A stretch of DNA of 62,734 nucleotides, counting the filler, from Collodictyon triciliatum (taxonomy: Eukaryota), in the NCBI GenBank assembly GCA_043381765.1. It is 5 parts of 4 records of this genome, joined end to end, with 100 filler letters (N's around TTAATTAATTAA, not from the genome) between each part and the next. Parts side by side here need not be neighbours in the genome. Positions count along the whole stretch, not along the records: positions 1 to 14,312 come from JBHJMP010001853.1; 4 more parts are not named here. One strand, written 5' to 3'. Under the pieces are notes generated by a model. The model did no database searches. It worked only from the letters and a program-made list of their open reading frames with translations, and was not told the origin of the DNA. The translations under genes and the position numbers were made by a program. Shown here one piece after another: positions 1 to 62,734 of the stretch. The number at the start of each line of letters is the position of its first letter. Within the stretch, counting starts at the first letter, position 1.

Positions 1-79
1 GTTTACAAAAAAGAAGTAGTGGATGAACAGAAAACCGAACTGTAAAAACGTAAAAGAGTACAAAGTCACTTTTATTCCC
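1..79 (+). repeat. Direct repeat copy 1 (may extend left of the window)
   Basis: Matches 4702-4781 with 3 substitutions and a 1-nt indel in a T run. Confidence 0.95.
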
Positions 80-117
80 ACCATGCCCCCTATATTTTAT
101 TTCTCTATTAAATTATT

Positions 118-1224
118 ATGGTTATTAAAAAGACTGATCAAGAATATTTAGAACAAGCCTATCAGTCTACCGCACATACAAACTCAGTCGCCGGTCTTTG
201 GGCACAAGTCAAACAATACGGAATTACTAAAGCCAGTGTCTCTAATTTCCTCAAACAACAGCCAGACTATCAAACACTCCAAGCCAAGAAAAAAGAAAAA
301 AGAACTGCAACTATGGTAAGATATAAACCCGGTTACATTCAGATGGACACCATTGATATCACACCGATGAAAAGTAAAGTAGCTAAACACTTGCTGACTC
401 TTGTTGATATCTTTACCAGAAAGCTCTGGGCGTTTCCACTCAAAAATAAAAGTGCCGATCTTGTCAGTAAAAGACTTACTGAATTTCTTAATCAGTACAA
501 AGTAACAAACACCGTCCAGTCTGATAACGGAGTTGAGTTCAAAAAAGATGTCCCAGAACTTTTAAAAGAACGAGGCGTCAATGAAGTCAAGTCTGCTCCA
601 GCCAATCCGACGACGAACGCATTTGTTGAAAGAGCAAATGGTGTTTTGAAAAGAGCACTTTATGGATATCTCCAGAAAACTGGCAAAGACCCTATTCCAA
701 ATCTCCAAGACTTTGTGGATAGTATTAATTTAGTTAAAAATGAGACGACGCAAGTAGTCCCCGAGGTTGCCATACTGCCAGAGAATAAAGAAAAGATAAT
801 TGAAAATATTACAAAGTACGCAAATAAAAAAGGATCTGCATCCACAAAATTATTAAATGTGGGGGACAAAGTCAGAGTGTTGTTAGAAAAAACAAATATC
901 ACCGCGGCGAAAAAAAACGAACTAAAGCAGAGTAAAGGCTTCCTGCCAAGATACTCAAATGAAATATATACAATAGAAAGTAGAAACACACCCAATGATA
1001 AATTCTCTGCACCAACATATTATTTGAAAGATTATAAAACTGCAAACACAAAAAAGCAACGATTCCTTCAAAGTGACTTATTAAAAATAGATGATACAAT
1101 CACTAAAGGACAGACACATAAACCAGCCGTTGATTTGTTAAAGCATACCAAGGTAGATAGACGCAGCAAAGAAAATAAACAAGACCCAACGTATAGACAA
1201 ACAAGAAGTAGATCAAAAAAATAA
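118..1224 (+). CDS. Polinton/Mavirus-type retroviral-like (rve, DDE) integrase
   Basis: QMDTID, LTLVDIFTRKLWAFPLKNKS, VQSDNGVEF and NAFVERANGVLK give the DDE core; C-terminal VGDKVRV...KGFLPRYSNEIYTI is typical of Polinton integrases; uninterrupted ORF. Confidence 0.93.
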   Translation: MVIKKTDQEYLEQAYQSTAHTNSVAGLWAQVKQYGITKASVSNFLKQQPDYQTLQAKKKEKRTATMVRYKPGYIQMDTIDITPMKSKVAKHLLTLVDIFTRKLWAFPLKNKSADLVSKRLTEFLNQYKVTNTVQSDNGVEFKKDVPELLKERGVNEVKSAPANPTTNAFVERANGVLKRALYGYLQKTGKDPIPNLQDFVDSINLVKNETTQVVPEVAILPENKEKIIENITKYANKKGSASTKLLNVGDKVRVLLEKTNITAAKKNELKQSKGFLPRYSNEIYTIESRNTPNDKFSAPTYYLKDYKTANTKKQRFLQSDLLKIDDTITKGQTHKPAVDLLKHTKVDRRSKENKQDPTYRQTRSRSKK

Positions 1225-1226
1225 TT

Positions 1227-1841
1227 TTATTTCTTAGGGTTAGGGGGTCGTCCTCGTCCACGCTTGATTACAACTTTTGGCTCTGGCTCCGGCTCCGGCT
1301 GCAAAGCCGGTTCTGGCTCTGGCTCTTCTACTTTTCTCTTCTTGTATTTTCTTTTTGATTCAGAAACTATCTTTTCAATTGTCTGCTTCTCTAGCTTCTT
1401 GGCCTCTGCAATATCATCCTTTAGCTTTTCGCTTTCTGCTTCTTGCTTGATCTTTCTTGTTCGTTGCCTACCTTTTACTGCCTTGTCCATACCCTTGGCA
1501 AGAGTTTCTTTTAACGTCTGTTTCGACTTGGCAAAGAAATAAACATCCTCGGGGTTAACCGACCATTTCTTTTTTTTATCCAGCGTAGAAAATCCATAGA
1601 GATCCACTTTTATTTTTTTTATCTCCTTTAAAGTTTCATCCGGCAAATAACTGATATACCCCCCCTTTACTAATTTCGGTTCAGTTTCTTTTTTCTCCAA
1701 ACTATCATTTTGGTATTTTCTAGGTTTTGGAATATAGGTAACAAAGTCATTCACTTTTATATCCTTGGGTTCAATGAACTCCCAATTGTCACTAAAGTCT
1801 TTTGGCAGTTTCGCTTTTATTTCCTCGGGAATCATTACCAT
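1227..1841 (-). CDS. Hypothetical viral protein with N-terminal globular domain, charged coil, EP repeats and C-terminal AT-hook
   Basis: First ATG at 1841 (the ORF track begins at a TTG); ends in KRGRGRPP AT-hook; converges on the integrase with a 2-nt spacer. Confidence 0.75.
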   Translation of the reverse strand: MVMIPEEIKAKLPKDFSDNWEFIEPKDIKVNDFVTYIPKPRKYQNDSLEKKETEPKLVKGGYISYLPDETLKEIKKIKVDLYGFSTLDKKKKWSVNPEDVYFFAKSKQTLKETLAKGMDKAVKGRQRTRKIKQEAESEKLKDDIAEAKKLEKQTIEKIVSESKRKYKKRKVEEPEPEPALQPEPEPEPKVVIKRGRGRPPNPKK

Positions 1842-1871
1842 TATCAATTATTTTATTTTTAGAATTAAACG

Positions 1872-1881
1872 CAACTTAAAG
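1872..1881 (+). promoter_or_regulatory. CAACTTAAAG motif upstream of ORF 1920
   Basis: Identical 10-mer occurs in sense orientation upstream of the TVpol-helicase gene (4519-4528, minus). Confidence 0.4.
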
Positions 1882-1919
1882 TTATCTCACTAAGATAATT
1901 TACGAACAACTCTTTAAAT

Positions 1920-2138
1920 ATGGATTCTCAAACACTCGATGCGAACATAGCCGCTCTAAAATACTTTGGTGTCCCCGCTAAGGACGTCTTTGAAGCTCTC
2001 ATGCGTTCCGCTCGCCGCAAAGAAAGTTTACAAAAACATTATATCAAAAGAAAAACAGAAGAGAAAGAAAAATACAAATGGAGAAACCCCGAGGTCACTG
2101 TGTACATTGATAAACAAGGAAATAAGTCTTATAAATAA
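1920..2138 (+). CDS. Small basic hypothetical viral protein (72 aa)
   Basis: ATG ORF filling the space between neighbours; stop codon lies within a hairpin shared with the convergent TVpol gene. Confidence 0.65.
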   Translation: MDSQTLDANIAALKYFGVPAKDVFEALMRSARRKESLQKHYIKRKTEEKEKYKWRNPEVTVYIDKQGNKSYK

Positions 2139-2163
2139 ATTTGTGCAATTGCACTAATTTATT
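2134..2163. terminator. Palindromic hairpin at convergent 3' ends
   Basis: AATAAATTTGTGCAATTGCACTAATTTATT is a 30-nt palindrome with one mismatched pair and covers both stop codons. Confidence 0.65.
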
Positions 2164-4489
2164 CAATTCGTTGTCTCTTCTGCTGACTCTCGGCAAACTC
2201 GGGAATTGTTGCGCAGACTCCTGGGTTTCTAAGCTTACGGCGAATCTCCATGTAGTTCAAGACATATTTGCTGTGGTGGTTAGTCGTGACATTATATTCT
2301 TTTTTGAATTCGATCCATTCTTTGTTATGACCAAATTTGTTTTTGTCCATTAGCTCATACTTTGGAAAGTATTGGGTCATAAAGAATCTATACAGATCAT
2401 ATAGTTCTGTGTGATACAAATCAAACTTGACACTGTCAAACCAACGATAACGATTAGTATCAATTCCAACAATCTTATTATATTTGTTCATCTCACTTTC
2501 GTTCCAATCCATAAACACATATTCAATAAAACTCTGAATCACTGATTTGTGTGACTCAGCCATTTCTTCCAGCATCTCACACTTTGGCATTTTGTTGAAA
2601 TCAAAACTTGGATTATACATGTTGAGTAATAACAACAAAAACTTTCTATTAAAATCTTCATCATCAGTTTCTGCTGCAAGTTGTTCCTCTTCTGATTTTT
2701 GTAGACGTGATTCAGAACATTCAATCACACAGAATCGGCGCATGTTGTCACGTTCAAATTTGACACCGATGCTTTTGTTTGTGCATAAAAATGTATTGAC
2801 ATAACATTTCTTTTTTTTGGGATCATTGCACATTTTTCTAAGATTGGTATATTGTCGGTCCACTAGGTCCTTAATTTCTCCCTGGAGTCCCTTGACGTTT
2901 TGAAATTCTGCCTCCTCGCAAATAAGTGCAAGGCATCCCTCAAGCATTGCATTGCGATTTCCAAACACCTCTTCAAAATTGCACGGGGCGCGCCAATACT
3001 GTGTTCCTAGAAGTTTGTCTCCAAAATGCAATTTCAAGAAACTTGATTTGCCTGTGCCTCCTTTCTTATTCGTCATAATAATCATCTTCTTAATTTTCTT
3101 GTGCGGGTTATAGATGATGTGCGCCAAGTACTGCAAAAAGTAAATATATGCATCTTGCTTTCCGTTGCACAACAGATTGAATATTTGATGGTAATGCTTT
3201 GATTTTATAAAATCCTCTGCCATTGTTGTGTGATAATGCGTAACATGGATATGTTTAAGATATTCATGATAATTTTCAAAGTCAGTAACTTTTTCGGCAA
3301 ACATTTTTTCAAAGGCAAACCCCGTGAACAAATTATAGTAGGAATAATTCCTAGTATCCATGTAAGGCACAAAATCAAATTTTTCATATTTTCTTTTGCC
3401 GTGCTTGCACAAAAGATTTGTGAATTTAGTGGCATTGGTTAAATTAAATTCTTCAAAATAACATTCTTTGCTAACATGCTCAAATTCTTGTTTATCTACA
3501 CCAATGGTTCTATAAAACTTGTCTCCAACTCTAAAATGAGTTTTTTCAAATTCTTCAATGCCCAGACTCTTATAGAGTACCTCCTGTTTGTCAATCTTTT
3601 CAAAGTCAAACGGGCTCTCCATTGATTTTTCTTTTATGACAACCTGATAACCGGTTTCTTGAAAAATAATTTCCTGACAATAATCTAATATTTCTTGGGG
3701 AAATTCTTTTTCGTTTTCAATTTTACGGACGGCACCCCCGTCGTACATGCCCAGGTCCAGCTGTCTATTTTTTTGTCTGAGTGCATTCTCAAATACAATT
3801 AGACATTCTCTTTCAACACTTTGGAAATAGTAAGACATTGCTCGTCCATACTTGTTATCGTCTTTTTCAAGCATTGGCTTTTTCCCAACTTTTAATTTAT
3901 GCCAATGTGGGACATTGACCCAAACATGTGCCGTGATAATATCGACTTCGTTTTTTAATTTTTTAAAGAATTGGTCTGTGTATGCAATAGGTGGTATTCC
4001 TCCATACAATAAAGTGCAGACATAACTTTTAAAAGTTTCTCGATCAATGTTTAACTTTTCCATGTATTCTTTAAAAATATTATCACGGTTAAAACAATAC
4101 TCTTGTAATGCCTCAACAACAATCCCGTTTTTATTAGCATACTGTAATATGAACGAGGGGTGAGCGTTCACAAAATCCAGGTCGTGGTAATACTTGGATA
4201 GCATTGCGTTACGAACGTCTCGCCAAGTATTTGCCAAACAATCAGTTGGACATACCCTTCCTACACCCCATACCCCCTTATGATTTTGTAATGCACTATA
4301 TTCTTTACCCATAGAATGAATACTAGTATAAGTATACAAATATACTTTAGGGTCAAGAGTGCATTTTCGTGACATTCTAATAAGCTTTTGCTTTATATCT
4401 TTCGGAACAATAGCATCTGAACACTTACACAGAAAGTCAGCGATTTCTTTGTCAAAAATGTAGGTATAGCTCTGGGATATCTGGCTCAT
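2159..4489 (-). CDS. TVpol (PolA-related primase/polymerase) fused to SF3/D5-like helicase
   Basis: Motif A YYHDLDFVNAHP, motif B RETFKSYVCTLLYGG, SYYFQSVE, motif C GMYDG; helicase Walker A GGTGKS, Walker B LICEE, motif C FLCTN, MRRFCVI. Confidence 0.88.
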   Translation of the reverse strand: MSQISQSYTYIFDKEIADFLCKCSDAIVPKDIKQKLIRMSRKCTLDPKVYLYTYTSIHSMGKEYSALQNHKGVWGVGRVCPTDCLANTWRDVRNAMLSKYYHDLDFVNAHPSFILQYANKNGIVVEALQEYCFNRDNIFKEYMEKLNIDRETFKSYVCTLLYGGIPPIAYTDQFFKKLKNEVDIITAHVWVNVPHWHKLKVGKKPMLEKDDNKYGRAMSYYFQSVERECLIVFENALRQKNRQLDLGMYDGGAVRKIENEKEFPQEILDYCQEIIFQETGYQVVIKEKSMESPFDFEKIDKQEVLYKSLGIEEFEKTHFRVGDKFYRTIGVDKQEFEHVSKECYFEEFNLTNATKFTNLLCKHGKRKYEKFDFVPYMDTRNYSYYNLFTGFAFEKMFAEKVTDFENYHEYLKHIHVTHYHTTMAEDFIKSKHYHQIFNLLCNGKQDAYIYFLQYLAHIIYNPHKKIKKMIIMTNKKGGTGKSSFLKLHFGDKLLGTQYWRAPCNFEEVFGNRNAMLEGCLALICEEAEFQNVKGLQGEIKDLVDRQYTNLRKMCNDPKKKKCYVNTFLCTNKSIGVKFERDNMRRFCVIECSESRLQKSEEEQLAAETDDEDFNRKFLLLLLNMYNPSFDFNKMPKCEMLEEMAESHKSVIQSFIEYVFMDWNESEMNKYNKIVGIDTNRYRWFDSVKFDLYHTELYDLYRFFMTQYFPKYELMDKNKFGHNKEWIEFKKEYNVTTNHHSKYVLNYMEIRRKLRNPGVCATIPEFAESQQKRQRIE

Positions 4490-4518
4490 CTTGTTATTGT
4501 AATATCGTATTGATATCT

Positions 4519-4528
4519 CTTTAAGTTG
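4519..4528 (-). promoter_or_regulatory. CAACTTAAAG motif upstream of TVpol-helicase
   Basis: Same 10-mer as 1872-1881, 29 nt before the ATG. Confidence 0.4.
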
Positions 4529-4572
4529 GAAATTTAATAATCTGGGGATATATATTTTTTGTCAATTTATGG

Positions 4573-4690
4573 AATGCCCCCAACTTATACCCCCGTAGTA
4601 TCATTTATATTATTCTTTATCTTATTATATCTTTATATAACAATCTTTATATAAAAATATATAAAGGGGTATTGGGGGCATTGGGGTATT
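4573..4690. promoter_or_regulatory. Origin-like structure: C/G-run inverted repeat around an AT-rich core with an internal hairpin
   Basis: AATGCCCCCAA(CTTA)TACCCC at 4573-4593 versus GGGGTATTGGGGGCATT at 4666-4682; CTTTATATA-AAAA-TATATAAAG hairpin at 4645-4666; ATCTTTATATAA occurs twice. Confidence 0.5.
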
Positions 4691-4701
4691 ACTTTTTAAG
4701 A

Positions 4702-4781
4702 GTTTACAAAAAAGACGTGGTGGATGAACAGAAAACGGAACTGTAAAAACGTAAAAGAGTACAAAGTCACTTTTTATTCCC
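4702..4781 (+). repeat. Direct repeat copy 2
   Basis: Near-identical to 1-79. Confidence 0.95.
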
Positions 4782-4783
4782 CC

Positions 4784-4984
4784 CTATACCCCTCCACCCC
4801 CTTCATCAAAAGTTACACGAAATGGTTCGTCAGCAATAATTTGTAAAATAAAATCATTTTTTATAAAATCTTTTCTGTTTTTATTTGTTTTCTTTTTGGC
4901 TTTTTCTAAAGAATATATAAACAGCTGAAGTTCCTCCCAATTAACGAATTCGTGTGTAATATCATTTATAATTAGTTTGAACAT
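4784..4984 (-). CDS. Small hypothetical viral protein (66 aa)
   Basis: ATG ORF directly downstream of the ATPase and preceded by the conserved 17-nt motif. Confidence 0.6.
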   Translation of the reverse strand: MFKLIINDITHEFVNWEELQLFIYSLEKAKKKTNKNRKDFIKNDFILQIIADEPFRVTFDEGGGGV

Positions 4985-5009
4985 ACAATTCTAAACAAAT
5001 TATTTTTTG

Positions 5010-5744
5010 TCAATAGACTATTTCCGAGTTAAAATTCTTATAGACTTTGGGTTTTCTGGGTTGCAACAGATCGATGAACATAAAACAATAGTTTTCGTTC
5101 GTGCAATATTCTAAAAGTTCGTCAAACTTACTTTGCGATAAATTCGTTAGTTCGTTTAGTGCCTCTCGTTCTCGCTGGTTGCTGGTGTAAAAAGAAATTA
5201 AGTGAGTTGCGTTTTGTCTGAGTTTTGGATTCATCAATCTGATAGCCTGACTCACTATTATGATACTGAGATTATAATGTCGGTGTTTAAGAAAGTTCTT
5301 TAACATATTTTTAGTCGGTCTTTCGAAAACTGTGCTCAAGTCGTCAAGCACCAGGAGGTACTGGTCTTTCTTCCAATCGTCGGGTTTTGTTATATCCTCG
5401 AGTATGTTATCAAATATTTCATCAGTAAAATTATCAAAGCTTCTTTTTTTTGAAAAGCGAACACCCTCATAGCTGACATCGGAAATTTTACCATCCACCA
5501 TATTAGAAGAACAAAAATAACACTTTTCATAATACTTATAATATAATTCTTTTTGACGAAGCAGATTAGCGATTAAAATAGATTTCCCTGAGCCCGTCTT
5601 TGCAGAAATTAACATCAAGTACGGTCTACTCTCGGCCGGGTCAGGAAGCGCCTCCAACAGTATTTTTCTTTTACTTTTTTTTATGGCAGTCAAGGGTTGG
5701 ACCTTGAAATTATTGACTATCTTTTCTTCCATACAGTTATTCAT
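5010..5744 (-). CDS. A32-like (FtsK/HerA) DNA-packaging ATPase; true start possibly 5732
   Basis: Walker A ISAKTGSGKS, Walker B YLLVLDDL, KHRHYNLSIIIVSQ and PKLRQNATH motifs typical of Polinton/virophage/NCLDV packaging ATPases. Confidence 0.93.
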   Translation of the reverse strand: MNNCMEEKIVNNFKVQPLTAIKKSKRKILLEALPDPAESRPYLMLISAKTGSGKSILIANLLRQKELYYKYYEKCYFCSSNMVDGKISDVSYEGVRFSKKRSFDNFTDEIFDNILEDITKPDDWKKDQYLLVLDDLSTVFERPTKNMLKNFLKHRHYNLSIIIVSQAIRLMNPKLRQNATHLISFYTSNQREREALNELTNLSQSKFDELLEYCTNENYCFMFIDLLQPRKPKVYKNFNSEIVY

Positions 5745-5753
5745 AAAATAAAA

Positions 5754-6107
5754 TCAACGGAACAATACATTGGGGTCAAACTCGTATTCTCTTGTTTGTT
5801 CTTTGTCTACAGTTTCCTGTTTGGCTTTTTTATTCATTCGTTTGTTCATTTTATAAGCCTCTTCTTGTGTCAAGTATTGCACTATCTTATCGACTTTTGA
5901 ATTGATTGCGCTGTAATCGTGTGAAGGCTGCTTCGCTTTCTCGTATGTTTTTATTGTTTGAGCAATCTCTTTATTCTTTTTCTTTGCCTCTGTGGCTTTG
6001 ACTTGGATTTTTGCGAGATGAGCCTTTTGCTTTTCAGAAGCAACTCGTTTTGTTTTTCTTTTGTTTTTTTCTATGGTTTCCATATCGTTATCTGAATCAG
6101 AGTTCAT
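5754..6107 (-). CDS. Basic coiled-coil hypothetical viral protein (117 aa)
   Basis: ATG ORF co-directional with the ATPase; KRVASEKQKAHLAK basic helix; preceded by the 17-nt motif. Confidence 0.7.
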   Translation of the reverse strand: MNSDSDNDMETIEKNKRKTKRVASEKQKAHLAKIQVKATEAKKKNKEIAQTIKTYEKAKQPSHDYSAINSKVDKIVQYLTQEEAYKMNKRMNKKAKQETVDKEQTREYEFDPNVLFR

Positions 6108-6141
6108 AACCTTTCCAAGAAAATAATTTCTGAGTTAGATT
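6108..6141. promoter_or_regulatory. Bidirectional promoter made of two back-to-back 17-nt motifs
   Basis: The 34-nt intergenic region is exactly ATTTTCTTGGAAAGGTT (minus) plus AATTTCTGAGTTAGATT (plus), each abutting an ATG. Confidence 0.6.
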
Positions 6142-6906
6142 ATGGATAGAGCATATTACATTCACGTGGATTCAGCCAACAGATCAACCGGAAGTATATC
6201 AGACTTTAACTTTGCCACGACGCAGAACCGGTATGTTGCAAGCTCAGGTAAAGTTGCACTTGAAAGTATTCAAATCCCTTATGCCGTGCACAATGTTACT
6301 AGTGCCAATAATACATTAGTCTTTATTTGTAGTGTTAACAACAGCCCCGTTTCATACAATGTGTCACTTGAAACTGGATTACAAACCATCAATGAAATAG
6401 TTACTGACATCAGAACAAAGATAAACGCGGCAACCGCAGGCCAGGGAGCCGCAGCAGAAGTTACTGTTTCATTTTTAAGTGGCAAGCAAAAGATAGCAAT
6501 CAAAGCAGCAGGTCCAAATGTTTCATATGAACTGTTTGTGAATTCTAGTACATGTAGAGAGCTAATAGGACTAACAGCAAATCTTACGTTCAACACTAGT
6601 TTCGTTGAGCTGCAGAATATGGTCAATGTCCGTCCGTTTGATTATGTGTATCTAGTCAGCCCGAATATTCAGAGTTCAAGTTTTGCATCAAACATAGGGG
6701 GCAATGGCATCGTCGCAAAGATTCCGCTGAGTGTTGGTTCACGGTACTCGAATTATTATGAGGTGAATGACAATATCCTAGAGAATCTGATGGACTGCTC
6801 GTATATTCCGTTCAGCTGGAATTTCCGGCTGGTTGATAGACTGGGCAATACAATCAACCAACTTCAGGACTACAGCTTCACGCTGCGGATTATTCCAGAC
6901 TTTTAA
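6142..6906 (+). CDS. Probable minor capsid protein (penton, single jelly-roll)
   Basis: IHVDSANR..G...DF, ALESIQIPY..HNV...NNTLVF, DYVYLVS, IVAKIP and FRLVDRLGN...YSFTLRI follow the PLV/NCLDV penton pattern; beta-rich, 254 aa, next to ATPase and fibre. Confidence 0.72.
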   Translation: MDRAYYIHVDSANRSTGSISDFNFATTQNRYVASSGKVALESIQIPYAVHNVTSANNTLVFICSVNNSPVSYNVSLETGLQTINEIVTDIRTKINAATAGQGAAAEVTVSFLSGKQKIAIKAAGPNVSYELFVNSSTCRELIGLTANLTFNTSFVELQNMVNVRPFDYVYLVSPNIQSSSFASNIGGNGIVAKIPLSVGSRYSNYYEVNDNILENLMDCSYIPFSWNFRLVDRLGNTINQLQDYSFTLRIIPDF

Positions 6907-6921
6907 TTTCTTGCTTAATGT
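6905..6921 (+). promoter_or_regulatory. 17-nt motif before fibre gene
   Basis: AATTTCTTGCTTAATGT-ATG; 15/17 identical to 14099-14115. Confidence 0.6.
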
Positions 6922-9309
6922 ATGGGTTTTTTCATAACAGAAGAAAAGGAACTACCGGAATTTTCCAGTCAAGACGCAAACAAAGTATTAAAAGTCGATC
7001 CGAGCGGGGTTTATCTACAGTGGCTACAGGAGACAACGACACCGGCTGAGCTTCCAAGTCAAACGGGGAATGCTGGACGTTTGCTGACAACAAATGGCTC
7101 AACTCCGTCGTGGACTAATGGTCCTATAGGATTGGGTACAACTGGGGCTGCTACTCCGATGCTTTGGTTTGGAAGCAATAACAACGGCTTTGCGGAAGGA
7201 TGGAGTGCCGGTGGCGGGGCAACGGGAGTAAGCGAGATTACAAATGGCGCAGTATGTTGTACATTTCAAAATGGGGCTATTAGACTGCCTGGTGGTAATC
7301 CAATAAGAAGCAATGGCAACGCGGCATCTCGGTTTCAGTGTACCAGTGATGTACCAAATATGCAAAATTCTGTGACTACCGGATCTGTTGGAACCGATCG
7401 TATTGTTAATGTGAGTTCAGCCAATTGGGCATCAACTTCATTAGACTTGGTAGCCAGCAATTTAAATGATACACCAGGCTCACTTAATGCTAGCCAGATG
7501 GGTATTGAGATAAAACAAAATCAAATCGTGTTTAATGGAGCTGGGATAACGGCATCAGGCACTACTTTGCCAGCTCGTGTCACACGAATGACTATTGATA
7601 ACACAGAAATAAGTACGAGTTTACCATTGGCTGTAGGCAACTATATGTCTGCGTCAAGTATTATTATAGCCACGACTGGCTTTGTGATGAATCAACCGGG
7701 AACAGAAGCCGCTCAAGCTTACACATTTCGTAATTTTGACACTAGTGATTCCAATCGAAATAATAGTAATAGACAAGGAATATATAGTCCTGCAATTGAA
7801 GCAATAGCTATATCAACAAACTCTGTAAGCAATATATCAGGAAGTACCGCTGGAAGACCCAATGCAGTAGAGCGCTTTAGGGTCGATGACAATTATGTGA
7901 CTGTGACGAATTCATTAAATCTTTCACGAGTAGGGTCAGCAGCTGAACCTAACCTTTTGTTTGGAGACAATACAACAATCCCAGCTACAAGTCGAACTGG
8001 TATCTGGGGCTCGGATGACAATATATTTTTTAGCACGGGAGGAGTTCAGAGATTCAGTATTGGCAATGCAAATGCTGCGATCTCAGGAAATTTAATTATG
8101 GCTACTCCAGCGATGGGTGTCACAGGAGCAAACGGCGGCATTGGTGTCGTGGCAGGTATAGGTGCAACCGCCGGATTGTATTCAACAACAAGTACAAATT
8201 CAGGCATTCGATTTCAAGACACTAATGCCAATGTACGTATTTTAACTAATGGAATGAATGTAATAGATTGCACGCAGGTGTCTGGTGCAGGTATAGTAAG
8301 TATGGAAGAAGCAATTACAATGAAAAAAGCTGTACGTTTTCCTTTTCAGTCTCGAAATCATACTAATATTTCTATAGGTACAACAAGTCCTATGATGATA
8401 CGAGCGTTGATATCTGACAATGTACCAAATACTTTTGATTTACCTTCATTAGGATTGAAATTAACTGGCCAAACCCATATTATTATTCCTTATAAAGATG
8501 CAGCCAGTACAGGCACGTTAGCTATGTGGACTGGTGGCGGAACGGGACACGCAATTCACGTTATGCATAATTCAACAAAAACTGTTGTCACAGGTAGCAG
8601 CACATATCCATTAATAGAGGGTGGGGTATACACTTGTGTGTGGCATTGGTTATCTTCAACTGCAGGCCTACTTCAAGGCATCTGGTATGCATGGATTGAT
8701 GGGCTGGCAGCGACATTAACTGTGCCCGACCCGTTTGTAATTGGTACAAATTTAGATTTTGTTACAGGAGGAAATGCAGCTGCTAGAATACAAGGGATAA
8801 ACTCAGGAGCAAACTCTGAAGTAGGTATGGTTATTAATGGGAGCATGAGAACTAAATTTACAGTAAATGATACCGAAGTTCAAAACTCGCTACGATTGTT
8901 TAAGGCGCGGATTACTGATTGGATAATTCACGACAGCGGCACGCACAAAGTGAGTCGAAATTCTCCTAGTAAAATCATATTAACAAAACAGGGTTCAGGA
9001 AGCTCAAATGCAGTAATTGTTTTTCCGGCAAGTACCGATGCCCCGGATGGACTAGAAATTCAAGTCATGGTTTGGATGTTGTCGGGTAGAAGTGGCTCAG
9101 GGGTTCAGATTGTGCGGTTTGATTCAGCCAGTCCAGCAAATAACGCCTTTGTGCTTGGTTCCAGTGGCACAGGTATCACACTTGGAGGAACAAGTTACAC
9201 CGTAACAGAAGGAACCAATTTTACAGCTACCAATTTCCGTACCACTATAGGACGCTGGATGGTTGATTCAACTCGATTTAACTGTACTCCTGCTTTATCA
9301 TCCGCGTAA
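6922..9309 (+). CDS. Phage tail-fibre-like virion fibre/spike protein (795 aa)
   Basis: G/S/T/N-rich beta protein; LPSQTGNAGRLLTTNGSTPSW and GSAAEPNLLF...TGIW...IFFSTGGVQRFSI resemble phage tail-fibre repeats; directly follows the penton. Confidence 0.7.
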   Translation: MGFFITEEKELPEFSSQDANKVLKVDPSGVYLQWLQETTTPAELPSQTGNAGRLLTTNGSTPSWTNGPIGLGTTGAATPMLWFGSNNNGFAEGWSAGGGATGVSEITNGAVCCTFQNGAIRLPGGNPIRSNGNAASRFQCTSDVPNMQNSVTTGSVGTDRIVNVSSANWASTSLDLVASNLNDTPGSLNASQMGIEIKQNQIVFNGAGITASGTTLPARVTRMTIDNTEISTSLPLAVGNYMSASSIIIATTGFVMNQPGTEAAQAYTFRNFDTSDSNRNNSNRQGIYSPAIEAIAISTNSVSNISGSTAGRPNAVERFRVDDNYVTVTNSLNLSRVGSAAEPNLLFGDNTTIPATSRTGIWGSDDNIFFSTGGVQRFSIGNANAAISGNLIMATPAMGVTGANGGIGVVAGIGATAGLYSTTSTNSGIRFQDTNANVRILTNGMNVIDCTQVSGAGIVSMEEAITMKKAVRFPFQSRNHTNISIGTTSPMMIRALISDNVPNTFDLPSLGLKLTGQTHIIIPYKDAASTGTLAMWTGGGTGHAIHVMHNSTKTVVTGSSTYPLIEGGVYTCVWHWLSSTAGLLQGIWYAWIDGLAATLTVPDPFVIGTNLDFVTGGNAAARIQGINSGANSEVGMVINGSMRTKFTVNDTEVQNSLRLFKARITDWIIHDSGTHKVSRNSPSKIILTKQGSGSSNAVIVFPASTDAPDGLEIQVMVWMLSGRSGSGVQIVRFDSASPANNAFVLGSSGTGITLGGTSYTVTEGTNFTATNFRTTIGRWMVDSTRFNCTPALSSA

Positions 9310-9339
9310 ACAATTTTTATTAATAGTAAGAATTGTTTA
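9307..9339. terminator. Hairpin at convergent 3' ends
   Basis: TAAACAATTTTTATT-AAT-AGTAAGAATTGTTTA: 15-bp stem (2 G:U on the plus strand) running from one stop codon to the other. Confidence 0.7.
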
Positions 9340-12300
9340 GTAGATTGCCTGCGAAAGATTCTTGATAGGTGTGCCAAAGACACGCTCTGTGACAGGCCCG
9401 TAAGATTTGCGGCCAAATGCACCGGAGCTGACAAAGAACTGGGCGTCTCTGGCCGAGCCGAATGCGCGCTTCTGGCCCCCGCCGTGGACGACGTAATTGA
9501 GCCCCTCTCGTCGGATGGTGTAATTTGATTGGCCCGGAATAATGATGGTACCGAGGTCAGAGTTGACGACCCTGCCCAGGTTTTGCTGGGGGAGAAAAGC
9601 GACGTTTCTCAGTTTCTGGTCAGTCGTGTCTCCGTATTTCGGCTTGTACTTGAGAGGCCATGACCCTTCTTTACGGTATATTTTTAATGCGCTTTGTAGG
9701 CCTGGAATGTTGCCTTCAAAAAATAATTCTAGTATGTCCATAAGCGCACTAGTGTCAGGAGTTAAATCGACGTATTCAATATTAAATTCTCTCATGGCTG
9801 CTTCAAAAGTTTGCTTATCTACTATACCATAATCATTAGCTCTTGCTGGATTACCCTGTTCGATATACCTCGATACTTTTCTAGCAAAGCGTGATTGATT
9901 GCCGTATTCACGGTTGTCCGACACTTGAGGACGCATTGGGTTAAATATTGGCTGTTGACTACCGCGTCCATTGCCGCCAGGAGGGCCGCCACCAGGAGGG
10001 CCGCCTGCTCCAGGACCAAACATTGGAACTGCCCCTATAATAGGACTAGCAGTAGCTGCTTGCATTGATTGTCTTCTATTTGCTGCCATATTATTACCAC
10101 CGAAAATATTTCCTCGCACTGCATCACCTGCCGCCTGAAAAATGCCAGCGCCAGCGCCAGCTGCAGCTTGTAAAAAGCCAGCACCAGCATTAAAAACAGC
10201 CCCAGCCATTGCTCGTGCTGCAGCCAAATTTCCAGGAACAACTGGAGACAAAGGTGGCAGACCAGGGGGTGTTGGTTGACGTCGACGCACAGCGGGACTT
10301 TGAAACGGTACCACAGCTGCGGGGCGAGGAGGGCTAGTAGCTAATTGTTGTATTCTAGGGTTTGCTTGCAAGTTTTGAGGTGCATTCGGAGGCAATGCTG
10401 CAAAATCATCAACAAATTGCCAAGGGCCAGGCACCATAAAAGGACTAGGAGGGGGTCCAGGGGTAGCTTGTCTCACAGCAATTTGTCGTTGTGCACTTTG
10501 GGGAGTATCCTCGCGAGGAGCTCTTCCTACTGGTGTCCCCAGCTCATCTGTGGGAACTGCAGGAAACGCAGCGTTATAATAAAAAGTAGCTGTATCAGCA
10601 AGTTGTTCTCCTCGGGCTTTTAAATCGGCTGCAAATCTTCGTAGATCTTCTATTGTTTGAGCTTGTTCAATAACAAGCGGATTTTCAAGATTCAATAATG
10701 CATTTAAATCATTAACCTGTTCTTTAAGATCCTCTATTTCGACATCTTTGGTGTCAGGTGCGTCTTGCAACAAAATTAAATTTTGTACTTGAGTTTCTAA
10801 TTCCCGAATTCTATTCAGTTGTATTTCTGCATTTAATGCTTGTCTCTTAGCTTTATAACTATCCTGAACTCTTCTTAAATTATCTCTTCGCCTGTTTAAT
10901 TCTTCTGTGTTAAAACTAGAACTATGATTAGGTCTTTTTGGTGTTCTTGGTGTCTTTGGTGTCTTTGTTACTGAAGATGCAACTGAAATGTTTGTTGTAT
11001 CAAGTCCGACTCTATAGTTGCCTGGTATAATCTTGTTGAGAGCTGCACGTTGTTCCTCATGTCGGGCACGTTCATTTTGCATTTGCACACCCATGTCCTG
11101 TAATCTCTTTTGATAAATTTCTTTGTCTTGCATCAAGCCAGTTGCCAGTTGAGACGCAGTGTTAACAGTGTCTTGAAGTTCTTGTATATATTGGTTTTGA
11201 TCACTCATTGCATCATTCAATGTATCGATTTGTTCATATGCGTTATCTAAGTTTTTTTGTAAAAGCTCTATGTGTTCTGCTAATTTTTTAATTAATGCAT
11301 CTGCTTCTATTTCTATATTTGTAGGTGTTATATCTTTATCTAGAACCAAATCTTTAGATTTTTCTTTAGTTTTACTATTTTCTATTTTATCTGTTTCATT
11401 TTGTTTTTTTATTTCATTCATTTTAGCACTCATATCAGCTAATTTTTGTGTTATGTTGGTAATACTGACACTCTTGCTAGTATCGGGAACAGCAGTCCTG
11501 TTTGGTGTTTCTTTTGGACTAAATAATTCTCTTGCAGATTGTTTAATTGGTGATGGACTCTTAAAATCAGTTTTACTCGTTGTACCAAATCCAGAACGCT
11601 GAGTAAATGTAGGCGTGCTTTGTGCTATAATTGACCCTGCACTCATATTTGATGCATCAGGATCAAAATCTATCGTAGATTCGTTGAGCATAGACTCTGT
11701 CTGTGCCTGTGTAAATGATCCTGATTGATTCAGCTGTTGTAGGCTTTGATTTAAAAAAGACTGTGCAGGATCTAATATCATACTCTGGGTTGTTTGGTCA
11801 GGGTTAAATGTAGTGTTTGGTGATGCCGCTCCCAGGACTTGAGGACTAAATAATATGTTAGATGAACTCCTTGCCCTAGCAGCATAATTGGATTGATTAA
11901 AATATTGTGAGCGCTCAAATGTAGTAAACAAATTCCGCATGGACTGTGATAAAGCCGCACGAGAAATATGCCCACTTGTTTGTATCATGCTAACAATTGA
12001 CCGTGCAAGTAAATTACTAAAATTCATATTATCAAATTGGTTTAACTTGGCATCCAGTGAATCGTTTGCAATTGCTTCTAAATCTTTTTCTTCACGTTCT
12101 ATTAATTCCTTATAACCTTCATTTAGTTCCACAACTGGGATTAGTGCTAAATCTTCTGCCCTAACAACCTCTGCTCTAGTTTTCATTACTGCTTGACAAT
12201 TTTGTTGAAAATCTCTTACGTTGCGAATGTATTCTTGTAGCTCTGTTGGCAATGACTGATAAAAATTAAAAACACCTTGGTCTGTTGGTTCAGTCGCGTT

Positions 12301-14082
12301 TCGCACCAAAAAATCTCTGATAAATACTTGTAGATCTCTGGCTAATTTATTACCAAATTCAATTAACTCTCCCTGGCTGAGAGCATTTGTAATTTGTCGA
12401 AATAGTTCTTCCTCGTTTATTACTGCTGCTGGTGTTGATAACGCAATTATTGCATCATTAACTTTTTCTTCCCCCTGCTTATCTTGGGCAATTGTTTCGT
12501 CTGTATTTTGTATGTATCTTCTGTGATATTCCTGCAAAATTTCTTTATTTAGTCTAAGTCTTTGCACTTCTTGTCCTTTTCTTAACTTTTCAGCCATTTC
12601 CTCTTCAGCCTGTTTTTTATTTTTAAGAGCTGCCTCTCTTTTGATTCGTTTTTCTTCTTCAATCTTTTTTAATTGTATCTCTCGTGCCGCGTTTCGTGCT
12701 AAAACTCTTTTTTCACGTTCATTTGCCTCTAGTGCTTGTTTATATTCTATTTCAAGTTCAGCAATAAACCTATAATACGCAACATTCCAACATATTAATT
12801 CCAAAATTTCTTCTTCATCATATTCTAATTCTTCGCCAGCAGCAAAGCTATAAAGATATAATCGCACGTCTTCGTCAAATTCATTGTCCATGTAATTCAT
12901 AAACTCAAATTCCTTTTCGTCACCAAAATCTTTTGGAACGTTTTCTTTATAACTAAACCCTCTGTGTTTATACCACTCTTTAAAGCAAAGATTCATACCT
13001 GTGTAAACTTTGGATGCTACTCTCTGACCACGCACATTTTTTTTCTGAAGGTATCCTATTGTCAAATACTCTTTTTTATTTCCAATTTCTGCTCTAACGT
13101 CATCTGATAATCTTTGCCACCTTTCCTTTCCTTTTTGACTTTCCATTGCCTCGTCAAATTGTTCAAAATACGCATTTAGCTGATCCATTGTTGTATCCAA
13201 TTGTCCCTTATCTTCTTCTTCCTGTACTGTCTCAGCATCCTCTACATCTTTCTCTGCTACAAGGTCTTCCAATTCTTGATCTATTAGTGCAGCTTCTTTT
13301 TTTAGTTCTTCATTAATTTGCGATTGTTTTATTCTATTTGCATTTTGCATATCTATTTTACTCATGCCATCTGGAGGGTCCATACTATGTAACACTATAT
13401 ATTCCAACACCACCGTACTCAGACTAGTATCATTTGGATTTTCCTCTAGTAAACGATTTAGCTCCTTTTCTCTATTCAAACCTTCTTTTTGATTATAAAT
13501 TCTACGTCTATCTGGATCAGGAGCTCTATACACCTCATCTTCTATAGCTCTTTCCATTTGTTCATTAGTCATACCAACTGGAGGGTCTGATTTTAATGCC
13601 AATATATATTTCCAACGTGGTATTTCTGGATTGTCTGCTTCTGCCTCATTTAATTGATTTCTATAAAATTCAAGTTCATCATCAGTGTATTTTTTAACTT
13701 CAGGATCATATGGAAATGTGATGTAATATGGTTCTAATAAATCAGCCCTTCCCTGATTTTTTTTAGGGTCCAAAGTATCTATTTCTCTTGGCAGTTTTGA
13801 TTTTACTATATTGTCATACAATTTCTCTAATTGTATAAAGTCATCCATGTCTAATTTTGTTTCTTCACGTCTAGCTCTATAATATAAAACATGAAAATCA
13901 TTTAATGCTTGATTAAAATTTTTACTTGGTTTTTGCAGATAATATAAAATATAATTAAATTTATACCCAATTAATGAATCATTATCAAATAAACTTTCAA
14001 TATTGTTTTCTTTAAAGTGTTGTGTATACCAAGGTATTTTATTTTTTTTCAACTGTTCTATGGTATAATATTTGGAGCTCAT
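9337..14082 (-). CDS. Large coiled-coil/low-complexity viral protein (~1581 aa)
   Basis: Uninterrupted ORF; first ATG (MSSKYY) at 14082, and the upstream extension in the ORF track overlaps the divergent gene; E/K/Q-rich heptads plus S/T/P- and A/G/P-rich tracts. Confidence 0.8.
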   Translation of the reverse strand: MSSKYYTIEQLKKNKIPWYTQHFKENNIESLFDNDSLIGYKFNYILYYLQKPSKNFNQALNDFHVLYYRARREETKLDMDDFIQLEKLYDNIVKSKLPREIDTLDPKKNQGRADLLEPYYITFPYDPEVKKYTDDELEFYRNQLNEAEADNPEIPRWKYILALKSDPPVGMTNEQMERAIEDEVYRAPDPDRRRIYNQKEGLNREKELNRLLEENPNDTSLSTVVLEYIVLHSMDPPDGMSKIDMQNANRIKQSQINEELKKEAALIDQELEDLVAEKDVEDAETVQEEEDKGQLDTTMDQLNAYFEQFDEAMESQKGKERWQRLSDDVRAEIGNKKEYLTIGYLQKKNVRGQRVASKVYTGMNLCFKEWYKHRGFSYKENVPKDFGDEKEFEFMNYMDNEFDEDVRLYLYSFAAGEELEYDEEEILELICWNVAYYRFIAELEIEYKQALEANEREKRVLARNAAREIQLKKIEEEKRIKREAALKNKKQAEEEMAEKLRKGQEVQRLRLNKEILQEYHRRYIQNTDETIAQDKQGEEKVNDAIIALSTPAAVINEEELFRQITNALSQGELIEFGNKLARDLQVFIRDFLVRNATEPTDQGVFNFYQSLPTELQEYIRNVRDFQQNCQAVMKTRAEVVRAEDLALIPVVELNEGYKELIEREEKDLEAIANDSLDAKLNQFDNMNFSNLLARSIVSMIQTSGHISRAALSQSMRNLFTTFERSQYFNQSNYAARARSSSNILFSPQVLGAASPNTTFNPDQTTQSMILDPAQSFLNQSLQQLNQSGSFTQAQTESMLNESTIDFDPDASNMSAGSIIAQSTPTFTQRSGFGTTSKTDFKSPSPIKQSARELFSPKETPNRTAVPDTSKSVSITNITQKLADMSAKMNEIKKQNETDKIENSKTKEKSKDLVLDKDITPTNIEIEADALIKKLAEHIELLQKNLDNAYEQIDTLNDAMSDQNQYIQELQDTVNTASQLATGLMQDKEIYQKRLQDMGVQMQNERARHEEQRAALNKIIPGNYRVGLDTTNISVASSVTKTPKTPRTPKRPNHSSSFNTEELNRRRDNLRRVQDSYKAKRQALNAEIQLNRIRELETQVQNLILLQDAPDTKDVEIEDLKEQVNDLNALLNLENPLVIEQAQTIEDLRRFAADLKARGEQLADTATFYYNAAFPAVPTDELGTPVGRAPREDTPQSAQRQIAVRQATPGPPPSPFMVPGPWQFVDDFAALPPNAPQNLQANPRIQQLATSPPRPAAVVPFQSPAVRRRQPTPPGLPPLSPVVPGNLAAARAMAGAVFNAGAGFLQAAAGAGAGIFQAAGDAVRGNIFGGNNMAANRRQSMQAATASPIIGAVPMFGPGAGGPPGGGPPGGNGRGSQQPIFNPMRPQVSDNREYGNQSRFARKVSRYIEQGNPARANDYGIVDKQTFEAAMREFNIEYVDLTPDTSALMDILELFFEGNIPGLQSALKIYRKEGSWPLKYKPKYGDTTDQKLRNVAFLPQQNLGRVVNSDLGTIIIPGQSNYTIRREGLNYVVHGGGQKRAFGSARDAQFFVSSGAFGRKSYGPVTERVFGTPIKNLSQAIY

Positions 14083-14098
14083 AATATAACTTATATAA

Positions 14099-14115
14099 AA
14101 TTTCTTGGCTAATGT
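14099..14115 (+). promoter_or_regulatory. 17-nt motif before ORF 14116
   Basis: AATTTCTTGGCTAATGT-ATG. Confidence 0.6.
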
Positions 14116-14312
14116 ATGATTGTTGATGTTAGAAAAGCAAGCAGAGGTGTTGGTCGCTTTCTTACCCGGCACACGGACAACGCACTAAACAAACTGCAAC
14201 GATTAGACAAAGCCTACTCGGATTTGAATCGGGCAAGCGGTGGGCTGGTCGAGTTGGGGCTGCAGGGAACAGGAATCAAACCTGCATTCCAGACAATTGC
14301 CAACCCGCTGGT
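14116..14312 (+). CDS. Hypothetical viral protein, truncated by gap
   Basis: ATG preceded by the conserved motif; open to the contig end; basic amphipathic N-terminus. Confidence 0.6.
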
Positions 14313-14412
14313 NNNNNNNNNNNNNNNNNNNNNNNNNNNNNNNNNNNNNNNNNNNNTTAATTAATTAANNNNNNNNNNNNNNNNNNNNNNNNNNNNNNNN
14401 NNNNNNNNNNNN
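14313..14412. other. Artificial 100-bp contig linker (N44-TTAATTAATTAA-N44)
   Basis: Same six-frame-stop linker recurs at 25330-25429, 39670-39769 and 54009-54108. Confidence 0.95.
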
Positions 14413-14414
14413 GG

Positions 14415-14711
14415 ACGAAGCTTGAACGAATTCCAGGATTTGAGCATTATACTCATTACCGTATTTCGACCCATGGCAAAATGTGTGAATCATATACCTG
14501 GAGTAATTTGAAACAAATTAAAAAACGTGCAACTGGTTACAAAGTTGTTACTCTTTATAGTCGGGGCAAAAGTAAAACTTACAACGTGCATGAATTGGTC
14601 GCGTTGGCGTTTGTTGACAACCCAGGCAATTACAAACAAGTTATACACTGCAATGGAATTAAAACAGATAACAACCGTGAAAACCTCCGTTGGGCACCTG
14701 CAACTGACTAG
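14415..14711 (+). CDS. NUMOD4-HNH endonuclease-like protein, 5' end in gap
   Basis: Frame open from the contig start: RIPGFEHY..YRISTHGK (NUMOD4), GYKVVTL, VHELVALAFVDNP, VIHCNGIKTDNNRENLRW (HNH_3). Confidence 0.82.
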   Translation, partial: TKLERIPGFEHYTHYRISTHGKMCESYTWSNLKQIKKRATGYKVVTLYSRGKSKTYNVHELVALAFVDNPGNYKQVIHCNGIKTDNNRENLRWAPATD

Positions 14712-14754
14712 AATAAACTAAAAATCCCATAAATCAATTGAGTATGAAATAAAC

Positions 14755-14796
14755 TGATATTTATTTATTCTAGGTATATAGAATAAATAAATATCA
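14755..14796. terminator. Perfect 18-bp stem hairpin downstream of the HNH gene
   Basis: TGATATTTATTTATTCTA-GGTATA-TAGAATAAATAAATATCA. Confidence 0.7.
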
Positions 14797-15437
14797 ATAA
14801 AATGCGTATTTCAAAGCCAAACTTAATCTGTTACCCTCATAATCAAAACGAGAGCTCATAAATTTATAATCATATGAAAATGACAGTACATTGGTTATCA
14901 ATGGGATACATATTAACTGTGGTGCAACACTCTTAAAAAAACAAAACACTTGTGTGAAATGATATTCTAGGAATCCACGCTTGATAAATCGAGTTATTAA
15001 TCGTACATGAATATATAACTGCCAAATAGCAACTACATCAAAATCAAGGATTTGCAGTAGAGCAGCCGAAAAAAAAACGCAAGCTCTATGGTCTCGGGGA
15101 AAAAATCAGCATTATCTGGAAATTATCTCATATTATGATTTCATTAAAATTCGCTCTAGCATATGATATTTTGGGGCTTTTTTATAGAATAAAAATTGAG
15201 TTTCTGGATTACAGCAGTGATGTCTATAACAGCAAGGCTATATGTATATATCTATTGAATTCAATGTGTATAAAATTATGCATAATTGAGTTTTGTATAA
15301 TTAAAACAAAATGCACGTGAAAGTATCCAGTTTTATTGCCATATTCCTTTTACCGTTTCACGGAACTGCTGGATACAAAAAAATCTGGGGGAATCTCTTT
15401 GTGCGCTTCGAATTTTCAGTTCAGTAAAACATCTTAA

Positions 15438-17219
15438 TCATAGTGGTATTTCAGTGTATACCTTGATTGTTCGCTGTTTTAATTCACTTTCGAATCGACG
15501 AATCCAGTTTGCTTCGTCACTTAAGGGCCTGCTGTGCTTGATTCCTTGAGACCACTCATTTCTCAAGTCTTGAATACTCCTACTCAACGCACGGTCAGCA
15601 CGCGAACTATTTCTTCTTTCGATATATTCAGGGTATGTTCGGTAGCGGTAGTGATAGTTTTCTAAAAGTGAGGCTGTAAAAGATTTGCTGATTGACTTTC
15701 CACCGACATCCCTTTTCATTCTTACAAAGTGTGGCCCAAAGTTTTGCATCCCAGCCGCCATTCCAGGTCTTATGATGGATTTTGGAAATGGAGATGATGA
15801 TTTTGTAATATTCCGACACAGCTCTGTGATGAGATGGTCTCTGGTTTTTGGTTTACTGCCACATGGTGCGAATGTTGTCCACTTGACGTGAATATAGTCA
15901 TGATGTTTGTGATGAGCCTCAAGAACAGACAGCACACTATCATACTTTTTATGTGGAACTATAAACTCATCAACATCAATCAGCGCTATCCATTCTGTTG
16001 TTTTCCCGTACCGAGTGATACAATCTGTATATGCCTCAGTTTGCGAGTATGGCAGCTTCCAATCTCTTTTGATGATAATGCCTTTGTAATAATCAACTAC
16101 CTTGTTCATCACTATATCAGGCTGTTCTAAAGGGTTATTATCATATAGTATAAACCTTTCATATCCCACCATCCGATGGTATTCTACCCACTCAACAAGA
16201 TTTTCTCCTTCCATTCGAACGATGGCGCATATAGAAAGTTTGACAGGTTTCAGATTAATTACAGGCGACTCTATTATCAAAAGGGATGGGATGGACATCA
16301 TATCGGGGTGGTAAGCCAACTGTATCATTGTATAATTCGTCACTCTGATTTTTGGTATTGGACAATACGTAAAGCTGACATCGCCTACTTGGGCAGGTTC
16401 AACTTGGAAGACTCCTCTGTTCATATCGGAATACACACAGTAGAGTTGATTGCATCTGTCTTCAAAGATAGAGTTCGGTAAATAAAATGACACCATGAAA
16501 AGGTGAGAATCCTTTTCAGACCTGAGTGATGACTGCACCTGGAAAGAACGCGGTGTTCTTAGTGCGATGTCCAGAACATCACGGCTCAAACTGTGATTCG
16601 GTAAACCTAGTGACACACGCCTGCTTACCCACGAAAAAGTTTTGCAGTCATTGTATGCAGAACGGGGACACGATATGGATTTATCGTTATTACAGACAGC
16701 CACTGTAGTTTGCTTTTCTTGTGTCATATGGCCAGAATGGGTTTTCTTTGTGGCATATGAGCAAAAAATTGGCGAGGTACAGTTTAGGGAAACAGAGGGT
16801 TTGAATTGAACATATGTCATTTTTTTCTGACCGCAGATGTCTACACATGAACTCAAACGGGATTTGCTCCAGTGTACTTTGAATTGTTTTCGCGCCCAAA
16901 GATGTATACTCTTCTCGAAGGGCGTTTCTGTTTTGAATAGATCCTCATTCCCGTCGGGTGAAAAGCGAGGGCCAAAAGCGTTCATTTGAAAGAATGATGG
17001 GCTTCCCAACTTGTAAAGATGTGATGTCCTTATTATGGATTTTAAGTATTCAACTAAAATTGTGATATTGAAGGCAAACACTGCGCGAGATGTAGATTCA
17101 TCAGGGCCCTCGGCGGGGCCACAAAGAAACGTATGTAAATGAACACTTTTGAAATAAAGGGATACACAAACAAAAGCGAAAGTGATAAATATTGCAAGAG
17201 CTCGGTTAGCTTTACTCAT
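15438..17219 (-). CDS. Glycosyltransferase family 92 (GT-A) type II membrane protein
   Basis: N-terminal TM anchor; LSICAIVRMEGENLVEWVEYHRMVG, FILYDNN, QTEAYTDC, EWIALIDVDEFIVP, PKSIIRP, HYRYRT; intronless. Confidence 0.85.
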   Translation of the reverse strand: MSKANRALAIFITFAFVCVSLYFKSVHLHTFLCGPAEGPDESTSRAVFAFNITILVEYLKSIIRTSHLYKLGSPSFFQMNAFGPRFSPDGNEDLFKTETPFEKSIHLWARKQFKVHWSKSRLSSCVDICGQKKMTYVQFKPSVSLNCTSPIFCSYATKKTHSGHMTQEKQTTVAVCNNDKSISCPRSAYNDCKTFSWVSRRVSLGLPNHSLSRDVLDIALRTPRSFQVQSSLRSEKDSHLFMVSFYLPNSIFEDRCNQLYCVYSDMNRGVFQVEPAQVGDVSFTYCPIPKIRVTNYTMIQLAYHPDMMSIPSLLIIESPVINLKPVKLSICAIVRMEGENLVEWVEYHRMVGYERFILYDNNPLEQPDIVMNKVVDYYKGIIIKRDWKLPYSQTEAYTDCITRYGKTTEWIALIDVDEFIVPHKKYDSVLSVLEAHHKHHDYIHVKWTTFAPCGSKPKTRDHLITELCRNITKSSSPFPKSIIRPGMAAGMQNFGPHFVRMKRDVGGKSISKSFTASLLENYHYRYRTYPEYIERRNSSRADRALSRSIQDLRNEWSQGIKHSRPLSDEANWIRRFESELKQRTIKVYTEIPL

Positions 17220-17446
17220 CTTCCAGGATATTTCTTTCTTTTCTTTTTTTAATTAGGTCTGCGTCCGGTTTGAGATGAATAGGGTAAATCTTCGGATTGG
17301 AATACATATTTTTGAGAAAATGCTATTAGTTGAATGCATTTACACACGTGAGAGAATGATATGGTTAATAATTATTGTTCTTGCTGAAATATTACCATCA
17401 ACTAGATGCTAGAAAAATAAAGTGGGTACATTTTAATGCCAACTAA

Positions 17447-17492
17447 CAATTACAATTACAATTACAATTACAATTACAATTACAATTACAAT

Positions 17493-17586
<94 letters not shown>
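17447..17586. repeat. (CAATTA)n-(AAT)n compound microsatellite
   Basis: Direct reading. Confidence 0.97.
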
Positions 17587-17588
<2 letters not shown>

Positions 17589-18261
17589 GTGACATATTAC
17601 TATAATATGACAAAATATGCACTACATAGGCAGCTGTAAACCATTTCATTTAGGTAGCCATGTGAAGGAGGGATAGCCCAGGGAAATGTGAATTATTCAT
17701 GATTAAAATGCACCATAAAAAAAGGGGGTTTCCATAATACTTATTCTCTCTGGCGAATGAAAATCGTCGCTGTATGAAGAGCACTGATTTTTCAAAAAGG
17801 GTATAACAAAAAGAAATAAATGAGAAAGAAAAGAGAAAGAAAAAGAAAAAGAAGGAAAGAAAAATGAAAAATGAAAAATGAAAAAAGAAAAATGAAAAAA
17901 GAAAAATGAAAAATGAAAAAATGAAAAATGAAAAATTAAAACAAGAAAAAAGAAGAGAAAAGAAAAAAGAAAAGAAAAAAGAAAAGAAAAAAGAAAAGAA
18001 AAAAGAAATAGAAAAAAGAAAAGAAAGAAAGAAAACGAAGGAAAACGAAGGAAAAGGAAAAGGAAAAGGAAAAAGAGAGGAAACCCTTGGTACGATCAAA
18101 AAACCCAAACACAAAACTAAAAAGAGTGTATGAATGTCTGTCCATCCTCTCTGAGGCAAACACTCGAGCTGCCTTCGCAACATATCCACACGACAGCAGA
18201 TCGATACCGACATACTAAGTGCGTACAGGAGTCCAGCTTTCATAGACACTTTTCCAGAACA

Positions 18262-18500
<239 letters not shown>

Positions 18501-19263
18501 AATCCTCGAGCTGTAATACTCTACCACGTTTTCCCTCTCAACAAGAGTGCATGACTGAAGTGCAGGTGTCCCTCTGTCCTCCAGACAAAGTATTACGTAT
18601 CTCGCAACTCCATTAATATATATATATATATATACAAGAACAGAAGAACCTGTGGGCGTGTAAGAAAACGCTTCGATGTCCTCCTTCTTGGCATCCAAGC
18701 CGATGTCCTATTCTCTTTTTCATCCAACACCGCGTGCCTTGCTAGAGTGGCTGTTTGATTAAAAGATGACGAAGCAATCTTGTAGAAGAGAAAAAAAAGT
18801 CTGAACTATCGAAATCGCAAACGGAGAGAAAATATATGTTAGAGAATAAGAGAATATGGATGTCATTTATTCCTCCAAGTGTCCTTCATATATCGTCTCT
18901 GAGTGAAGTTAAAGATTAGAGCCAACTTTATCGAAAGAAATATGATTGTTTTCTTGTTTTTTATTGCAGCCGATTTTTGAATGTAAAAGGAAAATGGAGG
19001 AAAAAATGGAAAAGGAGAAAAGAAAGGAAAAGGAAAGAAAAGAAAAGAAAAGAAAAAAAAGCGACCAATCGACTCACAATGATTTTTTTCTTTTGATGAT
19101 AAGAAAAATGCAAGAAAAAATTCAAGTCGGCTTGATGCAAAATCTAAATGACTTGAGTTGGATATGCTTTGGTTTTTCCGCAGAATTTTGTTTGATGAGG
19201 GTACGGACACACTTTTGAGGAATCCGTGTGCCAGGACAGGCTTAGATATTGTCAGCCTACTCT

Positions 19264-25329
<6,066 letters not shown>

Positions 25330-25429
25330 NNNNNNNNNNNNNNNNNNNNNNNNNNNNNNNNNNNNNNNNNNNNTTAATTAATTAANNNNNNNNNNNNNNN
25401 NNNNNNNNNNNNNNNNNNNNNNNNNNNNN

Positions 25430-25605
25430 TCTTCTTTCTTCTTTCTTCTTTCTTCTTTCTTCTTTCTTCTTTCTTCTTTCTTCTTTCTTCTTTCTTCTTC
25501 TTTCTTCTTTCTCCTTTCTTCTTTCTTCTTTCTTCTTTCTTCTTTCTTCTTTCTTCTTTCTCCTTTCTCCTTTCTCCTTTCTCCTTTCTCCTTTCTCCTT
25601 TCTCC
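25430..25605. repeat. (TTCTTCT)n/(TTTCTCC)n polypyrimidine repeat at contig edge
   Basis: Direct reading. Confidence 0.95.
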
Positions 25606-25772
25606 ACTCTTCTTCATCTTCATTACATTCTTTTGAAACTTTCATTTATTTAACAACGCAAATGAACCCTGTTCATGTTTGATAACCTGGAGTACCAATT
25701 AAAAAGGACACTGAAAGCTCAACATAACTATGCAAATATGCAAACATTCGAAAATTAAATTAGGAGACGGAA

Positions 25773-28700
25773 ATGGACGACATGACTCAAAATTGGCTAG
25801 CCAATGAGTTTTTAACCCCAGGATACATGGTTGAAGATGAAGATGACTCTGCGAGTGTAAGCTCGGATGAGGGAATCACTGGCGAAGAAAGCAAAGTATG
25901 GGTCATATACTTTCATTTCTTTATTTTATTATGTGTATGTAATCATCATAACCACTCTGCCTGTAAAAATCATTACCCAGCTAAAAAGTGCACAATCGTC
26001 GAGGCTCCATTCCATAGAGGAGGTTATTTTCAATCGCACATGAATAAATGTGACCATGCAGCAGCAATTCAAGAATAACATAAATTTTCGTAATCTAGAC
26101 AACAACGACCGAAGAGAATGGGATGTATGAACACGATGCGTAAGTATATTTTTTAAATGGCATCTCTTATTTCCCTTTAATTTGACCACGGGTTTCAACT
26201 TTTATCCCATACAAGAGATACTCATGTGAAGGAAGTGAAGAGGGACTCGTCTGTAAATGGTACGTTCTGTATGCAAACTTATCCAAATTTGAACTCTACA
26301 TCATGTATGCGGTATTTTTATGAACTGATAGTTGAGTGACTAATGAAGTTTTCTTTTTATTCTATAAAGAAAAACCGAAATACAAATCAAGACCTGAAAT
26401 GAAATCAAAACCTGGCTCGTCCCTGGCAAAATCATCAAAGTACTTTTTTTTTTTTTTGTTTAAGCACGAACTGAAAGTGTGCCTAAAATTACGTCATGCA
26501 TAATATACTGAGAGAATTTCTCCCTGTTTTTAAATTGATTACTTTGCTATCCATGTATACAGTCAAGGAGGCCATGTTTCAAACAAGAAGCGGCATCTAT
26601 CATTCTCTGCTCTGTTTTCATCAGAAATAATTCCAAAAATTCCTACCACTGTGCTTGAAGAGCTTCAGTCTCAATCCTACGATATTTTTTCGCGTAGCTT
26701 CGATGAGCTGAAGAAATGTGTTATTTATATTTTTCAAGTAACTTCTTTATTTATTTTCGACACTTACCTGTTCTATAATACAATTTTTTTTTCGTCAGAT
26801 TTACAAAATTTTGTAACATGCTCCCCAAATGTTACTCCTTGAAAAAGCTATATATTAGTATAAACAATAACTAATAAAATCACGCAAAAAACTACAAACT
26901 AACCTTTAATTAAATACAGGACCTAGGTTTGCTAGAGAGCTTTTTAATTCGACCTAGCATCTTATACAATTTTCTCAACAGCCTCAGCGACGAGTAATTC
27001 CAATAACCCCAGAACGATATGTCTACTTTAAATAAAAATTCGACAATCAAACATGAAACAAATTGATTGCAATTTATTTGTGATTTCGTTTTATATGTTT
27101 CTACTCAAGATATCGGCCAAACCCCTACCACAACTTTCGTCATGCTATCGACGTGACACAGACTTTATATTTTTACATCAGCAAGACGAACATACGGTAT
27201 TTCTTTTTCTTCCTCTATTGCTATTCCCGACCAAACTTATACTTCACTTTTTCCCTTTTATTCAATTCAAAGAACTTCTACTTTGATTTTAATTATTATA
27301 TTACAGAGAAATATTGCAACCAATCGACATATTGTCCGTCATGCTTTCTGCGTTGGGCCATGATGTTGGTCATCCAGGACAAGTCTGCATCCTTTCTAGT
27401 TTCTGAAAAGCAAAAAATATCAAGGGAATCATTTCATCCTAATTGTTTTTAAATAATCCCTTGCACAGCTCATTTAAGCAAGAAATTATCAATATTTTCT
27501 CCTATAAAGCCACTCAAATATCCTAATCCGATAGAATAATACATTTCAAGTAAACACACAGTCTGAATTTGCAAGGATATACAACGACATGTCAGTGTTG
27601 GAAAATTATCATGCAGCGAAGACATTCGAACTTCTTCGTCTCAAAGAGTATCCAGTCCAAGAAATCAATAAAGATACAAGTACACTCAATTTTTAACACG
27701 ATGATTTTCACACATTTATATTATTGTGAAATCATAATCGAGTATCTCACTCTTTTGCGCTGATATAATATTCCTATTCAGATGCCTTCTTGACATACAT
27801 CACGCGGAAAAGAGCTGGCGGGTTCGACAACGACCCAATGAGCACAAATTTTATACAGCCACTTTCTGTCGCACAGTTCAAAGAGGTATATATATATAGA
27901 TGAAGGACACATCGCCACAGTGAAAATTAAATATTATCGCAGATTGTGCATGTTTGAACGTCACTTATCCAATCTTCTGAGACGATAAGTTGGTGAAATA
28001 TTGAATGTTCAACACTACCAATATAAACAGGTTCGAAAAAGCACAATCAATATGATTCTTTCGACGGACATGTCCAAACACTTTGATATGACTGCAAAGC
28101 TAAGCGGTTTGGTGAAAAAGGTTTGACCTGTGTTAATCAACGAGCACTTTGATTACGTTCAAAAACCTCATTCAAAACACATCGGTTTATCTTGGAAACC
28201 TTGACTCTTTTAGATCGAAGTAGACGGAGAGATGCTTTCTCCTGAAAGAAGAGAAGACAGGTATATATCAATTGAATATGTGTGCTCGACAAAGCATTTA
28301 AAATATAGGTTTGGTCTTTAATGATTAAGTGTCCGTTGCGTTATCATTTTTGCAAAAATATTAAATTATCCAGTACTAACGCTGTCTTCAAAACCACCAG
28401 GGAGTTTCTTTGCTCTGTTTTGCTGCATTGTGCCGATATTTCCAACGTAACAAAGCCATTTACCATCAGTAAATATTGGGCCGATTGTGTCAGAGACGAA
28501 TTCTACCAACAGGTTTGTCACAGGATGTTTTTTCGATTTACCTCTCTGAATCTTTTGAATATATCTTAAACACGAATTTGCAGCTGTGATAAAGTTTATG
28601 TGCTGGTTCAAAGTATCCCAGCGATACATACTTCTACGGAATAATTAAGGCAAATAAGGATACTGTTATATTTGGCTGATTTTTTATGTCATCAATTCAT

Positions 28701-31374
28701 AGGGAGACTTCGAGAGGTCATTTGGCTTACCAATATCTCCATATATGGACCGAGAAGACTCCAATCAGGTATTTACCCTTATAACTCGTGATTTTTACAT
28801 TAACCAATACGATTTTTATGCAGCCCTCTTTATTTTGATTTGCAGGAGAAACGATATGGAGGCAGTGCATAAAATTGCATGCCTTTTTGTTTTCAGAAGC
28901 AACCTTCAAAATCAAATATCAATAATAGGCCCGAACAACCCTAAACTTCATCGATTTTGTGGCGACGCCCATATTCTCATCTCTTTCGGTATTGGTACGA
29001 GGATTCGAGGAGATAAATGCGGCTTTGCTCCACAACCGCGAAAAGTGGCAGCAGGTTCTGGAAAATCAGCTGTCTTCACCTGCACAAGTGCATGTCCAAA
29101 ACGATGCTTCTCGGTTACAGATCAATGGAATCAACAAAGAGCCTTCGATGGAGATTAAAAATGACCAAGCAATCGAAAGTCAAGCAAATGAATCACTTGT
29201 GCCGTCGAAACCTACTAGTCAAATCACACAAGACACAACTGCGTCCGAGAACACTCAAAATGTGAATCAAAAAACACTGGACGCCCGCGGTAAAGATGCC
29301 TTCATTGTTATGTTGTTCTTTCTATAACAAAAAAAAACCCCCAAATATATATAAACTGTGCAAAAGTTATCCCGGGTCGATCAACTATTTTGCCTTAGAA
29401 AAAGAAAAAGAAATATACCGGCGACGTAGTTTGTTGGTTATTCAACAGGTGAATCAGGTAAATATCAATCATTTGATTTGCTTCACATATGCAGGTGCTT
29501 TGAATTACACCAATTTTTTTTTGAATTCGCTCATAGCCGGTTTCTGCAGGTGATATTATCTGAACAATCATTTTTAAAAGGCCGATGCAACATCAAAAAG
29601 ACTTATCGCGCGTGGGGTGACCCCAAATTCCATCGAGCAGACGGTATCGAAGTTCTCGCCCTTGTTATCTCTTCAGCTGTCAAAGGTACACCAGGAAAAG
29701 AGTAATGAATCAAATTCTGTTGGACTCTCAGACACGTCCAGATACAGCGCTAGGTAGCTATGAATAATTGCACCAAGTTTTCTGTTTTTTTCTAAAAAAA
29801 AGAATAAAAAAAATTACACTCCACCTTTTTTTTTTCAGGAAAAATAAAAAACACAGATGGGTCGATGTATTGCATCCTTTTGAATATTTTTTGTTACCCA
29901 ATTTTTCCGTTTATTTTTATTAAACTAAAATATCTTTGTGATAAAGGAAACAAAGTATTTCTCTCTCTGCTCGAGAAGCTGCGATGAATTCAGCCAGAAG
30001 AAAAGTACTATTATCATCACATATTGTATATATTTTTAAAGTATCTCACCGTATCAGACCCATCTTACCATCTGAACATGTGTTAGGACTCCGCTAGTGT
30101 TCATGCGAGCCAAAGGTGAGTTTGATGGACATATTTTCGACTTTGCGTCTACATTTATTCCCAAATGGAATAAGCAGATTCATTAAAACAATTTTGAATA
30201 ATCTAAAAAAAATTGCTGACTAACTTAGGAGCCTACATGAAAGTGGCTTCTCCAGCACAAATGATGTATTTATACTTACAGATAATTAATACATTTTCGA
30301 ACTCTGAGTCGGTGGACTTTATTTATAAGTTGGACAAATCACACCAAAATTTGAGTCTTCATAGAAATCACACTCATAAACGTATGAAACCACATCCAGA
30401 AATCATCCTTGATTTTTTCGTTGGGAGATAGTGACATATTCGCCAAGGGCTTGTAAGTTTCCCTCAATCAAAATCTGAAAGAGAAAAAATGTAATAAATT
30501 ACATTCACATTATGATACATAAACCAGAAGTAGAGCTGAAGCCCGTCATTTTTATCATTATCATTTTTTTTATCAAAAAAACCTTAAAAACATCAAAATC
30601 TTGGTTCGATGCTTCAAAATCAAGTGAGCTATCCCTTCATGTGTTTTAGCTTTTCTATTTCAATACATCAATATTTTATGATGGAATTCTGTTAGAATGT
30701 TCCGTAATTGTAAGCTGGGGATATATGAAGGGCATCTATGTCATAAATATTATTTTTCAAAAAAAAAAAAAACAGAGAGGTAAATCCGCAGAGTTTGCAA
30801 TCTCCCCCAAGCCACCATCCAGTGTTCCTCTTACAGGACCAATGAGGTTTTCATTCGAAACATACATAAATACGCAGACGCATAAGTAGATACGCCTTTT
30901 GATGTGCCCCTCAACTACCAAACTTTTCTTGCCACCACATGTTTATCATCACTCAGAGATCGTTGTGAAATCTATTGTCTTTTTCTTGATTTAAGTAAAC
31001 GTTCGAGCCATAAAACTTTGCCATTTCAGTCGTCCATACTGCTTTTTATTCGCGATATTTGTATACTATTTCCATCACCATTCAACCAAAGATGAAAAGA
31101 TGAAAATTAGCCTCTTATCGACTTGTTAAACAGAGGTGGGCGCAAATCACTCCCACAGGCACCAAACACCCCAGGCACATCCGGAGCTCAGTCCCATAAT
31201 GCGGGAGCAATACCACAGAATCGCAGGTTTGATAAGACGACGAGTGTATCGGCCCTCGGACTGGTGACCTCTGAAGGACAACGCACAAACTCATCGACTC
31301 CAAACACAGCCCAGATTTTGCCAGGAAGGCTGCGGGGTTCAAAGTTTAAAGGTATGAGCAGCTTTCATTCTTAA
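25773..31374 (+). CDS. Class I cyclic-nucleotide phosphodiesterase, multi-exon (catalytic domain ~26900-29060; both ends approximate)
   Basis: Exons encode NPYHNFRHAIDVTQT, ALGHDVGHPG, YNDMSVLENYH, MILSTDMSKHF, LLHCADISN...WADCVRDEFYQQGD, FIDFVATP; low-complexity exons appear to continue to ~31350. Confidence 0.85.
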
Positions 31375-32298
31375 AATCATAAATAAAAAAATCAAAAAAA
31401 AAAAAAACAATACGTACAGCTTAGTTGACTCTACGCCATGTGTCAATTATGTGAGGGTGAAAGTGAAATAAATTTATTCAAGCAAAGTCTGGGGAAAACA
31501 AAAATGCACACATACTTAAAAATACGAGATGAAGTAAAAAAAGCAAAAAAAAATAAAAAAAATAAATAAGTCTGACCATATTTTCGAATTCTCTTTTCCA
31601 CCATCACATGATTATTATGTGCAATCTTCACATAGAGGAGGATTCTGTTGAGCACAATCCCTCTCTTGGCAACATAACGTTTGCAAGCACATCGAACCAA
31701 ACACGGAGGAGAACCATCGACGATGTGTGAGTAGCACATCATCTCAATTGGCAATATTTATGTGTATCACGACACAGACAGATATGATATGAATCTCAAA
31801 CGAAAGGCAAAGAGCCGGAGAGCATTTCCTCGTTACAAATTACATTGTTTCGCAGAATCTAAAACGCACGTATATTCCTCACGAAACATAATCATTGCGC
31901 AATCTTTTGCTTGCATAGAGACGATAATATTCTGCCTGGTGGCAAATCCCTTCCACCGCTGCGAGGCAGCCAAACGCGGCGAAGTGTCCATGGGGCATGA
32001 AACACTCGAGAAAATATCAAAAGAGCAAAGACAAGTGTGAGTCGGCCAAGTCACCAGAGAGGAATCATCTCATTTCAAGATGATGCACACACGCAGCCAA
32101 ATAGTAACCGGTTTACACAAAGAAAAAAAACAAAAAAGGAGAAAACGATTCCATTAAGTACAACAACAGAGAGCAGAAGCTGAAGATAGATATTCCCCAA
32201 ACCACAATACATAGGCTATTACTGTAACTAATAAACAAAACAAAACAAAAGAACCAAAAAAAGCCAAAACAAAGAATGACCACCGATGAATAAGCCAT

Positions 32299-32873
32299 TT
32301 ATGCATCCAAGTCAGACTCGAGGATTTTGATCTTGGCCTCTGCGCGTGCAAGCTTGGCCTCCAACTCCTTGACCTTCTTGGCCGCGTCCTCCACTTGGCT
32401 CTCGGCCTTGTCTGCCCGCAACTCGGCCACCTTTACTTTGCGCTGCGCCTCCTCTGCCCGTAGTTCGGCCGCTGTTGTTTTGTTGGACGAGTCTCGCGCG
32501 TTCGCCTCGGCTTTGTCTCGCTCGGCTTCGGCCTGTGCAAGCTTGGACTGCAGATTGCGGATGGTGATCTGCGCCTCGCCGAGTTGACTCTGCACATTGC
32601 CGGCACTCTTTGACTCCTGTTTGATAACTCGTCGAGTGAGTCGAACCGAGAGAAAGTTTTTCTTTTTGAGGTTTTTTTTTGTGTGTGATTGAACACATAG
32701 AAAAGAGAATAGGGGGCTGCGACAAGTGTGAAAGCGACACAGAGTGGGGAAATGACCTGCTCTGCTTGAGACGCCTGCAACTTTGAGATTTTGCTTTGTG
32801 CCACTTTGAGCTTAGTCTCTGCTGCTTCGGCGCGGAGAAGAGCCTCTTCGAGTTGTGTTTGGAGGTTTGCCAT
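32299..32873 (-). CDS. Short tropomyosin-like coiled-coil protein, 2 exons
   Basis: Exon 1 32873-32757 (39 codons, GT donor); exon 2 from ~32616 or 32589 to 32299; continuous A/E/K/L heptads. Confidence 0.65.
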
Positions 32874-33461
32874 CAGCGCTGTTCTGGCTGTTTTGTAAGG
32901 TTTGTTTCAGAGGAGGGGTGAGTGGTGATGATGAAGACAGGGGGATTTATTCATGGGGCTGAGTGGGCTGTTTTCTTTCTTTTTGTTCTTATTCTGATTT
33001 ACTGCTTCTGCAAGCTTGCCTTTTGTGATTGTGTTTGAGAAGCTCGGCTGAGAGCTGGCTGTATTAGCGCAGCGATATGAAACTTGGATTCCAAAACTAC
33101 ACACAACAAAGACATGCGGAGTCCTCATACCCAATCAATATTCCGCATGTAGAGAATTTAAGGGAACACTCTATCGGTGCGCACCAATTTGCATAAAGTT
33201 TCGTATAATCCGCACCTGCCGACACAAACCAGATCAGCCGAAGATGAATCAGCCTTCCAGCCCACTCGCCACACAAATCGACCTGCTTCAACACAGGCCA
33301 ACCCCAGAAGCCAACTAAACCACGTGCAGGAGCCCATAAACCCACACAGACGCCAAACAAACCAGACACAAAAATAATGAAAATAAAGGCCTGCATCCTT
33401 CCTGAGCCTCTAGCAGTACCCACAGCCTCGAACTCACGGATTTATCACACACAGGACAAGG

Positions 33462-34370
33462 ATGTCCTCGTCTTCGTCTTCGTCCTCGTCTTCGTCCTCG
33501 TCTTCGTCTTCTCCAACACACCAGCCGAATCGGCGCCACAGACCATCAACCGCCTCCAAGCGTGACCTGTCCGCCATAGCCGCCGCCGTGGCTGCCACGA
33601 GTGCCGCCTTCGCACCCACAAGCAAGGAGGCAAAACCGAACACAAAGACAAACACAAGCACAGAGACAGAGACCGAGAGAAAGAAAGAGAACGAGAACGA
33701 GACAGACGCGAGGCCAAAGCGAGGGTGCCCATTCTGCAAAGGCCACGCAGCACAAAGGCCGCGTCCAGCAGAAAGCAACGCACTGCCATCGTTGCGGCAA
33801 CAGCTGCTGGACTCGATGGCCTTTGCGCAGCGCACGTGGCATGAACGCTACTCGGGAGTCGGAGCGCCATCTGCACAGACGCCGGACGCGGACTACCAGA
33901 AGTACGCCAGCGCGCAGCTCCACCGATTCCTCGACACCGCCTTCCTGCCGCGTCTGGCCCACAACGCCTGGTCCACGCCGGCTCCGCCCAGTCCGCCCAG
34001 CTCGCCCGACCCGCCTTTCCGCCTGACTCGTGTGTGGGCTGTGCCTGCTGCTGCTGCTTTTGATGACGCTCGTGATGCTCGTGATGATGATGATGATGCC
34101 CGTGATGAGAACGCGCCTCAGGCAAAGGCCTCTTCCTTCCAGCGCAAGGCAGAGACGCTGTCCAGACAGTCCGCGAAGCATCGCACGCCAAACGCCCTGC
34201 GGAGACGTGATGAAAGGGCGCGACGGGACGCTGGTATCAGGAGCGCAGGTTCTGGTCACAGTGATGACGACAGTGATGATCACGCAAGAGAGGAGCGCAG
34301 GCGCGTGTTGGCTGCCATGGCTGTGGATGGCGCAGAGATTCAGAGGCAGGCGCGCCACAGTACAAAGTGA
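33462..34370 (+). CDS. Hypothetical protein (302 aa, GC-rich, intronless)
   Basis: ATG-to-TGA ORF coinciding with a GC-rich island; poly-S N-terminus, CPFC motif; no family recognised. Confidence 0.55.
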   Translation: MSSSSSSSSSSSSSSSSPTHQPNRRHRPSTASKRDLSAIAAAVAATSAAFAPTSKEAKPNTKTNTSTETETERKKENENETDARPKRGCPFCKGHAAQRPRPAESNALPSLRQQLLDSMAFAQRTWHERYSGVGAPSAQTPDADYQKYASAQLHRFLDTAFLPRLAHNAWSTPAPPSPPSSPDPPFRLTRVWAVPAAAAFDDARDARDDDDDARDENAPQAKASSFQRKAETLSRQSAKHRTPNALRRRDERARRDAGIRSAGSGHSDDDSDDHAREERRRVLAAMAVDGAEIQRQARHSTK

Positions 34371-34561
34371 ACCGCCGTTGTCTTCATTCTGTCATCATTC
34401 ATTCTTTTCTTTTCTTTAATCGAGTCATCAATCAACCGCACAACAAAACTGCAATGGAAAAAAAGAAAACAATAAAACAGCTCAAAGGATAGGCCAAAAA
34501 GAAAAAGAAAATGAAAAAGGAGGGAGGGAGGCTGAAGAGGAGTTTGGGATGCGACAAGCGG

Positions 34562-37500
34562 CTACTCGGCAAGGGTCTCCCAGTCATCCACCACAACATC
34601 TGCTTCGGCGGGCGGTTTGGGCGCGCCTTCAAGACTGATTGACGCTAGAGTTGGCTGTGATGGCTGTGATGGCTGTGATGGCTGTGATGGCTTATCAGAT
34701 GCCGCGTCCCAGTCGGCTGTGTTAGCCCTCCTCTGCAAGGCCGGACTCTTGAGCTTGAGCTGTCGCTGCCGAAGTAACTCTGATGATTTTAGATTTTAGA
34801 TTTTAGATTTTTGGCCTAAAGGTTTTAAATTTTGGAATATTTGACATTTTGAATATTTGACACAGCCAATCGAGGAAACTGACCGTCGTATTCCAGTCGG
34901 CTTATCTTGCGGCGTGGGAATGGGCAGAAGAGGCCTTCCTTCATGAGGACGTGGTCGTTGGAGCAGAGCTCAAAAGTTTGCGGGGATTTGAAGAGGATTG
35001 CCGCGCTGGTTTTGTCGAGCCATGTGATCGAGTACAGGTCCTTGATGTCTGCGGCTGTGATGATGCGTGCGGCTTTGTTGAGGAACTGCTCAATGTCTGC
35101 GGTTGTTGTCTTCGATGGGACGTTTGGGATGTGCAGAATGTGTGGAGTGTCGTCGAACGAGATGTGGGATAAGGGCGAGTCCTTGGCCTTGGAAAGGAGG
35201 ATTTCGGGACTGCATATTTGATTTGATATTATTTGATGAGAAGTGAGTTGATGAGAAGTGAGTTGATGAGATATAGTGCACAAACACGTGGGACGATGCT
35301 GTCTTGCGGATGATGATTCCGCGGTTAGGCTCCGTGTCCACTGACTGCACTTCCACAAAGTAGTACTTGGCCAGGCGGTGGAAAAGCTCGCGAGAGTTTC
35401 TGTTCATAGGGGGCAATGTGATGGACCTTGTTTGTGTGTCCGCGAGAAACTTTGCGAGTGTAGCCTCGGTCATTTCCACATGGACTGGGTCATCCGTGGC
35501 GATTTCAATGAGAGCCTCTTCGTATATGGCGATGCCACTAATCAAGAAAGGAAAGGAAGAGAGAGAGAAGGAATGTATTAAAATGAATACATTTGTCTCT
35601 GCATTCTTTTCTTTCAATATATAATTGGCCAATCGTTGGCATAAGCGGTGTTTGCCAAACCTCCCGTCGATTCCGAGCGCCTCGCCGAGCTGCTTGTTTC
35701 GGCGGATGACTTCGCATCGTGCGTTGCATTGCACAGAAACTTTACCTCGACCATCATGGCACGCAACTTTTTCGATCTGATTGCCACAAGGGCAGCTTGC
35801 CTGTATTTGCTCGTCACAGGCTATATCTGGGCATGGCATAGTTGTATGGCAAACATGTTTGCATAGGTGCTCACACGCTGGTCGCGGCTTGCCACATTTC
35901 TGTCCGCATGAATGACCAGATTTTTCTGTGGATTTGATGGGTACGGGATTTAAAATCCAAAGGAAGATCCAACGTAAATCGATGTTTACATAAAGCATTC
36001 ATAAAACTACAGGTAACGGGGTGCACCTGAAGTATAACTCTTAGTTGGCGCCTTTCATTCGGTAATTTGGATTCACGCAAACCTGGTAGGAAGCACTTCA
36101 GTCCGTGACAGGCTCTGGGGCATTTGTGGACTCCACATGAAGCCAGGCGCCCGCATTCCATACCGCAGCTGACATTCTGGATGTGGCAAGGAACATTGAC
36201 AAGGACACCGTGGCCGCCTTGGCATGGCTTCGGCACAATGACTACGCAAATACGGCAGTTTGTCGCATCTGTGTGACACTCGTGCGGGTTCTCATGGCCA
36301 CAGGGATACGGGATGACGCAAGGATATGGACACTGCGGGAATGGCGTGCCGCAATGAATTGGAGACATCAAAACCGTCTTCCCACAGCGACAATACATGT
36401 CATCGAAGGAGACGTTGGGGCATTTACCGCAGGGGCCCTTGTGGCAGGATAGCTGCATTTGAAGAGATACAGTCAGTGACCTCAAGCAATGGTATACACC
36501 TTCAAGCAACACTATGTCTATAAAAGTGGAAAAAAAGTGGGAATTTGATTGTTTCTGTTTTGACTTGTATATATGCTTTAGCATATTTCGAAGCTTATAT
36601 ATGGTTTTCTCTTTGGTTTCATTATTTGCACTCTGTTGTTTGAGTATAAATCATCTTGTAAATATATTCAATGAGGACACATAGGCAGTCATCTGCTGTA
36701 TATAAATACTGAATGAGGGTATATGAATTGCATCAGGAAGGAGAGCAGTACATCGCAATTGTGGGTGCCGCAATTCAGCCGACGGCCACATCGAAGGCGA
36801 CAAACATGCAGGCCCATCGGATCGCTTTTGTGCTGCATACTCGGGCAGCATCGGATGGCGCATTGGTGACGTCCACACGAACGAAGACTGGTGCAAAGGC
36901 GCTCACATTTCACAAGAGACGGAGGAATGTTCACACTTTGCGGAGTGGTGCTTGGTGCAGCTGTTGCTGCGCGGGAACTGCTTGCAGAAGCGGGTGCGGA
37001 CGAAGCGGTTTGATGTGCACCTGATTTCACAGAGGCCTCGTGCTCCATAATGACAGAGCATGTGAATGTTCCCTTCGTGCTACCACAGCGGCAAGTAATG
37101 GTTCTCTGGAATGTTTGGAAGGTCACGTGTTCGGTGATGGGTGCGAGGAAGGAAGAGAAATAAGTATATGAATAGATACAAAACGGATCAAATTATGGCT
37201 AATAAACTAGGTATATCGATTGTTCTGATTGTATGAGAATAGTATTTCTCTTTTTTTTTAAAAAATAAAATAAAATCTTCTATACCCCTGAGGCAGAAAT
37301 ACTTAAACGGTTTTATGCTAAAATCAGAAAGGAAAACAATCGAATGTGTAAAATCAAATACTGTACTGCACCTCCTGTTTGCACGGCTCACACGGACCTG
37401 TGTGGCAGGGTGTAGAACATGTATGAAGACCGCATGCAAGGCGCTTACCACAGATTGTGCCACACGTAAGCACAGGATCGAGACAGGAGGTGCGCTTGTT

Positions 37501-39476
37501 TCCAAGTGATTGTTGGCTTAAAACGTGGCAGTGAAAAGTGAGATGGGTATTGAGGCAGACGTCAGCAATAAAATAATTTTTCTTTGGGTGCATGAAGAAA
37601 TCAAATTTCAAGTTCGTTCGGGTATCATTCAATATACCAGACACAGTCTTATAATAGGCAAGATCTATACAATACTGTTCATACCAGGAACACAGTGTGG
37701 TATTTAAAAAAGATAATGGGAAGGTGAAAATTGTTGAAACAGGAAAAATATGGATTTAAAAGCAAGTTACCTTTTTCTGCCACAAGGACACTCCTTCACC
37801 ACCGAGGGTGATGATGCACAAGGCTTGCATGCTTTAGGATGGCAAATTTCTTGACATGAATGATTCTTGCAATCAAGCTTTTGGTCACAAATCTTGCCGC
37901 AAGAAAACCAAGCGTCACGAGACGAATCACGCACACCCTCACCGCAATTAAAGAGACGCTTCTCCACACCACAGTAGCAGTTCTGCTCCACCATCACCGG
38001 ACACTTCCCACACTCACCCTCGTGGCAAACCTGTGCACATCGGTGGACTTTGCAAGGGAGAAGCTTATTGCACGGGTTACTACAGCTGCGCCCATTGTCT
38101 ACTTCCCCACAGCGAGCCTGATAGGTAGTTTCACCGCAGAAGCATGGCTTTGGTGGAGTCAGTGCGCCGCACGGAGGACACGAGCCCGGATGGCACAAGA
38201 CTTTGCATGGGTGCGGACAAAGCCCATTCTTGCGGTATCGGCCGCATGGCGTTCCGCAGCTGTGAGGAAGTTGATACGGGTCGGATGCGGGCTCGGCTGT
38301 CTTCCGGCAGAAGCACATGTATGAAGGCGCTGCGGTGTATTGGTGCTGGCAGCCTGGGCATCGCCAGTCTGTTGCAGAGACGTTTTGGAGAGGTGAGAAA
38401 TCTCAAAGAGTTATAAAAAAAAAAGGTATAAAGAAGAATAAATTAAACATTGAAAGTTGTAAAAAAAAAAAATAAAATAAAAAAGGGAACATTTAATTAA
38501 AAAAAAAAAGAGACAAAGGAAAGTTCCAAAATATATCAAAAAACAAAAGGCAACGTATAAACTGTGTTTGCAAAAAATCAAACGTTTCATTAGTTTTTTG
38601 TTTGTTATTTCAAGCCTCTCAACTACCTTGCTCGCTTTTTTGACTCCATTTTTTGATGCATGATATATGAAAGATGGCGTAGCAGTTGTCGCAGCTCCAT
38701 ATGACTGATCTTCTTCCAACGTTCTCGTAGCAAATCATGCACTCAATATTATCGCTGACTATCTTCTGAATCAGCGCAGAGGCCAACTCCGTGTGATTTG
38801 GATCGATTCCATGAACAATTCGACGGCTCCGGACAGTGCCCTTCTGTTGTCGGGATGGCTGTGACTTTGATTGGGTCTTCGCTTGGGTCTTGGATTGGGA
38901 TTGGGATTGGGATTGGGATTGGGATTGGGATTGAGATTGAGACTGGAATTGAGATTCTTCAAGGCCGTTTGGTTCCTCGGCAACTTTTGGAACATGGTTC
39001 AGAAACTGATTCTTTCCAGAGGGGTTTCTGCGTGAACGAAGGGAATTGGATGGCTCGGGTTTCTGTTCGTGTGACGATGCTGACTCCATATCTACGCTCT
39101 GTCTAGTGTTCGGCTTCGCAGCCTTCTTTGAGGAACGATCTGCAGAGACTGTGCTACTCGAGGGAGTGTTTGCATGCGATGATGAGGAAGCAGGTGCAGC
39201 AGGGTTCTGGGAAGAAGGCGGACGGTTGGACGCGCGTTCGAGAGAGAGACTTGTGTTGATGGTGGACGCAGAGTCAGAAGGATCGCGTATTGTGAACTGT
39301 ATTTCCACTGCAATGAAGGGATGATGAGAAACACAGACACGGGCAAGTTGAGTGACTTTGTAAACCGTCAAGAAATGAAAGCTCACGTTTTTTGGCCATG
39401 CTGCTGCTTCTTGGCTGGTTGCTGTTCCCTTTTTCCTCGGTTCTTTGTTTGTTGCGGGCTTGCTTGAGTTGGCCAC
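34562..39476 (-). CDS. NFX1: NF-X1-type zinc-finger protein (RING + NF-X1 repeats + R3H), multi-exon, start uncertain
   Basis: IECMICYE...WSCDNCYAIFHISCIKKW RING; many CGxHxCxxxCHxGxCxxC repeats; R3H LPPMNRNSRELFHRLAKYY; last exon ends VDDWETLAE* at 34562. Confidence 0.88.
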
Positions 39477-39636
39477 ATAAGAGCCAGTGCGAGTTAGAGA
39501 AAGCGGCGTGCATTTCGTGGAGGGAATTGGTTGGTGACGTTGCTTTTTTGTTTTTGTTTTTTGTTTTTTTGTTTTTTTGTTTTTTTTTTTGTTTTTTTGT
39601 TTTTTGTTTTTTGTTTTTTTTTTTTTTTTTTTTTTT

Positions 39637-39669
<33 letters not shown>

Positions 39670-39929
39670 NNNNNNNNNNNNNNNNNNNNNNNNNNNNNNN
39701 NNNNNNNNNNNNNTTAATTAATTAANNNNNNNNNNNNNNNNNNNNNNNNNNNNNNNNNNNNNNNNNNNNGAAACGAAGAGTGATTGTCCATACCTGGCGG
39801 GGTGGGCTCTCGCTCTCTCTCTCTCTCGCTCTCTTTTTTTTTTTTTTTTTTTTTGTTTTTTTTTGTATACCCAAGAATCGCTGTAGTCAAGGGTTTCTCA
39901 CAACCTCACTATTTTCCATCTGCATCACA

Positions 39930-42900
39930 TATGTTGACTCTTCTTTCGCTGCTTATTACATATTTTTACTCCATTCAGGACTCAATAAGTGATTCAGAGG
40001 AAATCGACGCGCTATTTTCGTCATCCACCTGGCAAATCTTAATGCACGAAGTCACTGACCATCTCCTTGATTTGACATCCATCCTCGCTCAGAAGAAGAA
40101 CCACCTTACAAACACGGGCTTTGCCACTCATGCAGTTTTCGTGTTGGATACCTTTTGTACTTTCAATTAAAGCAACTATATTTGCTTCTGCTCTGGGAAA
40201 AAATGCTGAAAATGATATCGGAATACTTCATGACTTTTTTTTTTGGCTCAACCCATCCATTTCTCTCCATTCTACTCAAACGATACAGGTTGGGTAATGT
40301 TGGCATTCAGCTCGAATATTCACTGGTTTGGTGGTATTGAACAGTTGCAGGCATTTTCCGACGTATTTCTAGTCGATGTCGAGGCTTTGCCAACTTCCAC
40401 AATTTACAGTTTGTTTATCATCGCATGGGTAACTCTGGCCTTAGTCACGTTTGCANNNNNNNNNNNNNNNNNNNNNNNNNNNNNNNNNNNNNNNNNNNNN
40501 NNNNNNNNNNNNNNNNNNNNNNNNNNNNNNNNNNNNNNNNNNNNNNNNNNNNNNNNNNNNNNNNNNNNNNNNNNNNNNNNNNNNNNNNNNNNNNNNNNNN
40601 NNNNNNNNNNNNNNNNNNNNNNNNNNNNNNNNNNNNNNNNNNNNNNNNNNNNNNNNNNNNNNNNNNNNNNNNNNNNNNNNNNNNNNNNNNNNNNNNNNNN
40701 NNNNNNNNNNNNNNNNNNNNNNNNNNNNNNNNNNNNNNNNNNNNNNNNNNNNNNNNNNNNNNNNNNNNNNNNNNNNNNNNNNNNNNNNNNNNNNNNNNNN
40801 NNNNNNNNNNNNNNNNNNNNNNNNNNNNNNNNNNNNNNNNNNNNNNNNNNNNNNNNNNNNNNNNNTACAATTCTCAAAGCATGATAGATTTCAAATGCAT
40901 ATGGAATATTCCCATAGCAATCTTAAATGAAATTATGAAATGCTATTGCCAAATTATACACTTATGACTGAATACTTTTGAATAAATTTGTCTATCTGTG
41001 TATAGGTTCTGTTGAGTCCCCTCGTGTGTAAATATGATGGCTCTCATTTCGTTTGGAAAGGTCATGAGACTGTCCACTGCTTCGCTCACAGTCATCTTTC
41101 ATATTTCATCATGTCTTTGGTCGGATCTTCCGTTTTCGTCTTCTTCTCAGGCCTTTCAAATCTGCTGTATGGTTATTTCATTTCAAAAATCAGATTAAAA
41201 GGTTTAAGGACTCATCATTAGAATGCTTGAATAGCTCCATTCAGCTTTGATGATCAAATTAAGAACTAAATATTATGGATTTAGAATGTTCGACCCTATA
41301 CCCAGAAGCGGGACATCATTGTCCTCCCCAAACAATCGCATCGGATTCTTGATATTCTTTTTGAAGACAATTAGTGTGTTAATACACACTTTTTCTGAAT
41401 GCAGTCTGCTGCTAAGTGGATTTTTGTTTGTCAGCTCGGCAGCGATGACCCTACTCTTCCTATATACACCTCGCTTCTTTAATCCATACTATAACAACTT
41501 GGTATGTTTTCATTTGAAGTAAAATTTTAACAACTTACATCCTTTGCTGTGCCTAGCATTCTGAAAATAATCAATTTTTTTCTTACTAAGCAATCTTGCT
41601 GCCTTTCCCTGATATGCTGGACTTCGCTGTTTTCTATTATTTTTTCTGCAAATGAGAATGGGTTTCAAAGAGCACGTTTTATAGTATACACTATTATGTC
41701 ACCCATCATCATGGCTCTAGGCTGGAGGATAATGGGTAGGATTTATGTAATGATTATGATGGTTCAAATTTGCATGAAAATTAACTCTCGTTTCTTTATT
41801 TTGAAGGTTGGAGATTAAAAACGCTGAAAATGAAACTTCTGAGTTTAATGGAAGTTCCTTATTCAAAAAGTTTTTTTCAGTTTCCTCACCAATTGGAACT
41901 ATGTTGCCGTGGAGTTTTCTACGAAGCAGAGATAGACATTTCAAGGTAAGTTTACCATTTCACTATTATTTTATTAGAAATTTACATAAAGTTCGGTAAA
42001 TAATTTTTTTCATAGGGCACAGAAAATTAAAAGCATATTACAATCTGGGATAAAACAATTCAAGCACTCTTTAATTCTACGATGTTATTTCTGTTCTTAT
42101 TTAATAACATTTGAAAAATACACTGAAAATGGAGAGCTACAGCTTCAGATATACAGTGTAATAATTCAATTATTTAAACTGTAACTTGATGAACATAACA
42201 GATGAGTTATTGCTTACAAAAAAATCAAACCAAAAAAAATTATCCAGTTAATGAAACGAAAAGCATCCTTCATTGACGAAAGATATCTAACAGCAGCTTT
42301 GAGAAGGATCTGGCAACTAAAATCTTCTAGCGCGTAATATTTGGTTCTTAAGAAACAGTTGACACAATCGGTAGTATTATTGGGCAAATAGATTAATGTT
42401 AGAAAATTAAATTTATAGTGCTGGAGGATATACCCGCGGAATTAACGATGAATTATTGTATAAGCGGCAGTCAGCAGTGGCCAAGTATGATTATAATGTT
42501 ACTTTAAAACCATTGGTAAGGTGATTCTTATATCCCAAAAAATATAGATACTACCATAATCAATGTCGAAAGAAAATATATTTCTTCTGGAGAGGGCTTT
42601 TGCGCAGTGATTGCGATGAGAATTTTATTGACTCGAAAGCTGAGGAATTCGAGTATTATGAACAAAGAGCTTTAATGTCTTACGAGCGGCTAATAAAGCG
42701 ATTCCCAGGAAACAAGGTCTTTCATTGTGATGAAACAGAACGAGCACCATATTCAAATGTTTTGGAAACTGTCATTCATCAGTTTAAAAATTCTATTCAG
42801 GAGTTATTGCGCAATATTGGTAGCTTTTGGATGGACGTTCATGGAAATACTGCCATTGCTGACGACTATTTTAGCATCGCTGATGATATAGAAGAAGCAG

Positions 42901-45900
42901 AAAGCAGTGTAAAATAGAATTTTATATATGATTTATGTAAATACATGATATATAATTATGCTTCATTATCTTGTTAATTATAGAAAAAATCAAAGTTTCA
43001 CTTTGATCAGTCCATCGTCATTGAAGAAAAAGAGGCAAGTATTTTTTCGAATCTATTTTTTATGATTATTATATTTCCCTTATTTTCCAAAGATTTATCA
43101 TGATTACTCTAGAATTTGACGAATGAGGAGAAAAAAGATAAACCCAACACATCTGCATTGGACAGACTGCGAAAAGATGGTCCACACACTGAGATTACCA
43201 CAACAAGCAATGAAAAGGAAAGGTTATTCTATATTTTTATATTTTAAATTGAATTTGTTTTTCCAGCTCAGTTTTTTTCTTATGTACTTTAGGTTAAATA
43301 AAGTGAAAATGAGATTAGCTAAAATACAATCCAACGCTGGAAAAAACGATTCAGATACGATTAGATTTTTTTCTTATTTTTTGAGAATTCTGCAGCTGGT
43401 GTTATTTCTGGCACCTCTAATTGGTAATTTTTTGATCAAATGGAGTATACAGACATATTGTTTTAGAAAAAGTTTCTACTAATAATCTCTAAATTGCAGT
43501 TTACTCATTTCCTTATAATTCCACTCAAAAATAATTTTTTATAGGTTTTATAATTTTTGACAAATACATGGCAAGCTTGAATACCACATCAAGGCTTCTC
43601 ACCAAAACTTACAATCAACTTTCTCTATTTCATGAGATTAATTATGCCGTTCAGTCACAATCTCTAAACGACATTGTAAATATCAATCCATCTCAAATAG
43701 ATATGCATTTGATACTTTTTTTTTGAAAAAAGAATAGCGTTTAGATCACATAAAATTTTGATTAATTCAAAATTTCATGTATGCATTTCAATTTTTTATC
43801 AGAATTTCGGACCAATCGACGGCGTTTATTACTGCGGCCACAACATTAGTTGTATCAAAGAAACTAGGGAAAGGCAGCTCGAAAATGTCTACCAGTTGAC
43901 AAAAATGGCAGACTCTATATTTACTTCAGGAAACTACGTTCATACAGGGATGCGCAGGTTATGGACGCAGAAAAGGATTCCAGTGCTTGTTTTTGTGGAC
44001 GATCTCACCAATCCAATAGAAGTTAACATGACATATTTAGGATTGTTGAATTATTTTGGAATATCAGCAGAGGCTGTTTTACAGACAGGTAGTTTTAGTC
44101 TAGTTTATAATAATTTTTTTTGGGAAATTATGATTTAATTGAAGTTTTTATTTTCATAAAAAAAGATTTGAGTGAGGCGATTGACTCCAATACGGATTAC
44201 CTATTCATCGCAAAAAACTCGAGAACAGCAATATTTAAGGCTTATCTAGATAGCATATCGGTTTTAATTTCCCAAGATCAGCAAGATGTTCACGACTACA
44301 CTATTGAAATGATAGTACTCATAATATCCATTCTCTTGCTTCTATTAATGGTCACCACTCTTTGGAGTCCTGTATACAATCGTGTAAGGAATGAGGTGTC
44401 TGCTCTTGGACTTTTAAAAACGGTTCCGAAGAAAGGTAGGACACGTTTATTAAAAAAAAAATATTAATAGGATAGATAAATATGCATGTGAAATGGTTTG
44501 CTCCATAATAATATGATATGGTTACAAGGAATATCAATTTTGTGCGCAAAATATTCTCTTCCGATGGAGCAATCGAACGAAATGTCTAGTTCTGACATTT
44601 TGAATATTCACTCCACTTCGAGGGATCAATCTGTTTACAAATTTCAACTTTTGCTGGTTTTGACTTTGGCATCCATGGTTGGTTTTTTTGTTTTCTCGCT
44701 TTTAGGGCTAAGGGGCACAGTGAAGTATGTCCATTTTTTATAATCATCAGTAATTATCTATCGAACCCTCACAGATCTAGATAGAGTTTTATTAAACTAA
44801 GCAAATGTCAGGTTGGTTCCAAATACAGATAAAGCAGCTTTGAGACTCAGCTTCCTTCATGACACTCAATATGGGGACCGGTCATTATTTTTGAGAAAGG
44901 AAACTGAAAATGCGGAATATAAGACCATTATGAATTCAAGAGAACGTATGATAGATGAACACCACAATCTTATTTCCTTGATTGTTGATAACCCTATGGA
45001 AGAGAAATGGCTTCTTAATGGATGTAATTCCAAATCAGATACAGGGATTCAAACATACATAAATGATGTTCTTTCCAAATCCTTAAAGGTAAAATTTTTT
45101 CTGTTGGTCAGTATTCGTATTACTTGCACGATCTTGTATATTTGGTCACTAATAAATTATCTAAACAGTTTGAAATGGAGTCCAAAAATATCGAGCTGAA
45201 AGAAAGATATAATTTTGCCGTAAGTAATTTCCCGTATGAGATGGACCAGAGTTTTCCAGTTCAGTGCATGAAATATATTCGTGACGAGTTGATTCAAATG
45301 GTTGAACATCATAAAAGCACCACAAAAAATCACGTCACTATGTACTTTTTCATCGTTTGGCCCATTTTCCTTTACTTTTATGGTAATTTTTTGAAAAAAC
45401 CACGCAGCGTTTTATCAAATGTTTTTTATAAAAATTTAATTATTGATAATGATATTATATTTATCTATATAGTTAGATAAATATAATATCAGATAAGATG
45501 AATGCAATTACATATTTTGCTTATATCGAATCGTTGTATGATAAGCCAACACTTGTGATTAATTTTTGAAAAAGCCATTTTCAGTTCATTTTCGATTTTA
45601 TTCTCTCTCAAAATAATTAACTAATACGATTCCTGATTTTTGTAAAATTTGTAGCTTTCATGCTGCCGACAAAGTTCAACCAGCAAGTTAGAAATGCCGC
45701 TCTAAGATCGAGTAAGATTCTAAGAATGGTCCCAACCTCGGTGGCAGATACCTCTCACAAATTGAGGGACTATCTTATCGAAAAAGGGATACTTATGATA
45801 GAAGATTTTGATGATTTCAAGGAGTTTGGTATCAATATGATTGGCGAAGAAAATGCACCAGAAAAATTTCATGAGGAAGAAATCGTAAGTGTGAGCAGGC

Positions 45901-46627
45901 GGAATTCAACAACAGGTATTGTGTTAGGCCTTTTCTAAAATTATTTGTGTCATAGAGCTGTAATAAAAGTCACACACGATTGTTTAGAACAATCACTTAT
46001 CATATTATGTGTAAAATATATGTACATGAATGATTAAAATTTGTGAAAATTAATAAAATAGAGGGGTGCGCCTTCCTTTCACAACAAGAGATATTACGAA
46101 AAAATGAGCTCACTGGCCCTGTCAACGTACACGAGAGTAACCACTCGATCGGACAGAACAGGTATATAGGCTCTAATTCACTTTTATTTACGAAAGAAAA
46201 CGAGAAAAAGACCATTTCATGTTGTCAGAAAACGAGCGAACATGCATGTGTTAATGCGCAAGAGATGGAAGAGAACGCACATAGTCAAGAGGCAAAAAGA
46301 GTGCCTTCGTCCCATGATTTGATTACACATGAAAACTCGCATCTTTGTCATAATATCGCTCTAAGAAATAGTAGTGGATGTTCGAATGCACTAGACTATC
46401 ATGATCTTCGTGTTGATTTACCGAAATCTGACGAAAACTCTCGTGGTTTAAGCTCTTCAGAGAATTCACAGGATGTTGAGAGAACGACTCGTCTTTTGTC
46501 ATTCAACTCTGGTACAGATATGCCTGTGATTGTTCCACTCACAATAGAATCCTTGAATTCTCTCAATTCTTCGATGTCTGAGTTGAATCAATCGCGCCCA
46601 AGCTCCAGACAAGGAAAAAGGAAATGA
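39930..46627 (+). CDS. TmcB/TmcC-like large multipass membrane protein, multi-exon, partial
   Basis: N-terminal TM block (PLVC...VHCF..SH, PRFFNPYYN), TPR-like segment YERLIKRFPGNK...FWMDVHGN...ADDYFSIADDIEE, further TM segments and SKILRMVP; interrupted by a gap. Confidence 0.6.
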
Positions 46628-47340
46628 CTTTAGGGTGAATTATTTCCGAAATATGCTGATTGGGTTGAGTTTTTCTGAGAGGCATACAACTTCTTATCTT
46701 CAACTTGCCAATATTTGACTTTTTTTTCTGGATTGCCCACTTCATAAGTGCATTTTCTTAAACTTGGTTGATTAAGTTATACTTTATCTGGATTTGCTAA
46801 AGCACTTATCGTTTCTTGAATGAATAATTTTTTCTAGTATGTCTCAACCCTTTCGATTTTTTCACTGTGAAGTGGTTTACCATAACATAGATTTAAGTTC
46901 GTTTCTTTTTAAAAGAAATTGCGGCCATATCCCATTATAATTGACAAGATTATATATGCTCCATTAAAACCAAGCAGTTATATCGTTACTATGACTGATT
47001 CATAATTAGAAGATAAAAAAATACTGTCCCTTTTACAGAAATGAGATGTGGACGAGACAGTGAAAACCTAGGATTGTGTGGTTGGAGTTTTTGTGTTTTG
47101 GCAAAAGAAAAAAGGAGAAGAAGAAAAGTAAAAAGATAGAAAGGAGAGAGTATTCTCACATCCAGACTATTCTACCCAAGGTTCAAACTCCAACGCGATT
47201 TCATATTGTATTCGAGACTGATAGAAGAGCGGATAAACTTGTCGGGTCGATGAAAGTACGCGCATGGCTGTTAATTCTCAAATCGATTCCGACGAGTCCT
47301 TTCAACCACCCAACTCAGACAAGGTTTACATCCTATTTCA

Positions 47341-48708
47341 TTACACTGGATGAGTCTTTTGAGGACAACGGGTCACTTTTCTTGCGGTTTTGCTGGGCGA
47401 TTCAGAAAAAAAGCGATATATCGTTGTTTGTGTGGTAATATCGGAAGTGACGCTTGACCGTCCCCTGGCTTCGAAACCATGGATAGCTGGCAGTGGACTT
47501 TGCTTAACCGTAGTATGGATACGCGTTTGTGGTTTTAGAAACATACGCTCCTGCTTTCTCGGACTGTCTTTGGTGTGAAGTTCCAAGCTTGGATTCGACT
47601 TGTGCTGTTTGTTCTTGCTCCTTGGTTCTCGGTGCGACGGGCTGGGGCAGGGCAAACGGAATATCTTTGGTGGGCGCTGGTTCTTGTGTTGCCTTCGTTC
47701 TGGATATCCTTTCGGATAAGTAACGAAGACTGCCTTGAGGCCTCCTATGTTAACCATATTCACGTCAGTCTGAATGGGAACTTTAAGGGGGGATTTCTTT
47801 CAGGGGTTTGGAGATGCTGCTGCTCTTGGGTCTTGCGATGTGCGGGATTGTCCGGTATTGGCGGTGGAGGGCTTGAGTGCGAGGATTCTGAAGAGGAACC
47901 GAGATTTCCTTCCATGTCATTGTCGCTGTCGCTGTATGCGCGTATCTGCTGTGAGCCATGTGGGCTCTGTTGTTGCCTGGCCTTGTCTTCCTTGGCCCCG
48001 TTGCTGCTTGTCTGCTTGGTATGTGTATTCTTTTGCGAAGTTTTTACTTGTCGTTCGTTGTTCGCGGCTGGCGGACGCTCTTTGAGGATGCAACTTGGAC
48101 ACTTCTTGGCCCATGACCGTAAACTTTGCAGGGAGCTGGTTCTTGTGGCAAAGAAGCTTCACCATGGCCGTGTCTGTGAAGAAGCCTTTGTCCTTTTTTA
48201 TCTCCACGTGGGTCGGTCTGAACGGCTTCAGCTCCTCACGAAGGAGTTGCGGCCACACGTCCAGCGGTAGTTGGTAGAGCATCACCGAGGTCTCTGTTGG
48301 TTTACTTCTGCTGAAGCTACTCGTAATATCGCTCAAACTTACCTGATTTAGCTCCAGAAGCTTTCGGGCGTTTTCTGTAGTTGGATGGAAGACAACCAGG
48401 CAAAGGCCTTCGCTGTCCGGTAAGCGCAATCGGATGGACTCTTCCCAAAGTTTGTTCGCTTTCAAGAAGGAGGCGAGCGCATCTGTTAGCCTGCGGGCCG
48501 TGTTCTTGTTGTAAACGACTTGCTCGACCCTGTGCAAATATACTGATTCTCTCAGACAGACTTGCAGGCGGCTTCCTTGCATGGGGTTTTCTGGACTTAC
48601 GTGAAACTCAGGTTTTTCCGCACCAGCGTTGGAACCAGAAGAACTGGCTGCAATTTGCAAATAAACAACATGTTTTGGGTTGTATTTGTATCTTATAATT
48701 TTTTCCAT
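47341..48708 (-). pseudogene. Possible degenerate non-LTR retrotransposon ORF1 (gag-like) fragment
   Basis: Intronless, GC-richer block; TSVMLYQLPLDV...LREELKPF...TAMVKL...LPAKFTVMGQEV resembles L1/Tx1 ORF1; apparent frameshift near 48100; no RT found. Confidence 0.42.
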
Positions 48709-49708
48709 TGGGCGCAGGAAGTATTGTTCGTGTCAAAATTAGTCATTTAAATCCCAATGTAAAATGGTGAGAAAACGATTATGGCCAGAGGCTTTTGCAG
48801 TTTGGTGCATCCGCGCTCTGTTTTCAATCACTCATGGTTTAATCAAGTGAGAAATACTAAGACTTTGAAACGATAAAAACTGGTATGTGTTTATATTACG
48901 AAGATTTTAAGGGTTATACCAATGCAAGTTCAATTACGTTCCTTATCATTTCACTATTATGCATATATGCCGCATGCCTGTGTTTGTTTTGGATGAAAAG
49001 GTTGTAAGAAAGTAATTTGGTATGATAGAGAATATCAACTAAAAGTAAAAATAAAAAAATTGGCTCGTCATGAAACTATTTCCCTTCGCACATAACATCA
49101 TACCGCACATATGCTCGATAAAATCATTTCTCTGAAAGAAGCTTTCTCACACAATAATTATATAAGAGAAATCCCAATACCTTCAGTTGTTAGCGAGATA
49201 TGCAGAGAAGGAAGAGAAAGAGAAAAGGCAGAATGTACAGCGACTGTATTAAGGTGGATTGTTTTTGAATACTTTGCGAGAAACGAACTCATGGTTGAGC
49301 GTCGGAAACAACAGCAGGAATGCCTTTGTAGGCTCCAAAGCTGGCGTATTATCATCCGGGCATAACTGTGGTTGCTCTGACTCTCTTTCTCCCTCTCTTT
49401 GGTTGTTTTCTGTTTCTTTTCACTGCTCTGGCCAATTCTGGTTTCATGTCACTTTGCTCTGTGATTCTTCGGTTCAACCCAGCATTTCCGATCAAAAAAA
49501 AAAATATCGCCCTGTCAAAAAAACGAAGAAAAAATAATCGAAAAGAGAAGGAAAGTAGAAAAAGAAAAAAAGGTAAAGTGGTGTTGATATATACTCTATA
49601 GTTAGTATATTGAAAGGAAAAGGAAAAAGGAAAAAGGAGAAACTTAGCATGGCTATTAACTCCTTTTATCGGGAAATCCAAATAAAATAGAAATACAATA
49701 CTTGAGGA

Positions 49709-51304
49709 ATGGGAGTTGAGGGCATCGAAGAGAAACCCCTGGACCAAGTAAAAATGCCAGGACAATCAGAGCTACACGACAGAGATGAGCAGACAGAGCA
49801 AAAAGTCACAGACCCGGATATTCATGAAGCACGAATAAGTTTTCAGGATCCAGATGAGCCTATTAGGGGTAATGAAATGCGGAATAAACCGGGACCAGAG
49901 AATGTATATAGTAACATCGAACAGGATGGAAGTAACGGCGCAGCTCATCAAATATCATGGAATAGCTCGATTAAGCTGGCGCTCATACTATGGTCCAAAG
50001 CTGTATTCAAGATATTGCCAGTATTTTCAGCAAACCTATTATCACTTTGGATTTACTTTGTTCCAGCCATTATGCTCTCTCCAAGTTTACTCACGGTTAT
50101 CAGAGAGATATTTTATGAAAAATTAGGAAATCTTTTGGGTGCATTCTCACTCTGGTCGTCTTTTAGCCTTGCTGCTGTTGAGATTTTCAGCTTCCAGTTC
50201 TCAAAAAATGCCATATTTTATGCCCTTTTACCCGGTTGCATACTGGATAATATCTTCAATTTCTTACTACCATCAAGTATTACGTTCAGCAACCTGTATG
50301 TGATTAATACATTCTTTTGGATCGCAACCGGATTATTTGTGGTCCATAAATCAAGTAAACCCGAGAAAATGGGCCATGTGGAGGAGCAATACTACACCAC
50401 AACAAAAGATGGTTCAGTGTCTGCTTTGCTGAAAGGGTTGATTGCATTCTACATTTTTGTCGGATTCTTTATTTTCAATTTTTTGGTAATATACCTGGAC
50501 TGCTCATTCATTACGCAATTATTTTTCCGATTCATTCTCTTTCCTGTATGTTTCATCTTGTCAAACTGGATACAACTGAAGCTGATAGAAGGTTTGTCGA
50601 AGGAGCATATGGACAAAAGGTTGACTGTGAATAGAATAAGCAATCACTTCATTCAGCTAGTTGGAAGAGTTTTGATTTCGAACATATCCACAGACGGAGC
50701 GCTTTCTTTTGAATTTATCATGGTCAACTTTGCAGCCTCGGTAATTGAAATATTATCGACCTTGTTTTTCGAGAAGAGAATGAAGTATGTTTTTCGACTA
50801 CAAACCTTGGTATCCAATACTCAATCGAAGATTACTCACTTATTAAAATCGAAGAGACTTGCACCCATCGCTCCTGGAGATATGGTGCAAAACTTTCAAG
50901 GGCTGGATAGACGGGCACCGGATAATCAATTGAGTCAAACAGAAAAAGAAGCAAATTTTGTGAAGGAGTCGATTGCATTTAAGGCGAAATATATCTACGA
51001 CAGTATCATATCCGAGTTCTACTCAATTATATTTGCGCCTTTGCTCATGTATTTTGTTCATCCATTGGTAAAAGTATCAAAATTTCAAGTGATTGTAGCA
51101 TTTTCGGAGTGCTTTTATCAAATCATGATACAACTAATCTTTGAGATTTTATCAGACATTTCAACGCTTTCGATCCAAATATATCAAAACCATATCAGCA
51201 ACGATGGATTTGAAAAGTGGAGACCCATTAACAGAGCTATTTTATTTTTATTGTCTATTTTTTGTTTCCTATTGATTATGTTTTCGATAATCTTGTTCTT
51301 TTAA
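49709..51304 (+). CDS. Hypothetical multipass membrane protein (531 aa, intronless)
   Basis: Long ORF with roughly ten hydrophobic segments and a hydrophilic N-terminus. Confidence 0.75.
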   Translation: MGVEGIEEKPLDQVKMPGQSELHDRDEQTEQKVTDPDIHEARISFQDPDEPIRGNEMRNKPGPENVYSNIEQDGSNGAAHQISWNSSIKLALILWSKAVFKILPVFSANLLSLWIYFVPAIMLSPSLLTVIREIFYEKLGNLLGAFSLWSSFSLAAVEIFSFQFSKNAIFYALLPGCILDNIFNFLLPSSITFSNLYVINTFFWIATGLFVVHKSSKPEKMGHVEEQYYTTTKDGSVSALLKGLIAFYIFVGFFIFNFLVIYLDCSFITQLFFRFILFPVCFILSNWIQLKLIEGLSKEHMDKRLTVNRISNHFIQLVGRVLISNISTDGALSFEFIMVNFAASVIEILSTLFFEKRMKYVFRLQTLVSNTQSKITHLLKSKRLAPIAPGDMVQNFQGLDRRAPDNQLSQTEKEANFVKESIAFKAKYIYDSIISEFYSIIFAPLLMYFVHPLVKVSKFQVIVAFSECFYQIMIQLIFEILSDISTLSIQIYQNHISNDGFEKWRPINRAILFLLSIFCFLLIMFSIILFF

Positions 51305-52657
51305 ATAATTCTTTTTTCCTAGTTGTCCTCTTTTCAAAGAAATGGTACCCCAGAATTCATACAGAGCAGTAACAGAATGAAGGAAACTCCCAAAATGCGA
51401 TTCTGGTCAGGAAAATGATTAAATGGAGAACTGAAGATGAATCTTGCTTTTCCTCCTTCCACCTTTATTCGATTCGAGGCTCAAATTAAGGGAGTTTAAA
51501 TATTATATGATTGCTGTCTTTATCTCGTACATGTATGTAATTGGTAGCGATGCATTTCATTGCAAATCACAACACAATCTCTTCCGCTGATGAAAAAAAA
51601 ACTGTGCTCTAGACTTGTCTTCTTTTCTCTTGCCATCCCTCCTGTTCATCTCTTCGTTTTTTTNNNNNNNNNNNNNNNNNNNNNNNNNNNNNNNNNNNNN
51701 NNNNNNNNNNNNNNNNNNNNNNNNNNNNNNNNNNNNNNNNNNNNNNNNNNNNNNNNNNNNNNNNNNNNNNNNNNNNNNNNNNNNNNNNNNNNNNNNNNNN
51801 NNNNNNNNNNNNNNNNNNNNNNNNNNNNNNNNNNNNNNNNNNNNNNNNNNNNNNNNNNNNNNNNNNNNNNNNNNNNNNNNNNNNNNNNNNNNNNNNNNNN
51901 NNNNNNNNNNNNNNNNNNNNNNNNNNNNNNNNNNNNNNNNNNNNNNNNNNNNNNNNNNNNNNNNNNNNNNNNNNNNNNNNNNNNNNNNNNNNNNNNNNNN
52001 NNNNNNNNNNNNNNNNNNNNNNNNNNNNNNNNNNNNNNNNNNNNNNNNNNNNNNNNNNNNNNNNNNNNNNNNNNNNNNNNNNNNNNNNNNNNNNNNNNNN
52101 NNNNNNNNNNNNNNNNNNNNNNNNNNNNNNNNNNNNNNNNNNNNNNNNNNNNNNNNNNNNNNNNNNNNNNNNNNNNNNNNNNNNNNNNNNNNNNNNNNNN
52201 NNNNNNNNNNNNNNNNNNNNNNNNNNNNNNNNNNNNNNNNNNNNNNNNNNNNNNNNNNNNNNNNNNNNNNNNNNNNNNNNNNNNNNNNNNNNNNNNNNNN
52301 NNNNNNNNNNNNNNNNNNNNNNNNNNNNNNNNNNNNNNNNNNNNNNNNNNNNNNNNNNNNNNNNNNNNNNNNNNNNNNNTGCGCCGCATAAGGGCAAATA
52401 GGTTAGTGACGCTTCGCATCTGTGCTTCTTGAAAAAAACCGTGATTAATCTGTGATCCCTGTGATGAATCCTGAGGCGGAATGATCACAAGAAAGCAGAG
52501 GATCCGCACTTGAGAAATCGTGGCGACTGCTGATTTGTACAGACACGCAGGAAACTCCGCCACTGAGCAGAACTGAATCGCGTCGGCCCGAAGCACTGAC
52601 CAACACGTTGCATTTAATATTTTTGCAGGAAGTATAAAAAAGAAAAGGAAAGAAGAA

Positions 52658-53851
52658 ATGCTGTCGACTCTCGTGGCTAAAAAGTCTGCCACAACTGCGC
52701 TTCGCTTGGCTGTTCGTTCTGCCTCTGGAATGGGTTACTCTCAGCTTATTTTTCTTCCTTTTCATCCTTTTTCATCCTTTTTTATCCCATTTGTTTGTCT
52801 CTCGTGGTATTCTTTTCGTTGCTATACGTTCTGTTGGTTTCAGTAGTACTCTACAGAGTCAGTTTCGTAGGGACTCTTTAACGCAGAGTTCTATGTTTTT
52901 GTTCGATCCACTTCCATCAAATATGCCACTTACTTGGTATCAGAGTTCGCTGAAAGAGTCACATGATTTTTCCTTTTGTAAAAACAAATTAAAAAAAAAA
53001 ACAGCAAAATACGACTACAAAGACGCACTGAATCTGGACTCCATGCTTACCGAAGAGGAGCGCTCTGTTTTCAATTCTGTTTGTATTTCTAAGTTCGCTT
53101 CTACGAATACTGCATATATATATACTAAGAAAGCAGGATCACTATACCCACATTCATATGTATCACTCAGTAATGCTACTAACGAACGAGGATAAAAAAA
53201 CAACTTCGCAACAGGTGAACGAATTCTGTCAAACAAAACTGCTTCCCAGAGTCACACGATCATTCCGCGACTGTCACTATGAACCTGAGTTGATGAAGGT
53301 TTCGTTCAACCTGTATAAATATATAAATGCATAGTAATCTGTTGAATACTCTATAGCAATTCAATCCAAATGATATAATCAGCCACAATTAACTTTGGTG
53401 ACTACATTCTAAATGGTTCTTTTTTTTTTAATTCGCCCGTACAAATCATACATTGCCCTTCAGGATTTCGGTCAGATGGGCATGTTAGGTGCCACGATTG
53501 AGGGATATGACTGTCCCGGTGTTTCTTCCGTTGCCTATGGCCTGATCGCCCGCGCTTTGGAGCGGTTCTTTTTTTTTTCTTTTATCTTTTTTTTTTCCAG
53601 CCTCATTATTGTTGAATTGACGGAAGCTAGTATAAACACCTCCCGTCCCTATCTACGCTCTTGATATCAGAAAACAAAATATGCTACTCCCATCATATTT
53701 TCTTATGGCAAAATAATGGCCTAAATTCTTCATCAAATATAGGGTTGACTCGGGATACCGCTCAGCTGTGAGCGTCCAATCGTCCCTTGTCATGCACCCC
53801 ATCCACGCTTTCGGAACAGAGGAGCACCGCAGAAAGTATCTTCCACGATTA
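52658..53851 (+). CDS. GCDH: Glutaryl-CoA dehydrogenase, mitochondrial; 5' part, truncated by gap
   Basis: Transit peptide [10 protein letters not shown]...; [83 protein letters not shown]. Confidence 0.93.
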
Positions 53852-53889
53852 GGTTGGTAAACAATGGTGGCTTTGTGCCAGATATCTCT

Positions 53890-54208
<319 letters not shown>

Positions 54209-54340
54209 TACATCTGCATTAAGTATTTTACTCTTTTTTTTTTATCCAGTGACAATTGTGAATGTTCGTCAAAGAGTAGTACATCTAATGCAACAGTAAA
54301 ACACATATGGCGATGATTTAAGAAGATGGAAAATAGGCAC

Positions 54341-57058
54341 CTCTGGAATGCTTTTTGAGTGCAATGAATTCTTTTCGATGATTTCTGAAAGGGTCTTTTC
54401 AAACGATTTCATGTAAAGTTCCTTTTCCGAAAAGAGCAAAGATTGATATCCAGAAAACTGTTAAAAAACGCATTCGATTTAGAGATGAATATATGTATTT
54501 GATTGCAATATAAAAAGAATAAAATAGTTTCATGTAGTGAATGCATTCAAAAGTAATATCATGAATAAAGATATATACAACCAAAGCCAACATCCCCACG
54601 GTCCTGCACAAAAATTGATAGGAAGAATAAAAAAAAAATAAAGATGTATACATAAGTTTTTCATACAAACCTCTTCAATATTCGGCTTTGTTCGCAAACA
54701 CAGAGCAACATTATCAGTTCTCTGAAATTCCTTAATAAAAGTCTCTATCAGAATGTCCCATCCTAAATGATGTATAAAAAGTATTAAACATTTTAAAAAT
54801 GTCAGATAGTTTTTTTTTAATATATACAATTATATTCGAATTCTTTCTTTTGAAATTTAATGGTGAAAGTAAAGTGCAGCATTCGAAAGGGTTTCCTTCA
54901 GGTAAACAGACTTGTAAGGAGGTACCTTTTCTGTGCTCCCACTTGAAAATAGATAAAAATATAAAAATGTCATCAGGATTTTTCACTTTTCTATCACGCA
55001 AAATATCTCGACAGAAATTGGCGCTTTTTGCCTCTGTTGGAGTTTCTTTTACATTCTCTGGATTAAATACATCTGTATCCACTGATTCAGGAATCTAATG
55101 AATCATACACAGATGATTTCACGATAAAATTTTCTCATCAAATTAAATTCTAAATTTCTTGAGAAGAGTATTTTTTTTTTAAAAAAAAAAAAACAATCAA
55201 AGGGTGAAAGAGCAAGAATTGTGTGTCTTTATATATAACTCACAATAATCAGCTTGCTCGGATGCACTCCAGCCGCGATAAATATATCATAATTGAATCT
55301 GGAAGGAACCCATATCTGATATTTAAACTTGTTACTGATAGAATATTCCTTTAAAGCAGGCCGATAATATGAACAAATAAACTGTGCATGTGCGTTATTA
55401 GTACTGTCTCTTTCAAATTCGAAGGAACCATTCTTAAAAAAATAAACAAATGTATTCTATTGTACACTCACTTCATCCATCTTGTTTAATCTTTCTACCC
55501 ATCCGCTAGGAAGTCGGTCTGTTTCGAACATTGTTCTGTTGATAAAAAAATAATTTTTTTTAGTCAAGGATATAAATTAAAGGCATATGATATAAAAGAG
55601 TGCCTTTTGAATAGCCAGCTAATAATTTCTCTATGTTTGTGACTTGATATACGATTTTTATATTTTCTTCAATTTGTAAATCATTTGGACCTTCCCACTT
55701 TATACATGGCATCTGGAGGCGGACAAAGAGATGTTTCGAACAATGCCGGGTCCCACGCACCAGGTTCACTGTGGCACACGACGATGCTGATATGAGACGG
55801 AAGAGTCATTAATAGTTGTAGTGCTATGTAACGGATAGTAGAGAGAGGATAAATGTGCTATTGAAAGCTGTATATTGTGGCATGGGTATGCAAGTGCCAC
55901 AATCAAAAGGTCATGCCCAGCTGGGTAAAAGATGGCGGAGATGGAATAAGTCTGAATCGTATACGCAGCATCCATTTACCTTTTCGATGCGTGAGTTCTT
56001 GATTGCATCATCTTTATCAGCATAGACTGATGACAAATTAATGGGGGGAAATAAATAGATGGATAACTTGGTGTATGTATGGTTATTCTGATAGGCCAAA
56101 ATCCACATTCAAATAATCAGTTTTCTCTTTAAAAAAAATATGTTTACACAATCACTGGTTCATTTTGCGCTTTCCACGATAACCAATATAGCATTTGCAT
56201 ACTATCGTTTACCAACCTTGGTTTGACCAGGTAAGCCATAATAGAAATGAGGTTTGATAAGGTCTCCGTGTTGGGATATCCGCACCTGAGAAATGGTACA
56301 GCAGCCGGCTTATTAATTTACTAAATACGATTGTATATTTAAATCATGCTATTCTTTGGATGAAAACTGATATAAATTATTACATCGACCCCACTCTGCC
56401 ACAACCCCTGCACAAACTCTATAGCTTCCGTGGCATATCCGCTGCCAGTAAAAAAAGGTCCATGCCACCACACCTGCTGCATAGGATTTTCTGGTTTTGT
56501 CCTGATTATGCCAGTGAGAATGATAATAGGAGCATTTTAATCGTGATAATAACCGCCGAATGCTTAATACAGCGCATTTAGCAGCCAAGCGGTTTTGCAA
56601 TGGGATGGGGATAAATGCATTGGTGGGATTTATTATATAGATTACAATAGCTTATATTGAAGCATACAATATATGTTATAAAAAATAAAAGATAAAAAGA
56701 TAGAATCACGAAAACATAAAACCCATGAAATCATAAAACATACAAATATAAAGAGTTAAAAAAAAATCACAGCAACATAGGAATATGAAAACATAGAAAT
56801 ATAAAGTCACAAGAAGATAAGAAAAAATGATAAACATAAAAGCATACCAACATATGCAACAGAAAAGCATAAATGAGAAATTAGAAAACACTCGGACACC
56901 AGGAAACAAAAGAGCAAAAAGAAGCGAGAATACGAGTTGATAAGAGGCGCCAAACGATCAGTGTTTAAGAATATCAAGAGATTATGACATGAAATCCTAC
57001 ACACTCACCCGAAGCAGCCGCCAATAAAAAAGAGAAAAAGAAACACGCGTCCCTTCAT
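54341..57058 (-). CDS. GT-B (family 4-like) glycosyltransferase with signal peptide, multi-exon, 3' end missing
   Basis: MKGRVFLFLFFIGG signal; WHGPFFTGSGYATEA, RTMFETDRLPSGWVERLNKMDEIWVPS, IPESVDTDVFNP, FIFLSIFKWEHRKGWDILI. Confidence 0.82.
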
Positions 57059-57297
57059 GACTCGAAGCTTGTGTACCTGCCTTACAGAAAGCTTTTCTTC
57101 TTCTCCTATTGCACCCGCCTGACCACCTTCCACCTATTCCTCCCCTCTTTGCTTTCTTTTCTTTCAGTCCTCCTCAAGCAAAGCACATTCATTTACCATT
57201 TCGATTCTCAAGTCGGCATACACGATCTTTGCTTTATCCAAACAGAATCACCCCATTTTGCTTTTTTTTTTTTTTTGCATCTTGCCTTTTTTACCTT

Positions 57298-57337
57298 TTT
57301 ATTATCATTATTATCATTGTTATTATTATTATTATTA

Positions 57338-57368
<31 letters not shown>

Positions 57369-57402
57369 CATCATTATCATTATCATTATTATCATTATTA
57401 TT

Positions 57403-57434
<32 letters not shown>

Positions 57435-57530
57435 CATTATTATTATCATTATTATTATTATCATTATCATTATTATTATCATTATTATTATTATCATTAT
57501 TATTATTATCATTATTATTATTATCATTAT
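57298..57530. repeat. (ATT/ATC)n microsatellite
   Basis: Direct reading. Confidence 0.97.
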
Positions 57531-57537
57531 TTCACTT

Positions 57538-62563
<5,026 letters not shown>

Positions 62564-62734
62564 CTCCCTGTCTTTTCTGTCGGTTTCTTCTGATCTTTTT
62601 CTTCCTCTTTTCTTGTTGCATTTATGTCCAGAATAATATGTTTAAAATTGTTTTTTTTTTGTTTGTTTTGTTTGTTTTGTTTGTTTTGTTTGTTTTGTTT
62701 GTTTTGTTTGTTTTGTTTGTTTTGTTTGTTTTGT

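What the first reader, a model, noticed from the sequence alone, without database searches (positions are those of the whole stretch)
1..14312. Intact-looking Polinton-like virus/virophage in a protist assembly with an unusual gene set
Seen: uninterrupted ORFs for rve integrase, TVpol-SF3 helicase, A32 ATPase, penton-like protein, fibre and a giant coiled-coil protein. Known: Polintons and Mavirus pair rve integrase with protein-primed PolB, whereas Sputnik and many PLVs pair TVpol-helicase with a tyrosine recombinase. Inference: this element combines the Polinton integration enzyme with the Sputnik/PLV replicase and may be an undescribed, recently active lineage.
Basis: partly seen in the sequence, partly recalled or inferred. 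Interest (0 to 1): 0.88.

Follow-up and report, generated by a model that had tools for sequence, protein, structure and literature searches.

The report
Partial freshwater Polinton-like virus contig
This stretch is most of the genome of a small Polinton-like DNA virus of a kind already described, sitting on its own contig with its major capsid gene and any link to a host missing, so it is real but fairly ordinary.

Summary
The ORFs are real. They are an rve (DDE) integrase, a PolA-like (TV-Pol)-SF3 helicase replicase, an A32 packaging ATPase, a well-supported penton protein, a modular 795-aa fibre-like protein and a 1581-aa ORF. Coding density is 95%.

Three parts of the reading fail.
1. The window is an artificial chain of contigs joined by N44-TTAATTAATTAA-N44 spacers. 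Bases 1-14312 are therefore a stand-alone contig, and no host junction, TIR or TSD is visible.
2. The element is not intact. No major capsid protein gene is present. The last ORF is cut at codon 65 of a 119-aa protein. The left end breaks inside a ~90-bp repeat. A metagenome contig runs 2,084 nt past the right end.
3. Pairing rve with a polymerase-helicase fusion already fits the published mosaicism of Polinton-like viruses.

Pieces 99-100% identical occur in the freshwater and aquaculture metagenomes laid on it, so this is a circulating virus lineage.

Verdict: a new member of a known kind, of modest interest.

The parts
1..89 (+). Non-coding leader upstream of the integrase. It is the left copy of a ~90-bp direct repeat, and the contig begins exactly at the repeat, which suggests an assembly break.
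   Evidence: 1-89 matches 4702-4792 at 92% identity over 91 columns, E 3e-30.
118..1224 (+). rve-family (retroviral-type DDE) integrase, 368 aa.
   Evidence: Pfam rve 2e-10, 41.3 bits against a cut-off of 32.6. PHROG transposase 3e-12. PDB retroviral integrases down to 4.3e-7. D77, D136 and E172 present.
1227..1841 (-). 204-aa basic protein with a PEPEPE tract and a C-terminal RGRGRP (AT-hook-like) motif. It may bind DNA.
   Evidence: Sequence. No Pfam hit above cut-off. The AT-hook reading is recalled, not tested.
1920..2138 (+). 72-aa ORF of unknown role.
   Evidence: No Pfam hit.
2159..4489 (-). Replicase, 776 aa. The N-terminal half is a PolA-like TV-Pol domain (R78, D105, R150xxxK154, D250). 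The C-terminal half is a D5-like SF3 helicase (Walker A 474-482, Walker B 522-528, motif C 567-572).
4540..4700 (.). AT-rich non-coding region bracketed by the inverted repeat AATGCCCCCAA / TTGGGGGCATT. It is a candidate origin or divergent promoter, upstream of the replicase.
   Evidence: 11-nt arms, 100% complementary, 88 nt apart. (DNA fold z -3.41). (all 3 window matches of ATGCCCCC lie in the element's non-coding DNA; 0.72 expected).
4702..4792 (+). Internal copy of the ~90-bp direct repeat.
4784..4984 (-). 66-aa ORF of unknown role.
5010..5744 (-). A32-like (FtsK/HerA-type) genome-packaging ATPase, 244 aa. Walker A at 48-55, Walker B at 130-135.
   Evidence: Pfam Pox_A32 7e-9, 35.9 bits against a cut-off of 22.8. 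PHROG terminase large subunit 5e-14. Motifs.
5754..6107 (-). 117-aa lysine-rich ORF of unknown role.
6142..6906 (+). Penton (minor capsid, single jelly-roll) protein, 254 aa.
   Evidence: 121 representative relatives. 18 of 59 aligned relatives match DUF5901. The profile hits PBCV-1 P1 at 4.2e-21. AF2 pLDDT 91.5. Foldseek: mavirus penton 2e-10, Sputnik 6e-9, PBCV-1, adenovirus penton bases. BFVD: TM 0.81-0.76, including Tetraselmis viridis virus S1.
6922..9309 (+). 795-aa G/S/T/N-rich modular protein, read as a vertex fibre or receptor-binding protein.
   Evidence: 24 homologues. Shuffled modules, and a conserved N-terminus MGFFITEEKE in 12 of 20 aligned sequences. No family or PDB match. The function is inferred.
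9337..14082 (-). 1581-aa ORF. Residues 1-700 are charged and helical-looking. Residues 700-900 are S/T/N/Q-rich. Residues 900-1200 are charged. Residues 1200-1400 are P/G/A-rich. The C-terminal ~190 aa look globular. Function unknown.
   Evidence: Covered by pieces of contigs in all four metagenome runs laid.
14116..14312 (+). First 65 codons of a conserved 119-aa glycine-rich protein, cut by the contig end.
   Evidence: four 119-aa homologues at 80-95% identity.
14313..14412 (.). Artificial spacer N44-TTAATTAATTAA-N44 joining unrelated contigs. It is not part of the virus.
   Evidence: The same spacer lies at 25330-25429, 39670-39769 and 54009-54108.

Best explanation
Bases 1-14312 are a separate assembly contig holding roughly four fifths of the genome of a Polinton-like virus (PLV) that circulates in fresh water.

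Predicted roles, all inferred from family membership:
- The rve DDE integrase inserts the linear genome into a host chromosome.
- The TV-Pol(PolA-like)-SF3 helicase fusion primes, copies and unwinds the genome without a protein-primed PolB.
- The A32-type ATPase packs DNA into an icosahedral capsid.
- The 254-aa penton forms the vertices of that capsid.
- The 795-aa modular protein is probably a vertex fibre that sets host attachment.
- The 1581-aa protein has no known function.

The major capsid protein gene and the genome ends are not on the contig. They are expected in about 3 kb that the assembler lost. The left end stops inside a ~90-bp repeat and the right end cuts a gene. Nothing here shows that the element is integrated or which cell carries it.
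For: - The contig stands alone: spacers recur four times, and no other part of the window resembles it.
- Core genes are identified.
- The penton is firm.
- TV-Pol is supported by three lines. The invariant residues R78, D105, R150xxxK154 and D250 stand in the order that Iyer et al. 2008 give for the family. Ranks 1-6 of 48,161 chains in the unbiased fold search are all family-A polymerases, aligned to residues 94/108-290. The best BFVD matches are virophage replication proteins of the same length, from Qinghai Lake virophage (3.9e-10) and Zamilon (2.3e-8).
- The right end is truncated: the end ORF is 65 of 119 codons. Metagenome record 29 of run X5 covers 13606-14312 and continues 2,084 nt further.
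- Relatives suggest a ~17 kb genome. Helicase relatives (33% identity) and fibre relatives sit on contigs of 17,173-17,215 bp.
- The virus circulates. Run X1 covers 29 of 30 bins, and 40 of its 167 laid pieces are at least 99% identical. X2, X4 and X5 cover 23, 26 and 18 bins.
Against: - No MCP was found, so assignment to PLVs rather than another small double-jelly-roll virus group rests on the penton, the ATPase and the gene content.
- The N-terminal polymerase domain has no significant HMM hit.
- The replicase model is poor (pLDDT 45.9).
- The fold matches are modest (Z 6.1-6.4). The tool warns that scores below 8 can reflect only a common arrangement.
- The fibre role has no direct support.
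- None of the 10 predicted proteins looked up is in the 15-billion protein collection. Relatives of the integrase, ATPase and giant ORF were not surveyed.
Confidence: 0.8

Rival explanations
1. It is an endogenous, integrated PLV in the nuclear genome of the assembled eukaryote, recently inserted by its own rve integrase.
For: The contig comes from a eukaryotic assembly; the neighbouring contigs carry GT92, R3H and RING genes. The integrase has an intact DDE triad. The element's GC content (0.379) lies within the range of the other contigs, 0.34-0.43. The passages read say that protist genomes often carry many such insertions (PMC10120064).
Against: No host flank, TIR or TSD lies on the contig. 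The junction at 14313 is an artificial spacer. No second copy is in the window. Near-identical DNA in several metagenomes fits a free virus, or a contaminant of the culture, equally well.
Confidence: 0.35
2. It is a virophage in lifestyle: a PLV that replicates only alongside a giant virus, as PgVV/Gezel-14T does.
For: The replicase resembles those of Sputnik-type virophages. The penton family overlaps NCLDV pentons: DUF5901 in 18 of 59 relatives, and PBCV-1 P1 at 4e-21. One fibre-module relative lies on an 83,121-bp contig.
Against: No cysteine protease or virophage-type MCP lies in the 14.3 kb. No giant-virus promoter motif was tested. Lifestyle cannot be read from sequence.
Confidence: 0.25
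3. The contig is an assembly chimera, or a recent recombinant, of two elements joined at the ~90-bp repeat. One is an integrase-replicase cassette (1-4792) and the other a morphogenetic module (4792-14312).
For: Direct repeats at 1-89 and 4702-4792 bracket exactly the integrase-to-replicase block. In runs X2, X4 and X5, contigs that match from 4841-4989 rightwards continue to the left in at least 245 nt of unlike sequence (table 7).
Against: Run X1 holds both halves, with pieces at 99-100% identity, although these pieces are too short to bridge the boundary. A helicase relative and a fibre relative both lie on contigs of 17,173 bp, probably the same contig. Loose ends are common all along the element: 24 are shown and 112 more are not. 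Those near 4800-4990 are therefore not special.
Confidence: 0.12
4. The 795-aa ORF next to the penton is the major capsid protein, and the element is complete in its structural genes.
For: It sits directly after the penton gene, where many PLVs carry the MCP. PLV MCPs often escape Pfam.
Against: Its relatives swap whole modules and carry 1-3 copies of an N-terminal repeat, and only 13 columns are invariant. That is fibre-like behaviour, not that of a double jelly-roll core. A 20-sequence profile finds nothing in the PDB at E up to 1, whereas the neighbouring penton profile finds NCLDV pentons at 4e-21.
Confidence: 0.08

Closest known systems
PgVV-group Polinton-like viruses (PgVV/Gezel-14T, PLV-YSL1, PLV-RED1) as described by Yutin et al. 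2015 (PMC4642659, passages read)
   Same: Small dsDNA element with an A32 ATPase, a penton and a TVpol-S3H fusion replicase. No maturation protease was found.
   Different: Those PLVs are described as lacking rve integrase; some carry an OLV11-like tyrosine recombinase. Here an rve integrase is present. The MCP could not be compared because it is missing.
NCLDV-like PLV clusters (Zora/VC102, VC218, Zephyrvirus) of bioRxiv 10.64898/2026.06.19.733378 (section 6 read)
   Same: The lineage circulates in fresh water. RVE is common in Zora and VC218 (57% and 62%). Zephyrvirus has TV-Pol replicases and a large ORF. The penton family here overlaps NCLDV pentons.
   Different: No Mriya48, HUH endonuclease, VLTF3 or lipase domain was detected here. 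The inferred genome (~17 kb) is smaller than the 20-30 kb given for those clusters. Membership needs the MCP and an ATPase tree, neither of which I could make.
Sputnik-type virophages (Sputnik, Zamilon, Qinghai Lake virophage)
   Same: The replicase has the same length and architecture, and these are the best BFVD matches. The penton fold matches the Sputnik penton at 6e-9.
   Different: Per the literature passages read, virophages carry a cysteine protease and a virophage-type MCP, and Sputnik-like ones a tyrosine-type integrase. Here the integrase is an rve type and no protease was found.
Polintons/Mavericks and Mavirus
   Same: rve integrase, A32 ATPase and a penton with the same fold. The mavirus penton is the top PDB match at 2e-10.
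   Different: No protein-primed PolB and no Ulp1-like protease are on the contig.
Tlr1 element of Tetrahymena
   Same: It pairs an rve integrase with a non-PolB polymerase-helicase fusion and PLV-type capsid genes (PMC4642659 and PMC11161782 passages).
   Different: Tlr1 carries a superfamily 1 (Tlr1-like) helicase fusion. Here the helicase is a D5-like SF3 and the polymerase is PolA-like.

Membership tests
Polinton-like viruses (PLV) | [quoted passage not shown] | tested here: not met
   No MCP candidate lies among the 11 ORFs. However, the contig is truncated at both ends, so absence from the genome is not shown.
Polinton-like viruses (PLV) | Single jelly-roll penton (mCP) | tested here: met
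Polinton-like viruses (PLV) | A32/FtsK-type packaging ATPase | tested here: met
   Pox_A32 at 35.9 bits against a cut-off of 22.8. Walker A and B present.
Polinton-like viruses (PLV) | No capsid maturation protease | tested here: inconclusive
   None was found in the 14.3 kb, but about 3 kb are missing.
Polinton/Maverick (Polintoviricetes) | [quoted passage not shown] | tested here: not met
   No PolB hit in any ORF. The replicase is PolA-like plus S3H.
Polinton/Maverick (Polintoviricetes) | rve integrase | tested here: met
Polinton/Maverick (Polintoviricetes) | Terminal inverted repeats and 5-6 bp target site duplication | not testable with these tools
   Both contig ends are assembly breaks. 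No long inverted repeat lies within 1-14312.
Virophages | Virophage-type MCP and cysteine protease | tested here: not met
   Neither was found on the contig. The contig is incomplete.
Virophages | Replication dependent on a co-infecting giant virus | not testable with these tools
   Needs culture work.
TV-Pol (Iyer, Abhiman & Aravind 2008) | A conserved arginine, two palm aspartates and an RxxxK fingers motif, in that order | tested here: met
   R78, D105, R150xxxK154 and D250 are invariant in 5 of 5 aligned sequences. The feature list comes from PMC2579912. This is evidence from motifs only.
TV-Pol (Iyer, Abhiman & Aravind 2008) | Statistically significant similarity to family-A polymerases or known TV-Pols | tested here: inconclusive
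   No Pfam, PHROG or tblastn hit for residues 1-370. hhalign against a 506-aa ORF of Microcystis phage LMM01 gave E 0.0023 and probability 12.7%. The VIA search gave Z 6.1-6.4, but its top six hits are all PolA. Foldseek on BFVD hits virophage replicases at 4e-10 to 2e-8, using a low-confidence model.
TV-Pol (Iyer, Abhiman & Aravind 2008) | C-terminal D5-like helicase fusion (the Sputnik V13 architecture) | tested here: met
   DUF5906 at 476-585. PHROG 1156 at 426-740. Phage P4/D5-type primase-helicases by tblastn.
Tlr1-like elements | Superfamily 1 (Tlr1-like) helicase fusion | tested here: not met
   The helicase is SF3.

The most novel reading that the evidence does not exclude
The contig could be the first foothold in a cellular genome assembly for a freshwater lineage of PLVs whose morphogenetic genes resemble those of NCLDVs. 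For one such group, Zephyrvirus, the 2026 framework preprint reports no endogenous example and no known host.

In addition, its integrase-replicase block (1-4792) is bracketed by ~90-bp direct repeats next to a G/C-clamped AT-rich inverted repeat. That block could be a discrete cassette through which PLVs swap replication and integration modules by recombination.
Probability: 0.12. Interest if true: 0.6.

Novelty: new member of a known kind. Interest (0 to 1): 0.3.

Why it matters
If the missing ~3 kb and the host junctions were recovered, the element could link a widespread freshwater PLV lineage to a host organism. It could also give a concrete example of how replication and integration modules move between small eukaryotic DNA viruses.

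As it stands, it adds one more partial PLV genome with a gene mix that current literature already accommodates. It also shows that adjacency in this record cannot be read as genomic context, because the contigs are joined artificially.

Tried and rejected
- **Whole genome.** None is held for this window.
- **DNA of close relatives.** Four of the six scans found nothing related: IMG/VR with the ATPase, the fibre and the 119-aa protein, and GTDB genomes with the 119-aa protein and the fibre. Two scans with the replicase profile, IMG/VR and JGI metagenomes, gave four distant loci, L001-L004. These share only the helicase (22-27% identity), and in L001 also the ATPase (27%). The fibre alignment was too variable to scan with.
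- **Exact look-up.** None of 10 predicted proteins is in the protein collection.
- **Earlier scan notes.** None by place, sequence or words.
- **Sputnik record.** Not in the phage collection.
- **Replicase N-terminus.** No Pfam, PHROG or phage tblastn hit. The PDB sequence searches gave nothing useful.
- **Giant ORF and fibre.** No PDB or Pfam match.
- **ATPase against the PDB.** Only weak P-loop hits.
- **Penton-fibre binding.** The complex prediction (two pentons plus fibre residues 1-100) returned 'no answer', score 0.02 against a mark of 0.34. This is evidence neither way.
- **Expression.** No RNA holder was listed among the sequencing runs.
- **Uneven metagenome cover.** Parts of the left module have no cover in X2 and X5. 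I do not treat this as absence.
- **RNA genes.** No tRNA or Rfam family in the window.
- **Promoter-like motifs.** TTGACAAAAAATA is not enriched: 13 matches at up to 2 mismatches against 9.6 expected. The shared leader of the fibre and the 119-aa gene has only two copies, and the pattern was derived from them.
- **My initial recollection.** I recalled that Tlr1 combines rve with TVpol-S3H. This was wrong: the passages read say Tlr1 has a superfamily 1 helicase fusion.
- **Supplementary tables.** Those of the PLV papers could not be opened. They may list genomes with exactly this gene set.

Full report
**What is in the sequence.** Under the standard code, bases 1-14312 carry eleven ORFs that fill 95% of the DNA.

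| Coordinates | Strand | Product |
|---|---|---|
| 118-1224 | + | 368-aa integrase |
| 1227-1841 | - | 204-aa basic protein |
| 1920-2138 | + | 72-aa ORF |
| 2159-4489 | - | 776-aa replicase |
| 4784-4984 | - | 66-aa ORF |
| 5010-5744 | - | 244-aa ATPase |
| 5754-6107 | - | 117-aa lysine-rich ORF |
| 6142-6906 | + | 254-aa penton |
| 6922-9309 | + | 795-aa fibre-like protein |
| 9337-14082 | - | 1581-aa ORF |
| 14116-14312 | + | ORF that runs off the end |

**The record is a chain of unrelated contigs.** Position 14313 opens a 100-bp block made of 44 N, TTAATTAATTAA and 44 N. The same block recurs at 25330, 39670 and 54009, alongside two ordinary gaps of 410 and 716 N. TTAATTAATTAA gives a stop codon in every frame, so this is a spacer that someone inserted to string contigs together.
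- The eukaryotic genes to the right (GT92, R3H, RING) lie on other contigs and say nothing about where the element sits.
- BLAST of the element and its proteins against the rest of the window finds nothing.
- Element GC (0.379) lies within the range of the other contigs, 0.34-0.43.

**Core enzymes.**
- *Integrase.* It passes Pfam's rve threshold (41.3 bits against 32.6). It matches foamy-virus and HTLV integrases in the PDB down to 4e-7. It keeps D77, D136 and E172.
- *ATPase.* It passes Pox_A32 (35.9 bits against 22.8) and has Walker A and B motifs.
- *Replicase, C-terminal half.* It is a D5-like SF3 helicase, by DUF5906 (1.3e-10), PHROG 'DNA primase' (1.5e-17) and phage P4/D5-type primases.

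**Is the N-terminal half a TV-Pol?** No HMM library or tblastn search recognises residues 1-370. Three weaker lines agree that it is.
1. In an alignment with the only four relatives the word search found (46-30% identity), R78, D105 (DFVNxH), R150xxxK154 and D250 (YDG) are invariant. They stand in the order that Iyer et al. 2008 give for TV-Pol and family-A polymerases (text read).
2. The AlphaFold model is poor overall (pLDDT 45.9). Even so, an all-against-all fold search of 48,161 PDB representatives puts six family-A polymerases at ranks 1-6: M. smegmatis Pol1, Klenow, Pol nu, Pol theta, apicoplast Pol and T7 DNA polymerase. Scores are Z 6.1-6.4 with 165-188 residues aligned. Five of the six align to residues 94/108-290, and Pol theta aligns to 31-293. 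The tool warns that Z below 8 can reflect only a common arrangement.
3. Foldseek against predicted viral structures gives, as best named matches, the Qinghai Lake virophage 'DNA helicase/primase/polymerase' (3.9e-10) and the Zamilon 'DNA replication protein' (2.3e-8). Both are of similar length (839 and 778 aa); TM scores are low.

A profile comparison with a 506-aa ORF beside two transposase genes in Microcystis phage LMM01 aligned the same motifs, but only at E 0.0023 and probability 12.7%. I only guess that this ORF is the TV-Pol the paper mentions for that phage. I accept 'TV-Pol-S3H' as likely, at about 0.8.

**Penton.** This is the best-supported structural gene.
- The full HMMER search found 121 cluster representatives, most about 250 aa long.
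- 18 of the 59 I aligned match DUF5901.
- The profile hits the PBCV-1 penton P1 at 4.2e-21, and also the EhV-201 penton.
- The model built on that alignment is confident (pLDDT 91.5).
- Its best PDB matches are the mavirus penton (2e-10), the Sputnik penton (6e-9), PBCV-1 P1 and many adenovirus penton bases.
- In BFVD it reaches TM 0.76-0.81, including a protein of the PLV Tetraselmis viridis virus S1.

**The 795-aa protein.** It has 24 relatives in the word search, up to 83% identical. None of the 20 I aligned, including the window's own protein, has any Pfam domain. The alignment shows blocks that are present, absent or exchanged between relatives, and one to three copies of an N-terminal repeat. 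Twelve of 20 sequences share the start MGFFITEEKE, and only 13 columns are invariant. It remains an inference. The alternative that it is the MCP is unlikely, because its 20-sequence profile finds nothing in the PDB, although I could not fold it.

**The 1581-aa ORF.** It has no family or PDB match. Its composition divides it into charged stretches (1-700 and 900-1200), an S/T/N/Q-rich stretch, a P/G/A-rich stretch (1200-1400) and a C-terminal region that looks globular. 'Coiled coil' is plausible for parts of it but was not tested.

**The element is not intact.**
- No MCP is present.
- The last ORF is the first 65 codons of a conserved 119-aa protein; four relatives are 80-95% identical.
- The contig starts exactly where a ~90-bp sequence repeated at 4702-4792 begins (92% identity). 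Assemblers typically break at such repeats.
- Relatives of the replicase and of the fibre lie on contigs of 17,173-17,215 bp. About 3 kb are therefore probably missing, enough for an MCP and the genome ends.
- In run X5, a 2,791-nt contig covers 13606-14312 and continues for 2,084 nt.

**It circulates.** Twenty of the 24 listed sequencing runs, from 13 studies, hold part of bases 4400-14312. None holds half of it. I laid four runs.
- X1 (labelled freshwater metagenome) covers 29 of 30 bins. Of its 167 pieces, 40 are at least 99% identical.
- X2 (freshwater) covers 23 bins, X4 (no label) 26 and X5 (aquaculture) 18.
- Contigs in these runs also show skipped or replaced segments inside the fibre gene (7113-7888 and 8567-9307). 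This matches the module shuffling seen in the proteins.

**Is it one molecule?** The direct repeats bracket the integrase-to-replicase block. In X2, X4 and X5 some contigs match only from 4841-4989 rightwards and continue to the left in unlike sequence. This hints at a module boundary there. However, loose ends are frequent along the whole element, X1 holds both halves, and a relative of 17,173 bp appears to carry both a helicase homologue and a fibre homologue. I give assembly chimerism or a recent recombinant joint about 0.12.

**Comparison with what is known.**
- Yutin et al. [quoted passage not shown]
- The 2025 cryptophyte study links TVpol-S3H with tyrosine recombinase in its cluster C1, where rve occurs in 2 of 298 elements, and finds rve dominant in other clusters.
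- Bellas et al. 2023 describe protist endogenous elements carrying 'pPolB or primase-helicase' together with 'YR or rve'.
- Two 2026 preprints state that replicase classes have moved widely among these viruses. They report that RVE is found in 57-62% of some NCLDV-like PLV clusters. They also say that Zephyrvirus members carry TV-Pol and a large ORF, come mostly from freshwater and marine metagenomes, and have no known endogenous copy or host.

For all these papers I read the passages or sections named, not the whole texts, and I could not open the supplements. Supplementary tables may list genomes with exactly this gene set. On this basis the combination is uncommon but sits inside a described pattern.

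**Verdict.** This is a real partial genome of a Polinton-like virus, a new member of a known kind. The strongest new facts are negative for the original claim: the contig stands alone, is cut at both ends and lacks the MCP. The open points worth a follow-up are the host link and the repeat-bracketed integrase-replicase block.

Noticed in passing
window 14313-14412, 25330-25429, 39670-39769, 54009-54108: Identical artificial spacers (N44-TTAATTAATTAA-N44) join at least five contigs. Any finding in this record that relies on neighbourhood across these points is unsafe.
   Followed up: yes
window 14415-14708 (+): The next contig opens with the C-terminal 98 codons of an HNH_3 endonuclease (Pfam 2e-6, 27.8 bits against a cut-off of 24.8). 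It is cut by the contig start and lies 700 bp from a eukaryotic GT92 gene. It could be the edge of another viral or mobile insertion.
   Followed up: partly
window 1-89 and 4702-4792: A ~90-bp direct repeat (92% identical) brackets the integrase-to-replicase block. The left copy is cut by the contig start, so the repeat may be longer.
   Followed up: partly
window 4540-4700: An AT-rich spacer is clamped by the inverted repeat AATGCCCCCAA / TTGGGGGCATT (DNA fold z -3.41). All 3 window matches of ATGCCCCC lie in the element's non-coding DNA, against 0.72 expected. It is a candidate origin or protein-binding site.
   Followed up: partly
window 6905-6924 and 14099-14118: The fibre gene and the 119-aa gene share an almost identical 20-nt leader that ends in the start codon (AATTTCTTGnnTAATGTATG). 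It may be a late-gene promoter or leader, but there are only two copies.
   Followed up: partly
protein P0041: A 710-aa relative that shares a fibre module (82% identity over 15% of the query) lies on an 83,121-bp contig. That is far larger than a PLV, so it could be a giant virus or a host genome. I could not read it.
   Followed up: no
window 1227-1841 (-): The 204-aa protein ends in a PEPEPE tract followed by RGRGRP, an AT-hook-like motif (a recalled resemblance, not tested).
   Followed up: no
window 17420-18540 and 24148-25122: The neighbouring eukaryotic contig holds dense micro- and minisatellites. It also holds an exon encoding about a dozen tandem NQYNQPPPPM(A/T)G repeats.
   Followed up: no

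What the first reader, a model, noticed from the sequence alone, without database searches (positions are those of the whole stretch)
1..4781. 79-bp direct repeats bracket the integrase + replicase module
Seen: 1-79 and 4702-4781 are ~95% identical and enclose integrase, two small ORFs, TVpol-helicase and the origin-like region, while the structural genes lie outside. Known: Polintons have terminal inverted, not direct, repeats. Inference: the replication/integration cassette may be swappable or excisable as a ~4.7-kb circle, or the repeat may be a duplicated cis-element or a tandem junction.
Basis: partly seen in the sequence, partly recalled or inferred. Interest (0 to 1): 0.7.

Follow-up and report, generated by a model that had tools for sequence, protein, structure and literature searches.

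The report
Direct repeat flanking virus replication module
A real repeat of at least 79 bases sits on both sides of the integrase and replication genes of a small Polinton-like virus, but one copy is cut off by the end of the assembled piece, and a similar layout is already described in a related virus, so it is a modest find.

Summary
The repeat is real. Positions 1-79 and 4702-4781 match in 76 of 80 aligned columns (E about 1e-30), and it is the only strong repeat in its contig. Two things change the reading.

First, the window is five contigs joined by N44-TTAATTAATTAA-N44 spacers. Position 1 is therefore the edge of a 14,312-base, all-viral contig. Copy 1 is cut there, so 79 bases is a minimum length.

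Second, the element is a Polinton-like virus (PLV). It has an rve integrase, an SF3 helicase fusion and an A32 ATPase. No pPolB, no TIR and no host DNA are on the contig.

Copy 2 lies in the contig's only long non-coding stretch, beside an AT-rich palindrome set with G5/C5 motifs (z -3.76).

Best reading (0.4): the repeat is the visible tail of a duplicated non-coding control segment that delimits a replication/integration "end module". Gezel-14T has a comparable direct repeat of more than 300 bp (PMC11296320).

Excision as a circle or swapping at the repeat is not shown. No relative close enough to test this could be fetched.

The scan had noted other PLV fragments in this genome, but not this repeat.

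The parts
1..79 (.). Repeat copy 1 (R1). It is cut on its left by the contig or window edge. A weaker match continues to about 89.
83..94 (+). C5 motif plus TATA-like run just after R1 (ATGCCCCC, CCCTATA), 24-35 nt ahead of the integrase ATG.
118..1224 (+). rve (DDE) integrase, 368 aa. Its N-terminus aligns with homologues. It lacks the tail of about 30-40 aa that most of them carry.
1227..1847 (-). ORF of 206 aa, tail to tail with the integrase, no family.
1920..2138 (+). ORF of 72 aa, no family.
2159..4489 (-). 776-aa replication protein. The C-terminal half is a DUF5906/SF3 (D5/P4-type) helicase. The N-terminal half is unassigned, so 'TVpol' is not verified.
4573..4689 (.). Origin-like palindrome. 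C5 arm at 4573-4594, 71-nt AT-rich core at 4595-4665 holding a tandem 14-mer, and G5 arms at 4666-4689.
   Evidence: (z -3.76, 0 of 200 shuffles)
4702..4781 (.). Repeat copy 2 (R2), lying between the G5 arm 4674-4689 and the C5 arm 4786-4801.
4784..4984 (-). Candidate 66-aa ORF between the ATPase gene and R2. Its stop codon abuts the repeat. No relatives found.
5010..5744 (-). A32-type DNA-packaging ATPase.
   Evidence: PF04665, E 7e-9
5754..6107 (-). ORF of 117 aa, no family.
6142..6906 (+). 254-aa ORF, virus-like. Penton (minor capsid) is a lead only.
   Evidence: nothing
6922..9309 (+). 795-aa fibre-like protein with mosaic relatives (83% over all of the query, down to 75-84% over 8-15% of it).
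9337..14082 (-). Large ORF of about 1581 aa from the first ATG, no family. It is complete: two stops lie upstream within the contig.
14116..14312 (+). First 65 codons of a further gene, cut by the right end of the contig.
14313..14412 (.). Artificial contig spacer (N44, TTAATTAATTAA, N44). The same N-run layout recurs at 25330, 39670 and 54009.

Best explanation
Contig 1-14312 is part of a Polinton-like virus genome. Its integration and replication genes form one compact block: rve integrase, two small ORFs and a polymerase/primase-like-SF3 helicase fusion. The 79-base repeat is the visible right-hand part of a longer non-coding unit (G5 arm, repeat, C5 arm) that stands on both sides of this block. 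The inner copy adjoins the origin-like AT-rich palindrome. The outer copy runs off the contig, probably into terminal or otherwise repeated sequence where the assembly broke. I read the unit as a duplicated cis-acting control segment, associated with the origin or the terminal region, that delimits a replication/integration 'end module'. Two copies in the same orientation also supply the homology by which such a module can be lost, copied or exchanged between related viruses. Shown here: the repeat, its placement, the motif cluster and the palindrome. Inferred: that the repeat extends to the left, that it has a cis-acting role, and that it takes part in module turnover.
For: The repeat is far beyond chance (E 2.5e-30) and is the only strong repeat in the contig.

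Its left limit coincides exactly with the edge of the data, in a window built from whole contigs. It is therefore almost certainly truncated.

Genes are packed with gaps of 2-72 nt, except for 1-117 and the 520-nt stretch 4490-5009. The G5/C5 motifs cluster there and just after R1: ATGCCCCC at 83 and 4574, its complement at 4674; 2 of 3 GGGGTAT and 2 of 4 ATACCCC sites lie in that stretch, the rest in coding sequence.

R2 lies between inverted G5/C5 arms (I12). R1 is followed by the matching C5 arm, so a G5 arm is expected just left of position 1.

4565-4700 folds well beyond shuffles (z -3.76, 0 of 200) and holds a tandem 14-mer.

Precedent: PMC11296320 (sections 8 and 9 part 1 read) proposes replicative end modules. 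It reports a direct repeat of more than 300 bp inside the Gezel-14T TIR and again immediately downstream of its end module.

Uneven relatedness of the genes fits modular turnover: helicase fusion 46%, integrase 62%, fibre-like gene 83% to the best outside relative.

Contigs 98-100% identical to both the module and the structural part occur in run X1: 8 of 8 listed pieces, except one at about 93%. The two parts therefore travel together in nature.
Against: No relative close enough to show whether the repeat is conserved could be fetched. Seven viral-contig scans, two metagenome scans and two genome-contig scans gave nothing above 27% identity, apart from one spurious 18-residue match at 78%.

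The sequence left of position 1 was not obtained, so the TIR link and the longer unit are inference.

The repeat itself has no significant fold (z 0.47, 0.89, 0.11, -0.04; 0.41, -0.35).

In relatives from runs X2 and X3, likeness stops at 4661/4665 and starts at 122 and 4989. The repeat-bearing spacers are therefore not kept at 85% or more in those viruses. Only 24 of 306 loose ends were shown.

All 3 mismatches fall on third codon positions of the one frame that is open at the contig start. This hints at a coding past instead.

No homing endonuclease lies in the block, unlike in Gezel-14T.
Confidence: 0.4

Rival explanations
1. The repeat is an ordinary expression signal used twice. It is the last 14 codons and stop of a plus-strand gene, plus the spacer and promoter of the next gene, copied to a second place. 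It has no part in replication or in module mobility.
For: Frame 1 is open from the contig start to a stop at 43-45, and the same stop sits at 4744-4746. The 3 mismatches (15, 18, 36) are all third codon positions, giving one E/D change and two silent changes; the chance is 1 in 27 for that frame. R1 ends 38 nt before the integrase ATG, with a C5-TATA run between. R2 is followed at a similar distance by a 5-codon ATG frame. Distant relatives also carry short repeated spacers of 34-64 nt at 70-88%. The right end of the contig opens a plus-strand gene that could close at R1 if the genome map is circular.
Against: In copy 2 the frame has no ATG. Its 73 open codons are reached by 205 of 2000 shuffles. 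It has no homologue in 1.84 billion representatives beyond one low-complexity hit at E 1.3e-4. The repeat lacks the strong hairpins seen at the two other convergent gene ends, which score z -4.25 and -4.79 against 0.41 and -0.35. No RNA run was on offer, so this could not be checked.
Confidence: 0.25
2. The repeat is an assembly artefact. Contig A joins two co-occurring virus variants with different gene orders at a shared segment, so that no single genome carries both copies.
For: The assembly holds many Polinton-like virus fragments (earlier notes, unchecked). Copy 1 lies at a contig end, where assemblers stop at repeats. Environmental relatives are mosaic: 306 loose ends on 14.3 kb, and one X2 contig joins 13964 to 1215.
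Against: The copies differ at 3 bases and 1 indel, so this is not a k-mer overlap, and no other contig end in the window overlaps it. The contig reads through copy 2 on both sides into intact genes. Run X1 holds 98-100% identical pieces of both parts at similar low depth, though no listed piece bridges either copy.
Confidence: 0.1
3. The palindrome at 4573-4689 is the fused pair of short terminal inverted repeats of a linear genome, assembled across a head-to-tail, circular or tandem junction. R2 would then lie near one physical end, and R1 would lie 4.6 kb inside the other end.
For: There is an imperfect palindrome with 11-nt perfect arms and a further pairing core. Replication and integration genes at a genome end are the rule proposed in PMC11296320.
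Against: The palindrome is short and imperfect, and the repeat itself is not part of it. No terminal or junction reads were seen. PLV TIRs are usually hundreds of bases (PMC12220804, passages).
Confidence: 0.1
4. The 4.7-kb block is an active mobile cassette. Recombination between the two copies releases it as a circle carrying its own integrase, replicase and origin, and it can enter other capsid backbones.
For: Direct repeats around a block that is self-sufficient for integration and replication, with an origin-like region inside it. Mobility of end modules is proposed in PMC11296320. In run X4 an abundant virus (depth about 3,400-4,200) matches 5737-7170 and 9083-9560, for example at 4 differences in 305 nt, but has no such match on 1-5736.
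Against: No 4701-to-1 joint is among the 5 listed joints, nor in table 5c. That is weak evidence, because the contigs are short and of low depth. The left limit of the X4 block is near 6033, not at the repeat. No second copy of the cassette exists in the window. 79 bases at 95% identity is a poor substrate. An rve integrase does not act on such repeats.
Confidence: 0.08

Closest known systems
Gezel-14T end module with flanking direct repeat (PMC11296320, sections 8-9 read)
   Same: Integration and primase/helicase-type replication genes sit side by side as one block. A direct repeat stands on both sides of it. The block was read by its authors as a possibly mobile module.
   Different: There the repeat is more than 300 bp and one copy lies inside the TIR. 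The integrase is a tyrosine recombinase, and a GIY-YIG endonuclease is part of the block. Here at least 79 bp are seen, no TIR is available, the integrase is rve-type and no endonuclease was found. I did not see the Gezel-14T sequence itself.
Mavirus / EMALE replication-integration module (PMC8547959 and PMC11296320, passages)
   Same: An rve integrase is grouped with the replication gene(s) as a unit that is exchanged between lineages independently of the capsid module.
   Different: Mavirus uses pPolB and has TIRs. No bracketing direct repeat is described in the passages I read.
Polinton-like viruses with a TVpol or primase-S3H replicase (PMC12220804, passages; PMC10120064, passages)
   Same: Size class, A32 ATPase, rve integrase, SF3 helicase fusion, tight intronless genes, mosaic evolution.
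   Different: TIRs and a major capsid gene, which define complete members, are not on this contig. Integration into a host is not shown.
LTR retroelements and att-flanked integrated elements
   Same: Direct repeats lie around a block that holds an integrase.
   Different: No reverse transcriptase. The repeats do not bound the whole element. The integrase is DDE-type, not a tyrosine or serine recombinase that would make att repeats.

Membership tests
Polinton/Maverick | [quoted passage not shown] | tested here: not met
   No polymerase B family among Pfam hits of 12 ORFs. The replication gene is an SF3 helicase fusion.
Polinton/Maverick | rve integrase | tested here: met
   PF00665, E 2e-10, above the gathering score.
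Polinton/Maverick | Terminal inverted repeats | tested here: inconclusive
   No inverted copy of 1-150 in the window, and one weak 31-nt inverted pair in the contig. Both contig ends are open.
Polinton-like virus | Morphogenetic module: major capsid protein, minor capsid protein, packaging ATPase | tested here: inconclusive
   ATPase met (PF04665, E 7e-9). Penton is only a language-model lead. No major capsid gene was recognised; it may lie beyond the right end.
Polinton-like virus | 14-40 kb dsDNA element with a non-pPolB replicase (TVpol or primase fused to S3H) | tested here: inconclusive
   At least 14.3 kb. The helicase half is met. The N-terminal half has no match in Pfam or the PDB, and the fold had pLDDT 43.9.
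Replicative end module bracketed by a direct repeat (Gezel-14T type) | Integration and replication genes adjacent | tested here: met
   118-1224 and 2159-4489, with two small ORFs between.
Replicative end module bracketed by a direct repeat (Gezel-14T type) | Direct repeat on both sides of the block | tested here: met
Replicative end module bracketed by a direct repeat (Gezel-14T type) | Block lies at a genome end, with the outer repeat copy inside the TIR | not testable with these tools
   Sequence left of position 1 is not held. The one read-laying run did not show it.
Replicative end module bracketed by a direct repeat (Gezel-14T type) | Associated homing endonuclease (GIY-YIG) | tested here: not met
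   No such domain in the ORFs of 1-4781.
att-type repeats of site-specific recombination | Tyrosine or serine recombinase acting on the repeats | tested here: not met
   The only integrase is rve/DDE.

The most novel reading that the evidence does not exclude
The 4.7-kb block (rve integrase, polymerase/primase-like-SF3 helicase, two small ORFs, origin-like palindrome) is a self-contained replicon cassette. It moves between capsid backbones of Polinton-like viruses by recombination at the flanking repeat, possibly through a circular intermediate. It would thus be a mobile element that parasitises or re-equips small viruses.
Probability: 0.1. Interest if true: 0.65.

Novelty: new member of a known kind. 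Interest (0 to 1): 0.3.

Why it matters
[quoted passage not shown] A second case of a direct repeat bracketing an integrase-plus-replicase block, this time with an rve integrase and in a lineage with few sequenced relatives, would strengthen the 'end module' idea. It would also point to homologous recombination at origin- or terminal-region sequence as the route. As it stands it is one instance, cut by a contig end, without comparators.

Tried and rejected
Fetching the left flank or close relatives:
- No whole genome is held.
- The 26-base core of the repeat has 0 matches in viral contigs and in metagenome contigs.
- Protein and profile scans with the helicase fusion, integrase, penton-like ORF, fibre-like ORF and the right-end fragment gave only 22-27% relatives (L001-L004).
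- One further hit, L005, was spurious.
- One profile was too loose to use.

Public runs:
- No RNA holder was listed.
- Laid contigs are short. No listed piece bridges either copy, and no 4701-to-1 joint is listed. Which of the 9 records that run over an end do so on the left was not shown.

The repeat as an RNA or a terminator: folds are no better than shuffles. There are 0 Rfam matches and 0 tRNAs.

The repeat as the end of a small membrane-protein gene at 4525-4746: no ATG, no homologue, and a frame length that is not unusual. A spliced version does not keep the frame (own reading).

N-terminal half of the replicase: Pfam, PDB sequence search and AlphaFold gave nothing usable, the last at pLDDT 43.9, so no fold search was run. 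From memory, an R-x3-K...YGG run and a YDG run among the invariant columns resemble family A polymerase motifs. This is a recalled lead, not a test.

Earlier notes of this scan: no look-alike of the repeat, the penton-like ORF, the ATPase region or the right-end gene, and no note on such a repeat.
Full report
OBSERVATION

The two stretches are there. BLAST of 1-150 against the whole window finds 4702-4774 at 95.9% identity (73 nt, 3 mismatches, E 2.5e-30) and no inverted copy anywhere. A global alignment of 1-79 with 4702-4781 gives 76 identical of 80 columns, the one gap being an extra T in copy 2. Gapped BLAST carries a weaker match to 1-89 / 4702-4792, 92.3% of 91 columns. The mismatches are at 15, 18 and 36. 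Beyond about 82 the two flanks share only C-rich motifs. Within 1-14312 this is one of only two direct-repeat families, and the other is a 33-nt low-complexity pair at 76%.

The window is not one molecule. Four spacers of 44 N, TTAATTAATTAA and 44 N cut it into five pieces: 1-14312, 14413-25329, 25430-39669, 39770-54008 and 54109-62734. All N runs were listed, and two spacers were read. The lead came from earlier notes of this scan that spoke of several scaffolds in one window.

Position 1 is therefore the edge of a 14.3-kb contig. The likeness between the copies starts exactly at that edge, so copy 1 is almost certainly truncated and 79 bases is a lower bound.

The contig shares nothing else with the other four pieces, and no contig ends overlap. 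It holds no recognisable host DNA, so integration into a chromosome is not shown. No whole genome is held for the window. Earlier notes call the organism a freshwater protist related to Diphylleia and record several Polinton-like virus fragments on other pieces (unchecked by me).

WHAT THE CONTIG IS

Genes are intronless and tightly packed, with gaps of 2-72 nt except for two stretches. They are:
- rve integrase, 118-1224 (PF00665, E 2e-10)
- a 206-aa ORF tail to tail with the integrase
- a 72-aa ORF
- a 776-aa protein on the minus strand, 2159-4489, with DUF5906 (E 1.3e-10)
- an A32-type packaging ATPase, 5010-5744 (E 7e-9)
- a 117-aa ORF
- a 254-aa ORF
- a 795-aa ORF
- a large minus-strand ORF

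Residues 359-656 of the 776-aa protein match P4/D5-type primase-helicases of 71 phage records at about 24%, so this is an SF3 helicase. Its N-terminal half matched nothing in Pfam or among PDB sequences, and a five-sequence AlphaFold model was unusable (pLDDT 43.9). The label 'TVpol' remains unverified.

The 254-aa ORF resembles viral clusters that include Sputnik V18/19-type penton families, but this is a language-model lead only.

The 795-aa ORF behaves like a fibre. It has 24 relatives with patchy coverage, from 83% identity over the whole query down to 75-84% over 8-15% of it.

The large ORF is complete: the first ATG is at 14082, and two stops lie upstream. A further plus-strand gene opens at 14116 and is cut by the contig's right end. 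No major capsid gene was recognised, so the genome continues beyond the contig. No polymerase B was found.

This is a Polinton-like virus (PLV), not a Polinton.

THE NEIGHBOURHOOD OF THE REPEAT

The only long non-coding stretch is 4490-5009. Its layout is:
- a C5 arm at 4573-4594
- a 71-nt AT-rich core with a tandem 14-mer
- G5 arms at 4666-4689
- 12 nt, then R2
- a C5 arm at 4786-4801

The outer arms contain an 11-nt perfect inverted pair, and a second inverted pair of arms encloses R2. As single-stranded DNA, 4565-4700 folds far better than shuffles (z -3.76, 0 of 200).

The 8-mer ATGCCCCC occurs only at 83, just after R1, and at 4574, and its complement occurs only at 4674. So R1 is followed by the same kind of arm that follows R2. 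By symmetry a G5 arm should lie just left of position 1. This is inference.

A candidate 66-aa minus-strand ORF at 4784-4984 ends exactly at R2's right edge. It has no relatives.

WHAT THE REPEAT IS NOT

It is not a structured RNA or a terminator hairpin. Four RNA folds and two DNA folds are no better than shuffles. By contrast, the two other convergent gene junctions carry strong hairpins: 2130-2170 at z -4.25 and 9300-9345 at z -4.79. There are no Rfam or tRNA matches on the contig.

It is not a k-mer overlap artefact, because the copies differ at four places.

One oddity remains. All three mismatches are third codon positions of the single frame that is open at the contig start, and that frame stops at 43-45 and at 4744-4746. 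This hints that the first 45 bases are, or were, the end of a gene. In copy 2, however, the frame has no ATG, its 73 open codons are matched by 205 of 2000 shuffles, and it has no homologue.

RELATIVES

The lineage is thinly sampled.
- The replicase has 4 homologues, the best at 46%.
- The integrase has 15, the best at 62%. Nine of them were aligned; the N-termini agree, so the ATG at 118 is sound.
- The fibre-like gene reaches 83%.

None of the contigs that hold these proteins could be fetched. Scans of viral, metagenome and prokaryote-genome collections gave nothing closer than 27%, apart from one spurious 18-residue match at 78%. The distant loci L001-L004 carry only short repeated spacers.

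PUBLIC RUNS

Twelve runs from 9 studies, mostly freshwater metagenomes, hold part of 1-5200, and the best holds 0.40 of its words. Logan contigs of four of these runs were laid on 1-14312.

Run X1 has pieces 98-100% identical in both the module and the structural part. For example, there are 0 differences in 465 nt at 3443-3907 and 0 in 278 nt at 13482-13759. One of the 8 listed pieces is at about 93%.

Run X4 has contigs of very high depth (about 3,400-4,200) on 5737-7170 and 9083-9560 only. Their left limit is near 6033, not at the repeat.

Relatives in X2 and X3 lose likeness at 4661/4665 and gain it at 122 and 4989. Their spacers, including where the repeat would be, are therefore different.

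No 4701-to-1 joint is among the 5 listed joints. One X2 contig joins 13964 to 1215. These are short, low-depth contigs, and only 24 of 306 loose ends were shown. Absence there proves little.

COMPARISON WITH WHAT IS KNOWN

PMC11296320 (passages, section 8 and section 9 part 1 read) proposes that PLV and virophage replication and integration genes form 'end modules' next to the terminal repeats, which would serve as origin and recombination substrate. [quoted passage not shown]

PMC12220804 (passages) gives PLV TIRs as hundreds of bases, TSDs as 5-6 bp, and replication genes as following a separate history from capsid genes. PMC8547959 (passages) describes the rve-integrase replication/integration module of Cafeteria virophages, and recombination that swaps modules. 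PMC10120064 (passages) describes typical endogenous PLV content.

My two literature searches turned up no description of this particular element. I did not search further.

VERDICT

The most likely reading (0.4) is that the repeat is the tail of a longer duplicated non-coding unit, tied to the origin-like or terminal region, that delimits a replication/integration end module as in Gezel-14T.

The rivals are:
- a plain reused gene-end and promoter segment (0.25)
- a chimeric assembly (0.1)
- fused genome termini (0.1)
- an actively excising cassette (0.08)

It is a new member of a known kind. It becomes interesting mainly if reads show a long terminal-type repeat, or circle and deletion junctions.

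Noticed in passing
window 14313-14412, 25330-25429, 39670-39769, 54009-54108: The window is five contigs joined by spacers of 44 N, TTAATTAATTAA and 44 N. Any feature that touches these places, or positions 1 and 62734, is at a contig edge.
   Followed up: yes
window 2130-2170 and 9300-9345: Both convergent gene junctions that have a spacer carry strong palindromic hairpins spanning the stop codons (z -4.25 and -4.79, 0 of 200 shuffles each). This looks like a hairpin-type 3'-end signal of the virus.
   Followed up: partly
window 5737-7170 and 9083-9560: In run X4 (a subsurface metagenome) contigs of depth about 3,400-4,200 match these structural-gene stretches almost exactly, while the rest of the contig has depth 1-10 there. 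An abundant virus shares only these blocks.
   Followed up: no
window 6922-9309: The 795-aa ORF is fibre-like and mosaic. Relatives share either the whole length (83%, 71%) or only pieces (75-84% over 8-15% of the query).
   Followed up: partly
window 13964 and 1215: One X2 contig (depth 7.4) joins 13964 to 1215 with 8 other letters between. This suggests a relative with a different gene order that lacks the integrase gene at that place. The sides may be short.
   Followed up: no
window 118-1224: The integrase lacks the C-terminal tail of about 30-40 aa present in most of the 9 aligned homologues (396-421 aa against 368 aa).
   Followed up: partly
window 14413-17219 (second contig): This contig opens inside an HNH_3 endonuclease ORF (E 1e-6) and carries an intronless GT92 glycosyltransferase (E 1.5e-23), followed by long microsatellites from about 17.4 kb. 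It could be another viral insertion or host genes.
   Followed up: no
window 4784-4984 (-): An unlisted 66-aa ORF lies between the ATPase gene and the repeat.
   Followed up: partly

Follow-up and report, generated by a model that had tools for sequence, protein, structure and literature searches.

AT-rich palindromes sit at the ends of genes in a polinton-like virus (PLV) contig from the Collodictyon triciliatum assembly, far exceeding chance both here and in four related metagenomic loci, and hairpins are found again at the corresponding gene ends in relatives of this element. The palindromes most likely serve as transcript 3'-end signals, a reading that is given a probability of roughly 55%. 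They would punctuate the 3' ends of PLV transcription units in that each, once transcribed, would fold into a hairpin by which the mRNA is ended or processed, and a single palindrome between convergent genes would serve both strands and would also stop antisense read-through. We infer that the hairpins act at the level of RNA, marking poly(A) or termination sites.

The window, that is the whole stretch of DNA that was analysed (62,734 nucleotides, filler included), holds this contig (WIN) at positions 1-14312 (14,312 nt), and the loci L002, L003 and L007, which are metagenomic relatives, were used for comparison. Judged by its genes, the contig is part of a PLV genome and the element belongs to the virophage/polinton-like virus realm; the lineage occurs here and in several freshwater metagenomes. 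The contig starts within viral sequence, and its right end, at an assembly linker (N44-TTAATTAATTAA-N44), falls inside an ORF ahead of the capsid gene; no host DNA flanks it on either side. Terminal repeats were found in none of L002, L003 and L007. The remaining contigs of the window have nothing in common with the loci, except for one short tblastx match to L006, which falls in an apparent host gene.

An A32-type (FtsK-HerA) packaging ATPase, a criterion of PLVs, is encoded on the minus strand (5010..5744, 244 aa; PF04665, E 7e-9, above the curated cut-off), and the integration and replication genes of PLVs are represented by an rve-family integrase of 368 aa (118..1224, plus strand; PF00665, E 2e-10) and a D5-like DUF5906 primase-helicase of 776 aa (2159..4489, minus strand; PF19263, E 1.3e-10; phrog_1156 DNA primase, E 1.5e-17). 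Convergent with the integrase, across a 2-nt gap, is a 204-aa ORF (1227..1841, minus strand) sharing 40-42% identity with its orthologues in L003 and L007, and convergent with the primase-helicase is a 72-aa ORF (1920..2138, plus strand) for which no relative was found in the loci. The minus strand also carries a 66-aa ORF that is doubtful as a real gene (4784..4984; no family match) and a 117-aa ORF that is kept across the PLV family (5754..6107). On the plus strand follows a candidate penton-like (minor capsid) protein of 254 aa (6142..6906), a lead only, with a feature score of 0.95-0.96 to viral clusters; among the clusters near it are one with the Sputnik V18-19 family (17% of members) and one with DUF5901 (13%). 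Next to it lies the gene of a fibre-like protein of 795 aa (6922..9309, plus strand), one segment of which (residues 40-70) is shared by many multi-repeat proteins. Its all-beta model is of low confidence (pLDDT 52.6) and comes closest, among viral folds, to tail-fibre, collagen and Mtd-N proteins, all weak matches (TM <=0.15). This protein is not taken for the capsid protein. A 1581-aa ORF with much coiled-coil and low-complexity sequence (9337..14082, minus strand; no family match) precedes the start of a conserved ORF (14116..14312, plus strand; ~119 aa) that is truncated by the contig end and syntenic with L002, where the double-jelly-roll capsid gene comes next after the orthologue; a 533-aa ORF of this syntenic relative matches double-jelly-roll capsid clusters (TM 0.65-0.71, feature score 0.97-0.98).

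A preliminary description had suggested a virophage lifestyle, which agrees with the place of the element in the virophage/PLV realm. No cysteine maturation protease family was over threshold in the 12 window ORFs or in 13 ORFs of the relatives, a Pfam-only search that a divergent protease may escape, and because no such protease was found the element is regarded as a PLV and not as a Sputnik/mavirus-type virophage. The only protease match was a sub-threshold one to Peptidase_C15 (E 0.0028).

Two of the palindromes had been noted in the preliminary description as spanning both stop codons of a convergent pair, and both were found as described. Hairpin 1 (2134..2163) is an AT-rich palindrome of 30 nt, AATAAATTTGTGCAATTGCACTAATTTATT, in which 14 of 15 pairs are Watson-Crick, and it contains the TAA of the 72-aa ORF (2136-2138, plus strand) as well as that of the primase-helicase (2159-2161, minus strand). 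Hairpin 2 (9307..9339) folds on the plus strand into a 15-pair stem with two G-U pairs and a 3-nt loop, equivalent in a strand-symmetric count to 12 Watson-Crick pairs and one mismatch, and its outermost pairs are formed by the TAA triplets that stop the fibre-like gene (9307-9309, plus strand) and the 1581-aa gene (9337-9339, minus strand). Hairpin 3 (4626..4661, minus strand), which was absent from that description, has 14 Watson-Crick pairs and one G-U in minus-strand RNA and sits in a 294-nt spacer that, in the direction of transcription, follows the minus-strand ATPase block (6107-4784) and precedes the primase gene. Where hairpins 2 and 3 are mismatched, the sense-strand RNA forms G-U pairs, which fits a role at the level of RNA.

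Folding statistics against shuffled DNA, which had been proposed as a check, bear out both of the hairpins described earlier. With 200 dinucleotide-preserving shuffles per window as controls, positions 2125-2172 fold at -9.7 kcal/mol on the plus strand (z -3.80) and -12.1 kcal/mol on the minus strand (z -4.41), and positions 9298-9348 at -13.7 kcal/mol (z -5.28) and -8.0 kcal/mol (z -3.62), respectively, with 0/200 shuffles as good in each of these cases; the same was observed for hairpin 3 on the minus strand (-12.4 kcal/mol, z -4.25, 0/200). In a scan for palindromes with at least 12 pairs, at most one mismatch and a loop of up to 10 nt, these three were the only ones in the contig, each closing a block of genes that run in one direction; when the contig was dinucleotide-shuffled 100 times, 0.17 such palindromes arose on average, one at most and never three. 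The claim that hairpins mark convergent 3' ends holds for two pairs (72-aa/primase-helicase and fibre-like/1581-aa) but not for the integrase/204-aa pair, whose stops (1222-1224 and 1227-1229) are 2 nt apart and show no significant hairpin (z -1.41 and -0.73, with 20/200 and 43/200 shuffles folding as well); here the hairpin is missing in WIN, L003 and L007 alike. Three small-gap tandem junctions that were folded had no hairpin either (z -0.51, -0.71 and +0.22).

Across WIN, L002, L003 and L007, 18 of 22 palindromes with at least 10 pairs fall in the 8.7% of the DNA that is non-coding (binomial P 4e-16), as do all 12 of those with at least 12 pairs (binomial P 2e-13). When a palindrome of at least 10 pairs was counted if centred -5 to +70 nt of a stop, 16 of the 39 gene 3' ends in the four loci had one, against 2.5% of 1200 random windows. 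All 16 belong to the 25 ends with a spacer of at least 20 nt or no annotated neighbour, nine of which have no hairpin within 70 nt, and the 14 ends with a spacer below 20 nt have none. Palindromes cluster at stop codons, not at start codons, and 10 distinct hairpins within ~30 nt of a stop serve the 16 gene ends. Eight of the non-coding 18 are either at the start of a contig or over 90 nt away from the closest stop upstream, and several hairpins in the relatives are individually non-significant on folding (z -1.2 to -1.6).

Such palindromes could also be chance products of AT-rich spacers that hold TAA stops on both strands, given that the spacers are 75% A+T and that TAA/TTA at both ends provides three complementary pairs for free. 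When the non-coding segments were shuffled singly with this composition kept, 1.99 +/- 1.31 palindromes arose, with a maximum of six, and 0/200 shuffles reached the 18 observed; none of the local or contig-wide shuffles above matched hairpins 1 and 2 or the three palindromes together, and hairpin 2 is conserved in four other loci. A chance origin is refuted as far as shuffling controls can do so, and is held to be extremely improbable.

Most hairpins other than hairpin 2 recur at orthologous gene ends with their structure retained and their sequence not. Those at the end of the primase gene have a GTGCAATTGCAC core in WIN, GAGTA..TACTC in L003 and GGTG..CACC in L007, and those at the end of the ATPase block differ in sequence in each of L002, L003 and WIN. 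Hairpin 2, in contrast, is conserved in sequence in four related loci, 27 of its 33 positions being invariant but only 9 of 60 in the flanks, and this extends even to L002, where the neighbouring proteins share just 30-47% identity over part of their length. The compensatory changes that had been proposed as a further check were not found in hairpin 2, since of its 15 pairs 11 are invariant, three vary on one side and none on both, and the percentage of paired positions observed was reached by 234/500 shuffles. Conservation of this kind, in sequence, is as compatible with a site of protein binding or recombination as with an RNA hairpin.

This conservation and the lack of compensatory change speak for palindromes that work as DNA, either as sites for dimeric proteins (packaging, replication origin or regulator) or as boundaries of module exchange by recombination, and that would stand at gene ends because non-coding DNA is tolerated there. 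Module exchange is indicated by the very uneven divergence within the family, as protein identity between WIN and L003/L007 is 90-95% for the ATPase and the penton (90-91% for the ATPase), ~40% for the integrase and 22-25% for the primase, and a direct repeat of ~85 nt brackets the integrase-to-primase module of WIN, adjoining hairpin 3. A sequence-specific site does not, however, predict that most other hairpins recur at orthologous ends without conservation of sequence; that the palindromes hug stops instead of starts, 10 of them serving 16 ends, and that the wobble-type mismatches keep pairing only in sense-strand RNA likewise argue against a function in DNA, which is considered improbable.

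If the palindromes are signals in RNA, the transcripts might still be products of the host nucleus. RNA polymerase II would then express the genes, AAUAAA-type signals would direct cleavage and polyadenylation, and the palindromes would be bidirectional insulators or pause sites separating closely packed convergent genes, or substrates for fail-safe termination by host RNase III, with no need of a giant virus. AATAAA is indeed present on either strand of hairpin 1 and on the minus strand of hairpin 2, and 3 of 10 genes of WIN (P 0.016) and 7 of 11 of L002 (P 1e-6) have it overlapping their stop codon, an enrichment measured against all TAA triplets as background. Yet this overlap was seen in none of nine genes of L003 and none of nine of L007 (0/18 in these close relatives), though the hairpins are kept there, and the AATAAA within hairpin 2 is not retained in either locus. 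Hairpins are, moreover, not known to accompany eukaryotic poly(A) sites in general, the two being contrasted in the portion of PMC4402537 that was available.

The promoter-like motifs bear on the same question. Of 40 gene starts, 14 have WWTTTCTK ending exactly 9 nt ahead of the ATG, the motif having 110 occurrences overall on both strands. In the contig, this is the case for ATTTTCTT before the 117-aa ORF (6117-6124, minus strand) and, back-to-back with it, AATTTCTG before the penton-like gene (6125-6132, plus strand; ATG at 6142), as well as for two plus-strand copies of AATTTCTT, before the fibre-like gene (6905..6912) and before the ATG at 14116 (14099..14106). With motifs so close to the ATG the leaders would be very short, like those of genes in giant viruses and virophages, which speaks against polymerase II. 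A second promoter-like class, CTTAAAR, lies 29-51 nt before genes of the replication module, with CTTAAAG at 1875..1881 (plus strand), 38 nt upstream of the ATG of the 72-aa ORF, and at 4519..4525 (minus strand), 29 nt upstream of that of the primase-helicase. For AAAATTGA, the early promoter of Mimiviridae, the window shows no enrichment (13 matches, 14.7 expected), and its single occurrence in the element lies inside the primase ORF, none being in promoters, which is in favour of the host. Some polinton-like viruses are also thought to replicate without a giant virus, and this is counted for host expression too; overall, polymerase II as the source of these transcripts is judged rather unlikely.

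RNase III and poly(A) polymerase domains were found in none of the 12 window ORFs (10 of them in the element), the 11 of L002 and the two of L003, and the element has a gene for neither of these enzymes nor for an RNA polymerase; therefore, another machinery must read whatever signals it carries. A co-infecting giant virus is somewhat more likely to be this reader than the host nucleus, and it is tentatively put forward, at less than even odds, that giant-virus machinery reads the hairpins. The giant-virus-style interpretation offered at the outset is thus partly upheld, with the excess of hairpins at gene ends in its favour and the unenriched AAAATTGA, the sequence conservation of hairpin 2 and AATAAA at stops against it. 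The hairpin punctuation hints at dependence of the element on a giant virus but does not prove it. A doubtful, though specific, proposal is that there are two regimes, in which a giant virus would use its late transcription and RNase III/poly(A) apparatus to read the morphogenesis genes, with their TTTCTK-N9-ATG motif and hairpins, and the replication/integration module, with CTTAAAR and AATAAA-embedded stops, could be expressed by the host. If this were true, the cis-signals would amount to an 'address label' by which sequence alone would suffice to match this PLV lineage to its giant-virus helper, and the hairpin rule would be extended from amoebal virophages to polinton-like viruses. PLVs are mostly undecided between lone replication and parasitism of giant viruses, and hairpin ends together with fixed-distance motifs provide a testable handle on this. 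For Sputnik, mavirus and PgVV, shared cis-signals, in the form of promoters and hairpin terminators, are the main sequence-based argument for dependence.

Among known systems, bidirectional rho-independent terminators of bacteria and phages resemble the PLV palindromes in placing a hairpin between convergent genes that is usable on both strands, but the PLV stems are AT-rich with no U-run after them, and the genes are of eukaryotic-virus type. A bacterial-type intrinsic terminator was rejected, as a consensus scan gave 12 sites against 11.2 expected and none at hairpins 1-3. The polyadenylation signal called the 'hairpin rule' of Mimiviridae is reportedly to be credited to Byrne et al. in 2009. 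In the systems that use it (Mimiviridae, Marseilleviridae, Pithovirus, Sputnik-type virophages and transpovirons), the nick in the hairpin is made by an RNase III that the virus encodes, and a viral poly(A) polymerase supplies the tail.

The likeness to Mimivirus and Sputnik hairpins that was drawn in the preliminary description finds support, as the same architecture is reported, in the excerpts available, for Mimiviridae, virophages and transpovirons (PMC6723459, PMC7031253, PMC4402537, PMC6163669). According to these excerpts, hairpin termination is a listed hallmark of Mimiviridae (PMC6163669), terminator hairpins are carried by virophages and transpovirons (PMC7031253), and Bodo saltans virus terminates at hairpins too (PMC5871332, likewise in excerpt). 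The PLV family shares with these systems the concentration of AT-rich palindromes just after stops, the single palindrome for two convergent genes and the variation of most palindromes in sequence between relatives, and with Sputnik-type virophages and transpovirons a small carrier element without transcription or 3'-processing enzymes. It differs in that the Mimivirus signal is described, in the same portion of PMC4402537, as defined by structure with no conserved nucleotide sequence, whereas hairpin 2 is strongly conserved; that 16/39 gene ends are covered, against hairpin signals at 16/21 Sputnik genes in the excerpt of PMC6723459; that the promoters lack the AAAATTGA of Mimiviridae; and that, unlike Sputnik-type virophages, the PLV has no virophage protease and its hairpins are known from sequence alone. 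Marseilleviridae, as far as the available text of PMC5413956 goes, have hairpin or palindromic gene ends with the same statistical signature, 66.8% of Noumeavirus palindromes lying in its 10% of intergenic DNA against 18/22 in 8.7% for the PLV loci; Noumeavirus is, however, a giant virus with an RNase III of its own, and the PLV element is ~15-17 kb and has no such gene.

A literature search in which subscription journals were thinly covered found, in the text it reached, no account of 3'-end hairpins in polinton-like viruses, and in the parts of the preprints on algal PLV virophages that were available (PgVV/Gezel-14T, bioRxiv 10.1101/2022.07.28.501842; Tetraselmis PLVs, bioRxiv 10.1101/2025.10.09.676808) the word 'hairpin' occurs in neither, such hairpins not being described there. 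Dependence on giant viruses is inferred in both, within those parts, from shared promoter motifs, and PgVV carries its helper's early motif AAAATTGA, which the PLV family here does not. This family, with its rve integrase and D5-like primase-helicase, otherwise resembles the algal PLV virophages, as they are portrayed there, in size class, A32 ATPase, penton, double-jelly-roll capsid (in L002) and tail-fibre-like protein. On the literature as far as it was available, signals of this kind are familiar from giant viruses and virophages, and the PLV case extends this known principle, adding no new one.

The window is a chain of five separate contigs (1-14312, 14413-25329, 25430-39669, 39770-54008 and 54109-62734), joined by N44-TTAATTAATTAA-N44 linkers at 14313-14412, 25330-25429, 39670-39769 and 54009-54108 that contain stops in all six frames. 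As these contigs are unlinked, adjacency across the linkers is meaningless; the N runs at 40456-40865 and 51664-52379 are ordinary gaps. Both hairpins of the preliminary description lie entirely within the first contig, which consists of tightly packed, intron-free ORFs and carries no host flank. Its genes are an rve integrase (118-1224, +; PF00665, E 2e-10), a D5-like primase-helicase (2159-4489, -; PF19263, E 1.3e-10; PHROG DNA primase, E 1.5e-17), an A32-type packaging ATPase (5010-5744, -; PF04665, E 7e-9), a 254-aa penton-like candidate that is a lead only (6142-6906, +), a fibre-like 795-aa ORF (6922-9309, +), a 1581-aa ORF with no family match (9337-14082, -) and an ORF truncated at the contig end (14116-14312, +), together with ORF calls of 204 aa (1227-1841, -), 72 aa (1920-2138, +), 66 aa (4784-4984, -) and 117 aa (5754-6107, -).

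The contig contains exactly three palindromes of at least 12 pairs. Hairpin 1 (2134-2163), a palindrome of 30 nt, pairs at 14 of 15 positions. Hairpin 2 (9307-9339) forms a stem of 15 pairs, two of them G-U on the plus strand. Within each lie the two TAA stops of a convergent gene pair, and both hairpins are as the preliminary description had them. The third (4626-4661, 14 pairs) is found 3' of the minus-strand block 6107-4784, which comprises the 117-aa ORF, the ATPase and the 66-aa ORF, and with this position all three hairpins close co-directional gene blocks. The next-best palindrome has 10 pairs and lies within the primase gene, and palindromes of at least 12 pairs averaged 0.17 in 100 shuffles of the contig, never exceeding one. 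None of 200 dinucleotide-preserving shuffles folded as well as either strand of hairpin 1 or hairpin 2 (z -3.6 to -5.3). Palindromes were counted as strand-symmetric Watson-Crick pairings, allowing one mismatch and loops of up to 10 nt. Scanning the contig for raw MFE in sliding windows was dropped as a hairpin detector since its top windows were G+C-rich coding sequence, making raw energy useless for AT-rich hairpins, and the palindrome count with shuffles was therefore used.

The earlier claim that hairpins sit on convergent gene 3' ends holds for the two pairs described. At a third convergent pair, the integrase and the 204-aa ORF, whose stops are 2 nt apart, folding gave no significant hairpin. 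Three tandem small-gap junctions that were folded also gave no significant hairpin. The integrase converges on a 187-204-aa ORF in the window (1222-1229) and in two related metagenomic loci, L003 (1304-1307) and L007 (519-522); the two ORFs are either 2 nt apart or overlap by 4 nt, and none of the three genomes has a hairpin there. This pair is a consistent exception, and the hairpin rule in the element is not complete. Elsewhere in the contig, G-tract repeats (GGGGTATT GGGGGCATT GGGGTATT) directly adjoin the third hairpin at 4666-4692, and the long spacers of L003 and of a further related locus, L002, also hold G- or C-tracts. A search of Rfam over 1-15400 gave no matches at E up to 1, and bacterial-type sigma-70 promoters and intrinsic terminators were not above expectation.

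The element, for which a virophage lifestyle had been suggested, is concluded to be a polinton-like virus (PLV) and not a virophage of the Sputnik/mavirus type. Its family is rare in databases, with four relatives of the primase among 5.8 billion proteins and 17 of the 795-aa protein at E <= 1e-30. Queries with the fibre-like protein, the primase, the protein P0008 or an ATPase alignment found no relative among IMG/VR viral contigs. A strict hairpin pattern matched a single locus there, on the contig of a tailed phage that carries terminase genes and is unrelated to the element; the relaxed pattern TAAACAATT-N8-22-AATTGTTTA matched at least 120 loci, which were judged to be chance matches because none of 120 carried the family's inner sequence. 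A metagenome scan with P0008 as the single query recovered nine loci. Three of them (L002, 16.4 kb; L003, 14.8 kb; L007, 12.9 kb) share synteny with the window contig, and L001 overlaps it in the region of the fibre-like and large genes. Terminal repeats were not found in L002, L003 or L007. The ATPase and penton-like proteins of the window are 90-95% identical to those of L003 and L007 and 59% and 36% identical, respectively, to those of L002, and the primase (22-26%) and integrase (31-40%) show low identity between the window and its relatives; divergence across the family is modular.

In L002, a 533-aa ORF comes after the orthologue of the ORF at 14116. The Atlas model of this 533-aa ORF matches double-jelly-roll capsid clusters (TM 0.65-0.71), and a PDB sequence search with this capsid candidate gave no matches. 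This synteny suggests that the window contig stops just short of the capsid gene. The 795-aa ORF was itself ruled out as the major capsid protein, given the separate double-jelly-roll capsid gene predicted in L002, a low-confidence model (pLDDT 52.6) whose nearest viral folds are tail-fibre-like (TM <= 0.15), and an N-terminal motif (residues 40-70) that is found again in many repeat proteins. This motif, of about 30 residues (residues 1-70 being encoded at 6922-7130), occurs in up to 15 copies and in more than 100 long, otherwise unrelated proteins, and is probably a fibre or collar repeat common to phage-like tail-fibre proteins. A maturation protease was not found among the ORFs of the window or of the relatives examined.

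Nothing in these data supports integration into a host genome or the antiviral defence role raised in the preliminary description. Near-identical pieces of the element are present in two of four public DNA runs, X1 (labelled freshwater metagenome) and X4 (unlabelled), with 0-9 differences per 278-531 nt in the records shown, an occurrence that a free or cell-associated virus would explain just as well. A near-exact direct repeat of about 85 nt (1-85 and 4702-4786, about 4 mismatches) flanks the integrase-to-primase module, its start coinciding with the first base of the window, and a contig of run X1 joins the repeat regions differently (joints 108->4610 and 4737->37). The repeat could delimit a replication module that can be swapped, or be a point at which the assembly broke.

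The hairpins recur across the family. In the window contig, L002, L003 and L007 taken together (58,415 nt, 8.7% non-coding under the ORF calls of this report), 18 of 22 palindromes of at least 10 pairs are non-coding (binomial P 4e-16), as are all 12 of those with at least 12 pairs (binomial P 2e-13). The spacers are 75% A+T and each was for this reason shuffled on its own, which gave 1.99 +/- 1.31 palindromes (maximum 6) against the 18 observed, with none of 200 shuffles reaching that number; that the hairpins arose by chance is thus extremely improbable. A palindrome of at least 10 pairs is centred between -5 and +70 nt of the stop at 16 of 39 gene 3' ends, compared with 2.5% of 1200 random windows, and all 16 are among the 25 ends with a spacer of at least 20 nt or no annotated neighbour (0/14 with less). 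The primase end carries a hairpin in the window, L003 and L007, and the ATPase block ends in one in the window, L002, L003 and, weakly, L007. These hairpins differ in sequence among loci at the same orthologous gene ends, and several of them (L002 2640-2705, L002 6427-6510 and L007 4040-4097) did not reach significance on their own in folding (z -1.2 to -1.6).

L001, L002, L003 and L007 all carry hairpin 2 in the corresponding position, and in each of them the two stop codons form the outermost pairs of the stem. In sequence, 27 of its 33 positions are invariant compared with 9 of 60 in the flanks, despite identities of just 30-47% over parts of the adjoining L002 proteins. The compensatory changes in related copies that the preliminary description had proposed looking for did not appear: none of the 15 pairs varies on both sides, 11 never vary, and three vary on one side (U-A to U-G, with pairing kept in the plus-strand RNA). 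The observed pairing was reached by 234 of 500 shuffles. Near-invariance with no compensatory change supports a conserved sequence element, and for this hairpin the comparative data do not prove an RNA structure. This conservation, along with the modular divergence of the family, favours a role of the palindromes at the DNA level, as protein-binding or module-boundary sequence, which we nevertheless regard as improbable.

Palindromes as 3'-end signals for the transcripts of the virus's transcription units is the reading we prefer, with a probability of roughly 0.55; at convergent genes a single palindrome would work bidirectionally. Rather less probable, and in our view doubtful, is transcription by host Pol II with AAUAAA signals and insulating hairpins. 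Stop codons are embedded in AATAAA far beyond expectation in L002 and the window, at 7 of 11 genes in L002 (P 1e-6) and 3 of 10 in the window (P 0.016; at 1227, 2138 and 2159, all in the replication/integration module), and at 0 of 18 in L003 and L007. These embedded stops are a lineage-specific 3'-end feature and possibly canonical poly(A) signals. At gene starts, WWTTTCTK (110 occurrences on both strands) ends exactly 9 nt before the ATG in 14 of 40 cases (four in the window, three in L002, three in L003 and four in L007), all of them morphogenesis-side genes. A second motif, CTTAAAR, precedes the primase and its replication-side neighbours by 29-51 nt in the window, L002, L003 and L007. With 13 matches against 14.7 expected, the window shows no enrichment of AAAATTGA, the early motif of Mimiviridae, and the one match in the element falls inside a gene.

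The second to fifth contigs contain microsatellites and fragmented ORFs and look like ordinary DNA of a eukaryote. All that they share with relatives of the element is a short tblastx match to L006, another P0008 locus, in what looks like a host gene. The second contig has a 593-aa ORF (15438-17219; glycosyltransferase family 92 domain, E 1.5e-23), after which long (ATT)n/(AAT)n and AG-rich microsatellites occupy 17436-18243; this looks like host DNA. At the start of this contig (14415-14798), a fragmentary HNH_3 homing-endonuclease ORF (E 2e-6; PHROG HNH, E 2e-19) is followed, about 45 nt after its stop, by a strong AT-rich hairpin of 18-19 bp in the style of those of the element (14753-14798; -19.4 kcal/mol, z -8.4). 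Both of its strands contain AATAAATAAA, and no sequence link was found between this region and the PLV loci. In the fourth contig, a perfect 18-bp AT-rich hairpin resembling it (45450-45491, TGATAT...ATATCA) overlaps the stop codon of an ORF of 101 aa (45175-45480) for which Pfam gave no match.

In the full-text literature searched, which takes in a minority of subscription journals, 3'-end hairpins were not found described for polinton-like viruses, and the word 'hairpin' is absent from the PLV-virophage preprints queried. The proposed 3'-end signals would work like the hairpin rule of giant viruses. AT-rich hairpins at gene ends are described as a hallmark of Mimiviridae (PMC6163669, PMC5871332), and are also reported for 16 genes of Sputnik (PMC6723459) and for transpovirons (PMC7031253); a viral RNase III processes the hairpin, and a viral poly(A) polymerase supplies the tail (PMC4402537). 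That such a giant-virus machinery reads the hairpins of this element is a tentative proposal, possible but short of likely. The element differs from the hairpin rule in having no canonical Mimiviridae promoter and in the sequence conservation of hairpin 2, and its membership in that system cannot be claimed. The primase-end and ATPase-block-end hairpins, which vary in sequence at orthologous ends, are like the Mimivirus signal, which is described as hairpins at gene ends without sequence conservation (PMC4402537). In Marseilleviridae, 66.8% of palindromes fall within the 10% of DNA that is intergenic (PMC5413956), and the same kind of test gave the same kind of result in the element's family. 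The finding carries a known kind of signal, the hairpin gene end, over to a new lineage, one of polinton-like viruses.

Follow-up and report, generated by a model that had tools for sequence, protein, structure and literature searches.

Gene Content of the Viral Contig

The window, that is, the whole stretch of DNA analysed (62,734 nt), consists of five joined contigs, the first of which (contig A, 1–14312) encodes an rve integrase, a primase-helicase, an A32-type ATPase, and a penton and represents part of a polinton-like virus or virophage-like element. The other four (contigs B–E, 48 kb) are eukaryotic in appearance, and no giant-virus sequence was found in the window. The integration/replication arm of contig A comprises the rve integrase (118–1224, plus strand), a 206-aa ORF (1227–1847, minus strand, ATG at 1841), and a DUF5906 primase-helicase (2159–4489, minus strand), and these three genes are flanked by 82-nt direct repeats. 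The remaining genes are a 66-aa ORF (ATG at 4984, minus strand), the A32-type packaging ATPase (5010–5732, minus strand), a lysine-rich 117-aa ORF (ATG at 6107, minus strand), the penton (6142–6906, plus strand), a 795-aa virion-type protein (6922–9309, plus strand), a 1581-aa ORF (9337–14082, minus strand), and a gene that begins at 14116 on the plus strand and is truncated at 14312, where the contig ends. Neither homologues nor family matches were found for the 66-aa and 117-aa ORFs, and a family search was likewise without result for the 1581-aa ORF, which is of low complexity, with coiled-coil-like and proline-rich stretches.

Among the hallmarks of the polinton-like virus/virophage supergroup, the penton and the A32/FtsK-type packaging ATPase are present in contig A, and no double jelly-roll major capsid protein was recognised up to the cut at 14312, beyond which its gene may lie. 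Domains of the adenain-like maturation protease and the protein-primed polymerase of virophages and polintons proper were not found in the contig A ORFs scanned, which include the DUF5906 primase-helicase instead. As far as a partial contig can indicate, this points to a polinton-like virus more than to a virophage proper. The visible part of the element encodes no RNA polymerase, and bacterial-type signals are not enriched: the numbers of sigma-70-like and terminator-like sites, 41 and 12, are close to the expected 42.7 and 11.2, respectively.

The ATPase, which has 240 aa when read from 5732, matches Pfam Pox_A32 at 7e-09, above the curated cut-off, and a PHROG terminase large subunit at 5.4e-14, and PF04665 is found in 26 of its 27 homologues. 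When 14 of the 27 homologue matches were aligned at their starts, 11 N-termini fell at the residue matching 5732, including those of the three closest homologues (92, 84, and 54% identity), and the other three began two residues further upstream. This agrees with the sequence-only reading, in which 5732 had been proposed as the ATPase start. The penton (minor capsid) is a single jelly-roll protein of 254 aa, modelled by AF2 with a pLDDT of 91.6, whose top PDB matches in Foldseek are the pentons of mavirus (6g42, E 1.4e-10) and Sputnik (3j26_N), with the adenovirus penton base also matched. In BFVD, it matches, among others, proteins of Tetraselmis viridis virus S1 and of the DUF5901 family, and DUF5901 is matched by 18 of the 57 aligned penton family members. 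The penton start is the same in the closer of two homologues inspected, the other having one extra residue.

The 795-aa protein has 24 unnamed homologues, with the N-terminal 250 aa conserved and the C-terminus variable in the alignment, and all three homologues inspected start at the same methionine. Its model is poor (pLDDT 53.5), neither a PDB profile match nor a capsid match was obtained, and the leads, weak and of phage-tail type, suggest a fibre in preference to a capsid protein. The description of these genes as a structural module holds only in part: the penton is confirmed, the ATPase is A32-like, and the 795-aa protein is at most a candidate fibre. Relatives of the truncated gene at 14116 are 119 aa long, and four of four homologues begin at the same methionine. 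The ATGs adjoined by the motif described below are therefore N-termini of independently predicted homologues in the 795-aa, penton, 119-aa, and ATPase families.

A 17-nt Unit in Fixed Register with Start Codons

Six 17-mers, each on the strand of its own gene, end directly 5' of an ATG, exactly where the sequence-only reading had placed them. Leave-one-out matrices were used to rank 28,592 contig A positions, with the five training sites holding ranks 1–5 by construction, and the left-out copies are AATTTCTTGGCTAATGT (14099–14115, plus strand, before ATG 14116; rank 6), AATTTCTTGCTTAATGT (6905–6921, plus strand, before ATG 6922 of the 795-aa gene; rank 7), AATTTCTGAGTTAGATT (6125–6141, plus strand, before the penton ATG 6142; rank 9), ATTTTCTTGGAAAGGTT (6108–6124, minus strand, before ATG 6107 of the 117-aa ORF; rank 15), ATTTTATGAATAACTGT (5733–5749, minus strand, before the ATPase ATG 5732; rank 35), and AATTTGTTTAGAATTGT (4985–5001, minus strand, before ATG 4984 of the 66-aa ORF; rank 88). 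The sites before 4984 and 5732 are thus weak, the copy at 4985–5001 being the weakest of the six. The copy at 5733–5749 includes an in-frame upstream ATG at 5744.

Counted from the ATG, the proposed anatomy comprises an AT-rich core (all A/T from −21 to −18, then AWTTTNTK from −17 to −10), a variable stretch of about 4–5 nt, and two bases that never vary, A at −5 and T at −1. It is the distal core that is best conserved and not the bases adjacent to the ATG, the last three of which are TGT at four sites, ATT at one, and GTT at one. The copies at 6905 and 14099 are identical at 15 of 17 positions and supply much of the motif score; this identity ends at the unit edges, which is to be expected of a signal under selection and not of a duplication.

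Where genes follow one another in tandem, the gaps after the upstream stop codon (15, 21, and 25 nt at three junctions) are filled or overlapped by the unit, the copy at 6905–6921 overlapping the penton stop codon (6904–6906) and filling the 15-nt gap to the 795-aa gene. The divergent spacer at 6108–6141 is exactly 34 nt long and consists, as had been claimed, of two copies back to back, with the precision that they lie on opposite strands and not in tandem. The other divergent spacer (14083–14115) measures 33 nt and accommodates, besides the copy at 14099, the out-of-register variant AATTTTATATAAGTTATATT (14083–14102, minus strand) before ATG 14082 of the 1581-aa ORF, the core of which, beginning at −20, shares a self-complementary AATT (14099–14102) with the core on the opposite strand. 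Both divergent spacers lack a gene end and hold only two units between the start codons, so that the unit cannot be a terminator alone. The convergent spacer at 9310–9336 has inverted ends, ACAATT...AATTGT, similar to the 3' part of some units.

The integrase, the 206-aa ORF, and the primase-helicase have no in-register copy. Looser variants were picked by an unanchored motif search, which is not significant by itself, before the integrase ATG 118 (TATTTCTCTATTAAATTATT, 98–117, plus strand, core at −20) and at −45 of the primase-helicase ATG 4489 (AATTTCCAACTTAAAGA, 4518–4534, minus strand). With looser cores before the integrase, the primase-helicase, and the 1581-aa gene, the signal may extend to the whole element and not be confined to a structural module.

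Positional Enrichment of the Motif

The consensus followed by ATG has six matches in the window against 0.09 expected, all six in contig A, and none of 100 shuffles reaches six; this count is circular because the consensus was written from these same sites. An unselected test, which does not depend on this consensus, was based on ten ORF starts taken regardless of the motif, with the first ATG of each. The ATG-anchored information at −20 to −1 of these ten genes is 5.01 bits, a value reached by 7/5000 within-sequence shuffles, 103/5000 random-ATG sets, and 65/5000 AT-rich-ATG sets. The best six of the ten, anchored in the same way, give 82.8 bits with first ATGs, in which case the AATTTTATATAAGTTATATT variant enters the subset, and 95.1 bits with the 5732 start, against 54.5 ± 5.2 in the null, and the observed value is reached by 0/3000 sets in each of three null models, selection being allowed for. 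Moreover, contig A has 56 copies of the 8-nt core AWTTTNTK, mostly within genes, and an ATG lies exactly 17 nt after the core start in six of them (binomial P 1.9e-4), 17 being the commonest offset; in contigs B–E, this holds for 3 of 164 copies (P 0.6). The positional enrichment over background that had been anticipated is thus observed.

Motif discovery by position-free search on the upstream regions of this element is not significant: one site per sequence in 10 × 50 nt yields 106.4 bits, against 106.0 ± 4.4 in controls, 68 of 150 of which do as well. Since the similarity is not significant when the ATG anchor is removed, it is the fixed distance that carries the signal. The degenerate 17-mer alone has 14 matches against 5.5 expected (2.5-fold), the count with two mismatches allowed is near background (39 against 28), and none of ten consensus-like sites inspected elsewhere is followed by ATG. 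All of this evidence comes from one partial element.

Comparison with Known Viral Promoters

In the 60 nt upstream of each of the ten genes, a scan for known giant-virus motifs found AAAATTGA before 0/10, W5TGW5 before 2/10, and AT-flanked TCTA before 1/10, and TAAATG, AATGACA, and the giant-virus motif pattern AAATATTT each before 0/10. A short coding-strand motif close upstream of many genes, the mark of virophage and polinton-like-virus promoters, is found in contig A before six of ten genes in exact register, with looser copies before three. Motifs within about 30–100 nt of ORFs have been described for virophages and polinton-like viruses, and within 30 nt of the CDS for virophages; virophages and endogenous virophage types are reported to have type-specific upstream motifs in common with giant viruses, and a giant-virus motif is described as used by a polinton-like virus.

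In mavirus and the type 4 endogenous mavirus-like elements, the CroV late promoter is described as TCTA in AT-rich flanks. Contig A resembles them, as described, in having a short, conserved, AT-rich motif close upstream of genes, on a small element that carries an integrase and belongs to the polinton-like supergroup; such mavirus-type motifs are thought to be read by the late machinery of a giant virus, with different motifs in different element types. Unlike in mavirus, TCTA occurs in none of the six units, and its AT-flanked form lies upstream of the 206-aa ORF only; the mavirus motif is reported before all genes, whereas that of contig A is in register before six of ten. Furthermore, the distance between motif and ATG is invariant in contig A, an element with no known helper.

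Sputnik is reported to have a degenerate AT-rich late motif in common with mimivirus, located upstream of some virophage genes (12 genes according to a review, 8 of 16 late genes according to a transcriptome study). For mimivirus, the late motif is reported to comprise two AT-rich segments of 10 nt each with four degenerate bases between them, in contrast to the defined AWTTTNTK core at fixed spacing in contig A, a comparison made by description. Gezel-14T (PgVV) and its group are reported to have the mimivirus-type early motif AAAATTGA / WWWWWTGWWWWW, a motif that has served to connect polinton-like viruses to giant viruses. PgVV itself is described as a polinton-like virus that encodes a penton, an A32 ATPase, and a protein resembling a tail fibre, with giant-virus-type motifs before some genes and with genes expressed as single units. 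Contig A differs in that AAAATTGA precedes none of its ten genes and W5TGW5 only two; for PgVV, 5/10 motif matches are reported upstream of start codons, the account of these matches describing no fixed distance.

A similar architecture is found in the late and intermediate promoters of poxviruses and the late promoters of asfarviruses, in which an AT- and T-rich core of about 20 bp is described as followed, after a short spacer, by an initiator overlapping or abutting the ATG, so that the promoter is bound to the ATG and there is hardly any 5' UTR. The contig A unit is similar in this respect, but the TAAAT(G/A) initiator of poxvirus late promoters was not found, TAAATG being present at 0/10 contig A starts, and the resemblance is one of layout only and does not imply homology.

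Possible Function and Rival Explanations

Promoter function, the place of the transcription start, and who would read the signal and when are what we infer from these observations. The promoter reading retains a gene-start motif at one distance, present on the viral contig only, as in a compact promoter, but the motif matches no known giant-virus motif. Also weighing against this reading are the restriction of the evidence to one partial element, the non-significant position-free search, the weakness of two of the six sites, the poor support for the 66-aa and 117-aa ORFs as genes, and the frequency of the 8-nt core inside genes. With somewhat less than even confidence, we favour the view that, in this polinton-like virus or virophage-like fragment, the 17-nt unit is a minimal promoter, one per gene, whose likeliest reader is the apparatus of a co-infecting giant virus. 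The absence of an RNA polymerase from the visible part of the element and the likeness to small promoters of the giant-virus/poxvirus type point to such a reader. The unit would then comprise an initiator next to the start codon, and each gene would be transcribed separately. As the distance between unit and ATG never varies, transcription probably starts at the ATG or within a few bases of it, with a leader that may be very short or absent, as where an initiator overlaps the ATG. The two opposite-strand units at 6108–6141 would constitute a complete bidirectional promoter of 34 nt, and in the 33-nt spacer at 14083–14115 both promoter cores would overlap in AATT.

The same promoter role could be played with host RNA polymerase II as the reader, the unit being of the initiator type with a very short leader, in a helper-free polinton-like virus or an endogenous element. 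Some polinton-like viruses are reported to replicate without a giant virus, and for Tetraselmis viridis virus S1, which is among the close structural matches of the penton, giant-virus co-infection is described as not required; such helper-free viruses count against a promoter read by a giant virus, as does the lack of fit to any known giant-virus motif. Contig A also shares its assembly with eukaryote-like contigs and encodes an integrase. Nevertheless, the eukaryote-like contigs, 48 kb in all, lack the consensus with ATG, and their copies of the core show no preference for the +17 offset, which is weak evidence because few host gene starts are definable there, and a complete bidirectional promoter of 33–34 bp is unusually small for polymerase II, so that we consider this explanation rather unlikely. 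Quite improbable, in our view, is a unit that is not itself the promoter but part of a transcribed leader or a signal at gene junctions (for instance, a context for translation initiation, or 3'-end and restart functions combined between closely packed genes), with the promoter elsewhere, for example in the upstream CDS. The occupation of the gaps after stop codons at the three tandem junctions, the invariant T and A close to the ATG, and the inverted ends of the convergent spacer would suit such a signal, but conservation is best in the distal core, and between the divergent start codons there are only two units, with no end of an upstream gene, so that any promoter there would have to overlap the units or sit inside the opposite gene.

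Chance resemblance of short AT-rich spacers, sharpened by the post hoc choice of sites and start codons, would be compatible with a consensus derived from the sites themselves, a position-free search no better than controls, the modest enrichment of the 17-mer without ATG, the near-background count with two mismatches, and the choice of 5732 to fit the motif. Against this, the selection-aware anchored test gives 0/3000 even with first ATGs only, the unselected ten-gene test is exceeded rarely by shuffles and by random ATGs, the left-out sites rank high, the offset histogram peaks at 17, and homologues support the 5732 start independently, and we consider chance very improbable.

A more far-reaching form of the promoter reading, which we regard as distinctly unlikely, holds that the unit is the complete promoter-plus-initiator of an undescribed giant-virus system, with mRNA starts no more than about 5 nt from the ATG, bidirectional promoters of 33–34 bp, a helper tag, and a separate module of integrase, 206-aa ORF, and primase-helicase. 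If so, two abutting units would be among the smallest bidirectional promoters in any eukaryotic virus, the core W4-A-W-T-T-T-C-T-K (−21 to −10) could tag the helper of this polinton-like virus family in metagenomes, and the three genes would represent a separately regulated or separately acquired module.

Significance

On present evidence, the unit is one more element-specific upstream motif of the kind known from virophages and their relatives and not a new principle. Promoter motifs in common are described as now the main sequence-only means of pairing small parasitic viruses with giant viruses, and as explaining which of the endogenous elements can be activated by a particular giant virus. 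Compared with the degenerate AT-rich motifs described to date, a well-defined motif in rigid register makes searches easier and, if confirmed in relatives, would provide a usable tag for a poorly known group, that of the 795-aa family. It also fixes gene starts, such as that of the ATPase, and represents an extreme compaction, in which whole intergenic spacers of 15–34 nt would be signal alone.

A Fixed-Register Unit before Six Start Codons

Six 17-nt units lie in contig A (positions 1–14312) where the sequence-only reading had placed them, each on the strand of its own gene and with its last base adjoining the ATG. They occupy 4985–5001 (−), before a 66-aa ORF (4784–4984, −); 5733–5749 (−), before the A32-type ATPase gene (5010–5744 or 5010–5732, according to the start chosen, −); 6108–6124 (−), before a lysine-rich 117-aa ORF (5754–6107, −); 6125–6141 (+), before the gene of a 254-aa penton protein (6142–6906, +); 6905–6921 (+), before a 795-aa ORF (6922–9309, +); and 14099–14115 (+), before a gene of a 119-aa family that starts at 14116 (+) and is cut by the end of the contig at 14312. 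Positions −21 to −18 are AT-only and are followed by the core, A-W-T-T-T-N-T-K at −17 to −10, and then by a variable stretch; A at −17, T at −15 to −13, T at −11, A at −5, and T at −1 are invariant.

The spacer 6108–6141, which had been described as two copies back to back, does consist of exactly two units (34 nt), but these lie on opposite strands rather than as same-strand copies, each serving one gene of the divergent 117-aa/penton pair. Another spacer between divergent genes (14083–14115, 33 nt) holds a perfect plus-strand unit, while its minus-strand partner, AATTTTATATAAGTTATATT, precedes the ATG at 14082 of a 1581-aa low-complexity ORF (9337–14082, −) with its core displaced by three bases away from that ATG, both cores overlapping within a self-complementary AATT. 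At tandem junctions the entire gap is filled by the unit, and the unit at 6905 overlaps the stop codon of the penton gene.

The methionine abutted by the motif corresponds to the N-terminus of homologues whose starts were predicted independently, in the 795-aa family (three of three inspected) and in the 119-aa family (four of four). For the penton, the closest homologue inspected agrees and the other one inspected has one extra N-terminal residue. The start of the ATPase at 5732, which the motif had been taken to favor, is supported by 11 of the 14 homologues aligned (from 27 matches), including the three closest, which begin at the equivalent residue; the remaining three start two residues further upstream. 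Family and homologue searches found no support from homologues for the starts of the 66-aa and 117-aa ORFs.

Statistical Support for the Register

The consensus followed by ATG is matched six times against 0.09 expected, a figure that must be read with the fact that the consensus was written from the same sites. Ten ORF starts of contig A were therefore chosen blind to the motif, taking the first ATG of each, and aligned from −20 to −1 with the ATG as anchor. The anchored information content of these ten genes was 5.01 bits, a value reached by 7 of 5000 within-sequence shuffles, by 103 of 5000 sets of random contig A ATGs, and by 65 of 5000 sets of AT-rich ATGs. Enrichment of the ATG-anchored register over background was found in a selection-aware test, in which an exhaustive search for the best six of ten was run on the real set and likewise on each control set: the real set scored 82.8 bits when first ATGs were used and 95.1 bits when the ATPase was started at 5732, against a null of 54.5 ± 5.2 (maximum 84), and the observed value was reached in 0 of 3000 sets under each of three nulls. 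With the 5732 start, the best-six subset is exactly the six sites of the sequence-only reading.

When each site was left out in turn, the five-site matrices ranked it 6, 7, 9, 15, 35, and 88 among 28,592 positions, ranks 1–5 being those of the training sites; the sites at 4984 and 5732 are weak, and those at 6905 and 14099 are nearly identical. The core occurs in 56 copies in contig A, six of them with an ATG at exactly +17 (P = 1.9e-4), which is the commonest offset, and contigs B–E show 3 of 164 copies with an ATG at that distance (P = 0.6). None of ten other consensus-like sites inspected is followed by ATG.

With this one element, similarity alone would fail a MEME-type test, and it is the fixed register that carries the signal. 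The upstream motif search that had been proposed was performed with our own one-site-per-sequence EM at widths of 10, 14, and 17 on 50 nt upstream of each of the ten genes, and it recovered the motif at widths 14 and 17. Nevertheless, its score was no better than that of controls, being reached by 68 of 150 control sets and 21 of 60 shuffles, and therefore cannot serve as evidence.

Identity of the Element and Distribution of the Unit

The window is not one molecule and its features are not readable across the linkers. It comprises five contigs within its 62,734 bases, A (1–14312), B (14413–25329), C (25430–39669), D (39770–54008), and E (54109–62734), separated by linkers at 14313–14412, 25330–25429, 39670–39769, and 54009–54108, each made of 44 N, TTAATTAATTAA, and 44 N. 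Contigs B–E look eukaryotic, with gene pieces that include Sec23/24 domains split between short ORFs, NF-X1/R3H, leucine-rich repeats, and a glycosyltransferase of family 92, and the whole finding is confined to contig A. Two longer masked N runs are present in contig D (40456–40865 and 51664–52379), and an Rfam scan of the window returned no families.

Besides the genes already named, contig A encodes an rve integrase (118–1224, +), a 206-aa ORF (1227–1847, −; ATG at 1841), and a DUF5906 primase-helicase (2159–4489, −). The 254-aa protein is a penton, according to its homologues and to matches of its predicted structure. It has 121 homologues, 56 of which were aligned, and 18 of the 57 aligned sequences match Pfam DUF5901; the best solved matches of its predicted model (pLDDT 91.6) are the mavirus penton (E = 1.4e-10), a Sputnik penton chain, and adenovirus penton bases, and a search of predicted structures gave, among the best matches, Tetraselmis viridis virus S1 and a DUF5901 protein from Pyramimonas orientalis virus. 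Given this gene set, including the penton, contig A represents part of a polinton-like virus or virophage-like element. A protease, a protein-primed polymerase, and a double jelly-roll capsid protein were not among the products recognised in contig A, which is a partial contig, and an exact look-up found none of its ten proteins in the collection. A contig search with a seven-sequence alignment gave one locus in an actinobacterial MAG, which was rejected as a relative (32 residues, 43% identity).

The in-register unit precedes the 66-aa ORF, the ATPase, the 117-aa ORF, the penton, the 795-aa gene, and the 119-aa-family gene, and the 1581-aa gene has the shifted variant; an in-register copy is absent from the integrase, the 206-aa ORF, and the primase-helicase. 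The unanchored search picks TATTTCTCTATTAA at −20 relative to the integrase ATG and AATTTCCAACTTAA at −45 relative to the primase-helicase ATG, but these loose copies are suggestive only, because that search performed no better than controls.

The genes carrying the unit had been regarded as a structural module, which holds for the ATPase and the penton but is doubtful for the 795-aa protein as a capsid protein, since the latter has no PDB profile match and only weak tail-fibre-like leads. Its family is small (24 homologues, all unnamed), with a highly conserved N-terminal part of 250 residues, a variable C-terminal part, and repeats of the GxxGxxLTTxG...W type. Conservation and repeats of this kind fit a fibre or a receptor-binding protein better than they fit a capsid protein, and a tail-fibre-like protein is described in the passages compared on the polinton-like virus PgVV. 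The AF2 model is too poor to decide identity (pLDDT 53.5), its Foldseek matches to tail-fibre proteins have TM-scores ≤0.18, and an Atlas lead is weak (0.91, recognition below threshold). FimH, the best match in a PDB sequence search (E = 0.006), was rejected as not credible, and tblastn of the protein against phage records gave no match. Searches of Pfam, PHROGs, and PDB assigned no family to the 1581-aa ORF; it contains long coiled-coil-like, Ser/Thr/Gln-rich, and Pro/Gly-rich stretches, and GC along it drops from about 0.44 to 0.33.

Possible Function of the Unit

Since the unit is strand-specific, tied to the ATG, and the sole sequence between two divergent pairs of starts, the simplest reading is a minimal promoter. 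The initiator would then lie at or next to the start codon and each gene would give a separate mRNA with an almost absent leader. Such a promoter could be read by the machinery of a helper giant virus, which we tentatively hold at slightly below an even chance: no RNA polymerase gene is present in the available part of the element, the very small size of the unit would fit giant-virus transcription systems, and giant-virus promoters are used by virophages and at least some polinton-like viruses in the passages compared. Nevertheless, no giant-virus sequence was found in the window, and the described giant-virus motifs do not match the unit and are not systematically present upstream of the ten genes. 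This mismatch also speaks for a promoter read by the host instead, as does the replication of some polinton-like viruses without a helper, reported in the same body of passages; reading by the host seems rather unlikely, though well conceivable. That the unit is a leader or junction signal is improbable, and a chance origin of the pattern, set against the three nulls of the selection-aware test, highly improbable. A terminator-only reading was rejected, as the divergent spacers contain no gene ends, and bacterial promoter and terminator scans gave counts equal to shuffled expectation.

As a minimal promoter, the unit would have counterparts in layout. The late promoters of poxviruses and asfarviruses, as described in the passages compared, share the arrangement of core, short spacer, and initiator at the ATG, but their TAAATG is absent from all ten gene starts here. 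Upstream motifs specific to element types are established there for virophages and endogenous mavirus-like elements, TCTA in type 4 and other motifs, shown in a figure supplement, in other types, and metagenome searches for virophage motifs use 30-nt upstream windows. The motif of contig A belongs with these, its sequence not being among those named in the passages compared. Literature searches found neither AATTTCT together with "virophage", with the proviso that supplements, including those on other-type motifs, could contain a similar motif, nor a joint mention of "mavirus", "TCTA", and "late promoter". It differs from known motifs most clearly in its invariant distance from the ATG and in the bidirectional spacers made of two units.

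Other Features of Contig A and a Copy in Contig C

The integrase, the 206-aa ORF, and the primase-helicase, exactly the genes without an in-register motif, lie between the two copies of an 82-nt direct repeat (1–82 and 4702–4783, 91% identity). This repeat may delimit a module that is mobile or was acquired separately, or may mark a regulatory region, and it may be longer than seen, its left copy starting at the contig end. The 10-mer CAACTTAAAG (4519–4528, −) lies at −39 to −30 of the primase-helicase start, and its reverse complement CTTTAAGTTG (1872–1881, −) at −40 to −31 of the 206-aa ORF start, that is, equally far from the start but in the reverse orientation; 62 of 2000 shuffles reached a shared 10-mer by chance, and this one may be a second signal for replication genes. 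The start of the primase-helicase gene and the end of the 66-aa ORF are separated by an AT-rich non-coding region of 294 nt (4490–4783), far longer than the other spacers of contig A, which holds a 20-nt inverted repeat (4621–4640/4647–4666) and may be an origin or control region.

The 206-aa ORF ends (1227–1265, −) in KRGRGRPPNPKK, which follows a PEPEPEP stretch and looks like an AT-hook; a putative binder of AT-rich DNA encoded beside putative AT-rich promoters would be worth attention. Upstream of this ORF (1848–1875, −) there are an AT-flanked TCTA at −25 and a W5TGW5 match, ATAATTGATAAT, from −10 into the ATG. Published passages describe the former for giant-virus late promoters (CroV) and the latter for early ones (mimivirus-type), and in AT-rich DNA patterns this loose may each turn up once by chance.

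In the eukaryote-like contig C, AATTTCTTGCTTAA (27471–27487, −) was rejected as a seventh site, as just a 14-codon ORF comes after it. It has an ATG directly after it and is identical to the first 14 bases of the 6905 unit (14-mer 27474–27487); the match is due to chance or is the remnant of a related element. Finally, the convergent 795-aa and 1581-aa genes are separated by a spacer of 27 nt (9310–9336) that has inverted ends, ACAATT first and AATTGT last, and is a candidate for a shared 3′-end signal.
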